Shown: piece by piece, positions 1 through 38,955 of the stretch | Layout of the letters: the number at the start of each line of letters is the position of its first letter | Numbering within the stretch: position 1 is the first letter of the stretch | Assembly: GCA_023480605.1 (NCBI GenBank) | Contig: JAMCWS010000349.1 | Location: 6,132-45,086 of the forward strand | Source of the DNA: a bacterium | GTDB taxonomy: Bacteria > Sumerlaeota > Sumerlaeia > MVZB01 | Length of the DNA stretch: 38,955 bases | Direction of reading: 5' to 3' | Translations under genes and position numbers: made by a program | The notes under the pieces: generated by a model | Told to the model about the DNA's origin: nothing | Database searches by the model: none | What the model saw: only the letters and a program-made list of their open reading frames with translations

Positions 1-126
1 CGCGACGCCCTGGCGGCGCTCGAATACACCTGGGCCGCGATGGAATCCTACGAGCAGGGCGGCATCCTCGTGCGGCCGCACCGGCTCCCGACGATCCACG
101 GCGATCCGCTCACCATGATGGATTGA
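1..126 (+). CDS. 3' end of an unidentified CDS that enters from upstream of the window
   Basis: The frame is open from the window edge (...RDALAALEYTWAAMESYEQGGILVRPHRLPTIHGDPLTMMD) and ends at TGA 124-126. Third-position G+C is high. A hairpin plus T-tract follows. Confidence 0.5.
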   Translation, partial: RDALAALEYTWAAMESYEQGGILVRPHRLPTIHGDPLTMMD

Positions 127-151
127 GTTGCGGCTTCACTGCCCGCGGCAA

Positions 152-180
152 AGCCCCCGGCCGGTGTCGGGGGCTTTTTT
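152..180 (+). terminator. Rho-independent-type terminator between convergent genes
   Basis: An 8-bp G+C-rich stem (agcccccg 152-159 / cgggggct 168-175) with an 8-nt loop is followed by a T run through 180. Confidence 0.6.
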
Positions 181-195
181 CGTGTATTCATGATT

Positions 196-1230
196 TCAAA
201 CGCGGCCGCCGATGCGGTCCCATTCCTCGAAGATCGCCGTGGCATTGGCGATCACCGCCCCCGCGCCCAACTCGAAGTTGGCGATGATGCCGCCGCGCGG
301 ATCGTAGAGGTGACGGGCGACCTGACGCACGGCCGCGCGCGCCACTTCCGGGTCGGGCGAGGTGAGCACGTGCTGCCGGTCGATCTCGCCCCGGAAGGTG
401 ATGCGGCCCTTGACTCGGCGCGCCAGGTCGGCCATGTCCATGCAGAACAATTGCGAGTTCATGGCGTCGACGCCGACTTCCACGAGGTCTTCGTAGATCG
501 GCGTGATGAAGCCGTCGCTGTGCATGAATGCGAACTTGCCCGCGTCGTGGATCAGGTCGACGTAATCGCGGTAGAGGGGCTTGAAGAGCGCGCGCCAGAG
601 GACCGGGTCGATGAGCAAGCGGTCCTGCGCGCCCCAGTCATCCATGAAATTGATCGCGTCGACGTCGGTCGTGATCCAGAATTCCAGTTCGCGCAGGTAG
701 AACTCGTGGATTTTGCGCAGCATCGCGCCGGCCCCTTCCTCCGGAGCGAGGATGTCCATCAGCGCGCCGGCCGAGCCGCGCAGAAACTGGAACCGCTCCC
801 ACGGGCGCGGGCAGCACGCGGCCAGCACGAATCGGTTCTGAGAGGCGCAAAAGCGGTTGACCGTATCGCGCGCGGCGTCGACGTCCGCCGGAAGGATTTC
901 ATAAGGCGGCCGGCAGGCCGCAAGGTCGGCCGAGTCGGCGACGACCGGTTCCTTCACCTCGCCGTGCACGCCTTCCTGAACGTTATGAAAACGGCAGCCC
1001 CATTCGTCGACGGCCGTGCCGAGACGATACGGATCGCCCTTGGCGCGCGGCGATGGGCGATAGGGACACGGCGCGCCGACGATGTCGTTGGGGAACCGGC
1101 GCTGAACCGCCTCGATCTCGGCGCGATAGTGATTGAGCGCCCAGGGGAGCATGCCCATCTGGCGGGGCACACGCGCGGGCGTCTGGAAGGTCAGGCAGCG
1201 CTGAACGAGTTCACGGGGAGTTTGAACCAT
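196..1230 (-). CDS. Uroporphyrinogen decarboxylase (URO-D) family protein; the substrate is probably not uroporphyrinogen
   Basis: 344-aa ORF with high GC3 and a GGAGGA about 11 nt upstream of the ATG. The overall pattern (..FMHSDGFITPIYEDLVEVGVDAMN.., ..RGGIIANFELG..) recalls URO-D/MtaA-like TIM barrels. The assignment was made by eye only. Confidence 0.55.
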   Translation of the reverse strand: MVQTPRELVQRCLTFQTPARVPRQMGMLPWALNHYRAEIEAVQRRFPNDIVGAPCPYRPSPRAKGDPYRLGTAVDEWGCRFHNVQEGVHGEVKEPVVADSADLAACRPPYEILPADVDAARDTVNRFCASQNRFVLAACCPRPWERFQFLRGSAGALMDILAPEEGAGAMLRKIHEFYLRELEFWITTDVDAINFMDDWGAQDRLLIDPVLWRALFKPLYRDYVDLIHDAGKFAFMHSDGFITPIYEDLVEVGVDAMNSQLFCMDMADLARRVKGRITFRGEIDRQHVLTSPDPEVARAAVRQVARHLYDPRGGIIANFELGAGAVIANATAIFEEWDRIGGRV

Positions 1231-1632
1231 CGATCTCTTGATCCTCCATATTCATTTTGACGCAAAGACGCGAAGACGCGAGGAAAAGGGAGTTGCGCAA
1301 GTTCGCGAATCCGTAGTGTAACTTGATGTCTGTAATTTGTGGTTGACCACCGCTGTGCCATTCGTAAGGGTTTATTCGACCATGAAAGAACCTGAAAGGA
1401 ACACAGCGATGGTCAAGTGCATGAGAGACCCGCGGGGGCCGCCAAGTCAAGCCTCGAACGAGCCGGGCGAGGGATTCTTCTTTTAACCAAGCCGCGGACA
1501 CCAATCAGGCGGAATAGACGGAAACCGCCGATGAGCGGCCGGCCACCTTTGATTTGCTGGGCGAGGCCAAGCAAGATACGCGGATCAGGATTCGTCGGCG
1601 CATGTTCTCCTTCAGTGGCAGATGATTTGAAA

Positions 1633-4600
1633 TTATTTGACCCCTGATACAGAACGCAGCAACATGGCATCGGCAAAGTCGGCATGGTCGCCGCTTATCC
1701 CATCGCCGGCATCGCCGACGAGTAGTTCGAGCATCTTGGCGCCTCGAATGTCGATATCCACTCGGCGGGGCGCATCCTGAGTTGTCATCCGGCCCGATTC
1801 CCAGCGCTTGGCGCCGTCGATATTGATCGTGAAGGTAATCGTGCCGGCCGGATTGTGCGCGTCGGCTCCGACCCAGGACTGGAAACGCATATAGCCCTGG
1901 CCCTCGATGTTGTAAACGATCCGGGCGGGGGAATGAGTCCCCAGTCCGCGCCGGAACTGACGTCCGCAGATGGCCATCGGCTTCTCCCAGACACTCTGGT
2001 TGCGCTGCAGGACGCCCCAACCCTGAGAGACCGAAACCGGCTTGAGCGCATCCAAATAAATCCCGTCGATCCGCGCTACCGGCCTCTCCCGCGTCTCGAC
2101 ACGCTCAATCTCCGCAATTTTACGGCTCTCGATCAACGGCGCCGAGTCGAGGTAGATTTGTTCGGGTGAAGGCAGGCCATTCGGATACCGGGGCGCGCCT
2201 GGGCGGCCGGGCTTGCGGGCCCAGACCCAACACGAGACGCACGTGGTACTCATTCCGCCGTCGCACATTACGTTCAATCGAACCTTGTTCGAGCCCCTGT
2301 TCAACTTGCCGGTCAAAAAGGTCCATGCCTCGGGAAAGGGTTTAATCAACGTGGCCACCCACTGCGCATCGGAGGCGATTTCTACCAGCGGCACTTCGCG
2401 GCCGTTGATTTCGAGTTTGGACTTGCGCACGATCGGCGACGTGCGCCCTTCGACCAGCACCAGCAATTCCGACTCGGGAGCGTTACTGCGCACCAGGCCG
2501 CCCAGATTCATCTCGACGATCTCGCTCGCGCCTCCCATGGGCGAAGTCCAATCCGGGCCATCGGGTTTGCCGGCCTTGAACTCGATGCGCCTGAGCTGGG
2601 ACTTAACGCCCTCCAACTTGAGCACGCCGCCCACCGCCTCGCCCGCCGTTTTGAGCCCCTCCAGCTTTTGGCCGACGGCCAGCGAAAGGACCAGCGTCTC
2701 ATAGGGAGCCAGCCTGACCTCCAGCACGCTTTGGGCGTTAAGGTTGTTGCCATAAAGCCGGGGCTCGGGATAAAGGCTGACTGCCGAAAGGTTGGCCAAG
2801 TCGGCCCTGACGTTTACGTCCTTGGCCAAGTCCAGCCGGACCGTCTGCTTGCCAACCCAAGGATTGCGCAGCATCACCACTCCGCGTTCACCCAACCAGT
2901 GGCCATAACCGTAGGGTTCGCGCGGCATCTCGGCGTTGCCGGTATAATGGGGCACCTTGCCGCCGCGCCAGGAGAGGGGCAAAATCGGCTCGGTTTCGGC
3001 GAGAATTTGTTCATTGGCCCGCGCCCACTTCATCAACCCGGCCAGTTGCCCCCAACGCCGGGCGTTCATGTGCTTGGGATTGACATACATCGGCATGAAA
3101 GCGTGGCCGCGCAGGATGACCGTCACTGCGTCATTGAGTAGCGGGTGATCGGTCTGGTGGATGACGCCCAGCACTTCCTGGGCCGTGTCGGGCAGAGGCG
3201 AGAGGGCCGCGCCCTGAAGGTTGTAGAAATCACGGCCCGTGGTGGCGCACTCGCGCCAAACCGGCGCAGGCACACGGCTGGGTGGAGAGTCGTCGCCGTA
3301 GGAGCCGATGACCGAGTTGACATGGAAGAGCCACCAGGGACTGGGATTGCCGCCGAAACAAGTAGTCTCGATCCAAGTGTCGGGGGCTGCGGCGCGCAGG
3401 GCGGCGATGGCGGCGATGCCACCCTCGGCGCAGGCTTCGGCCGAGTCCTCGCCGGGTTGATGGCCGTGGCCGGTTTCCGGACAGGTCAGCCGATAACCAT
3501 CGAACTTAAAGTGGCGGATGCCATACTGGATCGCCATCTGGGTGATGCGGTCTTTGAAGGCATCGGCGTATTTTGCGCCGCCCAGGCAGGCCAGGCGTAT
3601 CGTCGAGCCGCCCATTCCAGGGAACACTCCTGTCTCGTAGCCCTGGCTCTCGGCCCACTCGTTATCCAGCGCCGGCGGGTAGCACGAGGTCGGCGAGATC
3701 CACAGTCCCAGGCGCGACTGCATCGCCTCGGCCCCAGCCCTGATCCCAACGAACCCGCGCGGGAAGAGTTGCCTATTGATGTCCCAAAGCGTCTTGGGAT
3801 TGGACCAACCCAGGTCGATGGTGAACGTCTGAAAGGAGACCCCATATGGCCTATACAGATTCTCTTCGAAGACCTTCATCAACCCCAGGATATCCTTCTC
3901 GGAGTAATGGATCGGGGATGTCCACCAGGTATTGTAATTGAAATGCATAGCCCGCGGTTCGGGCCGGTGCCGGGCAATGTAGGCGGCGAAGCTCTTGCGC
4001 TCGTTCCCCACCGGCGCCAGGCCAAAAATAACCTTACGACTGGTCAGCCAGCCGCTGTCGCCGGACATGGCCAGGCCGGGGCGATGAGCCAGCACCAGTC
4101 TATCCCCTTCCAGGCGGGTGGTGGCGACCGGGTATTCCACGCCGGCGTAAAATCCCTTAAAGAAACCGGGGTGGCTCTGGGGTGCCTGGGGAATGAACCC
4201 GATCGGTTGGGCGGCAACCGGCGCCAACGACTCCAGGCGGATTTCATGCAGAATGCAGCCGGCGGGAACTGACCTTAACCGGTAATCGGCCCACTTGCGC
4301 AGCAGCATCTCCCGGGGGCTCCACGTCAGATGCAAGCGAACCTGCAAGGTGGCGCCGCCGACGTTGACGGGAGCGTATTCGGCCAACAATTGCTGACCGG
4401 CTTCCAGACTGCCGCTGACTTTCACGGGATGCTGCCCGCCAGGCATTTGAAATTGGCTAAAGACAAAGGCAGGGCAGGCCAGCGAGACGGGCAGATTGAG
4501 CGGGCCGTTTCGCAGCTCGATTTTGTCGGTTCCTTGTCGGACCGGAATCGCTGGAATACTCGCCGCCATGATCCTCAGGCAATCCATCAACAAGCTCAAC

Positions 4601-4644
4601 CAAAGAACGCCGCGCCCTATTTTGCCTCTGGGTACATAATTCAT
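1633..4644 (-). CDS. Secreted glycoside hydrolase, alpha-galactosidase-like TIM barrel (tentative), with a C-terminal NPCBM carbohydrate-binding domain
   Basis: The 1038-aa ORF is trimmed to the internal ATG at 4644 (MNYVPRGKIGRGVLWLSLLM.., signal-like). The catalytic-region strings FNYNTWW, FTIDLGWS, GLWISP and HFKFDGY resemble clan GH-D enzymes. The C-terminus (GWGVLQRNQSVWEKPMAICGRQFRRGLGTHSPARIVY..GDHADFADAMLL) is a typical NPCBM/NEW2 domain. Confidence 0.7.
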   Translation of the reverse strand: MNYVPRGKIGRGVLWLSLLMDCLRIMAASIPAIPVRQGTDKIELRNGPLNLPVSLACPAFVFSQFQMPGGQHPVKVSGSLEAGQQLLAEYAPVNVGGATLQVRLHLTWSPREMLLRKWADYRLRSVPAGCILHEIRLESLAPVAAQPIGFIPQAPQSHPGFFKGFYAGVEYPVATTRLEGDRLVLAHRPGLAMSGDSGWLTSRKVIFGLAPVGNERKSFAAYIARHRPEPRAMHFNYNTWWTSPIHYSEKDILGLMKVFEENLYRPYGVSFQTFTIDLGWSNPKTLWDINRQLFPRGFVGIRAGAEAMQSRLGLWISPTSCYPPALDNEWAESQGYETGVFPGMGGSTIRLACLGGAKYADAFKDRITQMAIQYGIRHFKFDGYRLTCPETGHGHQPGEDSAEACAEGGIAAIAALRAAAPDTWIETTCFGGNPSPWWLFHVNSVIGSYGDDSPPSRVPAPVWRECATTGRDFYNLQGAALSPLPDTAQEVLGVIHQTDHPLLNDAVTVILRGHAFMPMYVNPKHMNARRWGQLAGLMKWARANEQILAETEPILPLSWRGGKVPHYTGNAEMPREPYGYGHWLGERGVVMLRNPWVGKQTVRLDLAKDVNVRADLANLSAVSLYPEPRLYGNNLNAQSVLEVRLAPYETLVLSLAVGQKLEGLKTAGEAVGGVLKLEGVKSQLRRIEFKAGKPDGPDWTSPMGGASEIVEMNLGGLVRSNAPESELLVLVEGRTSPIVRKSKLEINGREVPLVEIASDAQWVATLIKPFPEAWTFLTGKLNRGSNKVRLNVMCDGGMSTTCVSCWVWARKPGRPGAPRYPNGLPSPEQIYLDSAPLIESRKIAEIERVETRERPVARIDGIYLDALKPVSVSQGWGVLQRNQSVWEKPMAICGRQFRRGLGTHSPARIVYNIEGQGYMRFQSWVGADAHNPAGTITFTINIDGAKRWESGRMTTQDAPRRVDIDIRGAKMLELLVGDAGDGISGDHADFADAMLLRSVSGVK

Positions 4645-5026
4645 GTTTTCATGCTTTCCGAGAACCATGACGATCGACACAAACCTTACGAGACACGAAT
4701 CGATGTGATTAATCTTGCGTCTATGCGCCTTCGCGCCTTTGCGAGACAAACATCAAGCTGAAGCTTGAACTCCACACGGGTTTTCCAGCATGTCGGTTGC
4801 GGCTTCGCCGCGTTGTGCATTTGCCGAAATCGGTCTTCGTGACGACCCGTTCAATCCGCCGCCAGGATTGGGCGGCCAGCGAGTGACGGTCGAGCAGGCC
4901 AGCGGCTTCCCACGCGACGGGCGGTCGGTCCTAACGTTGCGCAATGAATGGCCGGCGCCTCACGACACGGATTGAAACTTGGTGTACAAGGATCTTGTGT
5001 CTCTTCCCAATTGAATTGATGGCCTA

Positions 5027-5869
5027 CTAGCCCCGTATTTTGCCGAGGAGTCCCCGAAGGTAATTCAAGTCGTCTTTGGTTCCTTCGGTCAGGGCTTCAA
5101 GCGTTCCTTCGTAGAAATGGTGTGTGCAGATGGGGCCCTGATAATCGATCTTTACGAGTTGGCCCAGGATGGCGGGCCAGTCGATCAGGCCTTCCGCCAG
5201 GCGCGTCCATTCCATTTTCCAGGTCAACTTGCGGGCTTGCTTGAGATTGGGACCCAGGAACCAGCCGCAGTTTTTGGTCACCACGTAAGCGAGGTGTTCC
5301 TGTAGTATATCGAGTGATTTGACCGGATCGGTCCACCCCTCCTGGTGCACCATGTTGCCTGGATCATAGTGAACGCCAATCCCTTTGGGATCACGGTCGT
5401 GAATGAGGAAATAAATCGCTTCGGGCGACCAGCAAAACCCCCCGCCATGGGTCTGCAGCAAGGCCTTAACGCCATATTTCAAGCCCAGTTTCTCGACCGT
5501 TTCCACTGATTGGCGGCAGCGGGCCAGGTCTTCGCGATACGTGTTGTATCCCCGGTAGTTCTGCATCCAGAAGCGAAACATCGTGATGCCGTTGTCGGCG
5601 AACAGGCGAAAGTCATCCTCGATCTTCGCCAAGTGATCATGGCTCCAATCGGTCGTCACGGTGTAAGCCTTGAGATTGCGACCGCGCATATAATTGACAA
5701 ACGCCGGAAGAGTATGAAAATAATCCTCTTCCTTGCACCATGATCCCGTACGGATCATAACATCGACACCGTCAAAGCCGCAGTCGATCAAGTGATCGGC
5801 CAATTGTTCCTGTTCCCTGAGGTGCGGATACTGGAACTTTGGGAAAAGTAGCACATCGGGGGCTTTCAT
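5027..5869 (-). CDS. Sugar phosphate isomerase/epimerase (xylose isomerase-like TIM barrel) family protein
   Basis: 280-aa ORF with AAAGGA 7 nt upstream of the ATG. Pattern: GFDGVDV.., ..LLQTHGG.., ..GVHYDPGN.., typical of the AP_endonuc_2/TIM-barrel family. Confidence 0.7.
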   Translation of the reverse strand: MKAPDVLLFPKFQYPHLREQEQLADHLIDCGFDGVDVMIRTGSWCKEEDYFHTLPAFVNYMRGRNLKAYTVTTDWSHDHLAKIEDDFRLFADNGITMFRFWMQNYRGYNTYREDLARCRQSVETVEKLGLKYGVKALLQTHGGGFCWSPEAIYFLIHDRDPKGIGVHYDPGNMVHQEGWTDPVKSLDILQEHLAYVVTKNCGWFLGPNLKQARKLTWKMEWTRLAEGLIDWPAILGQLVKIDYQGPICTHHFYEGTLEALTEGTKDDLNYLRGLLGKIRG

Positions 5870-5906
5870 GCTGTAATCCTTTCTTTAATAATCAAGTTTC
5901 GCATAT

Positions 5907-6737
5907 CTATGCACGGGCCCAGATTGCGCGCAAATATTTCGCCGACCGCGGCAATACCACCTCGGCAGGCCCCGACAGCGTCCGGCATTCCACCTCGATG
6001 ATACCGCCGTATCCCATCGCCTTGAGGGCATGAAATCCGGGCGTGAAATTCATCGCGCCGGGACCCGGTTCGACGCGCGTGTTCTCGGCCACGTGGATGT
6101 GCGCGATCCACTTCGCGCCCTTTTCGAGCGCCTGGGCGATATCCAATTCCTCCATCTGCATGTGAAAAAAATCCGCCGTCAAACCGATGGAGGGGTGATC
6201 GAGCGCCTCGCAAATCCGTGTCCCGTCGGCGACGGTATTGAGATAATCGGACTCGTAACGGTTCACCGGCTCGAGCAGCAGGTAAACGCCGCGTTGTCCG
6301 GCTTCGTCTCCCAATTGCGGCAGTTGCTCCAGCAGCAACGCGTTCCGCGTCTCTACTGCCGAGTCATCGGCGCCGCCCTGGGTGATGCGTTCGGGATTAT
6401 CCTGGATGAGGACCGGGGGCATGTTAAATCCCCAAACCCCCAACTCGGCACACAGGTCGAACACTCGCAATAGGCTCGCGCGGCATTGGGCCCGCACCGC
6501 GGGCCGAGGGCTGACGAGTGTGCCCGTGAAGCCAAGCGAGAGGGTCGCCAGCGGCAAGGGAAGGTCGCTCAGGCAGGCGCGCAATTCCTCCAGGTAGTCA
6601 TTTAAAAACCGCCCCGGCAGGGCGACGGCATCGAATCCAAATCGCTTGGCGCTATTAAGGCGGTCGATGATCCGCGCGCCCGGTAGCATCTCCAGCCGAC
6701 AGGAGAGGGCGCATTGTTTTGTATCGCTGCCGATCAT
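5907..6737 (-). CDS. Sugar phosphate isomerase/epimerase (xylose isomerase-like TIM barrel) family protein
   Basis: The ORF is trimmed to the ATG at 6735-6737, which overlaps the TGA (6734-6736) of the upstream gene as ATGA. Motifs: GFDAVAL, LLLEPVNRYE, HIHVAEN, GYGGIIEVE. Confidence 0.7.
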   Translation of the reverse strand: MIGSDTKQCALSCRLEMLPGARIIDRLNSAKRFGFDAVALPGRFLNDYLEELRACLSDLPLPLATLSLGFTGTLVSPRPAVRAQCRASLLRVFDLCAELGVWGFNMPPVLIQDNPERITQGGADDSAVETRNALLLEQLPQLGDEAGQRGVYLLLEPVNRYESDYLNTVADGTRICEALDHPSIGLTADFFHMQMEELDIAQALEKGAKWIAHIHVAENTRVEPGPGAMNFTPGFHALKAMGYGGIIEVECRTLSGPAEVVLPRSAKYLRAIWARA

Positions 6738-8164
6738 GGTGTTTCCATGCCTTTCGTTGATTTTCCGGCTCGCGCGGCGCAATCCGGCAGATCCCGCCGG
6801 ATCTCATCCAGCCGATAGCCGAATCCCGCTCCCTGGATCGTCGAAAGATCCACCGCACCGCGCCGCCGCTGGTAGATGCCGGGATGCACTGCCTGCTCGG
6901 GCAGCGAGGCGGTGGGGTAAAACTGCATCCCGTTGGTCTCCACGCCCATGATTGTTCCGGCGTGAGCGGCCAGCAATACGTGGGGGATTTGCGCCAGCAT
7001 CGGATTGGTCAAATCCTGGACCATGAGCGTCATGCCGTGGGCCTTCGCCCAGCAAAGGCTCAGGAGCGCGCCCGTTTGGGTCTTGCAGGTTTTGAGTGCC
7101 ACCCCCGACCAGCCCAGGATTCGTCCCAGGCGAATGAGGCGCCAGTCGTGGGCGCTTTCGTCCATGAAGAGCGGTTTGCGCGCCGAGACGCTGTGCACGT
7201 CGATCTGATTGGCCTCCAGATCGTAGGGGAACGGCTGCTCGACGTAGAGGATCATCTGGTAGATGCGCGGATGATTGCGCATCAGGTGATCCAGAATTGC
7301 GTTGAGGTATTCGGGATCGGTGACGGTGCAGTTGAAGTCGCTGGTCAGCCAGATGACGCCCTGCTCAATGGCAATCTCGCCCACCCGCACCAACCGGGCG
7401 ATGTCCCACGCCGCGTCATTGCCGCGCAACTTGACCTTGAGGCAGGTCAGGCCGTCACGCGCAATCCAGTCGGCCAGCAAAACGGGGTAACCATCGTCGG
7501 GTTCCGATCCGTTCAGTTCGCTGGAATTAATGGGATCCCTGCCACCGACCAGATGCCACGCCGGTAGCGATTCGCGGCGGGGCAATTCCAGGTAGTCGGC
7601 CGGATATTTGCCCGCGAAAGAGACCGGCGAATCCTCGGCGGGGGTAAGGTAATGAGCCAGATCCGCGTTCATGTATTCTGCGTTGTATGTGCCATAAATC
7701 GGCCGGTTGTGATGAATCCCATAGGCGTCGTGCAGCGCGATGTCGAAGGCCGAACAGCAAACCAACGCCGGGAGCCATGGCATCAATTCGCGCCCGGCCC
7801 GGCCACGGTTGAATGCCACATGCAGCGCCTTGAGCGGCCCTTCTTGGAACGCGTGCCCGATCTCCAGCGGATGGCCGGCCACCGGAAACGCCGCCCAAGC
7901 CTCGGTCAGCGTCTTGCAAAAGACTTTGAGCGCCTCGTGCCGCTCCTCGTAGGATAACGCACTGGGCCAAACCCATTGCACGCTGAGCGGCGTTTCGCCC
8001 CAGCCTTCCGCCGCGCGGCCGCGGGCGTCGGTGACGCTCAGCCGCACCCGCGCACAGGTGACGAAGGTCAGCGTCTCGGGGCCGAACTTGAGGGGCACGC
8101 GCGTCTGAACCGGTAGAAAATAAAGGACCGCTGCCGTTACCCGGACGTCGGTTACTTTGGGCAT
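6734..8164 (-). CDS. Enolase-superfamily (mandelate racemase/muconate lactonizing enzyme-like) protein, about 476 aa
   Basis: The ORF is trimmed to the ATG at 8164 (MPKVTDVRVTAAVLYFLPVQTRVPLKFG.., a typical capping-domain start), 21 nt after the upstream stop. Barrel motifs: LKVKLRGND, SDFNCT, YVEQPFP, FMDESAH, ALKTCKTQ. Confidence 0.7.
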   Translation of the reverse strand: MPKVTDVRVTAAVLYFLPVQTRVPLKFGPETLTFVTCARVRLSVTDARGRAAEGWGETPLSVQWVWPSALSYEERHEALKVFCKTLTEAWAAFPVAGHPLEIGHAFQEGPLKALHVAFNRGRAGRELMPWLPALVCCSAFDIALHDAYGIHHNRPIYGTYNAEYMNADLAHYLTPAEDSPVSFAGKYPADYLELPRRESLPAWHLVGGRDPINSSELNGSEPDDGYPVLLADWIARDGLTCLKVKLRGNDAAWDIARLVRVGEIAIEQGVIWLTSDFNCTVTDPEYLNAILDHLMRNHPRIYQMILYVEQPFPYDLEANQIDVHSVSARKPLFMDESAHDWRLIRLGRILGWSGVALKTCKTQTGALLSLCWAKAHGMTLMVQDLTNPMLAQIPHVLLAAHAGTIMGVETNGMQFYPTASLPEQAVHPGIYQRRRGAVDLSTIQGAGFGYRLDEIRRDLPDCAARAGKSTKGMETP

Positions 8165-8184
8165 CAGTAGTTCACCGCCGCCTG

Positions 8185-9189
8185 TCAAAGATAAGCCGAC
8201 ACGTCGATCGCCTCGGGTAGGCCCGTCTTGAGCGATTCGTAGGCCTTGAGCATGAGAAGACTGGCAACTACGCCCTGCGAGGCCGGGGTGGGATTTTCGC
8301 ACCGCCCCAATACGACGTCACGAAAGACTTCCATGTCGCGACTAAGGCCGATACCCACCTGATAGTCATAGTCGATGCTGTCTTGTACTTTGCCTTTGAG
8401 GGTCAGGTTCGTGAAGCCGCGATTGATCGCCGTAACGCCGGCGCCGAAAACCTCCGTATGCCATTTGAGGCTGAAATCATTGGCGCCGCAATCGCCACTG
8501 ATGAGAGTGGCCAGCGCGCCGTTTTCGAATTCGATATTCATGATGAAGTTATCGATCACGTCCACGCCGGGGTGCCAGAGATTGCCCCCTTGCGCGAAAA
8601 CCCGCACCGGTTTGGCTTGCATCAGGTAAAAAACGAGATCGACATTGTGGCAGGCCAGTTCGAGCATCGGTCCGCCGCCCCGCAGCGCGGGTATTTTCAG
8701 GTATTTCTCGTGAGTGCGGGCAATGTCCGCCACCATCATCCGGCCATAGAGCATCTGCGGCTGGGGGATGGCTTCGCGAATGCGCTTGACCAACGGCGAA
8801 AGACGATAGCAATACGCCACCATCGCCCGACCCTTGGCAAGGCGCTCGGCCTCAACCAGCTCACGGCACTCTTCGATGGACATGGCCGCCGGTTTTTGTA
8901 TAAAGACATGTTTGCCGTGTTCCAGGACGGTTTTACCCAGGCGGGCATGGGTGTCGGGAAGCGTATTAATCAGCGCCGCATCGATCTGATCGTCCTCAAG
9001 CAAACGGTTGAGGTCGGTTGTGTGATAATCGCCATCGAACTGCTGGCACACCGCGGCGCCTCGTTCCGCATCCACGTCCACGAAGCCACGCAAATGAAAC
9101 TCATCGATTGCCGCAGCCTCCGGCAAGATAACATTCTTGGCGATATTTCCGCAACCGATCACGCCTAACTGCACCTTCGTCTTCATCAT
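8185..9189 (-). CDS. Gfo/Idh/MocA family NAD(P)-dependent oxidoreductase (cytoplasmic type)
   Basis: 334 aa with the N-terminal Rossmann string VQLGVIGCGNIAKN and HVFIQKP. AAAGGA lies 5 nt upstream of ATGATG. Confidence 0.8.
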   Translation of the reverse strand: MMKTKVQLGVIGCGNIAKNVILPEAAAIDEFHLRGFVDVDAERGAAVCQQFDGDYHTTDLNRLLEDDQIDAALINTLPDTHARLGKTVLEHGKHVFIQKPAAMSIEECRELVEAERLAKGRAMVAYCYRLSPLVKRIREAIPQPQMLYGRMMVADIARTHEKYLKIPALRGGGPMLELACHNVDLVFYLMQAKPVRVFAQGGNLWHPGVDVIDNFIMNIEFENGALATLISGDCGANDFSLKWHTEVFGAGVTAINRGFTNLTLKGKVQDSIDYDYQVGIGLSRDMEVFRDVVLGRCENPTPASQGVVASLLMLKAYESLKTGLPEAIDVSAYL

Positions 9190-9807
9190 GTCAGTCCTTT
9201 CGGAAGATTACGGCGAATTTTTCGTATGGTAGAGAGAACGATCCGAAAAGACAAATATGAAAGTCGGTCGCACCGTATGGGCCATGAAGTTGTAAAGCGA
9301 TTAGCGCAGACAAAATGGCGTATTGTGAAACCCCCTCACATGGGGCAGCGCGGACTGGCCAACCCGCGGCCGTCTTTGCCCGGTTCCATCTGTCGGGAGG
9401 ACCGCCGTACCCCTGCGCTGCCAAAGATACACGGACCCCGACCGAAATCCTGGCCACCGAAGGCTTCAATCCGCCCCGCCTCCCGTTCAATTCTCTTGAC
9501 CAAGACCAACGATCGCCAAACGGTTTTACACGCCGGGCCCGACCGAGGGTGGGGGTCGGAATTCGCTTCTTGGCCGCTCGGCATGCTTTGCCCCATTTTC
9601 GATCCATAGCGGGGTTCAAAATCCGGCGATGCGGATTGGAGGTGCCCCCAAACATCCCATGAGTCAGACAAGAATGAACCATTCTGATTTGAAAATGGCA
9701 AATATCGGTCGATGATGACCGAGTGTGACTCCAAATATTATCCTATATCCCCCGCAATGGGTTTTATACAATCCCGTTCATCAATAGGTGAGAGGGAGGC
9801 GGTGTTT

Positions 9808-11010
9808 ATGGCATCTCGCGAACCCACAGTTTATCTCGCGCACGAGCGACCCCCATCGAGTCCGGACACAACCACGCGTTCTCGGCGTCAATTCCTGGCC
9901 CAAGCCGCTGCGGCGGCCACGCTGACCATCGTCCCACGCCACGCGCTTGGCGGTCCGGGCCAAGTCGCGCCCATTGAGAAAACCGCCCTGGCGGCCATCG
10001 GCAACGGAGGCCAAGAAACCCAGGACATCCAGGATCCAATCGTCGGACGGACACAAACATGTGAACGCGAAAGGAATGCATTCATGAAGGATCAGGCGAA
10101 AATCACCCTCGTCCAACTGACCTATGACGAGAAGAAAACGGAAAAGAACGCCGATTCGGTCATCGACCGTATGCCGGCCTTCTTCCAGCAAGCGGCCGAC
10201 AACGGCTCGGATCTGATCGTCTTTCCGGAGTACGTCCTCGGCCAACGTATCACGGTTGGGCACGAGCGTGTCCAGCGTTTTTTCGCCCTGGCCCGCCGCC
10301 ACAATATGTACGCCATTGCCGGTATGGTCGAGACCCACAATGAGCGTTGGTCGACCACGGCCCTGATGGTCGATCGCGCGGGTAACCTGCTGGGTCGCTA
10401 TTACAAAACCCACCCCGCCTCAGGACCGGCGCCCCACTGGTGGCCGCCGCGCGAAGGCAACGATTCCGAGGCGCGTGGTTGGCTCGGTAACCAGTTCAAG
10501 GTGTTCCACCTCGACTTCGGCCCCATCGGCATCCTGGAGTGCTACGACGGCTATTTCCCCGAGGCATGGGGATGCACATCGTTCTCCGGCGCCGAGATAA
10601 TTCTCTGGATCAACGGCCGCAACGGATTCATCGAGGATTCTCACTGCATCTTCGCCGCGAAGGCGTACGGTTGCGTCGTCGGCGCGAACATCACCAATGG
10701 GCGAAACACGGGATTCGCGGCGCCCAACGGCGCACCATCGCCGATCCTCATCGCCGAAGGACCACACGCACAAGGAGGCGAAGAGATGCGCCTTTACCCG
10801 CGCATCAAGGAGCCCGGAGACGCCTGCGTCCATGCCACGATCGACCTGGCCCGCCTCCGCCACCACCGCAAGCATCTGCGCACAATGCACCAGCGCCGTC
10901 CCGAGCTTTATGGTCTTTTGACCCAGGAAGTCAAAATGTGGCAGGATTACCCCGACATCCCTTGGGACTGGCCCGAATGCGAAGCGATGGTCAACCGCTC
11001 ACAATTGTAG
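9808..11010 (+). CDS. Carbon-nitrogen hydrolase (nitrilase superfamily) with an N-terminal Tat-signal/Rossmann remnant; the alternative start at 10084 would give the bare hydrolase
   Basis: Catalytic-triad context: DLIVFPEY (Glu), YYKTHP (Lys), ILECYDGYFPE (Cys). GGAGG lies 8 nt before ATG 9808 and GAAAGGAA before ATG 10084. Residues encoded by 9856-10041 resemble the N-terminus of the oxidoreductase at 14995-16443. Confidence 0.75.
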   Translation: MASREPTVYLAHERPPSSPDTTTRSRRQFLAQAAAAATLTIVPRHALGGPGQVAPIEKTALAAIGNGGQETQDIQDPIVGRTQTCERERNAFMKDQAKITLVQLTYDEKKTEKNADSVIDRMPAFFQQAADNGSDLIVFPEYVLGQRITVGHERVQRFFALARRHNMYAIAGMVETHNERWSTTALMVDRAGNLLGRYYKTHPASGPAPHWWPPREGNDSEARGWLGNQFKVFHLDFGPIGILECYDGYFPEAWGCTSFSGAEIILWINGRNGFIEDSHCIFAAKAYGCVVGANITNGRNTGFAAPNGAPSPILIAEGPHAQGGEEMRLYPRIKEPGDACVHATIDLARLRHHRKHLRTMHQRRPELYGLLTQEVKMWQDYPDIPWDWPECEAMVNRSQL

Positions 11011-11256
11011 TGAGTGCGAATAAAATGCTATGGCTGCGCAAATAACTCCACCTCATACACGATATGGCGTTTGGGGGTGGATTTCCCGCTGATGGCGACG
11101 GTTGAGCAGCGCGGGGCCGACTCCCCGATGCGGCGGCCGGCGCGGCGGTCAATGCGGTGACTTGCGCGGGGCTTTCATCACGGAATCAACCTTGCGACGG
11201 ACCGTGACCTGGCATAACATGCCGCTTGTTTCCAGCGCCGGGAAAGCGATTTATCC

Positions 11257-14200
11257 ATGCTGTCACGACGTGTATTCATCAAGTCAACCGGACTCATCGC
11301 GGGGATGCCGATCCTGATGAACGCCTGCCCCCTGCGTCGGACATCGCCTCTGAAAGGTTATCGGATGACCATGCAGACTCAAATCTCGCATTTGCGTTGC
11401 GAGTATCTCGTCAACCCTTTGGGGATCGACACGGATCGGCCGCGATTTTCGTGGGAGATCGACGATTCACGCCGGGGCGTGCGCCAGACCGCGTTCCGCA
11501 TCCTGGTCGCGTCGAGTGCGGGCGCGTTGGCCGGCGATGGGGGTGATCGCTGGGACAGCGGGCGCGTGAATTCCGACGAAACCCTTCATATCGAATACGA
11601 CGGGAAGCCGCTTGCCTCCGGCGAGGCTTGCTACTGGAAGGTTCGGGTGTGGTCGACGGCGCTGGACGCGCGCGCGCGCGGCCCGGAAACGGTAAGCGCC
11701 TGGAGCGAGCCGGCGCGGTTTTCAATCGGCCTGCTGCGCGATACGGACTGGAAGGCACAGTGGATCACCGCTCCCGAGTTCATTCCGGACAGTCCGATTC
11801 ACATCGGCTACATGTCGAAAGCGACGGATGATCCGAACGAGCCGAAATGGGTTCAGATCGACCTGGGGGAATCGATGCGGTTCGATGGGATCATGCTTCA
11901 CCCCGCGTGCGGAAGACGCGGGGTGCATCCGCCCGGCGGCGAAATCCCGCCGGGCGACGGATTCCCGTTGCGGTTTTTAATCGAGGCGTCCGACCGTGAG
12001 GACATGCATGGGAGCCGCGTGATTGTCGATCGCTCGACGGAAGACGTCTCCAATCCCGGCAAAGAGTCATATACGGTGCGGTTTGCGGAAACGAGCGGCC
12101 GGCACATCCGCCTGACGGCTCTGAAGCATGGCGAGTTCCCCTTCGCCGGCAAGAGTTACCTCCTGAAACTGGCGGGAATGGAAGTGCTTGCCGGGAAGAA
12201 AAATTTGGCCAAGGGATGCCGGGCGATCGCCTTCGATACGACCGAGGATTTGACCGCGGGCTACGGGATTTCCCTGTTGACCGCCGGGAAGACCGGCTAT
12301 GACGGAGGGAGCCGCCGCCGGTTGCGGCCGGCACCCTTGCTGCGCGGCGAGTTTGAATGCCGCAAACCGGTGCGACGGGCCATGGCCTACGCCACCGCCC
12401 TGGGTAATTACGAGCTGCGGATCAACGGGTCACGCGTCGGCGATCCGCACCTGGCGCCCGGTTACGAGCAATACGACAGGCGGGTCGCTGTTCAGGCGTA
12501 TGATGTCACCGGCCTTTTGCGAACGGGTCGCAACGCCGCCGGCGCCGTGCTGGCCGACGGTTGGTACCGCTCCCGCTATCGGTTGGACGGCTGGGATCAA
12601 TTCCGGGATTTCGCGCAGGGACGATTCGGCGACGCCATCCCTCGCTTCCTGTTGCAGATCAACATCGAATACGAGGATGACGCCCGCGACACCGTGGGCA
12701 CGGACGAAATGTGGACCTGTTCGTTCGATGGTCCTTATCGGCGGACCAGCATGTACGACGGGATCGCCTACGACGCCCGCAAGGAGGCGGACGGCTGGAG
12801 CGGGCCGGGTTTTCGGGCCGAGGGGTGGACGCCCGCTGTCGTCGCTCCGCCCCCTTGGAGCCCGTACCGATGGCCGCAGACGGCCCACCCGATCGCGCGC
12901 GTGCGGGAATTCAAACCCGTCACCATCCGGCAGACGGCGCGCGGAACGCTGGTCTGCGATTTCGGCCAGGGTGTGGGGGGAATGTGCCGGGTGACGCTCG
13001 ACGGTCCGGCCGGTATGACCGTGAAACTGCATCACGCGATGGCGCTCAACCCCGATGGAACGCTGTACACGGGCAGCCTGTGGGGTGCGCGGGGCAACGC
13101 GGACGCATACACGCTCAAAGGCCGGGGACCGCAAACGTTCGAAGCGTCCTTCACGTTCCACGGCTTTCGGTTCGTGGAGATCAGCGGCCTGGGGACGGCC
13201 GGGAACCTGATCGATATCGCCGCCGTCATGATCGCGAACGACTGCCCTGTGACGGCGGATCTTGAGACTTCGGACGCGCGGCTGAACAAGCTTTGGACCG
13301 CCATTCTCATGACTTACCTATCCTGCATGAAAGGGGCGTTGGTCGATGTCGCCGACCGCGACGAGCGTTGGGGTTGGATGGGCGATTGCGGCACCACCCA
13401 TACGCAAAGCCTGGCCTATTTCTTCGACATGGCCGCCTATTACCGCAAACGATGCCTCGACCTGATGGATGACCAATCGAGGGACGGTTACTTTCCGCCG
13501 CAGTCGCCGGCGATGGAAGCCGGCGGGCGATCGGCCGTCTGGTCGGACGCGGCGCTGACCATGGCCTGGAGCACCTGGCTGAACCACGCCGACCGGCGAT
13601 TGCTTCGGGAGATCTATCCGGCGATTCAAAGATATGTCCGCCGGCTCAAAACGAATTATGAGTCCGGTTTGCCGCTCTGGCCTGGTCATTTCGGCGACTG
13701 GCTGTCTTCGAGCATGACCATCCGTCCGGGAGCCAAGGATTGGCAGGAGAAGGGACCCGCCCAGCTTACCGCAGACATGCTGCAGAAACTCAGCCTCATC
13801 CGCGCGGCGCGGTTGCTGGGGCAAATCGCCGGCGTCTTGGGCGATGGGCGGGAAAGCGCCGCCATGGAGGCCTTCGCGGCCCGGGTGCGACGCGACCCCA
13901 CGATCCTTCGCCTGGAAAGTCCGCAACTCGTGCAGGGGGCCCAGACTGCCTATGCGCTGGCCCTGGGCTGGGGCATCGCCGATCCCGGCCAGGCTTCGCT
14001 TCTGTTTGAGAATCTCCTGCGGGCGATCGATGATTATGAGGGCAATCTAACCACTGGAACCATATCCACCACGACGCTGTTGAACGTGCTTTCAGACAAT
14101 GGCCGGCACCCGTTGGCCTATGATCTGGCGCTGAAACCCGCATTCCCGTCGTTCGGTTATATGATTGAGCAAGGGGCGACGGTGATATGGGAGCGATTCG

Positions 14201-14637
14201 ATTCCTATATCCCGGGCATGGGCTACAATCCGGATCCCATGAACGGTTTGAACCATATGGGTTTTTGCTCGGTGGCCGAATGGATATACCAAACCGCGAG
14301 CGGCATCCGTCCCGACCCCGCCTATCCCGCTTACAGGCGCATCCTCATCGCCCCCCGGTTTGACGGCCCGGTTGCAGGAGCAAGCGCCGTTTACCGCTCG
14401 GTTCGCGGACTGATCGCCAGTCAATGGCGTCGGGAAAACGGCAAGCTCTCGATCGAGGTGTCCGTGCCGCCCAACACCACGGCTCTTGTCCGTCTGCCGG
14501 CGGCCGAGCCTGATAAGGTTACCGAAAACGGCGCGCCGGCTGGCGAGTCCCCCGGTGTGGAGCTCATGGAATTTGAACAGGGATCTGCCGCATACAAGGT
14601 GCAATCAGGACGTTATATGTTTCAGTCCTTTGTATAA
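11257..14637 (+). CDS. Alpha-L-rhamnosidase (GH78) with an inserted F5/8 type C (discoidin)-like domain
   Basis: 1126 aa. LRCEYLVNPLGIDTDRPRFSWEI..RQTAFRILVASS..GEACYWKVRVW is the classic GH78 N-terminal domain. KWVQIDLGESMRFDGIMLHP...GRHIRLTALKH is discoidin-like. The N-terminus MLSRRVFIKSTGLIAG is Tat/lipoprotein-signal-like. Confidence 0.85.
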   Translation: MLSRRVFIKSTGLIAGMPILMNACPLRRTSPLKGYRMTMQTQISHLRCEYLVNPLGIDTDRPRFSWEIDDSRRGVRQTAFRILVASSAGALAGDGGDRWDSGRVNSDETLHIEYDGKPLASGEACYWKVRVWSTALDARARGPETVSAWSEPARFSIGLLRDTDWKAQWITAPEFIPDSPIHIGYMSKATDDPNEPKWVQIDLGESMRFDGIMLHPACGRRGVHPPGGEIPPGDGFPLRFLIEASDREDMHGSRVIVDRSTEDVSNPGKESYTVRFAETSGRHIRLTALKHGEFPFAGKSYLLKLAGMEVLAGKKNLAKGCRAIAFDTTEDLTAGYGISLLTAGKTGYDGGSRRRLRPAPLLRGEFECRKPVRRAMAYATALGNYELRINGSRVGDPHLAPGYEQYDRRVAVQAYDVTGLLRTGRNAAGAVLADGWYRSRYRLDGWDQFRDFAQGRFGDAIPRFLLQINIEYEDDARDTVGTDEMWTCSFDGPYRRTSMYDGIAYDARKEADGWSGPGFRAEGWTPAVVAPPPWSPYRWPQTAHPIARVREFKPVTIRQTARGTLVCDFGQGVGGMCRVTLDGPAGMTVKLHHAMALNPDGTLYTGSLWGARGNADAYTLKGRGPQTFEASFTFHGFRFVEISGLGTAGNLIDIAAVMIANDCPVTADLETSDARLNKLWTAILMTYLSCMKGALVDVADRDERWGWMGDCGTTHTQSLAYFFDMAAYYRKRCLDLMDDQSRDGYFPPQSPAMEAGGRSAVWSDAALTMAWSTWLNHADRRLLREIYPAIQRYVRRLKTNYESGLPLWPGHFGDWLSSSMTIRPGAKDWQEKGPAQLTADMLQKLSLIRAARLLGQIAGVLGDGRESAAMEAFAARVRRDPTILRLESPQLVQGAQTAYALALGWGIADPGQASLLFENLLRAIDDYEGNLTTGTISTTTLLNVLSDNGRHPLAYDLALKPAFPSFGYMIEQGATVIWERFDSYIPGMGYNPDPMNGLNHMGFCSVAEWIYQTASGIRPDPAYPAYRRILIAPRFDGPVAGASAVYRSVRGLIASQWRRENGKLSIEVSVPPNTTALVRLPAAEPDKVTENGAPAGESPGVELMEFEQGSAAYKVQSGRYMFQSFV

Positions 14638-14994
14638 AAACCAGAGAATGGCCAACCGATTCGAGGCGGTGCTCCCATAGCTGCGGATCGAAAAACGCTG
14701 GGAGATAAAACGGGTATTTTTATCGACGCCAAAATCGTTGCGCCCAGGTGCGCGATCGATGTCGGCCGCCATCGCGGCAGCGGGGACCGCCCGCGTTGCG
14801 ATTGGTCTGACGGTCGTGCTATGCGAGCTGAGTCCCAGGCGCTTCGAGTCGTGGTTCGTTATCCTCCCGCCTTCCGGACCGCTTTCGGAAAACACGCCGG
14901 CGGCAAAAGCGGCCTGGTATCACGAATTGTGCTTGAGCTGGCAGGGCGCAATCGTAATTCAGGCTACTCGCCATGTCTTCATCGATCGCGGTCG

Positions 14995-16443
14995 TCACAG
15001 CGACCAGCCGTCGCGATACTCGCGACGCAGTAATTTATTCGCGGCCTCGTCGTTGGTGACGCGCATCCCAGGGCCGTCCCAGAGCAGTTTCTTTTGCGAG
15101 CGCACGGCCACGTTGCCCAGCATGCACACCTCGGAAAGCAAGCCGGAGTGATCCGCGAAATTCGAGCCGGCAGGGGCGCCGCCGCGGCAGGCGTCGACAA
15201 ATTCCTTGTAGTGTCCGGGCGACCGGGGCAGAACTTTGGGCGGCCGACCATAATTTTTCATCTTCGACTCGGGGATGAGCCGATAGCCCATCATCGTTCC
15301 CTTGTCGCCAATGTAGATCGTGTCTCCCATGTCGCGGTTGGGTTCCAGGTCGGCCGGACGCGGGGGCTTGAGTCCGCCGTCGTACCAGCAGAGGGTGAGC
15401 GGCGGCATGTCGCCGCGGGCTGGAAATTCGAAACGGGCCATGACACCCAGTGGATAGGTCTCCGGATTGATCTTGGTCGAGCTGGCCTCGACGCTGACGG
15501 GATGGCCGAGGTTAAGGGCCTTAAATACGGTGGATAATTTATGACAACCGAGGTCGCCGAGCAGGCCGGTGCCGAAATCCCACCAGTTGCGCCAGACCCA
15601 GGGGCAATAGGCCTTGTTGTAAGGGCGGAAGGGCGCCGGGCCAAGCCAAAGATCCCAGTCCAGGCCGTCGGGGATGGGTTGCTCGGGGGGGCGGGTCTCA
15701 TAGGCGACGAAATTCCAGAAGCGGGCGAGATACCAGACATGAACCTCGCGGACATGGCCGATCGCGCCATCGGCAATCATCTCGATGGCGATGCGGGCCT
15801 CCTCGGCGGCCTGACCCTGGTTTCCGAGTTGGGTGGCGACGCCCGCGTTTCGTGCGGTCTCCGTTACTTGTCGGGCTTCGGCGACGGTATAGGTCAAAGG
15901 CTTCTCACAAAAAACGTGTTTGCCGCGCTTAAGGGCGTCCATCGTGATTACGGCGTGGGTGTGGTCGGGCGTGGCGATGAGCACCGCGTCGGCGTCCTCC
16001 TTGTCCAGAAGTTCGCGGTAATCCGCGTAGGCGCGGCAACCTCGGTATTTTCCTGATGTCTGCTGATTGGCATAGTATTCATCCACCAGGCGACGGGCCG
16101 GCTCGCGGCCGCAGGAGCGCACCTCGCGGCCCAGGGCCCAGTTCGCCGAGAGATACCCGCCTCCCTCCCGATTGACATCACAGACGGCAACGACCTGGAT
16201 CTCGGGATATTGCATGAGAGACTGTATATCCTGGATACCCTGGCCACCGGTGCCGATGACCGCCAAGGTGGTTTTTTCACTCGGTTCGACGTAGCCCGGC
16301 CCACCCAATACATGACGCGGGACGATGGCCAGCGTAGCCGCCGCGGCGGCATGGGCCAGCAACTTGCGCCGCGAGAGCACGGGTGTGTCCGGGAGAGATG
16401 CCGCTCCGGGCGCGAAATTATCGGCGCTTTCGTGAAATGTCAT
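14995..16443 (-). CDS. Tat-signal Gfo/Idh/MocA family oxidoreductase (GH109-like architecture)
   Basis: 482 aa with the twin-arginine string LSRRKLLAHAAAAATLAIVPR, then LAVIGTGGQGIQD (Rossmann) and HVFCEKP. GGGAGG lies 8 nt upstream of the ATG. Confidence 0.85.
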   Translation of the reverse strand: MTFHESADNFAPGAASLPDTPVLSRRKLLAHAAAAATLAIVPRHVLGGPGYVEPSEKTTLAVIGTGGQGIQDIQSLMQYPEIQVVAVCDVNREGGGYLSANWALGREVRSCGREPARRLVDEYYANQQTSGKYRGCRAYADYRELLDKEDADAVLIATPDHTHAVITMDALKRGKHVFCEKPLTYTVAEARQVTETARNAGVATQLGNQGQAAEEARIAIEMIADGAIGHVREVHVWYLARFWNFVAYETRPPEQPIPDGLDWDLWLGPAPFRPYNKAYCPWVWRNWWDFGTGLLGDLGCHKLSTVFKALNLGHPVSVEASSTKINPETYPLGVMARFEFPARGDMPPLTLCWYDGGLKPPRPADLEPNRDMGDTIYIGDKGTMMGYRLIPESKMKNYGRPPKVLPRSPGHYKEFVDACRGGAPAGSNFADHSGLLSEVCMLGNVAVRSQKKLLWDGPGMRVTNDEAANKLLRREYRDGWSL

Positions 16444-16750
16444 GGATATCGCCTCCCATTATTTAACGATGCGCGGGATTATACATAACCCGCTGCGGGC
16501 GATACAGGACATTAAAGGGCGGGCCGCTCATCGCGATATCCGGATGGAACCGCGCGCCACCACCATGGATCGATAGGCCGTGGTCATTGCGCCCCAGCGC
16601 GCCCAACACCGCTTGCCGATGGCTATCGCCGCTGTGACGGCAAACAAAATGGCGGCTGCGATACGCCGTCATGTCATCGTGGGTATTTCGCTGGGATTTC
16701 AAAGACGACCAAGTCGTGCGGCGGGTTTCGCCGCTCGCGGTGAGTCATGC

Positions 16751-17281
16751 TCAAGACTTGGCCTTCGTCCCCTTGGTTTTCCGTCCGGCGGGCGTGGGCG
16801 CTTTGACGTTGGGGTCGTAAGCCGGGTTGCGCCTGGGCAGCAACCCTCCGGTGTTCTTTAGGTGGCCGTCGATCAGGGCGTCGAGTTCACGCACCATTTC
16901 CGAATTTTCGCCGGCCAGGTTCCGGGTTTCGCCGATGTCATCGCCCAGGTTATACAACTCATGGTAATTTCCCCCCTCGTCGGCGTCACGGTAGAACCGG
17001 ATCGTTTTCCAATCGCCGCGCCGCACCCGGGTGGCGGGGCCTTTCGCCTCCTCGCCATTCTGGATCCACTGGTTATGCGGAAAGTGACAGAAGAGCATTT
17101 CGCGGTTCAACGGTTGCCCATCAAGCGCCGGCGCGATGCTGATGCCGTCGAAGCGCAATCCCTTATCCTCCCGGCCCGTCCGGCAGCCATGACCGTAGTC
17201 GCCGGCCACGGGGGAACGCCGCAACTCCGACAGCAAATCGCCCGCCGCCCCGGTCTTTCGATCAACACCCTCAAGACTCAA
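16751..17281 (-). pseudogene. C-terminal remnant of an arylsulfatase-type sulfatase (the catalytic N-terminal domain is absent)
   Basis: ..DGISIAPALDGQPLNREMLFCHFPH..DWKTIRFY..YHELYNLGDDIGETRNLAGENSEMVRELDALIDGHL matches sulfatase C-terminal consensus strings. Only about 190 bp lie upstream before the next gene, and they show no sulfatase N-terminal motif in any frame I read. Confidence 0.6.
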
Positions 17282-17471
17282 CCGGCCCGTGATGGCGGAT
17301 CTCTTGTTGAAGCGTCAATTAATGGCGAACGGCCGTCGGATCCTGTTTTTGGCAAACAGCAGGTGAATGGGCAAAATCGCGATCCGGCTCCTGTCGCAAC
17401 TACGTGGGTGCGCAATAGCCCCGGACATGGTAGATTAAGGGCCGTGTTTATCGCTCAACACCCCGTCACAT

Positions 17472-20309
17472 ATGCCAACTGGTAATGTCTGCATGATTTT
17501 TAGAATCCTTACGGCGATGTTTCTCTCAGGTCGGCCCATGGGCCTTATCCTTGCCGCGATGATGCTGCTGACGGCTCGATCAGGCCACGGCGAGGCTACG
17601 GGCGGCCGGCCGGATTCGCCCCGCGTCAACCTCCTGGACGCGGCCGGAGCCGGCGTGTGGACGATCCAGAGACTCGACGCCACCAGCACGATGACGCTGG
17701 GCACGATCGACGGCGCGGGACGTCTGCCAGGCGGCGGCGGCTTAATTGCGCTGACCGCCCGTTTGCCTGTTGTCGGCCGCATATTGGCCGACCGCCAGGT
17801 GGCGGTCCACCCACGTCCCGGCGAGATTTATCGTTTTTCGGCCCTCGTCACCACGCGTGGCTTGCGCGATTCCCATGGCGATTCCCGTCCCAATCCCTAT
17901 CGCCTCAACCTTGGCCTTTCGGGCTGCTGCCTGGCGTTCAGCCAACTCGATGGCCGGGGACGGCCGCTGAGCGAAGTCGCTTCGCGCGTTGTGTTGGGCG
18001 TAAACGATGACGCGCCGCTGGCGCTCGAGACCGTGATCCAACCCGGCGCCGAGGTGCTCGCCGTGCAATGCCGGATGATCGGCGTGGCTGGCGAGGCGCG
18101 TTTTTCAGCTCCCGTGGTCGAGTGCCTGGCGCCGGCTGGCCTGTCCCCGCTGCCCGACGCGCGTATCGTCACCGGCACGATGGGCGCGCCCTTCCTGCAA
18201 GTCGACGGCCGGTCGATCCCCTGGTATGTCTATTTCGGCAACAATCAATTCGGCAAAGACGACGTCATCCTGGACGAAATGAAAAAGGCGGTCGGCGCCG
18301 GCGTGCGTATCGTCTCGTTCAACTTGCATCTACCCTGCACCGCCTCCAACGACGCCATCCTCGCGACGATCGGGCGTTTCCTGGATCCCCACCCCGGCGT
18401 CTATTTTTTACCGCGGGTCTGGGTGGGGCCGTATCCGGGCTGGCTCGAAAGCCGTCCGGGAGAAAAGGTGAGATACGCCGACGGCGCCACGACCCGATTC
18501 GCCTCGCCGGCGTCGGCCGCCTGGCGCGACTGTGCCGCCGCCAACCTTGAGGAATTGATCCGCCTTATCCGTCGCTCGCCTTACGCCGGACGCCTGATCG
18601 GCCTGATCCCCACCTACTACCAGACCGGCGAATGGATCGTCTGGGGGCCGGACCGGGCCGCCGGCTTCGAGACGCCCGTCCGCGGCGCCTTCGAGACCTG
18701 GCTGCGTCAACGTTATGGTTCGGTCGATCGCCTCGGCGCGGCATGGGGGCGCCCGATCGGCCGATTTCAGGACGCCGCCGTACCCGGACCCGAGGCGCGT
18801 GACGCCGCCCCGCTCGGATCGTTCCGCGATCCGATCGCCCAGCGCCCGGCCATCGATTTCGCGCGCTTTTACGGCCGGCTCGTACCGGGCCTGCTCGATC
18901 GCTTCGGCGCGGCGGTCCGGCGGGCGGGCGACGGCCGCGGCCTGACCGGCGCGTTTTACGGCTATACGTTCGAGATCGCCAATCTCATCCGCTGGCCGCA
19001 GAACTCGGGTCACCTGGGTTTGGACGAGTTTCTCGTCTCGCCAAACCTGGGCTTTTTCGGCAGCCCTTATTCCTACGATCCCGACAGCCGCGCCATCGGC
19101 TTGCCCGTCATGGTCCACGGGCCCAACGACTCCGGCCAACTGCACGCCAGACCGGCCATGATGGAAGAGGACACCTTCACCCACCTGGCCGAAAAACCCG
19201 GACCGGCTGCGATGGCTCCGGGTTATGCGCAACACACCACGGACTTGCCGCAGACGCTGGCCGTCCTCAAGCGCAATCTCGGCTGCGCCATCGCCCACGA
19301 TTACATTCTCACCTGGCAGAACCTTTTCAGCGAAGGTCGCTTCAACCAGCCTGAAATCTGGGACCAATACCGGCCCTACCTGGCCTGGCTGGCCGCGCGC
19401 GAGGGGTGCAAGCCGCCCTACCGCCCTCAGGTCGCCGTGGTGATCGACGAAGATGCCTTCGCCTTGCAACCCGCCGACGGCCGCGCCGTCAACGCGCGGT
19501 GGATCCATGAATTACGATCGGCCCTCGGTCGGCTCGACACGACGCTGGGCTTTTACCTTCAGTCCGACCTCGGCCGCATCCCGGATAGTGTCCGCTGCCT
19601 GATCCTGGTCAATCCCTACGCCATCACACCGGCCCAGCAGGAGGAACTACGCGCGCGTTGGATGAAAGACGGCCGGATGATCGTTTTCGGCTACCTGCCC
19701 AATGTGTTCGGCGACCGCGGCCTCGACGAACACGGAAGCGCCATCACCGGCATGAGACTCGCGCTGCACCGTGAGCCCATCGATATCGAATGCGCCGTCG
19801 AACCGAGGGGTGTGCTCGGGGAGTTCGCCGGGCAGCACTTCAGCAACTCCGCCGACCGCTTCAATCGCCATTGGTTTAAGGACGCTCGCCTGGGGCCGCT
19901 GGCGCCGTGGATGAGCGTCGATGATCCCCAGGCTGAAGTGCTCGCTCGCTACGCGGCCAATGGCCGGGGCGCCTGCGCTCTGGTGCGCATGCCCGGCTGG
20001 ATGTCGGTCTATCTCGGCGCGCCCGGCCTCACGCCGCCGATGTGGCGCCGTCTTCTGCGCGAGGCCGGCTGCCACTTTTTTCTCGACGATTTTTCCACGC
20101 GGTGGGATCACCCCGACGTGATCCAGGCGACCGATGATTTCCTAATGGTGCAAAGCGGCCGCGACGGCCTGCGCACCGTGCGGCTGCCCCGGCCCCGCGC
20201 CCGCGTCGAACGATTCGACGACACGCGTCGCCTGATCGCCCGCAACACGGATCGCTTCCGCGATGAATTCAAGGCCGGGGTGCCGGTGTTCTACGTGTTG
20301 GGCGACTGA
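17472..20309 (+). CDS. Large secreted glycoside-hydrolase-like protein, GH42-like (TIM barrel plus trimerisation-type domain), with an N-terminal extra domain; start uncertain
   Basis: 945 aa with a hydrophobic N-terminus (MGLILAAMMLLTA). ..FETWLRQRYGSVDRLGAAWGRPIGRFQDAAVP.. is the characteristic GH42-type string. ..RCLILVNPYAITPAQQEELRARWMKDGRMIVFGY.. resembles the GATase-like trimerisation domain. By eye only. Confidence 0.5.
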   Translation: MPTGNVCMIFRILTAMFLSGRPMGLILAAMMLLTARSGHGEATGGRPDSPRVNLLDAAGAGVWTIQRLDATSTMTLGTIDGAGRLPGGGGLIALTARLPVVGRILADRQVAVHPRPGEIYRFSALVTTRGLRDSHGDSRPNPYRLNLGLSGCCLAFSQLDGRGRPLSEVASRVVLGVNDDAPLALETVIQPGAEVLAVQCRMIGVAGEARFSAPVVECLAPAGLSPLPDARIVTGTMGAPFLQVDGRSIPWYVYFGNNQFGKDDVILDEMKKAVGAGVRIVSFNLHLPCTASNDAILATIGRFLDPHPGVYFLPRVWVGPYPGWLESRPGEKVRYADGATTRFASPASAAWRDCAAANLEELIRLIRRSPYAGRLIGLIPTYYQTGEWIVWGPDRAAGFETPVRGAFETWLRQRYGSVDRLGAAWGRPIGRFQDAAVPGPEARDAAPLGSFRDPIAQRPAIDFARFYGRLVPGLLDRFGAAVRRAGDGRGLTGAFYGYTFEIANLIRWPQNSGHLGLDEFLVSPNLGFFGSPYSYDPDSRAIGLPVMVHGPNDSGQLHARPAMMEEDTFTHLAEKPGPAAMAPGYAQHTTDLPQTLAVLKRNLGCAIAHDYILTWQNLFSEGRFNQPEIWDQYRPYLAWLAAREGCKPPYRPQVAVVIDEDAFALQPADGRAVNARWIHELRSALGRLDTTLGFYLQSDLGRIPDSVRCLILVNPYAITPAQQEELRARWMKDGRMIVFGYLPNVFGDRGLDEHGSAITGMRLALHREPIDIECAVEPRGVLGEFAGQHFSNSADRFNRHWFKDARLGPLAPWMSVDDPQAEVLARYAANGRGACALVRMPGWMSVYLGAPGLTPPMWRRLLREAGCHFFLDDFSTRWDHPDVIQATDDFLMVQSGRDGLRTVRLPRPRARVERFDDTRRLIARNTDRFRDEFKAGVPVFYVLGD

Positions 20310-20725
20310 TGCTCGCGCGGACGCGCACCGTCCGGGCCGTATGCCGCGCTGGGGCCGATGACGCCGGGGTGAGTAAGGATTCGCGCAACGCCACTTCCAG
20401 CTTGGTCGTTTCATGTTCACCCGTGTTCAGGGAAGTATATCCGATCTCGGCCAGATAGTGCGTCGAGGCATTGGCTCCACTCAGCGGTTGATTGACACGA
20501 AAAACCGGGAGTTGATTTGGCAGTTCCTCTATTCCCTTCTTGCGGTTTGTGACGCGTGAGCTCCTCTCTTTGCGGGAAGCACCACAGCGCGTAGGGATGA
20601 CGAAATCCAGATCTTCGCTCAACCGCATGGATTTGACGAAGTTTAGGCACCTCTCGAATTGTGCGTTGCAGGATGTCTCACGATGGTTCGGCACAGACTG
20701 CCTTGCCCCTTCCTTCTTATTGGCA

Positions 20726-23137
20726 TCACCGCTCAATCATCGCGACGCCGGCCGAATAAGCCGGCAGGCTGAAGCGGATGCGCGGTCCGTCGATGGTGAT
20801 CGGTACGTTTTCGGGTCGAACCGCATCGGGCGTGTCTAGCGTATTGCGCGCCGCGACCGAGCCGGGCGCGATCAGTTGCAGCCGGACCGACAACGGCCGG
20901 AAGCCCCCACGCAATCTCAGCGCCAGATCGACGTCCGAACCGCCGGGGTTTACGGCTTTGACCACGACCCTATTACCATCCTCGGTGCGGGTGGCGACGA
21001 TGTTGAGCGGTCCCGCGTTTCCCTCCAGCGCGATCCGCTCGGGGGCATAGTGATCGTGCCAGAGCTTCATGACGACATAATTGGGTGCCGGGAACCAACT
21101 TTTTTGATCGAAGTTGATGAAGGCATTATCCCATGCCGAAGCCGAAATATGGCGCAGGAAGAGAGCGGGCGAGGCCATCCCCACGAAGGTGCCGCAACGC
21201 TCGAAGCCATTGAGCAGTCCACCGCAATAAAGTCCTGTCCGCCAGTCGGTGCTCTGGGCGTTCCACTCCGAGACGAAAATTTTCAAGTTAGGGTTGGGCG
21301 AGTTTTTGATCTGGTTCTCGATGGTCGTGAGAAAGGCCTCGTAGCGGCGCGGATCTTCGGCATACTGGTCAGGATCTTCATAATGATGAATGCTATAATA
21401 GTCGGCCAGCGTCGCGCACTCGGGAATCACCACCCGATTCCAGCCGCCGATTTTGGGGCTATTGTCGTAATCGGCACACCCGCAGATGGCGATCTTGATT
21501 GTCGGATCGACTGCCTTGAGTGCGGGCACGAATTCCCTGACGATTCGGCAGTATTCTGACGCTCCTACCGGCCAGGTCTCATTGTCGATTTCCCAATACT
21601 TGACCCCGTACGGTTCGGGGTGGCCGTTCAGCGCCCTTACCTTGCCCCAGGTGGACTCTATCGGCCCATTGCAGTATTCCAACCATTGGCAGGCATCGCG
21701 AATGTATTTGCTTCGCGGCGTCGCCGGATCGTGCCGGCCAGTATTAATGACAATGAGCGGATCTGCCTTCAGGCGCCGGCACAGGGCGATGAATTCATCG
21801 GTTCCGAATGAGTTTACATCCTGGTCGTCCCAGATCACGATGGGGGATCTGACGCGCTTGGACTGGGGGCCTATGCCTTCTTTCCAGCGATAGCGTTCGG
21901 CGTAAGCTCCCCCAGGCCAGCGAATGACTGGAGGCCGCAAACCGGCAACCGCTGATATAAGGTCTGGACGGAAGCCTCCGTCGCGTCGCACCGACTCGGC
22001 CATAAGGCTCACTTGATCGATCCAAACGCGGCCTGCGCCCACCAGTTCAATCGCGAGTCTCGCATCAGGGGTGTCGGAATCAGCGGTCAGGCGAATGGGG
22101 TATTCCATCCATTCCGCGGCGTCGATCGGCGCCGGCAACATGCATACCGCAAGCGACTTCTCACCTTCCAGGAGCCGCACGCGAATCCCCGGCCGCGCTT
22201 TGCCCCGCACCCAGACCGAGCCGACATAGGTTTCGCCCTTGCGCACTTGGATCGGCCCTTCGGCGATACCCGTTGCGGCGCTTGCCGGCGCAAGGGCGTC
22301 GATTCGTGCGCAGATCGCGCCATTGAGTGGGTTTTCCTTGCTGCGCTGGCAGGTGCCGGGTCCGTAGGCCCGCCATCGATTCGGCTCCGGTTTGGCGGCA
22401 GGAACTTTCGGAAGCCCTTCAAATAAAACGCGGCCATCCAAAGCCGTTACACGCAGATTTCGGAAACTGGCCGTGGTTCCCCAAGTGCCGATGCCCACGC
22501 CTCCCGCCAAGACGGGATCATCTATATCGGTGAAGTCAATCGTTGGCTGGTCATTAATATGGATTTGGATATGTGAACCCTCACACCGTACCCTGATCCG
22601 ATACCACCGCTCAGCCTGGACGGATTGAACAGCCGCCGACCTGCATCTCTGGACATAATTCTCACCTTTCACTCCTGCGCGCATCAGGCCGCCCCACCCG
22701 CCGGTGTTATACCAGTAGAAGCGCTTGGTATCATGTCGGCGGAAAATAATCAGGAGGCAATCTTGGCCATCGTCTTGACGGGTCTCGAGTGTATACTCAT
22801 AGTCAGTCCAGGTGGGATCGCCAAATGACTGACAAAGCCGGATTCCAAGGCTCTGCTGACGCAGGACATTCCCCTCGGCGACCCAGTGACCGCCGGCACC
22901 GCCCAAATACTGGGATAGATTCTCGAAACTGCGGTCGAAGACCAGTTCGCCCCACAGGCCGCCGTTGGCAGAGCGGTAAATGTGTTCGAGGAAATGGCCG
23001 TAGATTTTCGGATCGATCTGGTTGAGCACGATTTGCGGATCGACTGAAAGAGATATTTCGGCGGCCGTCGTTCCCGCCAGTTGAGTCGTCATCAGGATGC
23101 CTTCCAGAATCAACCAGCGGATGGATCGCGCCCTCAT
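20726..23137 (-). CDS. Alpha-L-arabinofuranosidase (GH51) with inserted DUF1080/LamG-like and CBM4_9-like beta-sandwich domains
   Basis: IYGHFLEHIYRSANGGLWGEL, IRWPGGAYAERYRWKEGIGP and YWEIDNETW are GH51 signatures. The start was moved to ATG 23137 because GGAGGA lies 5 nt upstream; the track start is 23158. The N-terminus is signal-like. Confidence 0.8.
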   Translation of the reverse strand: MRARSIRWLILEGILMTTQLAGTTAAEISLSVDPQIVLNQIDPKIYGHFLEHIYRSANGGLWGELVFDRSFENLSQYLGGAGGHWVAEGNVLRQQSLGIRLCQSFGDPTWTDYEYTLETRQDDGQDCLLIIFRRHDTKRFYWYNTGGWGGLMRAGVKGENYVQRCRSAAVQSVQAERWYRIRVRCEGSHIQIHINDQPTIDFTDIDDPVLAGGVGIGTWGTTASFRNLRVTALDGRVLFEGLPKVPAAKPEPNRWRAYGPGTCQRSKENPLNGAICARIDALAPASAATGIAEGPIQVRKGETYVGSVWVRGKARPGIRVRLLEGEKSLAVCMLPAPIDAAEWMEYPIRLTADSDTPDARLAIELVGAGRVWIDQVSLMAESVRRDGGFRPDLISAVAGLRPPVIRWPGGAYAERYRWKEGIGPQSKRVRSPIVIWDDQDVNSFGTDEFIALCRRLKADPLIVINTGRHDPATPRSKYIRDACQWLEYCNGPIESTWGKVRALNGHPEPYGVKYWEIDNETWPVGASEYCRIVREFVPALKAVDPTIKIAICGCADYDNSPKIGGWNRVVIPECATLADYYSIHHYEDPDQYAEDPRRYEAFLTTIENQIKNSPNPNLKIFVSEWNAQSTDWRTGLYCGGLLNGFERCGTFVGMASPALFLRHISASAWDNAFINFDQKSWFPAPNYVVMKLWHDHYAPERIALEGNAGPLNIVATRTEDGNRVVVKAVNPGGSDVDLALRLRGGFRPLSVRLQLIAPGSVAARNTLDTPDAVRPENVPITIDGPRIRFSLPAYSAGVAMIER

Positions 23138-23844
23138 CGTAGTCCTCCATCTTGTCATGGGGTCATCCTAATTCCACCCAAAGCTTCACTCAATGTACAT
23201 TCGGCGTCGCTCGATACTTGACAGAGCGTCAGATGGCCGCGCAGGCATCTTACCCGCGCCTTGGTTTCGACCATGGCGATTCTCATCACTCGTGGGGCGA
23301 CCGCACCTCGGATTGACCGACTTCACTTCGCCGGGAGTTCAACCCGCACGGGAATGAATTGAGCGCCTTTCCTACCGCTTGCACACACACAGCCCGTCTT
23401 CACGGCGCCGGCGACAGGCCCTCCCAGCGCACGAGCCAACGGCCGCCCTCGGGGGAACCCGGGGGCGGGGCGGTCGGGCGCGCTAACCCAGCCGGTCGCC
23501 ATCATCGCCGCGGCGTAGAGCAGGCCGCCGTTGGACGGGAAATAGGGGAAAGGGCCGCCCGTGCTGCAGCCGTTGGCCAGAAACCGGTTGCGCGGCGAGT
23601 CCTAGAGGATCGCGTTTGTGGTCACTGCTGGTTGGCCGCTGCCGTGGGTGCGGAGTTCGTCGGCTCGTGCGACGGAATGGGAAAAACTCGCCCTCGTCCA
23701 GGTCCCCGATGTCGATCCCGCCGGGCATGGGGCCGATCTTGACCTTTCATGCTGGCGCGGCGCTTCGGCGGATTCGTCTTTCCAATTCGATAGTCCCGAT
23801 CCAACATGACAAGCCGGATGAATCACGATGGGCCATTGCCGGAA

Positions 23845-23874
23845 GCCGAATCGAAAGCCAATGAACGATTCGGC
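23845..23874. promoter_or_regulatory. Perfect 9-bp inverted repeat (gccgaatcg N12 cgattcggc) 37-66 nt upstream of the sigma-factor start; candidate operator or 5' hairpin
   Basis: Read directly: gccgaatcg at 23845-23853 and cgattcggc at 23866-23874. Its function is unknown. Confidence 0.3.
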
Positions 23875-23910
23875 CGGCGGCGGTGTCATGGATTGTAGAG
23901 GGAGTCACGC

Positions 23911-24513
23911 GTGCGATTCGACGACGAGTTGATGCGCCAGATCATGGAACGGGCTTCGGCGGCGACGGACGCTTTCGAGACGCTTTTTCGCCGCCATGGC
24001 GAAATGATTCGCCGTTTCGTGCGCCGCATCGTACGGGATTCGGACGCGGCCGAGGACGTGGCTCAGGAGGTGTTTCTGCGCGTCTGGACGCGCGCCGAGC
24101 AATGGCAGGGGCGCGGTCCGGTCAAGGCGTGGCTCTACCGGGTCGCCCAGAATCTGGCTCTCAACAGCATGCGTTCAGCCCGGCGCCACCGGTGCGAGTC
24201 GCTGGACAGGGCCGCCGAGGCGGCGCTGGATGACGACGACGTTCCGCAGGGTTGGCTCGTCGACGCCGCGGCGCTGGGACCCCACGAGGTTGCCGCAGAG
24301 GCCGAGCGCTATGCCCTTGTGCGCCGACTTGTGGACAGTTTGCCCGACGACAAGCGTGAGGTCGTGCGGCTGGTGACCGACGAGGACCTGGGCGCGGCCG
24401 AGGCGGCGCGGCGGCTGGGGATTCCCGAGGGCACAGTCAAGTCGCGCTTGCATTACACAACCCGGGAACTGGCCACTAAATGGAAGGAATTGGAGAAGGG
24501 GGAATCCGAATGA
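23911..24513 (+). CDS. ECF-type (group 4) sigma-70 family RNA polymerase sigma factor
   Basis: GTG start with GAGGGAG 6 nt upstream. Region 2: AEDVAQEVFLRVW...WLYRVAQNLALNSMR. Region 4: LPDDKREVVRLVTDEDLGAAEAARRLGIPEGTVKSRLHYTTRELA. The TGA at 24511-24513 overlaps the ATG of the next ORF. Confidence 0.9.
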   Translation: MRFDDELMRQIMERASAATDAFETLFRRHGEMIRRFVRRIVRDSDAAEDVAQEVFLRVWTRAEQWQGRGPVKAWLYRVAQNLALNSMRSARRHRCESLDRAAEAALDDDDVPQGWLVDAAALGPHEVAAEAERYALVRRLVDSLPDDKREVVRLVTDEDLGAAEAARRLGIPEGTVKSRLHYTTRELATKWKELEKGESE

Positions 24514-27500
24514 ACATGGCACCCGATCTCTCGACGCCCTGGCATAGGGCTTCTTATGAGGCATTTCTGCACGAGCGGTTGCCGCAACTGCTTGGCGAGC
24601 GGCTGCCGCTGGCCAGTTACCGCGTGGAGTACATGAGCGACCGCTCGTGCCGTATCGTCCTGTCGCTCGCGATGCAAACGGGTGACGTGCCGCTCGACTT
24701 TGCCGGCCTTCCCCAACCGGATGACGAAGGGATCTTCATGATCGACGGCACGAAGCGCGTGGTCGTGCCCTTGGCGTCATCGGAGGATCTGAGCGCGGCC
24801 GAGGTCCGGTGTGTCGGAGAGCAGCTTTACAGCTTCATCGAGGCGCGCCTCGGGCAGGTTGGCGCCGACATGCCCGCCGATCCGTCATTGCTGCGGGCGC
24901 TCGTGCCTTTGGATAAGTGGTTCGCGGAATTTTTCTTAATGGGGCTCATTTATGAAGACGCAAGCGAACCAAAGGTGATCCATCCGACATCCCAGGCGCT
25001 TGACGTAACGAATTGGCTGGCGACTCAAACCCACCTGCGCCGAATCCTGATCGAGAATCCCCACTCGGTGATTCACCCCGGCCAGATGGGGCGCGCTTGC
25101 CCGTTCGAGACGCCCGAAGGCCCAAACATCGGTCGGGTGCTGTCGCTCGCATGCGGAGCAACCATCCGTAACGGCAAAATTATCGTGGTCGATGATGCGC
25201 CCGCGGCGGCCCTGGGCCTGACGGCGTCGATGGTGCCGTTCGTTGAACATGACGACGCCAATCGGCTCCTCATGGGTGTCAACATGATGCGCCAGTGGCA
25301 GGTGCCGCTCGAGCCCGAACCGGCGCTGGTTCAGACCGGCAAAGAACCGAGCGCGGCGGGGTTCTGGTGCGGCGTGAATCTCCTCACCGCCTTTGTATCC
25401 TGGGGGGGCGACACTTACGAGGATGGACTGCTCATCAGCGAGTCGTGCACGCGTCGATTCCGGTTCGAGCATCCGGTGGAGCCGGGCGACAAGCTCAGCA
25501 ATCGCCACGGACAAAAGGGCGTCATCAGCCGCATCGCCCCTGACGACGAGATGCCCCATCTGGCCGACGGAACGCCCGTGGAACTGGTCTGCAATTTCAT
25601 CGGCCTGCACTCCCGGATGATCTTCGGGCAGGTGTGCGAAGCCCTCGCCGGCCGGATCGCGCGCGCCGAGGGGACGCCCGTGGTCGCGCCGCCCTTCCAC
25701 GCGCCAAATGTGGACGAATTGCGCGAACGCCTGAGGCGCGCGGGACTGCCCGCCTCAGGCATGGAAATCCTTACGATTGGCAAAGATGGCCCGCCGCTTC
25801 AGCGGCCAAGCACCATCGGCTGGATTTACTGGGGCCGGACGGTCCACGATGTGCGCACGAAGCTCCACACCTTCGTGTCGACGCCGGGCGAAGGGCAAGA
25901 ACAAGGGGAACTTGAATACTACGCGTTGCGCGAGGCGGGCGCGTTCGAGAACGTGGCCGAATCTTTCAACACCCGTTCGGCAAGGCGTTCTGACGCCGCA
26001 ACACTCGCCGCGCGCCTGGCCGCCGGCCCGGTCGAACAGGCTCCGCCGCCGCCGCCATGGTTTGCAGACCTCATGAGCCGACTCGCCGCCGCGAGCATCA
26101 AGGCGACGCTCGATGAGGAGAAGCTGCATTTCAAGATGGCCGCGCCTTCCGAGCCGGCGCTCACGTTGGCCCGTCCGTTGCCCCACCCCTGGCTGGCGGA
26201 AATTGAAGTCGCCGCGGTCGGCGTCCGCGAGAACGACCCGTTCTACCACGCCCTGGCGCAGGCCAATGCGCGCGCCGAGCGGGCCCTGGCGTCCGGAGCG
26301 CCCGAGGTTCTCACGCACCAGACCCTCCACCAGCTTCGTAAACGCTTGACCGACTATTTCGATGGTCTGGTCCCTCACGAGATCATGCTTCCGAGTGAAA
26401 GGAATCTGTTCAGCGGCCGGTCGGTCATCATTCCGGGCGGGGATCTGACGTTTGAACAGGTCGGTCTGCCCGAGGGGATGGCGTGGGAGCTATTCGGACC
26501 GATTCTGGCGCGCGAGATGGGCGATTCGCAGGAAATCGCAAATCGGACGCCACGGGTCGCCGCAGCTCTCGACAAACTCATGGCCCGCTCGTGGGTCGTT
26601 GTCAATCGCCAGCCCTCGTTCTGGGCCGCGAGCCTGTTGGCCTTCCATCCGGTGCGCGTGCCGGGGCGGGCCATCCGACTGCATCCCCTCGCGTGCCCCT
26701 TGCTCAATGCCGACTTTGACGGCGACCCGGTTGCCGTCTTCCTGCCCATCACCGAAGCCGCCCAGCGCGAGGCCGGCGAACGGCTGAGTGTTGTGGGCCA
26801 GTTGCGCCGTGATCCGGAGCGGCTCCTGCCCTGGCTTTGCCCAACCCAAGATGCGTTGTGGGGCCTTGCCGCGCTCAGTTTCGATGCGGCCCGACGCGAC
26901 GAAATCCGCCGTTTGACAGGCGCCGATCTCATCGGCGCGGAGGGCTTCGTCACGCGCGCGTCGCTGATCGAAGGCCTTCGCGCCATTCATGAAGCCGAAG
27001 GTCCCCAGCGCGCACTTCAGGTCAGCGAGGCACTGATGCGACTCGGCATGCGCATCGCCAAAGAGAGCGGCGCTTCGTTTAGTCCCTTCTTCGGCGAGAG
27101 CGTCAGCCGCCCGCCCCTTCCCGCAATCGATCGCCGTGAGGAGTGGCTTGACACCTGCGCCGATCTGACCGAGCGAATCGCCTCACGCGTCGACTACGAC
27201 GCCGCGGACCTGGGGCCACAACTCTTGGCCGTGAAGAGCGGCGCGCGGGGCAATCTTCAGCAGCTGGTCAGCCTTCCCGGCACGCCGGGAGTCGTCATCG
27301 ACGGGGCCGGGGGCTTCGTTCCCGTGCATCGCGGCTTCGCCGAAGGGCTCCGGCCCGAGGATGCCTTCGCCCGCGTCTTCGGCGCGCGTCTGGGTTTAGC
27401 CCGGGTGCTTCTGGAACCGGCCAGCCTCTGGCATGCCTATGCCGTCGAGCATCCCGGGCCGTCGAAGGGCTTTAATGTCCTCGCGCGCGCCATGCGCGCC

Positions 27501-27602
27501 CGTCGCCCCGGCGTCGTCTTCGCCCGCGCCGCGGCCATCGGCGAGATCGACCCCCTCGCCGATCTCGACAGCCGGCTGCTGGTAGGCTTGCCGGCGAAAT
27601 AA
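24510..27602 (+). CDS. Miniature single-chain RNA polymerase-like protein: fused RpoB(beta)-like and RpoC(beta')-like catalytic cores, 1,030 aa
   Basis: The ORF is intact. ATG 24510 sits in an ATGA overlap with the sigma stop, with gaaggggga upstream. Beta and beta' signature motifs occur in the canonical order (see the motif features and findings). TAA at 27600-27602. Confidence 0.9.
   Translation: [1030 protein letters not shown]
25107..25133 (+). other. RpoB-type ETPEGPNIG motif inside the mini-RNAP
   Basis: Translates exactly to ETPEGPNIG, in the context [26 protein letters not shown] (compare bacterial RpoB HP.[18 protein letters not shown].SL). Confidence 0.9.
25242..25265 (+). other. 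RpoB-type (V)EHDDANR motif inside the mini-RNAP
   Basis: Context [28 protein letters not shown] (compare RpoB ..[24 protein letters not shown]). Confidence 0.9.
25485..25520 (+). other. RpoB double-psi beta-barrel motif GDKxxxRHGxKG inside the mini-RNAP
   Basis: [12 protein letters not shown] is followed by [37 protein letters not shown] (compare RpoB GDKMAGRHGNKGVISK...[22 protein letters not shown]). Confidence 0.9.
26232..26366 (+). other. Beta' clamp-helix (coiled-coil)-like segment, the canonical primary sigma region-2 docking site
   Basis: [45 protein letters not shown] aligns by eye to E. coli beta' ..[46 protein letters not shown]. Similarity is weaker than for the catalytic motifs. 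Confidence 0.55.
26706..26726 (+). other. RpoC catalytic Mg-binding motif NADFDGD inside the mini-RNAP
   Basis: aat gcc gac ttt gac ggc gac, in the context [28 protein letters not shown] (compare RpoC [28 protein letters not shown]). Confidence 0.95.
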
Positions 27603-27719
27603 CGCGCAACCGGCCGCTTGATTTCCGGTTTAAAAGTCGCCTCCATCTTTACTTATAATCATAGGCGATGACGATGCTGAACGCGTCACGCCGCTATCCA
27701 TCGCTGAAAGGAGGGCCCA

Positions 27720-27785
27720 ATGATGGTCAACGTAACGATTGACATTGCCCAATTCCGGAGTGAAGCCAGGTGGAGCCGGGCCTAG
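27720..27785 (+). CDS. Candidate 21-aa small ORF (MMVNVTIDIAQFRSEARWSRA) downstream of the mini-RNAP
   Basis: A near-consensus SD (AAAGGAGGG) lies 5 nt upstream of ATGATG; TAG at 27783-27785. There is no other support. Confidence 0.2.
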   Translation: MMVNVTIDIAQFRSEARWSRA

Positions 27786-28097
27786 GGCGGTCGCTTCAGC
27801 AAAAGACCTGTCGCAAGCCAAAGCCGGACGGTGGCGCGCCGCGCCATTTGTTTGTGGCGGCTTGCGAAGCGCGAGCTTTGTCCGACCGCGGCATTCCCCA
27901 TGCCGTGGCGGTCAATGCTGTCTTTTCTGATCCCGCCTTTTGTCCGCTCCCGCTGTCTTTTCACAGCATCGCCTGAGCTTCGCTCTATGGGAAACGGCCC
28001 GGCCGGGGTGCGCATGGGGGAAGCCTTGTCTTCCGCCGTCGCGCCCCGGCCGGTTTGCCTGCTCAGTTGCTTTTGAAAAGACAGGAATACCCGATCG

Positions 28098-28724
28098 ATG
28101 ACGCCTGACCAGAACGGATGGGAGTTGGACGACTTTTTGCCCGCATATACGGACTTGGCCGAGCGATTCAGCCATGACGAAAACGTGCGCGCCCTCCTGA
28201 ACGAGGTGGCGCTCGAGTTGCTCGCCGCGCTGGCGCGCAACGGAAACGAGCCGGGCAGACGACAAACGCGCCGTTATTATCTCTGGCTGCTTGCCTGCAA
28301 AGGATTCACTTTTCGTGGCGCCTACTGGCGCGATGTGGATCTCGGGCAGCACCAGTGTGGCGGCAAGCGTGTGATCTGTCTGCCGTTGGATGATTTCGTG
28401 CCGCACGCCGAAGAAGACTTCAGCTTCGATCCGCGCGGACCCATCATCCACGGCATCCTCCTGCGCCAAGCCTTCGGAATCCTCAACGAACACGAGCAGG
28501 ATCTCCTGACCAGCCGCATCATCGAAGGCCAGACGCTTCAGTAAATCGCCGACCGGCTCAACATCACCCCGCAAGGCGTCAAGAAACGCCTCGATCGACT
28601 CTATGCGCGGATGCGGCGTTACCTGAAGCCGTCAGGTTCGCAATTGAAAAACTACTCCCACTCTCATGTGATAAAAACGAGAAATGGAGAACGCGCCTGT
28701 GAAAAGCACGGTGAATCTACTTGA
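28098..28724 (+). pseudogene. Divergent sigma-70/ECF-like factor interrupted by an in-frame TAA (28542-28544) inside the region-4 helix-turn-helix
   Basis: ..LNEHEQDLLTSRIIEGQTLQ[TAA]IADRLNITPQGVKKRLDRLYARMRRYL.. reads as a complete sigma region 4 only when the TAA is read through in the same frame. The next stop is TGA 28722-28724. Confidence 0.6.
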
Positions 28725-29442
28725 GATCTATTGGAAAACAAGCAGTATTCGCCCGTCACGAACACGCTCTCAGCATTTCGCCTGTTCGAGATCGGGAATT
28801 ATCTGGAACTGAAGACGGGCCAGACGGTGATCGATTGTGGATGCGGCCACGGCTAAGCGTTTTGCCTCTGGGCGTAGTACTTCGGTACGTCGGGAGTTGG
28901 CGTTGATCACTCGGCGGGCGCAATCGCCAATGCCACCGCACTGGCCGAACGTGACGGCCTGAGCGACAAGTTGCAATTCGTGCACGCAAACGTGCGAGAG
29001 TACGAGATGGGGAAGAGCCGCTATAGTGTGGCGTCCTGCCTGGGTGCGACAATGTGCTTCGGAGGTCTCGAGCCGACCCTGCGTGAGTTGAAGAAGATAA
29101 TCACGCCCGGCGGCCAGATCGTCATCGGCGAGGCCATATACACAACCCACAAGGTCCCGGATGAGCTAAGGGATTATGAAGGCAATTGCCCCGACCGAGA
29201 TGAAGCTCTGCAACATGGTCAGAGCCGCGGGTTGTGAAGTGGGGTATTACTCTCGATCGTCGCGGGACGAATGGGAACGATACATATTCAACAGCAACCA
29301 GACCAGAAAAGAATTTTTGAATATGCCATACGGCCCGGAGCGTGAAGAGAAAAGACTGAAGGAGCAACGGTGGCAGAACATGTATCTGAGCTATCGACAG
29401 GATTGGCAGGCAATGGCCTTCATGACAATTCATCCGACGTAA
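28685..29442 (+). pseudogene. Class I SAM-dependent methyltransferase, disrupted by in-frame TAA (28854-28856), in-frame TAG (28875-28877) and at least one frameshift near 29165-29180
   Basis: ..LELKTGQTVIDCGCGHG[TAA]AFCLWA[TAG]YFGTSGVGVDHSAGAIANATALAERDGLSDKLQFVHANV..ITPGGQIVIGEAIY.. continues in another frame as ..APTEMKLCNMVRAAGCEVGYYSRSSRDEWERY..YRQDWQAMAFMTIHPT. The 5' end is uncertain; ATG 28685 is in yet another frame. Confidence 0.65.
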
Positions 29443-29685
29443 TTCATGAGGGAATGAGTGTCTGTCCCCGAAATCCCCGAAATCCCCGGTCGACTCCGCT
29501 TCGATCCGCCAGCCGTCCAGGCGTTCGAAATCCACCAGGGGCGGGTGGTCGTCGGCCTTCCGCCCTGCCCAGTCCAGTTCGTAGGGCCTCGCGCTGGCGA
29601 CCGTCGGCCTCTGACCGAAACCCGGCGCCGGCCACGTCAGGCCCAGGATCCCGGCCGCCGCGAGACACAATATACGTTGCATCAT
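29122..29685 (-). pseudogene. 5' fragment of a secreted-protein gene (signal peptide plus about 40 aa); the rest of the ORF runs antisense through the methyltransferase remnant
   Basis: A strong SD (GGGGGAGGAG) lies 5 nt upstream of ATGATG at 29685. MMQRILCLAAAGILGLTWPAPGFG is signal-like. ..RPYELDWAGRKADDHPPLVDFERLDGWRIEA looks like the start of a larger exported protein. After about 29490 the reading frame is the complement of another gene. Confidence 0.45.
29466..29488. repeat. 9-bp tandem repeat, ccccgaaat x2.5
   Basis: Read directly: ccccgaaat ccccgaaat ccccg. It sits 24 nt after the methyltransferase stop, at the point where the opposite-strand secreted-protein ORF loses recognisable sequence. 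Confidence 0.9.
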
Positions 29686-29747
29686 TGCGCTCCTCCCCCG
29701 CTTGGCCTTCGAGTTCCGAGCGGCGTTGCGCGCCCGGCCATCGCGAG

Positions 29748-30215
29748 TCATCGGGCGTGCCTGATCAACCAGACTTCGGCGACCCCGCAGTGGGCTTCGC
29801 CCTCGGCGGCGCGCCACTCCAGCACCAGTCGGCCCCCGGCCGTGACCTCGCGCGGAATCGCTGATTCTTGAATCGGAAGATTGAGCGATTGGATGCGGTC
29901 GCTCACCAAAAACCGATCATTGGCGACCAGGCGCATTCGGCCGGGCCTACCGGCGGCGATCTCGGCCGTATACGCCGCCCGAACCGAATAGGCCGCGTGG
30001 GGATCGAGGTTGCCGTAAGCGATGCGCAGCGGGCTAATTCCAGTTCGCTTCGCGATCTCTTCGAGCAGGACCGTCGCCGCTTTCTCATCGACGCGCCCGG
30101 GTTGCGCCGGCGTGACGAGAACCGGAGCGGAAAAGTCGAGCAGGCGCGGAACGGCGCTCTCGGCCGCCTCGGGTCGCCCACCCGCGCCTCGCCGCTTCCC
30201 CCCATGCCGTGACAC
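29748..30215 (-). CDS. Hypothetical protein (155 aa, GTG start in the track); possibly an N-terminal-domain fragment of a glycosidase-like protein
   Basis: GC3 is high on this strand. ..VLVTPAQPGRVDEKAATVLLEEIAKRTGI.. resembles N-terminal segments of some large carbohydrate-active proteins. No clear RBS or start. Confidence 0.35.
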   Translation of the reverse strand: MSRHGGKRRGAGGRPEAAESAVPRLLDFSAPVLVTPAQPGRVDEKAATVLLEEIAKRTGISPLRIAYGNLDPHAAYSVRAAYTAEIAAGRPGRMRLVANDRFLVSDRIQSLNLPIQESAIPREVTAGGRLVLEWRAAEGEAHCGVAEVWLIRHAR

Positions 30216-30349
30216 ATCTTGAAAAGCAGCCGTTCGCGCCAGGGCGCCAAGCCACCTGGAGCCGGAAACAGGATGGCTGCGTCAATTAAGCCCGGCGATG
30301 GCACATTCGGCGGCGAAGGGCCAATAATCCATCAGTCGTGCAGGAGCGC

Positions 30350-32368
30350 TCATTCGTAATCCAGCCATTCGCGCGAAGCGCTCTGCGTCGTCAGGTAGAC
30401 GGGCGTATTGAGAACGAGCGAGACGACCCGGCGGCGGACGACGTTCGGGCCGGCCGTATAGCCGAACGTGTAAGTGATCGAGCCATCGGGGACGAGGGTC
30501 GCGTAGATCGCCCCGGCGGGCAGCACGGCGAGTGGTGAAATACCGCCGTCGCCGCCGAATTCAACGCGGCGCGTGAACCCGCCAAGCTGGAGAGGCTGCG
30601 CGTAATCGCGATCGCCGACGCCAAGGGTCGGCAAGGCCAGGTCGCCGCCCGATATGTTGATGTAAAATAACACGCTGAAACCCGGGTAAGTATCGGACAA
30701 TCCCGCCGGGCCGACGCTGCGGCGCACCAGCGCGACCGTTGCCCCGCTTGGGGCGGTGCTGGTGATGGCGGCGAACTCGGGCGAGGCCGCCGTGTAACCA
30801 TCGAGCAGACCGAAGGCCTCCGGTCCGCCCGCGAGTGCCACGATGTAGGGCGTTTCTCCGCCGTCGGCCAGGAAGGGATTGCGAATGCGGCTGCCATAGA
30901 CTGGGGTCATCGTCACGCCGGTCGTTGAGCCGTCATATGACTGGACGGTGCTTGAGCCGAAAAGAAACCGGCCGATGCCGCCATTCGGCGTCCCGCCAGA
31001 GACGTCGATCCCGCAGCCGGCGCTGGTGATCGTGGTGGCGGCCAGTTTGATGGCGCCCCCGCCGCCGCCCCCGCCGCCGCCGCCACCACCGCCTTTGCCG
31101 CCCGCCGCGCCGTCGCCGCCATTGCCGCCGGCCCCGCCGTGACCGCCGGACCCGCTGGAGCCGTCTCCGGGTTTGCCGGAGGCGCCGACGGTGCCTGGCG
31201 CCCCCGCGATTCCCATAGAGCCGTCTTTGCCCGGCTCGCCCGATTCTCCGGCGTCGCCCCTGGCAAGAAGGTGCGCCGCCACGGTCATGCGGCCGCAAAC
31301 GATAATTTCAAGCGCCCCGCCACCGGCGCCGCCGGCGCCGGCGATCCCGCCGATGCCGCCGTCGCCTCCCAGATCGCCGTTGCCGCCGTCACCCCCGGCG
31401 CCCCCGGCGCCCCCGGCGCCCGTAAAGCCACTGCCGCCCCCGCCGCCACCCCCGCCGCCGCCGGCGCCGTTGCCGCCATAACCCCCGCCACCCCCGCCGC
31501 CGCCGCCCGAACCGCCGCTGCCGCCGCCACCGCCGGAGATCGTATCGCCGGTGCCGGTGTTGATGCCCGGAGTACCCTGCTGACCATTTGTCCCGCCTTT
31601 GCCGGGCGAGCCGTTCTGACCATCACCCCCTTTGCCGCCGCTGCCGCCATTGGTTCCGGCGAAGAAGACATACGCGCCGCCGCCGCCGCCACTGCCGCCC
31701 TGGCCATGTACGCCGGAGTCTCCCGCCGCGCCGCCGGCGGGTCGACTCACGAGGGACGAACCGCCACTCCCGGGGGAATTGACGCCGTCCTGTCCCGGAT
31801 CACCGAGGAAACCATCGACGCCATCACCGGCCGCGATTTGCGCCTCTGCCGTCGCCAACGCGCCTATCTGGCCGGATGTGCCGTTGGCGGCGGTAACGCC
31901 GTGGCCACCGGCGCCCCCGATTGAGATGTCTACGGTGTAAATATAGCCGCCGAATCCTATTGAGCCGTACTGGCCATGGATTCCCCCGGCGCCGCCGCCG
32001 GGACCGGGAATGGGCCCGTTGGCCGAAGCGTCGAAAACGACGCCGGCCGGGATGGTGGCTTGGCCCCCGACAAAGAGCGACACGGGACGCGAACCCATGA
32101 GCGTTACGGTGTCGGTGGCCGCCAGCGATAAGTCTCCGGCGATGTAAAAGCGGGCGATATTGTCTTCGACGCGCGCCTTGAACGGCACGCCGTTGAACGT
32201 CGCCGGATTGCTGTCGGTATCGCCCGTAATCGTCAGGTCGGTTGAGTTGATGACGATATCGGCGCCCGCGACTCGGGAAGGCGCACCGAACCCGGCGATG
32301 GTTGCGAGGGCGACCAAACCCCAGCGCAGCGGGATCGTGCATTGGACAAGGTTGGTTCTGTTGATCAT
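30350..32368 (-). CDS. Secreted glycine-rich repeat protein with collagen-like (G-X-Y) and PGRS-like (GGxGG) tracts
   Basis: 672 aa with GGGGGAA 8 nt upstream of the ATG and the signal-like string LRWGLVALATIAGFGAPSRVAG. The central roughly 315 aa are dominated by Gly, e.g. GEPGKDGSMGIAGAPGTVGASGKPGDG and GGAGGAGGDGGNGDLGGDGGIGG. The N- and C-terminal domains are non-repetitive. Confidence 0.75.
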   Translation of the reverse strand: MINRTNLVQCTIPLRWGLVALATIAGFGAPSRVAGADIVINSTDLTITGDTDSNPATFNGVPFKARVEDNIARFYIAGDLSLAATDTVTLMGSRPVSLFVGGQATIPAGVVFDASANGPIPGPGGGAGGIHGQYGSIGFGGYIYTVDISIGGAGGHGVTAANGTSGQIGALATAEAQIAAGDGVDGFLGDPGQDGVNSPGSGGSSLVSRPAGGAAGDSGVHGQGGSGGGGGAYVFFAGTNGGSGGKGGDGQNGSPGKGGTNGQQGTPGINTGTGDTISGGGGGSGGSGGGGGGGGGYGGNGAGGGGGGGGGGSGFTGAGGAGGAGGDGGNGDLGGDGGIGGIAGAGGAGGGALEIIVCGRMTVAAHLLARGDAGESGEPGKDGSMGIAGAPGTVGASGKPGDGSSGSGGHGGAGGNGGDGAAGGKGGGGGGGGGGGGGAIKLAATTITSAGCGIDVSGGTPNGGIGRFLFGSSTVQSYDGSTTGVTMTPVYGSRIRNPFLADGGETPYIVALAGGPEAFGLLDGYTAASPEFAAITSTAPSGATVALVRRSVGPAGLSDTYPGFSVLFYINISGGDLALPTLGVGDRDYAQPLQLGGFTRRVEFGGDGGISPLAVLPAGAIYATLVPDGSITYTFGYTAGPNVVRRRVVSLVLNTPVYLTTQSASREWLDYE
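31058..32008 (-). repeat. Low-complexity GGN-codon repeat region encoding the Gly-rich core
   Basis: Long runs of gcc/gcc/ccc on the + strand, e.g. 31040-31140 and 31300-31530. The + strand mirror frames give poly-Pro and poly-Ala ORFs. Confidence 0.85.
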
Positions 32369-32861
32369 CGATCGGTTCCCCCAATCGTGGTGTGTTGGCG
32401 CAAGTCATTTTCGGTAAGGCTTGAACGCCACAACGCAATTCGTGCACGGGAGACGACAATCCCGCGCGTCTCGCGTGAACTCTCATCCGAAATACCCATT
32501 ACCCCCGCTTCGTTGGGACAAGACGGCGAAAATGCGTTTTCAGACTCGTATTACCTGGGCAACTTAATAAACCATATTTTGATGTTATCATGAGATTCGG
32601 GTAAGTCACGACGAAAATGCAGGTGTCCACCGGCCGCGACGCGGGCATGGAGCCGCGGTTCGCCTTCTACCCGCAAGGCGCTGTCGATCTCCCGGGATTG
32701 TGGATCTGGCGCACCGGCGACAGGCTGCCGCCGCAGATGATCGCGAACGCGACCCAGCTTTTGATGCCTCGCATCGCGTCTTCCTCCATCTCGTGCCAAA
32801 TGACGACTCGGCGGCGCCCTGCCGGCGAATAATCCGAACCAAGGATGCGGTTCGATCTATT

Positions 32862-33509
32862 TCAGGTGGCGGTTGGGGCGCGCGCCGGCTTGGCGTTTTC
32901 GCCCAGGGCTTCCTTCATGGCGGCCAGATCGCGACTCATGGACTGATAGAAGGCGTTAAAGTCGGAACTGTTGATGAGAATGTGGACGCCCTCGTGCGCC
33001 CAGCGGATCTGCGGCTCGATGCCGTCCGAGAAATGATTCCCCACGCCCAGACCCGCCCCTCGGCCCTTGCGCACGACCGTCCGGACCATCTTCCTTGATA
33101 TCGGACATGCGGCCCCCAACACGGAGGAGATTCCTGGGAATGTGAGGTTCTGCCAGGGATCGACGGTCGCTCGCATGAGCCAGATCCATGCCAAAACGGC
33201 AAGTAAAACTGAGGAAGCAGAAAGAAGTGCATAAAAATGATGAATCACCGGATCTCTTATGATATGAATAACGTCACAAGCCGGCTTTACATATGTTGCC
33301 ACGGCCGACTCGGCGTACACAAAGGGCGTGGAGAGAATCTCACGAGTGGCAGCCATATAGCAATCCAGATCATATAATGTTATCAGGATTGAACATACTA
33401 TCGAATTATCATCTTGCCATCGCGATATAATCCGGACCGTTTCGGCCGTCTTCCTAGGCTTGGGGCGCACCCCGGAATGCAACCCATGGGTCGATTGGCG
33501 GCATATCAT
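32862..33509 (-). CDS. Hypothetical protein; start uncertain (33509, 33356 or 33176)
   Basis: GC3 is high in the 3' half on this strand, and there is one hydrophobic segment (SASSVLLAVLAWIWL). No recognisable domain and no clear RBS. Confidence 0.3.
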   Translation of the reverse strand: MICRQSTHGLHSGVRPKPRKTAETVRIISRWQDDNSIVCSILITLYDLDCYMAATREILSTPFVYAESAVATYVKPACDVIHIIRDPVIHHFYALLSASSVLLAVLAWIWLMRATVDPWQNLTFPGISSVLGAACPISRKMVRTVVRKGRGAGLGVGNHFSDGIEPQIRWAHEGVHILINSSDFNAFYQSMSRDLAAMKEALGENAKPARAPTAT

Positions 33510-33538
33510 CTAGACTCCGGGCCGAAGGATATATCTTC

Positions 33539-34471
33539 ATGAGTATTATCCTGCACTTGGTCACCTATCTGGCGCTCCTAATCTTTATCATCGCCATTGT
33601 GGTCCGTTATCTGCGGATACGAAATTATCCGCTCAATCTGCGGTGGGAAATTTATCCCATTCCCCATGAGGGAAAACGCTCAATCCATGGCGGGTCGAAA
33701 ATGGAAGAATCCGAATATTGGACCCGCAATCATAAGCCTGACTGGATTAGAGAACTGATGTTTATGATTCCCGAGATGGTCTTCATCAAGGGTTTATTCG
33801 ACCACAATCGAAAGCTTTGGTACCGCTCTTTTCCGTTTCATTTCGGTCTGTATATGACGGCCGCATTTGCCTGCCTGCTATTCGTAGGTTCGATGCTGGA
33901 ATTGGCGGGGGTGATGATTACCGGGCCTGCGGCCTCCGGTCTCGCGGTCGTGCTGAATAAGATCACGGGCGCAGTTGGAACCATGGGGATGGTTCTTACG
34001 ATCATCGGCGGCTTGGGACTGCTCGTGATGCGTCTGAGCGATCCCGACCTCAAACCCTACACCAACGGTTCCCATGTTGTTAACCTGCTTGTGATCATCG
34101 CGACGATGGCGCTGATGTTCGCGGCGCTTGTGACCGCCCCCTCCCACCTGGCTCCCATGCGCGCCTATCTGTCCGACTTGGTGACACTAAGTCTCAAGGC
34201 TCCGATCCCCGATCCGTTGACGGGCATTGCTGTCGCGGCCGCTTCACTACTCGTCGCATATATTCCATTGACCCACATGTCGCACTTTTTCGTTAAATGG
34301 TTTACCTGGCACCGGATTCGGTGGGACGATGAGCCCAACGTCAGGGGCGGCCGGATCGAGGTGATGATCCAGAAGGCACTGACCTATCCGGTCAACTGGC
34401 GCGCCAACCATATCAGGGGCGACGGCAAAAAGACGTGGGCCGATGTGGCAACGGGAGAAATCGAGAAGTGA
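33539..34471 (+). CDS. NarI/DsrM/HdrE-like integral membrane protein (nitrate reductase gamma-subunit family, putative di-heme cytochrome b)
   Basis: 310 aa with several hydrophobic helices. The LRWEIYPIPHE, FPFHFGLY and PLTHMSHFFVKWFTWH strings are typical of this family. GAAGGA lies upstream of the ATG. The stop overlaps the next gene's GTG as GTGA. Confidence 0.65.
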   Translation: MSIILHLVTYLALLIFIIAIVVRYLRIRNYPLNLRWEIYPIPHEGKRSIHGGSKMEESEYWTRNHKPDWIRELMFMIPEMVFIKGLFDHNRKLWYRSFPFHFGLYMTAAFACLLFVGSMLELAGVMITGPAASGLAVVLNKITGAVGTMGMVLTIIGGLGLLVMRLSDPDLKPYTNGSHVVNLLVIIATMALMFAALVTAPSHLAPMRAYLSDLVTLSLKAPIPDPLTGIAVAAASLLVAYIPLTHMSHFFVKWFTWHRIRWDDEPNVRGGRIEVMIQKALTYPVNWRANHIRGDGKKTWADVATGEIEK

Positions 34472-36084
34472 GTAAGCAGCAAACAAATTTCAAACTCGAA
34501 AGCATCAGCCAACCGAACCGCCAGTGGACTCACGTGGAGGAGACGGACCTGATGCCCCTGCCACCCAACACGTTACGGCCCGACGAGGAACCGCCGTGGA
34601 AACAACTGACGGATGCGGAACGGGAAAAATACGAGGCGTCGCTCGATGACACGTTGATCCTGGACATCCCCAAACCCAGAACTAAAGAAGATGAAAAAGA
34701 ACTGATCCGCAAGTTCTTGGATGGAGTGACCCGGCTGTTCAACAAAGCCGATAACTGGCCGTTCCTCCGGCCGCTGGTCCTCACGATGGAACACTGCGCT
34801 AATTGCCAGACTTGTTCGGCGGCCTGTCACATCTACGAAGCATCGAGTGGTAATCCCGCTTACCGGCCAACCTGCCGCTCCGAGATTTTACGGCGCATCT
34901 ACTACAAGTACATCAAGTCCGACGGCGCATACTTCGGCCGATGGCGCCACGGAGACATTGACTTAAACTGGACCACTGTGGCTCGATTGGCCGAACTCAG
35001 TTATCGCTGCAACCTGTGTCGGCGGTGCGCCCAGGCATGTCCCCTCGGGGCCGACAATGGCCTCGTCGCCCGGGAGATCCGTAAATTATTCAGCCAGGAA
35101 CTGGACATCCACACCAAAGAACTCCACGACAATGGTTCCGTGCTACAGCTCAAAGTCGGTTCCTCCACCGGGATGAACGCCCTGGTGGTCAAGGACAACA
35201 TGGAATTCATCGACGAAGAGATGTCGGAAAAGACCGGGATGACAATCCATACGCCGTGGGACAAGAGCGGCGCGGATATCCTCCTGATCCATAACGCCGG
35301 CGAAATTATGGCGTGGCCTGAAAATCCCGGCGCCTTCAGCGTCATCTTCGAGGCCGCGGGTGTCAGTTGGACGCTGTCCAGCGACGCGTTGGGTTACGAC
35401 AGCATCAATTATGGTCTGTTTTACGATGATTTCATGTTGGCCAGAGTCGTCCTCAAACACGCCGAGGCAGCCAAAAAACTGGGAGTTAAAAAGATCGTTT
35501 TCGGCGAATGCGGCCACGCCCACAAAGCTCTGACGGTGATCGCCGACCGCATCCTGACCGGCGACCTCAATATCCCCCGCGAAAGCGCGATGACCGTCCT
35601 GCGCGACATCGTGATGTCCGGTCGCCTCAAGCTTGATCCCACGCGTAATGACTTCCCCGTCACGCTCCACGATCCGTGCAATATGACCCGCATGATGGGC
35701 ATCATTGCACCGCAACGCGAGATAATTCACACGATCTGTCCCCGGTTCCGCGAAATGAATCCGCACGGTGTCAACAACTACTGTTGTGGCGGCGGGAGCG
35801 GCTTTGCCATCCATTCGCGTCACAACTTTCCGGATTGGCGATTCAAAGTCGCCGGTCGAAAAAAACTGAGCCAGATCCTGGAGGCATTCTCTGATTGCTT
35901 GGATCCTTCCGTCAGGAAGTATATTTGCGCCCCATGCAGCAACTGCAAAGGGCAGTTCCGAGACATGCTGGATTACTACAAACTGTGGGAAAACCATTCG
36001 ATATTATATGGAGGCCTGGTCGAACTCATCGTTAACGCCATGACCGACATCAAGCCTGGCTTCATTGAATGGGAAAGGCATTGA
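34468..36084 (+). CDS. HdrD/DsrK-like Fe-S protein (two 4Fe-4S ferredoxin motifs plus a CCG domain)
   Basis: GTG 34468 in a GTGA overlap with GGGAGA upstream. CANCQTCSAACHIY and CNLCRRCAQACPLG are ferredoxin-type clusters. HDPCNMTR..(37 aa)..NYCCGGGSG...CAPCSNCKGQ fits the CCG-domain pattern. Confidence 0.75.
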   Translation: MSKQQTNFKLESISQPNRQWTHVEETDLMPLPPNTLRPDEEPPWKQLTDAEREKYEASLDDTLILDIPKPRTKEDEKELIRKFLDGVTRLFNKADNWPFLRPLVLTMEHCANCQTCSAACHIYEASSGNPAYRPTCRSEILRRIYYKYIKSDGAYFGRWRHGDIDLNWTTVARLAELSYRCNLCRRCAQACPLGADNGLVAREIRKLFSQELDIHTKELHDNGSVLQLKVGSSTGMNALVVKDNMEFIDEEMSEKTGMTIHTPWDKSGADILLIHNAGEIMAWPENPGAFSVIFEAAGVSWTLSSDALGYDSINYGLFYDDFMLARVVLKHAEAAKKLGVKKIVFGECGHAHKALTVIADRILTGDLNIPRESAMTVLRDIVMSGRLKLDPTRNDFPVTLHDPCNMTRMMGIIAPQREIIHTICPRFREMNPHGVNNYCCGGGSGFAIHSRHNFPDWRFKVAGRKKLSQILEAFSDCLDPSVRKYICAPCSNCKGQFRDMLDYYKLWENHSILYGGLVELIVNAMTDIKPGFIEWERH

Positions 36085-36105
36085 CACAACAACCGGTCGC
36101 CTGTC

Positions 36106-36615
36106 GTGATGGCGCGCCATCCATTAGCCGCCATGAAACGTCAAGATTGGATATGCGGCCCCGCCATGAACGCCCGGAAGAAAATACTGGTTATCGATGA
36201 CGAACGGTCGGCGATCATATACATGAGCGCCCTCCTGGAAGACCAGGGCTATGACGCCTTTTCGGCGACTGACCCCGCCGAAGGGCTGGCGTTGGCCCTG
36301 ACTCGGAAACCCGACTTGATCTGCCTTGACATCATGATGCCTAAAAAGTCGGGTGTCGGGCTCTACCGCGATATTCGGCGCAGGCCGGTACTCAAGGATG
36401 TGCCGGTCCTCTTTGTCAGCGCTTATACGCAAGTGCATAACACACTGACGCCGCAGGATCCCGAGTTCTTTCGAGTGCTTGTCATGGACGAAGACATCCC
36501 GGAACCGAATGGATATATCGAAAAACCGATTGTAGTAACCGAGTTTATCGGCGCCATTGCTTCGTTGATCGGACCGGGCGCGCCGGATCTTATCGCGAAC
36601 GCCAACGAGGAATAA
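36106..36615 (+). CDS. Single-domain response regulator (receiver only); start uncertain (36106, 36133 or 36166)
   Basis: KKILVIDDERS...PDLICLDIMMPKKSG...VPVLFVSAY...GYIEKPI carries the receiver acidic pocket, the phospho-Asp context and the conserved Lys. Confidence 0.8.
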   Translation: MMARHPLAAMKRQDWICGPAMNARKKILVIDDERSAIIYMSALLEDQGYDAFSATDPAEGLALALTRKPDLICLDIMMPKKSGVGLYRDIRRRPVLKDVPVLFVSAYTQVHNTLTPQDPEFFRVLVMDEDIPEPNGYIEKPIVVTEFIGAIASLIGPGAPDLIANANEE

Positions 36616-36617
36616 TA

Positions 36618-37745
36618 ATGGATCGTGTTGAACGTTGGATCCGGAACGAATTATTTCATCAGGTTCCCATATGCATCAGCGTTATCGACCGGAATTTCTG
36701 CATCATCCACGCCAATCGGATGTTTACTGAAACGTATGGACCATGGGAAAACCAGTTCTGCTACACCGTTTACAAAGGCCGGAGCGAGCGATGCGAGGAG
36801 TGCGTTGCCGCCGACACATTCCGCGATGGACGAATCCGCACGCATGAGGAGCGGGGACGCGTCTGCGGCGGCCTTCCTCACTATTACTTTGTCCACGTGG
36901 TTCCGTTGTTGTTTTCCGGCACGGAAATTCCTTACGTAATCGAGATGTCTACCGACATTACCGAGGTAAAAAGGCTCGAGCAGGAAAAACTTGAAGCCGA
37001 AAGGTTGGCGGCGGTCGGTCAAACGGTCGCCGGACTGGCCCACGGTATCAAAAATATCATCATGGGCTTGGAAGGCGGCATTTACGTCATGGGTTCCGGC
37101 ATACGGCGCGAGGATACTCATCGGATTAAGCAGGGCTGGAGCATGCTTGAGGAAAATATCGCGCGCATTTCCGAATTTGTGAAAGAGTTTCTAAGCTTCG
37201 CGCGCGGGGCGGTTCCAAAAGTCGCCATGATCGATCCCGGTCGTGTCGCTCAAAAAGTGATCGACCTATTCAACGACAAGGCCCGTATGGTCGGCGTCGA
37301 CCTGCGCGGCGATATCCAGACTCCTATGATTCCCGCGCCGATGGATGAGGATGAGATTCACACCTGCCTGGTAAACCTGGTCTCCAACGCGTTGGACGCG
37401 TGCGAGGTCAGCGAAAAAGCCGATCGACATGTCACTCTGCGTGCGAGTGAGCGCGACAACGTGATTATTTTCGAGGTTAGCGACAATGGCCGCGGGATGG
37501 ACTATGAGGTCAAGCAGAAAGTCTTTACAAACTATTTTTCCACGAAAGGTTCGGGTAAGGGAACAGGCTTGGGGTTACTGACCACCCGTAAAATCGTCCA
37601 GCAACATGGAGGGCATGTATCGTTTCAGTCGGAGGTCGGCGCCGGGTCGGTATTTCGGTTGGAATTTCCCCGAAAGCGTCTCCCAGCAATTTCCAAGTCC
37701 GGGCAGGATTTTCGTGTGCAGGAAAATCAACAGGTATTGCGATGA
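36618..37745 (+). CDS. Soluble sensor histidine kinase with an N-terminal Cys-rich PAS-like domain
   Basis: GAGGAA lies 5 nt upstream of the ATG and there is no TM segment. PAS-like region with CYTVYKGRSERCEEC. H-box LAAVGQTVAGLAHGIKNI. N, G1, F and G2 boxes: NLVSNALDA, DNGRGMD, FTNYFSTK, GTGLGL. Confidence 0.85.
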   Translation: MDRVERWIRNELFHQVPICISVIDRNFCIIHANRMFTETYGPWENQFCYTVYKGRSERCEECVAADTFRDGRIRTHEERGRVCGGLPHYYFVHVVPLLFSGTEIPYVIEMSTDITEVKRLEQEKLEAERLAAVGQTVAGLAHGIKNIIMGLEGGIYVMGSGIRREDTHRIKQGWSMLEENIARISEFVKEFLSFARGAVPKVAMIDPGRVAQKVIDLFNDKARMVGVDLRGDIQTPMIPAPMDEDEIHTCLVNLVSNALDACEVSEKADRHVTLRASERDNVIIFEVSDNGRGMDYEVKQKVFTNYFSTKGSGKGTGLGLLTTRKIVQQHGGHVSFQSEVGAGSVFRLEFPRKRLPAISKSGQDFRVQENQQVLR

Positions 37746-37799
37746 ATATCCATTTTCATCTTGTCCATAACGATTCACTTTACCTTCCAACAAGGAGTC

Positions 37800-38330
37800 A
37801 TGGTGATGGAACGCCCCGAAGACAAAACGATCTTGGTGGTCGAAGACGAACCCGATGTTCGCATCTTCCTTCAGACGGTACTCGAAGATGCCGGATTCAA
37901 CGTCCTGACGGCCGCCGACGGTGAAGAAGCCCTCAAGATCATTGGCGAGCATCGGCCTGATTTTATCTCACTTGACCTCGTGCTCCCACGGAAGTCCGGG
38001 TACAAATTGTTGCTTACACTCAAACGCGACCAGGAACTCGCCCGCATCCCGGTGCTTATCGTCACCGCTCACGCCAGGACCGATTTGGGTAAACCTCAAA
38101 TGGAGGAAATCTTTGAAAAGACCGCGCTGCTCGGTCCTGGACTTTACCTCGAAAAACCTGTCAAACCACGCCAATATATCCGTTGTGTTAAGCAGGCACT
38201 GGGACTCTCGTTTAGCGAATCGGATGAAGACGACGCGGATATCAAAAATGAAATACAAACCCTCCTGAACGATGCCAATTCCGAATCACTGGCCCGCGCC
38301 CTCGCAGCTCTGAAGAAAAAATCAAACTGA
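37800..38330 (+). CDS. Single-domain response regulator (receiver only) with an acidic/helical C-terminal tail
   Basis: AAGGAG at 37792-37797 favours ATG 37800 or 37806 over the TTG 37761 of the track. KTILVVEDEPD...PDFISLDLVLPRKSG...IPVLIVTAH...LYLEKPV. Confidence 0.8.
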   Translation: MVMERPEDKTILVVEDEPDVRIFLQTVLEDAGFNVLTAADGEEALKIIGEHRPDFISLDLVLPRKSGYKLLLTLKRDQELARIPVLIVTAHARTDLGKPQMEEIFEKTALLGPGLYLEKPVKPRQYIRCVKQALGLSFSESDEDDADIKNEIQTLLNDANSESLARALAALKKKSN

Positions 38331-38343
38331 AGGACAAACCCAT

Positions 38344-38766
38344 ATGATCGAGTATCATGGTCCCCAGAAAAAAATTCTCGTTGTCGATGACGAGCAGAGC
38401 ACGATTGTCTATCTCGAAACGCTTTTACAAGACAATGATTATGAGACGGCTTCGGCGCATAACGGTGCCGAGGGCCTGGAAAAAATCATATCCGAAAAAC
38501 CCGACTTGGTCTTACTTGACATTAACATGCCCGAGCAGTCGGGTATTCGATTATATCGGAATCTTCGGGAAAAGCCGGAGTTCGCCTCGATTCCCGTTAT
38601 CATCGTTACCGCCGTCACCGGCTGGGGTGGTGATCCGGAGGAATTCCATAAATTCATCAGCACTCGCAAGAAAGTGCCACCGCCCGAGGGATTCGTGCCC
38701 AAACCCATTGTCCGTGAATCGCTATTGAAAACCATTGCCGACATTCTCCTGGCCAAGCCAAAATAG
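38344..38766 (+). CDS. Single-domain response regulator (receiver only), paralogous to 36106-36615
   Basis: GAAGGA lies upstream of the ATG. KKILVVDDEQS...PDLVLLDINMPEQSG...IPVIIVTAV...GFVPKPI. Confidence 0.85.
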   Translation: MIEYHGPQKKILVVDDEQSTIVYLETLLQDNDYETASAHNGAEGLEKIISEKPDLVLLDINMPEQSGIRLYRNLREKPEFASIPVIIVTAVTGWGGDPEEFHKFISTRKKVPPPEGFVPKPIVRESLLKTIADILLAKPK

Positions 38767-38787
38767 GTTCTTCCGGAAAAAGTGTGG

Positions 38788-38839
38788 AAATACCCCCCTC
38801 CCGTCCCCCCTGCGGCAGAGATTTTTAAGGGGGTATTTA
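38788..38839 (+). terminator. Long-loop hairpin after the last response-regulator gene (possible terminator or structured element)
   Basis: A perfect 10-bp inverted repeat (aaataccccc 38788-38797 / gggggtattt 38830-38839) with a 32-nt C-rich loop. It is followed by at-rich sequence but no clean T-tract. Confidence 0.3.
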
Positions 38840-38955
38840 TTCCACCCTGGAACAGAACGAGGGATATCTCACTGGGACAATGGCCAGAGAAGGGAATCAT
38901 TATCGCTCCCATGGTCTAATAAAATATGGCACAATAAATCCCCGAGTTAACACCA

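Follow-up and report, generated by a model that had tools for sequence, protein, structure and literature searches.

The window analysed here, the whole stretch of 38,955 nucleotides, carries on its plus strand an ECF-type promoter, a gene for a dedicated ECF sigma factor and a gene for a miniature RNA polymerase in which beta and beta' are fused. The promoter, TGAACGATTCGGCCGGCGGCGGTGTC (23862..23887), has the form TGAAC-N14-CGGTGTC, a pattern matched with zero mismatches nowhere else in the window; TGAAC represents the -35 element, and the -10 element, CGGTGTC, ends 23 nt before the start codon of the sigma gene. That gene (23911..24513, GTG start) encodes 200 aa comprising region 2 at aa 25-92 (Pfam Sigma70_r2, E 3e-19) and region 4 at aa 136-187 (Sigma70_r4_2, E 5e-11), confirming the adjacent sigma factor mentioned in an earlier note on this DNA; in NCBIfam it falls within the sigma70-ECF superfamily, under all equivalog cut-offs. 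The polymerase gene follows as an uninterrupted open reading frame (24480/24510-27602), in which the ATG at 24510 agrees with the family-consensus N-terminus and yields a protein of 1,030 aa and ~115 kDa (24510..27602). Polymerase start and sigma stop codon overlap in the tetranucleotide ATGA, and some 8 nt upstream of this start lies the Shine-Dalgarno-like sequence GAAGGGGGA.

Judged from its sequence, the encoded protein is a drastically reduced bacterial beta-beta' core. The Pfam domains RNA_pol_Rpb2_3 (aa 162-219, E 6e-10) and RNA_pol_Rpb2_6 (E 5e-37) precede the beta' domain RNA_pol_Rpb1_2 (E 2e-19), all above gathering score; NCBIfam also gives significant matches for both halves, and a sequence search of the PDB retrieves bacterial beta (E 1e-46) and beta' (E 1e-32 to 1e-34). 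The earlier note had described RpoB-like signatures followed by RpoC-like ones in one reading frame, an account these matches bear out; the motif strings it quoted all lie at the expected positions, with zero internal stops, and its figure of ~38% of the combined length of E. coli beta and beta' comes to 37.5% when measured. The structure prediction it proposed gave a confident AlphaFold model (pLDDT 90.8, pTM 0.88) that folds as one compact unit and has bacterial beta and beta' as its top structural matches, so that strong matches to both large subunits, in profile and in fold, stand where their lack had been named as one danger to that account. Across 40 aligned family members (mean identity ~53%), D735, D737, D739, K328, R332, H333, G334 and R700 never vary and K336 and N733 almost never do; the three Mg-binding Asp residues and two beta Lys residues, and with them both double-psi beta-barrel halves in beta-then-beta' order, are present in a single chain, as had been suggested. 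R700 and N733 align with beta' R425 and N458, which we take to contact the ribose hydroxyls of the NTP.

The chain can be followed along both parent subunits. A beta N-terminal remnant (aa 1-145, 24510..24944), in which the family HMM aligns weakly to beta 119-147, contains a 13-residue motif equivalent to E. coli beta 131-143, and a low-confidence linker marked by a drop in pLDDT (aa 146-158) occupies the place where the beta lobe would stand. The beta fork and rifampicin-pocket region together with a 10-residue motif (aa 160-283, 24987..25358; beta 490-581 and 652-708) has an 11-residue deletion in fork loop 2 and retains, in the pocket, equivalents of Q513, D516, H526 and R529, with Leu as the equivalent of S531. 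Alignments and the secondary structure of the model define the beta double-psi barrel core (aa 284-345, 25359..25544), which includes E304/D305 (beta E813/D814) and a 12-residue beta motif (aa 326-337) whose K328/K336 correspond to beta K1065/K1073; only ~11 residues are found at the usual flap insertion point. The beta C-terminal regions (aa 346-537, 25545..26120) correspond to beta 1075-1147 and 1178-1342, the latter reaching the end of beta. The beta' clamp helices (aa 575-620, 26232..26369; beta' 266-310) form a helical hairpin within one HMM block of 135.6 bits spanning beta' 266-513; they align weakly to M. smegmatis beta' 339-396, are modelled as helices at aa 577-594 and 599-620, and have N586 and P598 invariant in the 40-member alignment. 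Just upstream of the beta' barrel the chain has lost the rudder and retains a shortened switch 2; the barrel region itself (aa 629-790, 26394..26879) bears FSGRSV, NRQP (with R700) and NADFDGD (aa 733-739, 26706-26726). The F-loop and bridge helix (aa 867-971, 27108..27422; beta' 720-821) are marked by an 11-residue motif, FAEGL, FGARLGLA and a predicted helix at aa 949-968 in the bridge-helix region. The protein ends in a tail (aa 985-1030, 27462..27599) modelled at pLDDT 90-96, with E1012, R1022 and G1026 invariant in the same alignment; its likeness to the first trigger helix comes from inspection of the consensus (a 12-residue string and, further on, SRLLVG, set against a 21-residue reference string) by eye rather than from a scored alignment.

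Comparison of the family HMM with beta and beta' indicates that the beta lobe, the entire flap, the lid, the rudder, the jaw and most of the beta' clamp have been dispensed with. The second trigger helix is absent as well, and no equivalent of the trigger-loop catalytic His was seen in the polymerase. The clamp helices, on which sigma region 2 canonically docks, survive the deletion of almost all other parts of the clamp. Their predicted docking surface for sigma is non-canonical, because the family consensus has A, A and R at the positions of beta' R275, E295 and A302, residues that presumably matter for sigma70 binding. To our knowledge, sigma region 4 is held by the tip helix of the flap in all holoenzymes described so far.

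The association of the two genes is a property of the family at large. In 76 of 80 loci the gene immediately ahead of the polymerase gene encodes a sigma orthologue (40-54% identical); a contig end interrupts three of the other four. Reverse sampling from the sigma side found the polymerase gene next in 6/6 orthologues. The genes overlap or are separated by no more than 30 nt in 53 of 75 loci, and the distance matrices of the two proteins correlate with r = 0.92. When the neighbourhoods of orthologues were compared, as the earlier note had advised, only the sigma gene and the promoter were found conserved beside the polymerase, with no anti-sigma or any other conserved gene near the pair. The promoter is conserved ahead of the pair across phyla: of 72 loci, 63 have the dyad TGAAC-N17-TGTC upstream of sigma (68 when matching is relaxed), and scanning 1.07 Mb with a PWM produced 66 matches, against 3 in shuffled sequence, amounting to about one per locus, upstream of sigma. 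Six loci used for independent validation contained exactly one promoter match each, again upstream of sigma. No targets beyond the module itself were found by the PWM scan in the 1.07 Mb of flanks or among the listed matches of a metagenome scan. At one locus (L045) the same promoter stands immediately before the polymerase gene without an intervening sigma gene, and in another lineage (L022) cargo genes are inserted behind the promoter.

Gene order and overlap of this kind are the usual layout of a sigma factor and its anti-sigma, and the fused protein, occupying the usual anti-sigma slot, might be a core mimic that binds sigma through its clamp helices and controls how much of it reaches the host core, any catalysis being secondary or vestigial. 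The retention of those helices, and the lack of a conserved anti-sigma gene in the neighbourhoods compared, would agree with such a regulator. We nonetheless regard it as very improbable: the catalytic and substrate-contacting residues examined show no or almost no variation between phyla, the bridge helix and F-loop are likewise conserved, a two-barrel fold of 1,030 aa far exceeds what a sigma-binding decoy needs, and the promoter of L045 drives the polymerase alone.

The polymerase family was found in 203 of 185,579 species-level genomes, representing at least eight phyla, with a conserved length of about 990-1,100 aa and no annotation other than hypothetical protein. Hundreds of assemblies produced independently (ENA, JGI, NCBI, Logan) show the same architecture and length. 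The earlier note had raised the prospects of an assembly chimera and of fragments left by degraded rpoBC genes; this architecture is common to over 200 independent assemblies, and the homologues are full-length and conserved in length. Recurrence, intact frames, invariant key residues and the confident fold rule out an artefact or a pseudogenised, internally deleted rpoBC, for which no supporting evidence was found and whose probability we consider negligible. The family tree crosses phylum boundaries in places, with a Verrucomicrobia sequence placed inside Anaerolineae, and Latescibacterota and Planctomycetota are each split.

Such crossings, the patchy distribution, the self-sufficient design and the cargo genes of the L022 lineage could all be accommodated by a module of some unrecognised virus, plasmid or other mobile element, captured or still mobile and serving the element rather than the cell, by analogy with yeast linear plasmids, which encode an Rpb2::Rpb1 fusion of their own. 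However, conservation is confined to two genes and a promoter, with no integrase, transposase, replication or structural gene accompanying them in the neighbourhoods compared, and the flanks are ordinary chromosomal, metabolic genes that vary by lineage and are syntenic within Poribacteria. No full-length match to the polymerase was found in IMG/VR, PLSDB or GenBank phages, and the sole viral structure covering both halves is 9% identical, in keeping with the earlier impression that known single-chain enzymes are more diverged. Because of these flanks and the absence of a full-length viral, plasmid or phage match in those collections, the pair reads as something other than a mobile-element gene set, and we consider a mobile origin of this kind improbable.

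Overall, these findings are best reconciled with a self-contained, sigma-dependent, minimal single-chain RNA polymerase that drives its own operon, a reading drawn from sequence comparison to which we assign a probability only slightly above one half (about 0.52). Its module would consist of three parts, the ECF-type promoter, the dedicated ECF sigma factor and the polymerase. Region 2 of sigma would dock on the retained beta' clamp helices, and the complex would recognise TGAAC-N14-CGGTGTC and open the DNA; RNA would then be made at the two-barrel site by NADFDGD, the lysines of GDK...KG, E304/D305 and the bridge helix, elements whose key residues are all present and, in the family, invariant or nearly so. 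Since beta and beta' are covalently joined, neither an alpha dimer nor omega should be required for assembly. The only target identified is the operon itself, implying positive autoregulation, and further targets, if any, would be located in other parts of the genome. Bound to the polymerase, sigma would be withheld from the host core enzyme, which would insulate the system from host transcription. The suggestion of an autonomous or orthogonal enzyme, free of alpha-mediated assembly, gains strength from the sigma partner, from the clamp helices that have been retained and from the conservation of the promoter.

Several features weigh against a sigma-dependent enzyme acting on its own operon. 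The flap, as the anchor of sigma region 4, is wholly absent; the canonical ECF spacing of -35 and -10 equally fits the host core carrying sigma; elements that deal with duplex DNA and RNA exit are missing (lobe, jaw, most of the clamp, lid, rudder) or shortened (fork loop 2, switch 2 in part); and the second trigger helix is lacking and the docking surface on the clamp helices is atypical. The same promoter geometry and the same losses, together with the lack of a regulon in the 1.07 Mb of flanks and among the listed metagenome matches, would suit a division of labour in which sigma and the host core fire the operon, and the fused enzyme works independently of sigma on a different kind of template (single-stranded DNA or RNA, for instance), in priming, RNA copying or the making of signalling or defence RNA, by analogy with QDE-1-type and YonO-type enzymes. 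The shortening of switch 2 bears on this, as switch 2 and the funnel have been argued in a review to distinguish DNA-dependent enzymes (PMC2919709). Yet a division of labour would leave unexplained why the clamp helices alone were retained out of the clamp, and why the two genes are so frequently coupled in translation; the sigma subfamily was never met apart from the polymerase, sampling from either side, and a yeast plasmid enzyme with similar losses still transcribes double-stranded DNA (PMC6211774). We hold this alternative to be unlikely.

A literature search found no description of a sigma-linked miniature polymerase, and the self-contained enzyme proposed here can be set beside several known systems. 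Second RNA-polymerase-type genes beside a housekeeping set are represented by rpoB(R) of Nonomuraea and the alternate beta' of Beggiatoaceae, which are unfused, single-subunit paralogues for which the parts of the accounts consulted mention no dedicated sigma (PMC5431353, PMC4679880). The rpoB-rpoC fusions of Helicobacter and Wolbachia (NF007172, NF011417) are bacterial and share the covalent beta-then-beta' order, but are complete housekeeping enzymes; their models, of 2,839-2,890 positions, uphold the statement in the earlier note that such fusions are full length, whereas the present polymerase, shorter by about 62%, reaches 179-210 bits where the cut-offs stand at 4,632-5,372. The non-virion RNA polymerases of jumbo phages (phiKZ, AR9) are likewise reduced, of beta/beta' type and without alpha and omega. 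They use a dedicated promoter-specificity subunit that is distantly related to sigma. This subunit is not, however, a bona fide sigma70-family ECF factor, and the enzymes consist of four or five unfused polypeptides, phage-encoded and far more diverged (for general background on such multisubunit polymerases, see PMC7598289, PMC5449584). Similar in design are YonO of the Bacillus prophage SPbeta and its relatives, which, in the portions of the descriptions available to us, place both barrels in one chain of ~100 kDa, lack alpha, omega and the flap insert, are phage-encoded, have very distant homology to cellular beta/beta', and have no sigma-family partner mentioned (PMC5467207; PMC7824862); the present polymerase, in contrast, matches bacterial beta (E 1e-46) and beta' (E 1e-34) in sequence, gave no full-length match among GenBank phages and is paired with sigma in 76 of 80 loci.

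A further parallel is the RNA polymerase of the yeast cytoplasmic linear plasmids (killer plasmids, VLE), K2ORF6p with K2ORF7p. The former is likewise a single chain, ~980 aa long, with Rpb2(beta) preceding Rpb1(beta'); it lacks the lid, the rudder, the greater part of the clamp and further peripheral elements, and the enzyme has no alpha-like subunits (PMC2919709; PMC6211774). That enzyme is eukaryotic, plasmid-borne and nearest to poxvirus enzymes; a separate small subunit holds its C-terminal beta' regions, and it relies on a UCS promoter with a capping enzyme and a helicase, without sigma (PMC6211774). According to Iyer et al. (PMC7824862), it retains the flap insert that the present family has lost. 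Compared by description, the present family is instead bacterial-type and chromosomal, linked to an ECF sigma factor and to no conserved third gene.

The + strand is open throughout 24480-27602, and from the ATG at 24510 it encodes 1,030 aa in one uninterrupted ORF, as the earlier note had claimed; the motif strings quoted there were all found at their places, with zero internal stops. This start agrees with the N-terminus of all relatives in the family alignment, shares an ATGA overlap with the stop codon of the upstream sigma gene, and has an SD-like GAAGGGGGA in front of it. The further proposal that beta and beta' regions follow one another in a single chain is borne out by Pfam, where RNA_pol_Rpb2_3 (aa 162-219), RNA_pol_Rpb2_6 (E 5e-37) and RNA_pol_Rpb1_2 (E 2e-19) match in that order, all above gathering scores. 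In a sequence search of the PDB, E-values were 1e-46 for bacterial beta and 1e-32 to 1e-34 for beta', and bacterial NCBIfam models outscore archaeal ones (rpoB, 181.8 vs 150.9 bits; rpoC, 128 vs 54 bits). All scores nevertheless lie far under the equivalog cut-offs (181.8 vs 801 for rpoB, 128 vs 963.5 for rpoC, and 179-210 vs 4,632-5,372 for the rpoBC fusion models), and by this measure the fused polymerase is placed outside canonical RpoB/RpoC, including the full-length RpoBC fusions. Natural fusions of that kind are indeed full length, as stated in the earlier note, their NCBIfam models spanning 2,839-2,890 positions. Both catalytic barrels are recognizable at the residue level: K328 and K336 align with K1065 and K1073 of E. 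coli beta (GDKxxxRHGxKG), identifying the beta-type barrel, and NADFDGD at aa 733-739 provides the DxDxD metal-binding triad of the beta'-type barrel. Among 40 aligned family members, whose mean column identity is 53%, residues K328, R332, H333, G334, R700, D735, D737 and D739 are invariant, and K336 and N733 are conserved in at least 90%.

An AlphaFold2 model made with the family alignment has a mean pLDDT of 90.8 and a pTM of 0.88, from which a single folded unit is predicted for the chain; low confidence is confined to aa 146-158 and 971-982. In Foldseek, this model is matched best in the PDB by bacterial and plastid beta, with a TM of 0.40-0.44 over the query, and by beta' at about 0.32, viral structures being poorer, with one phage "minor tail protein" covering both halves at 9% identity. 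Alignment of the family profile to the E. coli subunits was used to map the elements kept and lost. Of beta, the segments retained are 119-147 (weakly), 490-581, 652-708, 788-824, 1055-1147 and 1178-1342, the last reaching the end of the subunit; missing are the lobe (148-489), 11 residues of fork loop 2, and the entire flap including the flap-tip helix (825-1054), at whose insertion point about 11 residues are left, as seen in both the alignment and the model. Of beta', a single block (266-513; 135.6 bits) runs from the clamp helices through a switch 2 of reduced length to the NADFDGD-bearing barrel, followed by a weakly aligned 589-639 and by 720-821, comprising the F-loop and the bridge helix, a segment that also aligns with M. 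smegmatis beta' 761-867 and whose bridge helix forms aa 949-968 of the model. The zipper and zinc-binding domain (beta' 1 to about 235), the lid and the rudder (a 25-residue gap) are absent, as are the jaw and complete trigger loop, with everything past about 821 (825-1407) lacking a counterpart save for the C-terminal tail. This conserved tail of 28 residues, which contains an invariant R1022, is read by eye from the family consensus as the first trigger helix.

The clamp helices, which align with beta' 266-310 and form a helical hairpin in the model, are kept although nearly the whole of the remaining clamp has been lost, a striking contrast. Sigma region 2 is known to dock primarily on these helices. 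The rifampicin pocket (aa 161-181, nt 24990-25052) has also been kept in part: the equivalents of Q513, D516, H526 and R529 are present, and the S531 position is occupied by Leu in both the window protein and the family consensus. S531L is a classic high-level rifampicin-resistance change.

A search of 5.8 billion proteins recovered more than 120 full-length relatives (1,002-1,067 aa, 49-59% identity) from ENA, JGI, NCBI and Logan assemblies, which, where named, are almost always called "hypothetical protein". Exhaustive profile searching delimited roughly 60 full-length clusters at 50% identity above about 800 bits, with a clear score gap below the family and with canonical subunits and full-length fusions scoring no more than 446 bits. 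No natural fusion of sigma to polymerase was present among the best 150 representatives, the longest member listed there being 1,101 aa. In a scan of one genome per species, the family was present in 203 of 185,579 species, in phyla that include Poribacteria, Latescibacterota, Planctomycetota, Hydrogenedentota, Armatimonadota, Verrucomicrobiota, Gemmatimonadota and, through Anaerolineae, Ktedonobacteria, Caldilineae and Chloroflexia, Chloroflexota; several carriers are closed chromosomes of 4-8 Mb, and closed genomes with the module include OZ252149.1, OZ242036.1, OZ242315.1 and OZ252228.1. An assembly artefact or a decaying rpoBC gene is excluded by this widespread full-length family and by the invariance of catalytic residues over 40 members. 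The family tree is partly phylum-coherent with several cross-phylum placements, which suggests vertical descent supplemented by horizontal transfer.

The sigma gene directly upstream (23911-24513, + strand) encodes 200 aa with regions 2 and 4 only, the organization of ECF (group 4) factors, and matches Sigma70_r2, Sigma70_r4_2 and TIGR02937 (95.9 bits vs a cut-off of 42.9); it falls below every NCBIfam equivalog cut-off and so belongs to no named NCBIfam subgroup. An orthologue of this sigma (40-54% identical) lies on the same strand directly upstream of the polymerase in 76 of 80 loci, and in three of the exceptions the locus is cut by a contig end. The association holds from the other side as well: searching with sigma yielded many orthologues at 48-60% identity, and behind each of the six that were sampled, on long contigs, lies a gene for a protein of 989-1,107 aa with Rpb2_3, Rpb2_6 and Rpb1_2 domains, in neighbourhoods that all differ. 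The two genes overlap or lie within 30 nt of each other in 53 of 75 loci, and their pairwise distance matrices are correlated at r = 0.92. All-against-all clustering of flanking ORFs of at least 70 aa identified sigma and polymerase as the sole conserved genes, the remainder reflecting lineage-specific synteny; within 6 kb on each side of 81 loci this revealed no conserved third subunit or anti-sigma, nor any conserved alpha- or omega-like gene near the module. No cognate anti-sigma, common but not universal in ECF systems, is conserved here, and the sole conserved partner is the fused polymerase. In one locus, from a Chthonomonadaceae MAG (L045:5142-5233), the promoter and an SD stand directly before the polymerase ATG (5219) without an intervening sigma gene; the only sigma-like match in this locus is weaker, on the opposite strand and about 4 kb off.

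When the 260 nt upstream of sigma were searched for dyads, TGAAC-N17-TGTC, equivalent to TGAAC-N14-CGGTGTC, came up in 63 of 72 loci (68 under relaxed matching), the window copy lying at 23862-23887. The motif usually ends 17-24 nt before the sigma start codon and is followed by an SD-like AGTAGAGG. This conserved AAC (-35)/GTC (-10) arrangement is a predicted autoregulatory promoter; both its use and the core enzyme that would use it are inferred. A PWM derived from these sites gave 66 matches in 1.07 Mb compared with 3 in shuffled sequence, essentially all being the single site before the module; scanned on both strands of that sequence (80 loci plus the window), it located no further site in the 6 kb flanking the module on each side. 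In six loci that came independently from the sigma search it has exactly one match apiece, just upstream of sigma. When metagenomes were scanned with a stringent form of the pattern, the matches, at least 120, included 22 modules and 72 sites inside long open frames, the latter attributed to chance in coding sequence; among the matches listed from this noisy scan, no target other than sigma came up repeatedly. Two individual loci deserve mention. In a Chloroflexota MAG (OZ242293.1; L022:1476-5340), a 3.75-kb insert right after the -10 element of the module promoter contains two ABC-transporter genes (ATG 1569-3422 and 3419-5227), and about 15 nt (GTGGTTGCAGTGTC.TA) are duplicated again just before sigma; as the insert is absent from its close relatives (L025, L026, L029, L036 and L037), one lineage has put cargo genes under the module promoter. 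In the metagenome contig L241, an oriented match at 135 is nearly identical to the promoter of L252, a true module start, and the 1.4 kb after it are unrelated sequence that lacks a sigma gene; this may be a disrupted module or a second target.

The other genes of the window are ordinary chromosomal ones, encoding carbohydrate-active enzymes, oxidoreductases and a two-component system. A phage or plasmid origin was rejected, as IMG/VR, the PLSDB plasmids and GenBank phages contain zero full-length counterparts of the fused polymerase. Derivation of the module from some mobile element is possible, at long odds, and finds no support in associated element genes. Two IMG/VR contigs considered as fusions (L083:4728-12779 and L142:4346-10491) were rejected in turn, proving to be distant multi-gene loci for beta/beta'-like phage polymerases with 25-26% identity over parts of both halves. 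A role as a defence system was likewise dismissed, as in PADLOC the polymerase has no match and sigma only a weak one, to an HTH. Rfam identified nothing in the window, and DNA downstream of the polymerase gene is not conserved beyond close relatives. With searches of flanks, downstream DNA, RNA and mobile collections all empty, the unit resolves to promoter, sigma and polymerase.

Some further features of the window are recorded here in their own right. Right after the polymerase stop codon (27630-27786, + strand) lies a sigma70-like TTAAAA-18-TATAAT, then a strong SD (GAAAGGAGGG) and a 21-codon ORF (27721-27786), an arrangement not conserved in other loci. On the - strand, 30350-32368 encodes a 672-aa glycine-rich repeat protein with long GGxGG runs, in a region of 74% G+C, and has no Pfam match. 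A 945-aa ORF (17472-20309, + strand), also without a Pfam match, lies among glycoside-hydrolase genes, its neighbours including a rhamnosidase (11257-14637), an arabinofuranosidase-like gene (20726-23158) and an NPCBM protein (1633-4749).

The two-barrel active site, the retained clamp helices, the obligate and often translationally coupled sigma, and the ECF promoter are together most readily reconciled with a two-protein holoenzyme, to which, taken as a whole, we assign a probability of about 0.5. Sigma would dock on the retained beta' clamp helices, and the resulting holoenzyme would initiate at TGAAC-N14-CGGTGTC and transcribe its own operon, the covalent beta-beta' fusion removing the need for alpha and omega. 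The main counter-argument is that the flap tip, which to our knowledge anchors sigma region 4 in all known holoenzymes, is absent while the promoter spacing is canonical. These features would also suit a rather unlikely alternative in which the host core uses this sigma at the promoter and the fused enzyme does something else. That the fused polymerase might instead be a pure sigma sink is quite improbable because its catalytic residues are invariant; any binding of sigma by it would, however, also titrate sigma from the host core. Extending the holoenzyme reading, we propose, tentatively and at somewhat less than even odds, that promoter, ECF sigma and 115-kDa enzyme constitute a natural, self-contained orthogonal system in at least eight phyla. 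No smaller sigma-dependent RNA polymerase of the cellular (two-barrel) type would then be known, and this one would start transcription from a specific promoter on double-stranded DNA with no alpha, omega, flap or lobe, with most of the clamp missing and the trigger loop incomplete, and independently of the host core.

Should the enzyme work in this way, it would show by natural experiment which parts a cellular-type polymerase needs, at a minimum, to recognize a promoter with sigma and to make RNA; among the parts it could do without would be the anchor that the flap tip offers to sigma region 4, the alpha scaffold and most of the clamp. The working assumption that each bacterium has one core RNA polymerase would then no longer hold, at least in Poribacteria, Planctomycetota, Chloroflexota, Latescibacterota and other phyla, whose module-bearing genomes are expected to carry ordinary rpoA, rpoB, rpoC and rpoZ as well. 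From a practical perspective, the three parts of the module take up about 3.8 kb together and make a compact expression system that could operate orthogonally to host transcription. The fused polymerase might also be insensitive to several antibiotics whose binding sites it has lost or altered, one example being the Leu that it naturally carries in place of S531 in the rifampicin pocket.

In our assessment, the fused polymerase forms a new family among the two-barrel polymerases, and its arrangement with a partner is new as well. A full-text literature search, with some subscription papers and supplements beyond its reach, turned up no account of a miniature beta-beta' fusion that is bacterial, chromosomal and linked to a sigma; prior mention is possible in Iyer and Aravind 2012 (J Struct Biol) or in the supplements of the ECF reclassification, both outside that search. 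YonO-like enzymes (PMC5467207, PMC7824862) resemble the fused polymerase in having both barrels in one polypeptide of about 100 kDa, but are described as phage-borne and far more diverged from cellular beta/beta', whereas the present family has strong bacterial beta/beta' similarity and a chromosomal, non-phage context. The jumbo-phage enzymes, unlike the fused polymerase, are split. The closest functional analogue is K2ORF6p of yeast linear plasmids, an Rpb2::Rpb1 fusion of about 980 aa in beta-then-beta' order. That enzyme has lost clamp, lid and rudder, and is eukaryotic, poxvirus-like and without a sigma (PMC2919709, PMC6211774). The two share order, size and pattern of loss, a resemblance by description rather than by sequence comparison. 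The yeast system also has a separate small subunit, K2ORF7p, with C-terminal beta' regions, whereas the loci of the fused polymerase have no third conserved gene; nor are its linear-plasmid context, capping enzyme and helicase met with at these loci. Overall, the module bears on how two-barrel polymerases shrink, as a bacterial parallel to the yeast plasmid enzyme in which a similar reduced core was reached independently.

Follow-up and report, generated by a model that had tools for sequence, protein, structure and literature searches.

Comparisons of sequence give good support to a dedicated two-gene module in which an ECF-type sigma factor is paired with a fused beta-beta' mini RNA polymerase, and which lies within the 38,955-nt stretch of bacterial DNA analysed here as a whole (the window). 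The locus can further be read, with about even confidence, as a self-contained and positively autoregulated transcription module. In the proposed mechanism, an ECF-type promoter (TGAAC-N16-GTGTC) would drive one short-leader mRNA, coding for a canonical two-domain ECF sigma and, behind it in tight or translational coupling, for a polymerase of 1030 aa that would represent a bacterial beta-beta' core reduced to its catalytic centre. The sigma would recognise the promoter of the cassette itself, and presumably others at further sites of the genome; its region 2 would dock on the clamp helices retained in the polymerase, and the pair would act as a minimal two-protein holoenzyme beside the ordinary polymerase of the host. 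From the data below we infer that the two genes are co-transcribed, that the sigma binds the mini-polymerase and that the pair transcribes from specific promoters. Such a unit appears to be undescribed so far, since no account of the family was found in the openly searchable literature (including PMC2919709, PMC5467207, PMC7824862, PMC8195603 and PMC7826278) or in curated family libraries.

Gene pair, leader and promoter

The features of the cassette, which has a size of about 3.7 kb, are collected in Table 1. The sigma and polymerase ORFs share the four nucleotides ATGA (junction ...ggagaagggggaatccgaATGAacatg), in agreement with the overlap claimed by the sequence-only reading, as the TGA of sigma is read at 24511-24513 and the in-frame ATG of the polymerase at 24510-24512. 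The Shine-Dalgarno-like tract that it had placed in the 3' end of the sigma gene (gaaggggga, 24495-24503) is also found there, 6 nt 5' of ATG 24510. In many orthologs the counterpart of this tract is TGGGAGGA, which codes at the same time for the conserved W-E-E/D tail of the sigma. Other in-frame starts for the polymerase are ATG 24480 and ATG 24516; the start at ATG 24510 agrees with the N-termini of its homologues (consensus MxxNxxAPWHK).

Table 1. Features of the sigma-polymerase cassette, in window coordinates.
Feature	Position	Strand	Description	Basis
Cassette ECF-type promoter	23862..23887	+	-35 TGAAC 23862-23866, N16, -10 GTGTC 23883-23887 (in cGGTGTCat)	
Shine-Dalgarno tract of the sigma gene, AGAGGGAG	23898..23905	+	belongs to conserved (A/G)GTAGAGGG leader	sequence and upstream-region alignment
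ECF-type sigma gene	23911..24513	+	GTG start 23911, TGA 24511-24513, 200 aa	ORF translation, Pfam, NCBIfam
Shine-Dalgarno tract of the polymerase gene, GGAGAAGGGGGA	24492..24503	+	within the 3' end of the sigma gene	read from sequence
Fused beta-beta' mini RNA polymerase gene	24510..27602	+	single chain, 1030 aa	Pfam, NCBIfam, profile alignment, AlphaFold2
Beta flap excision junction	25452..25478	+	residues ~315-323, RRFRFEHPV	profile alignment
Clamp-helix coiled coil	26238..26369	+	residues 577-620; helices 577-594 and 599-620 in the model	corresponds to E. coli beta' 267-309
NADFDGD catalytic motif	26706..26726	+	residues 733-739	D735, D737, G738 and D739 invariant in 60 sequences
Bridge-helix-like helices	27354..27440	+	residues 949-977; helices 949-968 and 970-977 in the model	aligned to E. 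coli beta' 720-830

The pattern TGAAC-N16-GYGTC has a single exact match in the whole window, where matches with one mismatch stay at chance level (7 against 5.5 expected). Across the family, 69 of 74 loci have the promoter motif 5' of the sigma gene, at distances of 13-114 nt and mostly of 17-23 nt from its start; the spacer is 16 nt long in 65 of these 69, and in 65 loci the exact pattern is present a single time. An AAC-containing -35 element, a -10 element of the CGT/GTC type and a spacing of about 16-17 nt are the marks of an autoregulatory ECF promoter, and the promoter is presumably read by the cassette's own sigma. No second promoter copy or other target was found with the exact pattern in about 1.1 Mb of flanking DNA.

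This promoter also bears on a rival explanation, less likely in our estimate, in which the sigma is a regulator only. It would use the host core at TGAAC-N16-GTGTC to turn on the operon, while the mini-polymerase would work sigma-free, either initiating by itself (as YonO may) or using special templates, and the adjacency of the two genes would be that of a regulator and its target. The fully canonical ECF architecture of the promoter and its strict spacing favour this explanation, and a canonical -35 element with a strict 16-nt spacer is a geometry that the host core polymerase could read, which counts against a holoenzyme. On the other hand, an autoregulated sigma with no anti-sigma or other visible control would lock itself on unless its partner modulates it.

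Linkage, joint inheritance and surroundings

An orthologous sigma lies directly upstream of the polymerase, on the same strand, in 76 of 76 genome loci with upstream DNA, in addition to the window. These orthologs are matched with phmmer values of 1e-37 to 1e-65, whereas other ECF sigmas in the same loci reach only 1e-11 to 1e-14. In the reverse direction, three sigma orthologs were picked on further long contigs, and each has the mini-polymerase gene next to it, downstream. Among the most divergent polymerases, three (39-40% identity) are directly preceded by a sigma that overlaps or abuts them, and a fourth (41%) by an ORF that the contig end cuts off. The adjacency from which the sequence-only reading started was borne out without exception in the loci with readable upstream DNA, at identities between 39 and 62% and in seven phyla or more. 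As a 4-nt gene overlap by itself is common in operons, it is this exceptionless adjacency that takes the pairing beyond chance.

The overlap itself is much less constant. Overlaps of 4 nt or 1 nt occur in only 33 of 77 loci (~43%), and the remaining loci have spacings of 0-25 nt (20 loci) or 34-941 nt (24 loci); the idea that translational coupling fixes the stoichiometry of the two proteins therefore does not hold as a family-wide rule. Pairwise identities of the sigma and of the polymerase are correlated (r = 0.87, a value reached in none of 999 Mantel permutations) and their means are nearly equal (49% for the sigma and 50% for the polymerase), which indicates that the two proteins have been inherited together. 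No natural sigma-polymerase fusion was found among about 75 family clusters, the longest representative having 1101 aa. The lack of a fusion protein and of a second promoter copy, as well as tight spacing that is not universal, count against the holoenzyme.

ECF sigma genes are often conserved beside their target genes. A context-based classification of ECF sigmas agrees with sigma genes adjoining their targets (PMC7826278), and to this extent the linkage is also compatible with a sigma that only regulates the operon. That explanation accounts less well for a linkage that is exceptionless over the family while all other neighbours vary, and for the translational coupling seen in many loci.

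The family is carried by 251 of 185,579 species genomes, in a patchy distribution over many phyla that include Chloroflexota, Planctomycetota, Latescibacterota, Poribacteria, Armatimonadota, Gemmatimonadota and Hydrogenedentota, with 45-60% identity. In two loci (L167 and L168) a canonical rpoC adjoins the cassette, and the mini-polymerase is therefore an additional polymerase. A clustering of all flanking ORFs from 81 loci yields no further conserved gene except among close relatives. Likewise, in the 400 nt downstream of the polymerase a conserved element or RNA is absent except among close relatives, and terminator-like hairpins downstream of the polymerase are no more frequent than expected by chance.

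It is improbable, in our view, that the cassette is a mobile or virus-derived cargo, or an anti-phage defence that would, for example, keep transcription going once a phage has blocked the host polymerase, and not a second polymerase of the housekeeping type. The patchy spread of the family would fit such an origin, as would flanks that differ by lineage and the mostly convergent orientation of the gene 3' of the cassette, which an insulated insert would be expected to show; moreover, HEPN, GmrSD and AAA/VWA genes are found near the cassette in locus L001 and an NTP-transferase/HEPN pair in L167. However, most neighbours of the cassette are ordinary metabolic genes, and its surroundings in the window contain neither integrase genes nor meaningful flanking repeats. 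Searches of IMG/VR viral contigs, GenBank phages and PLSDB plasmids returned no family member and no full-length match, the hits being confined to distant relatives or ordinary rpoB/rpoC, and a PADLOC search did not match the polymerase. Composition across the cassette differs only mildly in GC, with no jump.

A linked anti-sigma gene, whose absence the sequence-only reading had noted, was looked for among the ORFs of at least 50 aa in 23.16-29.5 kb by screening for a hydrophobic 19-mer or an HxxxCxxC motif, and none was found beside the pair. The sole ORF that passes this screen, 29125-29817 on the reverse strand, lies 1.5 kb away; it was rejected as an anti-sigma candidate, as its hydrophobic stretch resembles a signal peptide and the other loci have nothing that corresponds to this ORF. 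No anti-sigma domain was detected by Pfam in the flanking ORFs tested, and this sigma is linked neither to a C-terminal extension nor to a kinase or a two-component system. The polymerase thus occupies the gene slot of an anti-sigma, with no other sigma regulator linked, and it might be asked whether it serves as an anti-sigma substitute, capturing the sigma on its clamp helices, or titrating other host factors, and thereby buffering the access of the sigma to the host core, while catalysis is secondary or lost. The retention of the clamp helices would be consistent with this function. We consider it highly improbable, as a protein of 1030 aa would be a costly anti-sigma and the catalytic signatures described below are conserved.

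Reduced polymerase and the linked sigma

The polymerase matches the Pfam families Rpb2_3, Rpb2_6 (5e-37) and Rpb1_2 (2e-19), all within one chain of 1030 aa in which residues 1-538 are beta-like and residues ~578-1010 are beta'-like. The usual arrangement of separate beta and beta' subunits on an alpha dimer with omega does not apply here, as there is one ORF and the alpha and omega genes are absent from the locus. Its AlphaFold2 model has a pLDDT of 92.2 and a pTM of 0.90, and in Foldseek the model matches best the beta and beta' chains of bacteria and plastids. The chain retains both catalytic double-psi barrels. Besides NADFDGD, it contains the beta basic motif GDKxxxRHGxKG (here GDKLSNRHGQKG, residues 326-337) and the fork-loop/link motifs PFETPEGPNIG (198-208) and EHDDANR (246-252); in 60 sequences with a mean identity of ~50%, most residues of NADFDGD and of the beta-barrel motifs are invariant and the others are at least 90% conserved. 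The conserved signatures, together with a model of pLDDT 92, predict a catalytically competent polymerase. Conservation of NADFDGD, of the beta Lys/Arg motif, of the fork-loop PFETPEGPNIG and of the bridge helix in the 60 sequences would not be expected of a pure decoy, which argues against a role as anti-sigma substitute.

The losses are extensive. At the flap excision junction, E. coli beta 825-1053 (flap and SI2) is removed and one half of the beta double-psi barrel runs straight into the other; over a span of 1-8 profile positions, the alignment passes from residue 824 to residue 1054 of E. coli beta, and from residue 794 to residue 930 of chain 8i23_C. In the profile alignment to E. coli RpoB and RpoC, the beta lobes and the beta' zipper, Zn-binding domain and rudder have no counterpart, about 25 residues being deleted at the rudder site, and nothing in the polymerase aligns to E. 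coli beta' 1-266 or past ~850. The trigger loop has no counterpart by profile alignment either, the chain stopping ~50 residues past the bridge helix. A vestigial lid may be present N-terminal of the clamp helices.

The clamp-helix coiled coil, proposed by the sequence-only reading as the sigma dock, is present both in the profile alignment and in the model. Its residues N586, R591, P598, L601 and L609 are at least 90% conserved, while the coiled coil overall is only moderately conserved across the family, and the positions aligned to R275, E295 and A302 of E. coli beta', which we take to be sigma contacts, carry changed residues. Sigma region 2 together with the beta' coiled coil is reported to form the smallest assembly capable of -10 recognition and promoter melting (Young et al., Cell 2001, Science 2004). 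Docking of the sigma on the clamp helices is supported by the fact that they are kept while nothing aligns to the 266 beta' residues N-terminal of them, and their presence in an otherwise drastically reduced beta' part counts against a sigma that acts through the host core only. Nevertheless, NusG-type factors also bind clamp helices, so their retention is not specific to a sigma. To our knowledge, every holoenzyme described so far relies on the beta flap and the N-terminal part of beta' to hold region 4 and the linker of its sigma. Both are missing here and, with them, the known docks for region 4 and the linker, which counts against a holoenzyme and in favour of a sigma that serves only as regulator; moreover, whether YonO needs any promoter-recognition factor is unknown (PMC5467207).

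The sigma matches Sigma70_r2 (3e-19, residues 25-92) and Sigma70_r4_2 (5e-11, residues 136-181), and matches to r1 and r3 are absent in the Pfam search, so that it consists of regions 2 and 4 only. Its 200 aa fall within the ~170-220 aa of ECF (group 4) sigmas, and it scores 95.9 bits with NCBIfam TIGR02937 (cutoff 42.9). It stays far under the cutoff of every NCBIfam equivalog or subfamily model, the best being PRK12513 with 114.6 bits against 206, and the main text of Casas-Pastor et al. names no polymerase-linked ECF group. Its orthologs form a clade of ~50-60% identity, and if the pairing is what it seems, they would define an ECF lineage whose obligatory partner is a polymerase and not an anti-sigma. 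The family conservation profile shows the conserved, family-specific residues W115, D118 and P124 in the normally variable linker between regions 2 and 4, an acidic C-terminal tail with a conserved W-E-E, and a very conserved region 2.2. The resemblance to an ordinary ECF sigma and the strong conservation of region 2.2 can be claimed for the regulator-only explanation, as very high conservation of region 2.2 beside a coiled coil that is moderately conserved and changed at the presumed contact positions also fits a sigma constrained by the host core, and this pattern counts against the holoenzyme. The family-specific residues of the linker and tail count against the regulator-only explanation.

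Universal linkage, the conserved promoter, joint inheritance and the family-specific residues of the sigma linker and tail support the holoenzyme. An orthogonal second transcription machine of two proteins, with the sigma held essentially by the clamp helices alone, the core buffering the sigma in place of an anti-sigma, the module sustaining itself from its own promoter and a private set of genes being transcribed without the host core, is put forward tentatively, at somewhat less than an even chance. Of the self-contained two-gene holoenzyme suggested by the sequence-only reading, the dedicated module has thus stood, with its universal linkage and its lack of an anti-sigma; the holoenzyme is a proposal, and fixed stoichiometry is not general.

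Comparison with known transcription systems

In the textbook view, bacteria have a single core RNA polymerase that is common to all sigma factors. If the present reading is correct, the family would add to the transcription enzymes of bacteria a second class, chromosomal, sigma-coupled and single-chain, in at least seven phyla, and a true two-protein machine would be the smallest sigma-dependent holoenzyme known. It would reveal which parts of the ~400-kDa core can be spared in sigma-directed initiation, provide a natural enzyme with which the least machinery needed for promoter melting could be tested, and offer synthetic biology a compact, orthogonal and promoter-specific pair of ~3.7 kb with a defined promoter.

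Some polymerases share part of this organisation. YonO, from the Bacillus subtilis prophage SPbeta (PMC5467207), is also one polypeptide of ~100 kDa with both double-psi barrels, lacks flap, zipper, rudder, lobe and trigger loop, and acts beside the host polymerase. It is, however, prophage-encoded and very distant from beta and beta', it has no linked sigma and its promoter recognition is unknown (PMC5467207), and by this description it is set apart from the mini-polymerase, which is chromosomal, matches the Pfam models of beta and beta' at 5e-37 and 2e-19, respectively, and always has an ECF sigma with a conserved promoter upstream. Orf6 of the yeast killer plasmid pGKL2 (an Rpb2::Rpb1 fusion of 982 aa, PMC2919709) has the same order, a similar size and about half of the subunits deleted, but it is carried by a linear plasmid of the eukaryotic cytoplasm, its two parts come from Rpb2 and Rpb1, and it works with no sigma factor (PMC2919709). 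Full-length rpoB-rpoC fusions (PRK14844 and PRK09603, ~2840-2890 aa) also form one chain and are the best NCBIfam matches of the mini-polymerase; they consist of complete essential subunits, whereas the mini-polymerase scores 210 bits against cutoffs of 4632 and 5372 and misses ~60% of the residues. The non-virion polymerases of jumbo phages (AR9 gp226 and phiKZ; PMC9209446, PMC7598289) likewise combine non-canonical beta/beta' with a specificity subunit of their own, but they are split into multiple subunits, their factor is only remotely sigma-like and their promoters are unrelated to those of ECF sigmas (PMC9209446, PMC7598289).

On the side of the sigma, classical ECF/anti-sigma operons (PMC7826278, PMC8999054) share with the cassette a sigma with regions 2 and 4, a sigma gene that comes first in a small operon, and an autoregulated promoter with an AAC-type -35 and a GT(C)-type -10 element; the difference is that the partner gene of the cassette encodes a polymerase core instead of an anti-sigma. 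A precedent for a dedicated partner other than an anti-sigma is given by the Bacteroidetes ECF sigmas that reportedly act with dCas12f homologues in RNA-guided transcription (PMC13472631). The host core is used there and the partner supplies the targeting (PMC13472631), whereas here the partner is the polymerase.

The sigma gene and mini-polymerase gene as a family

By its profile matches, the upstream protein of the pair is an ECF-type sigma factor (Pfam Sigma70_r2, 3e-19, and Sigma70_r4_2, 5e-11; TIGR02937, 95.9 bits against a cutoff of 42.9), and it stays below the cutoff of every equivalog model in NCBIfam. The downstream gene encodes a mini-polymerase in which the Pfam domains Rpb2_3, Rpb2_6 (5e-37) and Rpb1_2 (2e-19) and the NADFDGD motif lie within one 1030-aa chain. 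The two genes have the four nucleotides ATGA in common, as the sequence-only reading had described: the sigma ORF (200 aa) runs from GTG 23911 to TGA 24511-24513 and the in-frame ATG of the polymerase occupies 24510-24512 (24480-24519, atggaaggaattggagaagggggaatccgaATGAacatgg), with the purine tract gaaggggga placed correctly at 24495-24503. The N-terminus read from ATG 24510, MNMAPDLSTPWH, agrees with the family consensus MxxNxxAPWHK, and this ATG is therefore the likely start.

A protein search returned many proteins of 1000-1067 aa that are 49-62% identical to the mini-polymerase and are named, where a name is given, "hypothetical protein" or by a list of Pfam domains. Relatives are present in 251 of 185,579 species, scanned with one genome per species, and the best 80 loci, all of them from MAGs, come from Latescibacterota, Poribacteria, Planctomycetota, Chloroflexota, Armatimonadota, Gemmatimonadota, Hydrogenedentota and others. 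An exhaustive representative search marks the family off as a discrete group of about 75 full-length clusters (980-1101 aa, 39-62% identical to the window protein), whose full-length members score at least 600 bits, while the next relatives, fusions longer than 2000 aa, do not exceed 265 bits.

With the window sigma as query against the six-frame ORFs of the 80 loci, a close ortholog (1e-37 to 1e-65) was found on the same strand and directly upstream in every locus whose sequence extends upstream of the polymerase gene, the four loci that begin within this gene falling outside the judgement; the unrelated ECF sigmas of these loci reach only 1e-11 to 1e-14. The sigma frame is displaced or broken in four loci, which may be MAG assembly errors or decaying cassettes: it is in two pieces in L018, L044 and L081 and continues into the polymerase gene in L073. 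In the reverse direction, three sigma orthologs chosen from other long contigs are each followed by the mini-polymerase (3/3). Among the most divergent members, three (39-40% identity) also have an upstream sigma, abutting or overlapping, and the upstream ORF of a fourth (41%) is cut by the contig end. Polymerase homologues without a linked sigma, named beforehand as evidence against a dedicated pair, were thus found nowhere in the loci examined in these three ways. Moreover, the two proteins are inherited jointly at equal rates (r = 0.87).

Among 77 sigma-polymerase pairs, the spacing is a 4-nt overlap in 25, a 1-nt overlap in seven, another overlap in one, a gap of 0-25 nt in 20, a gap of 26-300 nt in 23 (Poribacteria for the most part) and a gap of 941 nt in one, the split-sigma locus L081. 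Adjacency is therefore universal and strongly supports the dedicated sigma-mini-polymerase module proposed earlier, whereas the overlap is not universal (33/77); a physical holoenzyme and a fixed stoichiometry are what we infer beyond this. TGGGAGGA serves many orthologs as ribosome-binding site of the polymerase gene and also codes for the acidic W-E-E/D tail conserved in the sigma (24480-24510 in the window; sigma 3' ends of L002-L081), so that these bases are constrained both as coding sequence and as a translation signal.

When the flank ORFs were clustered all against all, only the sigma and the polymerase recurred across loci, other neighbour genes being common to close relatives only, and no conservation was found in the 400 nt 3' of the polymerase stop. 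A rough codon-usage caller places a convergent gene next after the polymerase gene in 45 of 63 loci, a count inflated by 12 Poribacteria loci with common synteny, and database gene calls do so in 9/9 places (L005-L081, L001, L163-L169). This is commoner than expected of a typical downstream neighbour, and the cassette seems to be an insulated unit. The window holds no anti-sigma-like ORF, in agreement with the initial observation for 23.2-29.5 kb.

A conserved promoter

In the aligned 250 nt upstream of the sigma starts, 69 of 74 loci carry nTGAAC(C/T)TT...cGGTGTC(A/T/C)T, with exactly 16 nt between GAAC and G(T/C)GTC in 65 of the 69. From the end of the -10 element to the start codon there are 17-23 nt for most loci, and 3' of this element lies (A/G)GTAGAGGG, with the ribosome-binding site inside. 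In 65 loci TGAAC-N16-GTGTC has an exact match, one in each, directly upstream of the sigma in 64 of them and far upstream in L024; the window has a single match, against an estimated chance expectation of about 0.1. Judged from its sequence, this is a textbook ECF promoter, and positive autoregulation of the operon by its own sigma is therefore very probable. No second copy was found in about 1.1 Mb of flanking DNA, and thus no other target was seen there. The predicted leader in the window is about 15-18 nt; in locus L166 (189-229) the -10 element ends just 12 nt from the sigma ATG, so the predicted mRNA is almost leaderless.

Polymerase anatomy and the holoenzyme question

The AlphaFold2 model of the mini-polymerase is confident (pLDDT 92.2, pTM 0.90), and its best structural matches are beta and beta' chains from bacteria and plastids. 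Profile alignment to E. coli RpoB and RpoC, converted to window residues, gives the correspondences tabulated below, and leaves without counterpart most of beta 1-450, the entire flap and SI2 (beta 825-1053; the same against chain 8i23_C), beta' 1-266 (zipper, Zn-binding region), about 25 rudder residues, and beta' beyond residue about 850 (trigger loop, jaw). The catalytic residues are conserved in 60 sequences, the majority being invariant. An insertion of about 18 aa, missing from most homologues, coincides with one of the model's two low-confidence stretches (pLDDT <50, residues 149-155).

Features of the cassette, the mini-polymerase and their surroundings in the window
Feature	Window position (strand)	Polymerase residues	E. 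coli counterpart
Glycoside hydrolase gene	20726-23158 (-)		
Stretch of about 700 nt without recognisable gene	23159-23861		
Promoter, TGAAC-N16-GTGTC	23862-23887		
Sigma gene	23911-24513 (+)		
Mini-polymerase gene	24510-27602 (+)		
Rifampicin region and fork loop		about 108-221	beta 475-581
Insertion GLIYEDASEPKVIHPTS	24936-24989	about 143-160	
Link motif region (EHDDANR)		229-284	beta 653-708
Beta barrel, first part		283-317	beta 790-824
Beta barrel, second part		319-412	beta 1054-1147
As far as beta end		388-538	beta 1177-1342
Clamp helices, switch 2, NADFDGD		578-789	beta' 267-513
Clamp-helix coiled coil (model helices)		577-594 and 599-620	
F-loop and bridge helix		902-1010	beta' 720-830
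Sigma-like ORF	28098-28640 (+)		
In-frame TAA in sigma-like ORF	28542-28544		
Methyltransferase-like remnants	about 28700-29450 (+)		
Glycine-rich ORF, 672 aa	30350-32368 (-)		

The best single explanation, to which we give an even chance, is that the sigma and the mini-polymerase would form a dedicated two-protein holoenzyme. The clamp-helix coiled coil is retained, though nothing N-terminal to it aligns with beta', and would speak for such a complex; Young and colleagues are said to have found in 2001 and 2004 that, in the classical enzyme, this coiled coil and sigma region 2 suffice for -10 recognition and melting. The family-specific conserved linker residues of the sigma (W115, D118, P124) and its conserved tail, together with the joint inheritance, point the same way. 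A serious but less likely rival is that the sigma is a regulator only and works through the host core polymerase. Against the holoenzyme, the flap tip, where sigma region 4 docks, and the exit-channel elements holding the ECF linker are gone from the mini-polymerase, and the promoter still has a -35 element at rigid canonical spacing, readable by the host core. The coiled coil is only moderately conserved, whereas sigma region 2.2 is highly conserved, and the positions aligned with E. coli clamp-helix residues that we take to be sigma contacts are changed. NusG-type factors also bind clamp helices, which counts against the holoenzyme, as does the absence of any sigma-polymerase fusion protein among the family representatives. 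The two explanations are not exclusive, and one sigma may serve both enzymes.

Novelty, origin and surroundings

The components belong to known kinds, namely ECF sigma factors and single-chain two-barrel polymerases such as YonO and pGKL2 Orf6. What is new is an obligatory sigma-plus-mini-core cassette with its own conserved promoter, the latter being new in the present analysis. No description of the family was found in the openly accessible full-text literature, papers on two-barrel polymerases and on ECF classification included, and NCBIfam has no model for it.

No family member was found in IMG/VR, GenBank phages or PLSDB plasmids. Viral relatives share 22-40% identity with the window protein and take the form of either fusions of about 2000-2200 aa or beta'/beta gene pairs; many of the IMG/VR contigs (L083-L162) have a single ORF of this size spanning beta-like and beta'-like parts, or beta' then beta, and a sigma of the cassette family is absent within 8 kb of these relatives. 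The mini-polymerase has no PADLOC match, and PHROGs matches are to generic sigma and beta/beta' families only. In two loci (L167 3441-11093; L168 242-7894) the cassette lies convergent to a canonical rpoC (1619 aa), about 150 nt apart, and the mini-polymerase is therefore an additional enzyme.

In the window, the cassette is flanked by oxidoreductase and glycoside hydrolase genes, with no flanking repeats. ORFs in the stretch between the divergent glycoside hydrolase gene and the sigma promoter have no Pfam match and resemble high-GC wrong-frame artefacts. The glycine-rich ORF, with very long GGxGG runs, also has no Pfam match. About 0.5 kb downstream of the cassette lies what is probably a decayed second sigma-like gene, not conserved in the other loci: it ends in a sigma-70 region-4-like helix-turn-helix, which the TAA breaks, and matches Pfam Sigma70_r4 at 1.6e-6 when read through. 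The methyltransferase-like remnants beyond it carry stops and frameshifts, match Methyltransf_11/31 weakly and coincide with a fall in GC to 0.56; together with the sigma-like gene they suggest a decaying region directly downstream of the cassette.

Follow-up and report, generated by a model that had tools for sequence, protein, structure and literature searches.

An ECF-type sigma factor paired with a single-chain minimal RNA polymerase that lacks the beta flap

The window analysed here, a 38,955-nucleotide stretch of a contig assigned to the Sumerlaeota (JAMCWS010000349.1, assembly GCA_023480605.1), carries two overlapping genes, the first coding for an ECF-type sigma factor and the second for a single-chain protein containing domains of both large subunits of bacterial RNA polymerase (hereafter the mini-polymerase), preceded by a bipartite promoter-like sequence (Table 1). 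The neighbours of this module in the window are chromosomal glycoside hydrolase and oxidoreductase genes. The sigma factor matches Sigma70_r2 with 68.9 bits and Sigma70_r4_2 with 42.6 bits, both of which exceed the Pfam cut-offs, and the ordinary region 4 that a preliminary description of this DNA had ascribed to it is therefore confirmed. It also scores 95.9 bits against TIGR02937 (sigma70-ECF; cut-off 42.9) and retains the canonical EDxxQExFL motif in region 2.2; no Pfam match to sigma regions 3 or 1.1 was found in the 200-aa protein. The true start of the polymerase is likely to be M11, at which its start codon overlaps the sigma stop: residues 1-12 of the longer open reading frame are modelled with a pLDDT <50, and most tblastn matches of homologues start after approximately residue 12. 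The ATGA overlap suggests that translation of the two genes may be coupled.

Table 1. Features of the sigma/mini-polymerase locus (nucleotide positions in the window; aa, residues of the respective protein, counted for the polymerase from the start of the longer open reading frame)
Feature	Position	Strand	Details
ECF-type bipartite promoter of cassette (putative)	23862..23887	+	-35-like TGAAC 23862-23866, 16 nt, -10-like GTGTC 23883-23887
Shine-Dalgarno-like GAGGGAG	23898..23904	+	6 nt ahead of sigma GTG start
ECF-type sigma factor	23911..24513	+	200 aa
Sigma region 2	23983-24186		aa 25-92
Sigma region 4	24316-24471		aa 136-187
Single-chain minimal beta-beta' RNA polymerase	24480..27602	+	ORF 1040 aa; probably 1030 aa from 24510
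ATGA overlap	24510..24513	+	sigma stop / likely true polymerase start (M11)
Reduced beta1 (protrusion) N-terminus	24540..24833	+	aa 21-118; hhalign second match, E. coli beta 30-173, E 0.006
Fork / rifampicin-pocket region (Rpb2 domain 3)	24993..25166	+	aa 172-229; Pfam PF04565 E 6e-10
Connector ESCTRRFRFEHPVEP	25440..25484	+	15 residues, aa 321-335; in place of beta flap (E. coli 829-1054)
Double-psi barrel catalytic motif of beta, GDKLSNRHGQKG	25485..25520	+	aa 336-347; aligned to E. coli beta 1063-1074
Junction, end of beta (E. coli 1342) to beta' part	26121..26234	+	aa 548-585 (38 aa)
Beta' clamp helices (coiled coil)	26235..26372	+	aa 586-631; hhalign to E. coli beta' 266-311
Beta' catalytic motif NADFDGD	26706..26726	+	aa 743-749
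Bridge helix	27354..27413	+	aa 959-978; E. coli beta' ~769-790; AF2 helix 959-978; R970 invariant
C-terminal conserved segment resembling beta' region H	27507..27590	+	aa 1010-1037; E. coli 1328-1355

The Pfam domains Rpb2_3, Rpb2_6 and Rpb1_2 all lie within the one chain encoded by ORF 24480-27602, and hhalign aligned the mini-polymerase to E. coli beta with a probability of 100 and to beta' with a probability of 99.9, the identity over the aligned blocks being 36% to bacterial beta and 27% to beta'. An AlphaFold2 (AF2) model of the protein (mean pLDDT 90.8, pTM 0.88) had bacterial and plastid beta and beta' chains as its best Foldseek matches. Both barrels are present, the beta-type barrel with the GDK...RHG..KG lysine motif (Rpb2_6, E 5e-37) and the beta'-type barrel with the NADFDGD Mg-binding motif (Rpb1_2, E 2e-19), and the fork region (aa 172-229) aligns to E. 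coli beta 510-581. In an alignment of 48 sequences G336, D337, K338, N341, R342, H343, G344 and G347 of the first motif and D747, G748 and D749 of the second are invariant, with N743 to F746 conserved in at least 90%. R710 (E. coli R425) and N743 (N458) are also conserved in the family, which is consistent with the use of ribonucleotides. Catalytic competence is supported by the invariance of GDK..RHG..G and of D747/G748/D749, together with the conservation of R710 and N743. The C-terminus is highly conserved, and the segment there that resembles region H was the third hhalign match, of low probability, with 32% identity over 28 columns. The protein misses the equivalog thresholds for rpoB and rpoC (TIGR02013, 181.7 bits vs a cut-off of 801; TIGR02386, 127.9 vs 963.5). 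Its best NCBIfam match is a full-length RpoBC fusion model, and the thresholds of the fusion models NF011417 and NF007172 are missed as well (210 bits vs 4632 and 179 bits vs 5372, respectively).

The most conspicuous reduction within the beta part is at the flap. The spacing from FEDG..ISE (here TYEDGLLISE, aa 312-321, nt 25413-25442) to GDK.SNRHG is 14 residues in the mini-polymerase vs 242 in E. coli beta, in which FEDSILVSE stands at 812-820 and GDKMAGRHG starts at 1063. The preliminary description had given the bacterial spacing as roughly 230 residues, which fits E. coli; approximately 100 aa of the E. coli spacing belong to the lineage-specific SI2 insertion, and other bacteria have approximately 130. 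Three methods, phmmer against PDB chains, the family HMM and hhalign (probability 100), pass directly from E. coli beta 824-828 to 1055-1057 and place nothing of the mini-polymerase opposite the flap region, and the best stretch of Rpb2_6 covers only positions 215-354 of the 373 in the profile. Among the family proteins that could be scored the connector is 14 residues long in 89 of 91, the other two having 15 and 25; the motif pattern scored 91 of 120 proteins, and the unscored examples that were inspected show the same spacing. No flap-like domain was found elsewhere in the chain, every block of secondary structure in the model being assignable to beta, beta' or the 38-aa junction, and the AF2 model contains no unassigned beta-rich domain. 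Judged by alignment and predicted structure, the flap with its flap-tip helix is absent from the family members examined, as the preliminary description had proposed from the two motifs standing about 15 residues apart, at coordinates that proved exact.

Loss of the flap is part of a wider reduction. The beta lobes had also been described as missing, which is correct for the beta2 lobe (E. coli about 150-445), excised after aa 21-118; the main hhalign match begins at aa 102, corresponding to beta 446. A reduced beta1 N-terminus remains, its alignment to beta being weak but colinear and including a GTFxINGxxRVxV motif. The beta alignment stops at aa 547 and the beta' alignment begins at aa 586, opposite E. 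coli 266, so that the first ~265 residues of beta', Zn ribbon included, are absent, in line with the N-terminal loss noted previously. The junction between them holds the sequence position of the lost Zn ribbon, clamp N-terminus and lid, and carries a conserved, family-specific LAxPVPHPWL motif in which P570 and W571 never vary; the stretch between aa 387 and 738, junction included, is free of Cys. The preliminary description had likened PLPHPWLAE in this segment to PV.PP.LRP of beta', a homology that is ambiguous: aa 548-585 gave no significant hhalign alignment, the sole suggestion being E. coli beta' 75-131 (LAsPtaHIWF) with a probability of 0.2%. By eye, the PEWM motif that precedes the lid fits PLPHPWLAE equally well. 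According to hhalign against E. coli beta', the rudder and rim helices are lost as well, and the trigger loop, SI3 and jaw are absent between the bridge helix and region H, the chain ending approximately 60 aa past the bridge helix. Without a trigger loop, catalysis would be expected to be slow if nothing compensates for it, a point against the sigma-dependent reading proposed below. The asymmetry first noted, of clamp helices kept and flap deleted, is thus one aspect of a reduction that extends to the rudder, rim helices, trigger loop, SI3 and jaw, none of which had been listed.

The clamp helices themselves are retained. The segment at nt 26232-26366 (aa 585-629), previously proposed to be alignable to them, corresponds to E. 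coli beta' 266-309 inside the hhalign match of probability 99.9, and in the AF2 model it forms a two-helix hairpin (helices 587-604 and 609-630, block pLDDT 85-95). N596, P608 and L630 do not vary, R601, L611 and L619 are at least 90% conserved, and conservation extends to the equivalents of E. coli N276, R278, R281 and P288. The clamp helices are the canonical docking site of sigma region 2. They are also a structural element of the core and the site for NusG/Spt5, so their retention alone is no proof of sigma docking. In E. coli, substitutions of the clamp-helix residues R275, E295 and A302 reportedly disrupt sigma70 binding (Arthur et al. 2000). On our reading of the alignment these three residues are not conserved here, their counterparts being A595, T615 and R622, which, with the clamp helices not being sigma-specific, speaks against docking of sigma on the mini-polymerase.

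The sigma and the mini-polymerase are the sole gene families common to 85 loci from at least 8 phyla. In nearly all of 80 loci examined the gene immediately before the polymerase, on the same strand, codes for a sigma orthologue (150-210 bits), and both proteins diverge at a similar rate (approximately 50% identity). The deletions described above are identical across 120 homologues of 1002-1067 aa, and copies are present in 203 species-level genomes, closed chromosomes included (e.g., OZ242036.1, OZ252149.1 and OZ252228.1), with carriers among large-genome Poribacteria, Latescibacterota, Planctomycetota, Chloroflexota and others. Across the 85 loci no alpha or omega gene and no other promoter-specificity factor is conserved with the module. 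Natural fusions of the two proteins were not seen among the best 120 matches of either, and inter-protein covariation in 63 sigma/polymerase pairs (APC-corrected mutual information) gave scattered, uninterpretable top pairs with no enrichment at the clamp helices. A defence-system or mobile-element origin was considered and rejected: PADLOC-DB 2.0 gave no match for the polymerase and only a weak helix-turn-helix match for the sigma, no members were found in phage, plasmid or IMG/VR collections, and the neighbouring genes are chromosomal. On one contig (L167) a threonyl-tRNA synthetase (ThrRS) with an 'archaea-specific' editing domain adjoins the module; an archaeal host was discounted, the closest homologues of this ThrRS being bacterial (Gemmatimonadetes, Planctomycetes). 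We found no NCBIfam or PADLOC model and no solved structure for the mini-polymerase family, nor any description of it in the literature outside subscription journals, a paper reclassifying ECF sigmas among it.

In the promoter-like sequence ahead of the sigma gene, the -10-like GTGTC sits within GGTGTC (23882-23887). TGAAC-N16-GTGTC precedes the sigma/mini-polymerase cassette in 68 of 74 loci, vs 0.017 in shuffles, the gap between TGAAC and GTGTC is 16 nt in 65 of 70, and the site alignment shows a conserved purine-rich block, aGTrGAgG, 3' of the -10. Apart from the copy at 23862-23887 the window has no exact match, and over 1.0 Mb of loci nearly all occurrences stand ahead of the sigma/mini-polymerase module. 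At L050, L164 and L167, in which the sigma gene is not adjacent, it still stands directly before the polymerase gene. A 19-base version of the motif gave 7 metagenome sites, two of which precede mini-polymerase genes, the other five being indistinguishable from chance. This conservation argues that a -35 element at canonical ECF spacing, and with it -35 recognition, is retained, and we infer from the conserved upstream motif that the promoter is used by the adjacent sigma. It had been suggested from the missing flap that the geometry of -35 recognition must differ or that region 4 docks elsewhere; the spacing conserved in 68/74 loci argues against the first of these, while the second could still apply.

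The locus is, in our judgement, probably a self-contained two-gene module, consisting of an ECF-type sigma and a ~1030-aa single-chain polymerase derived from cut-down beta and beta'. A sigma-dependent mini-polymerase is favoured because the sigma is coupled to the polymerase and is its sole conserved neighbour, with no other specificity factor present; the conserved clamp-helix positions, the canonical region 2.2 motif of the sigma and the conserved promoter with its rigid gap point the same way. In the proposed mechanism sigma region 2 would dock on the retained clamp helices and melt the -10 element, and region 4 would bind the -35 TGAAC without a flap-tip helix, being positioned either by the sigma 2-4 linker together with the DNA or by a substitute surface, for example the LAxPVPHPWL motif of the junction. 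Such a holoenzyme would transcribe at least its own operon, giving positive feedback, and unlinked targets in addition. We read the family as an undescribed minimal RNA polymerase that would be sigma-dependent, the binding of sigma being what we infer from the conserved pairing. More tentatively, and with somewhat less confidence than we place in the module as such, the sigma and the ~1030-aa chain may form a complete orthogonal sigma-dependent machine, which would recognize a promoter with normal -35 and -10 elements despite having none of flap, Zn ribbon, lobe, jaw and trigger loop, would hold region 4 by a new surface (e.g., the LAxPVPHPWL junction) or by the linker alone, would have approximately 40% of the mass of a canonical holoenzyme, and would have spread by horizontal transfer among at least 8 phyla.

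The same promoter geometry, being fully canonical for ECF sigmas, is what a host core with this sigma would use, a possibility that the preliminary description had not considered. The sigma would then serve the host's flap-bearing core, which would read TGAAC-N16-GTGTC and switch the operon on, and the mini-polymerase would be a regulated product acting without sigma, at nicks, ends or single-stranded templates or with another factor. We regard this as rather unlikely, while recognizing how much it accounts for: the -35/-10 spacing is standard, sigma regions 2 and 4 are ordinary, and autoregulation of the sigma's own operon from such motifs is common among ECF sigmas (PMC7826278). The mini-enzyme itself lacks the flap and Zn ribbon, and the E. 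coli clamp-helix residues important for binding sigma70 are, as read from the alignment, unconserved in it. An E. coli core with the flap tip deleted is reported to be impaired in -35-dependent initiation (Kuznedelov et al. 2002). A purely host-directed sigma does not account for the persistent association of its orthologue with the polymerase in at least 8 phyla, stop/start overlap included, for the absence of any other conserved specificity factor in the neighbourhood, or for the survival of the clamp helices amid the loss of almost all other peripheral modules. The host-core and mini-polymerase models are compatible, since the sigma could be shared between two cores.

The position of the polymerase gene is also that in which an anti-sigma gene would stand, and the protein might be a decoy or regulator that sequesters sigma on its clamp helices rather than a transcribing enzyme. 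A sigma gene placed first, a coupled partner placed second and an autoregulated ECF promoter would mimic sigma/anti-sigma operons (PMC7826278), and no recognizable anti-sigma is conserved nearby, the second gene itself, that is the polymerase, having no anti-sigma domain (ZAS, RskA and similar) according to Pfam. We consider this explanation very improbable, as the catalytic motifs and the elements that handle nucleic acids are under strong purifying selection over approximately 1000 aa, which a decoy would not need, and the two-barrel active centre of the model is complete. An artefact (a pseudogene, a mis-assembly of rpoB and rpoC fragments, or a decaying duplicate), considered since the chain resembles deleted rpoB plus rpoC and with nothing found in its favour, is practically refuted by conservation across homologues, the open reading frame being intact, the fold confident and the deletions identical in 120 homologues, and copies present in 203 species-level genomes that include closed chromosomes.

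If the pair works as proposed in our sigma-dependent reading, it would show, as an experiment of nature, how small a cellular-type RNA polymerase can be and yet use a sigma factor and a -35/-10 promoter. The textbook view that the flap-tip helix sets the -35/-10 spacing would be put to a direct test, as would the question of whether promoter-specific initiation can do without trigger loop, lobe, jaw and Zn ribbon, and the two genes with their known promoter would offer a compact orthogonal system for expression. The family also raises the question of why carriers with large genomes keep a second, private polymerase; one speculation is that, without flap, jaw and Zn ribbon, the mini-enzyme might escape inhibitors of those parts of the host enzyme. 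Even if the sigma serves the host core, the mini-polymerase belongs to a family that is widespread and has apparently not been described.

With a canonical core bound to an ECF sigma (the M. tuberculosis sigmaH complex, 6JCX, or E. coli sigmaE) the module shares the double-psi barrels with their GDK and NADFDGD motifs, the fork, the bridge helix and the clamp helices, as well as sigma regions 2 and 4 and an AAC...GTC bipartite promoter with 16-nt spacing. It differs in consisting of one chain of ~1030 aa vs ~2750 aa in two, in lacking the flap, flap-tip helix, beta2 lobe, Zn ribbon, rudder, rim helices, trigger loop, SI3 and jaw, and in having no alpha or omega gene within the module. The RpoBC fusions of Helicobacter and Wolbachia (NF011417, NF007172) likewise join the beta C-terminus to beta', but they are complete proteins of approximately 2800-2900 aa, whereas here ~265 residues from the N-terminus of beta' are skipped at the join and the majority of the peripheral domains are missing.

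Single-chain two-barrel polymerases have been described from mobile elements, including YonO of prophage SPbeta, the virion polymerase of crAss-like phages, the tail-tape-fused polymerase of P23-45 and Orf6 of the yeast killer plasmid pGKL2 (10.1101/2022.12.01.518664, PMC2919709). By their descriptions the YonO-type enzymes resemble the mini-polymerase in having one chain with both barrels, strongly reduced and with no trigger loop, and the model of a viral 'minor tail protein' could be aligned along its full length (1144 columns, TMq 0.40). The YonO-type enzymes are, however, barely recognizable by sequence as beta/beta', whereas the mini-polymerase is plainly derived from bacterial beta/beta', is chromosomal and is accompanied by a sigma and a promoter of ECF type. 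We know of no YonO-type mobile-element polymerase that uses sigma70-family factors. The non-virion RNA polymerases of AR9 and phiKZ are also reduced beta/beta'-like cores without alpha and omega that are encoded with their own promoter-specificity factor, but they are viral and made of 4-5 polypeptides, their specificity subunit is no standard sigma, and their promoters are not -35/-10 bipartite (PMC7598289). A further parallel is the flap-tip deletion mutant of E. coli, which similarly keeps the clamp helices and has no flap-tip helix for sigma region 4. That mutant is said to have lost -35-dependent initiation and to be active on extended -10 promoters (Kuznedelov et al. 2002). In the natural promoter of the mini-polymerase cassette, by contrast, the -35 element is conserved.

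The flap that the preliminary description held to be missing from the mini-polymerase, a cut-down single-chain beta-beta' RNA polymerase, is indeed absent, and the two motifs that flank the gap, separated by 242 residues in E. coli beta, had been placed exactly. Three independent alignments, phmmer against PDB chains, the family HMM against E. coli RpoB and hhalign (probability 100), all jump from E. coli beta ~824-828 to ~1055-1057 and leave the flap unmatched, and the search for a flap-like domain elsewhere in the chain also came out in favour of its loss. The connector is 14 residues long in 89 of the 91 homologues scorable by motif pattern (120 in all), so flap deletion is a character of the family and not a local accident; inspected examples of the unscored homologues have equal spacing. 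Family proteins P0009, P0021, P0022, P0023 and P0031 carry FAEG or FADG in place of FEDG (aligned to window aa 312-316), with Ala standing where E. coli beta has E813, which leaves a single acidic residue in the pair. Residues 102-547 match beta 446-1342, up to its very C-terminus, and four stretches of E. coli beta find no partner there: 582-652, 709-786, 829-1054 (the flap) and 1149-1176. The beta lobes had been thought missing altogether; the beta2 lobe (E. coli ~150-445) is gone, but a reduced beta1 domain with a GTFxINGxxRVxV motif remains. In the rifampicin-pocket region (window 24993-25060, aa 172-194) the residues matching E. coli Q513, D516, H526 and R529 are retained, the one matching F514 is Ala173, and the one matching S531 is Leu190 (S531L is the classic resistance change), a position that varies within the family.

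Features of the sigma and mini-polymerase genes (window nucleotides; residues numbered on the 1040-aa ORF)
Feature	Nucleotides	Residues	Strand	Remarks
Promoter motif	23862-23887		+	Sole exact copy in window; followed by GAGGGAG, then GTG start at 23911
Sigma ORF, 200 aa	23911-24513		+	Directly upstream of polymerase; Sigma70_r2 and Sigma70_r4_2 (Pfam)
Mini-polymerase ORF, 1040 aa	24480-27602		+	Rpb2 domain 3, Rpb2 domain 6 and Rpb1 domain 2 in single chain (Pfam)
ATGA, sigma stop codon/polymerase ATG overlap	24510-24513		+	Preceded by GGAGAAGGGGGAA
Reduced beta1 domain		21-118	+	Weak, colinear alignment to E. coli beta 30-173 (E 0.006)
TYEDGLLISE		312-321	+	
Connector ESCTRRFRFEHPVEP	25440-25484	321-335	+	Opposite missing flap
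GDKLSNRHGQKG		336-347	+	Motif directly after connector
Junction, 38 aa		548-585	+	Cysteine-free; family-specific LAxPVPHPWL motif; P570 and W571 invariant
Clamp helices	26232-26366	585-629	+	Match E. coli beta' 266-309 within hhalign hit (probability 99.9)

Beyond the junction, residues 586-1028 match E. coli beta' 266-837, and the first ~265 beta' residues, including the Zn ribbon, are missing (estimated at ~230 in the preliminary description). The clamp-helix coiled coil has been kept, as was proposed: besides the hhalign match, an AlphaFold2 model based on 48 sequences of the family (mean pLDDT 90.8, pTM 0.88) places helices at 587-604 and 609-630. The positions equal to E. coli N276, R278, R281 and P288 are conserved. 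A deletion of about 20 residues falls on the rudder (E. coli 311-330), and the rim helices have been shortened. Residues for catalysis and nucleic-acid handling show no or almost no variation among the 48 sequences. The trigger loop, SI3 and jaw, whose loss had gone unmentioned, are absent because the chain stops ~60 residues past the bridge helix (window 27414-27602, aa 979-1040). The chain closes with a conserved stretch (FARAAAxGExDPLxDxDSRLxVGLP) that looks like beta' region H (E. coli 1328-1355), though the alignment is of low probability. Foldseek matched the model to bacterial and plastid beta and beta' chains only, each covering half of it (TMq <=0.43), with no solved fused mini-chain among the matches; the best whole-length viral structure match was a tail-protein-fused polymerase (TMq 0.40). 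A viral contig (L087, IMGVR_UViG_3300047160_035186, 4710-10124) encodes a different fused two-barrel polymerase outside this family, an 1805-aa ORF with a beta-type barrel, then a beta'-type barrel, and ~100 aa at the flap position.

Since the stop codon of the sigma gene shares an ATGA with an ATG of the polymerase gene, M11 is probably the true polymerase start and the annotated ORF 10 residues too long, in agreement with the disorder of residues 1-12 in the AlphaFold2 model. The sigma has a canonical region 2.2 and, as first noted, an ordinary region 4. Many homologues of the polymerase exist (1002-1067 aa, 49-59% identity), all unnamed or 'hypothetical', and in a survey that took one genome for each species, 203 of 185,579 genomes were carriers, including Latescibacterota, Poribacteria, Planctomycetota, Chloroflexota, Armatimonadota, Hydrogenedentota, Gemmatimonadota and one verrucomicrobial lineage; several are closed chromosomes of 4-8 Mb, and no family member was found in plasmid, phage or IMG/VR collections. 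The polymerase reached no NCBIfam model at its cut-off and there was no PADLOC match. In nearly all of 80 loci examined, the gene immediately upstream, on the same strand, encodes an orthologous ECF sigma (150-210 bits to that of the window), and when all ORFs of 85 loci were clustered the two genes were the sole conserved ones, with no alpha, omega, anti-sigma or cargo gene in common. An artefactual origin of the module was excluded. The surrounding DNA of the window holds ordinary chromosomal sugar-degradation genes. A 672-aa ORF (30350-32368, minus strand), lying where GC is ~0.70, is made up mainly of glycine-rich GGxGG-type repeats; it has a hydrophobic segment at the N-terminus and matches no Pfam family.

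Counting k-mers in the upstream regions of 74 sigma genes (260 nt each) surfaced two words, TGAACTT and CGGTGTC, which form one bipartite site, T-GAAC-(T/C)-T-t ... G-C-G-GTGTC-(A/T)-T. Of 70 sites, 65 have 16 nt between GAAC and GTGTC and four have 15 nt. TGAAC-N15/16-GTGTC is present in 68 of the 74 regions (mean 0.017 and maximum 1 in 1000 shuffles), and at most loci its -10 part ends 17-27 nt ahead of the sigma start codon. With a 15-17-nt gap the motif occurs 76 times in the 1.0 Mb of fetched loci, 73 times preceding the module and three times elsewhere, the latter no more than chance expectation. At L050, L164 and L167, which lack an adjacent sigma gene, the motif directly precedes the polymerase gene. 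On the Chthonomonadaceae contig L050 (3875-5000) an IS200-like transposase gene adjoins promoter and polymerase, and the only ECF sigma, an unrelated one, lies 4 kb off; on the AT-rich metagenome contigs L164 (SDBT01104508.1, 826-853) and L167 (SDBV01029114.1, 1630-1657) the motif is exact, no sigma gene occurs within 4.7 kb upstream, and the upstream gene encodes a ThrRS with an 'archaea-specific' editing domain whose closest homologues are bacterial. The exact 19-base consensus TGAACTTTT-N9-GCGGTGTCAT was also seen in five metagenome contigs (L165, L166, L168, L169, L170) away from any sigma or mini-polymerase gene, once 96 nt ahead of an ORF with an N-terminus that, judged by eye, resembles histidinol-phosphate aminotransferase; these sites may belong to the regulon or be there by chance. 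The motif, which is no palindrome, is like ECF promoters in its spacing and its AAC...GTC character, and the sigma recognition helix GTVKSRLHYA together with the -35 core GAACTT recalls the RpoE case. ECF sigmas often autoregulate from comparable conserved upstream motifs (PMC7826278).

From the flap/clamp asymmetry the preliminary description had concluded that, if its mapping was right, -35 geometry must differ or region 4 docks elsewhere. The asymmetry is real, but this consequence needs rewording: the -35 element is conserved at the canonical distance, which argues that region 4 is used for its recognition, and geometry at the DNA level looks ordinary. We infer, with somewhat better than even confidence, that the sigma binds and serves the mini-polymerase as its initiation factor. 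Region 2 would dock on the clamp helices that remain, and region 4 would be positioned without a flap, either through the linker together with DNA or through some surface that stands in for the flap. Arguments for this model are the strict, translationally coupled pairing across phyla, the similar divergence of both proteins, the absence of other specificity factors, the survival of clamp helices in an otherwise stripped enzyme, and the conservation of the N276, R278, R281 and P288 equivalents alongside a canonical region 2.2. Against it, the equivalents of R275, E295 and A302, clamp-helix residues known from mutagenesis in E. coli, are not conserved, clamp helices are also structural and also bind NusG/Spt5, and E. 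coli core that lacks the flap is impaired at -35-dependent promoters. The main rival, that host core with the sigma reads the promoter while the mini-enzyme acts otherwise, seems less likely to us, and the two readings are not mutually exclusive. A decoy or anti-sigma-like role for the mini-polymerase is unlikely given ~1000 aa of conserved catalytic machinery. The strongest inter-protein covariation pair (z = 6.8) links sigma linker residue 106 (24226-24228) to polymerase residue 750 (26727-26729), the position that follows NADFDGD. As the linkers of ECF sigmas extend into the active-site cleft, this pair is intriguing, but the other ranked pairs look like noise.

The module appears to be an RNA polymerase with its sigma in a natural minimal, fused and flapless form; the polymerase family seems undescribed in the searchable literature and has no curated family model or solved structure. 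By sequence the enzyme clearly descends from bacterial beta and beta', scoring higher with bacterial than with archaeal models, and by their membership criteria it is neither rpoB nor rpoC nor a full-length RpoBC fusion. The single-chain two-barrel polymerases of mobile elements (YonO, crAss-like phages, P23-45, pGKL2 Orf6) are likewise one reduced polypeptide without a trigger loop, whereas the mini-polymerase has strong beta/beta' sequence identity, is chromosomal and comes with a standard ECF sigma and promoter. The phage AR9 and phiKZ enzymes have their own specificity subunit, as the module does, but they are split into separate chains where the mini-polymerase is fused, and their promoters are not of the -35/-10 type.
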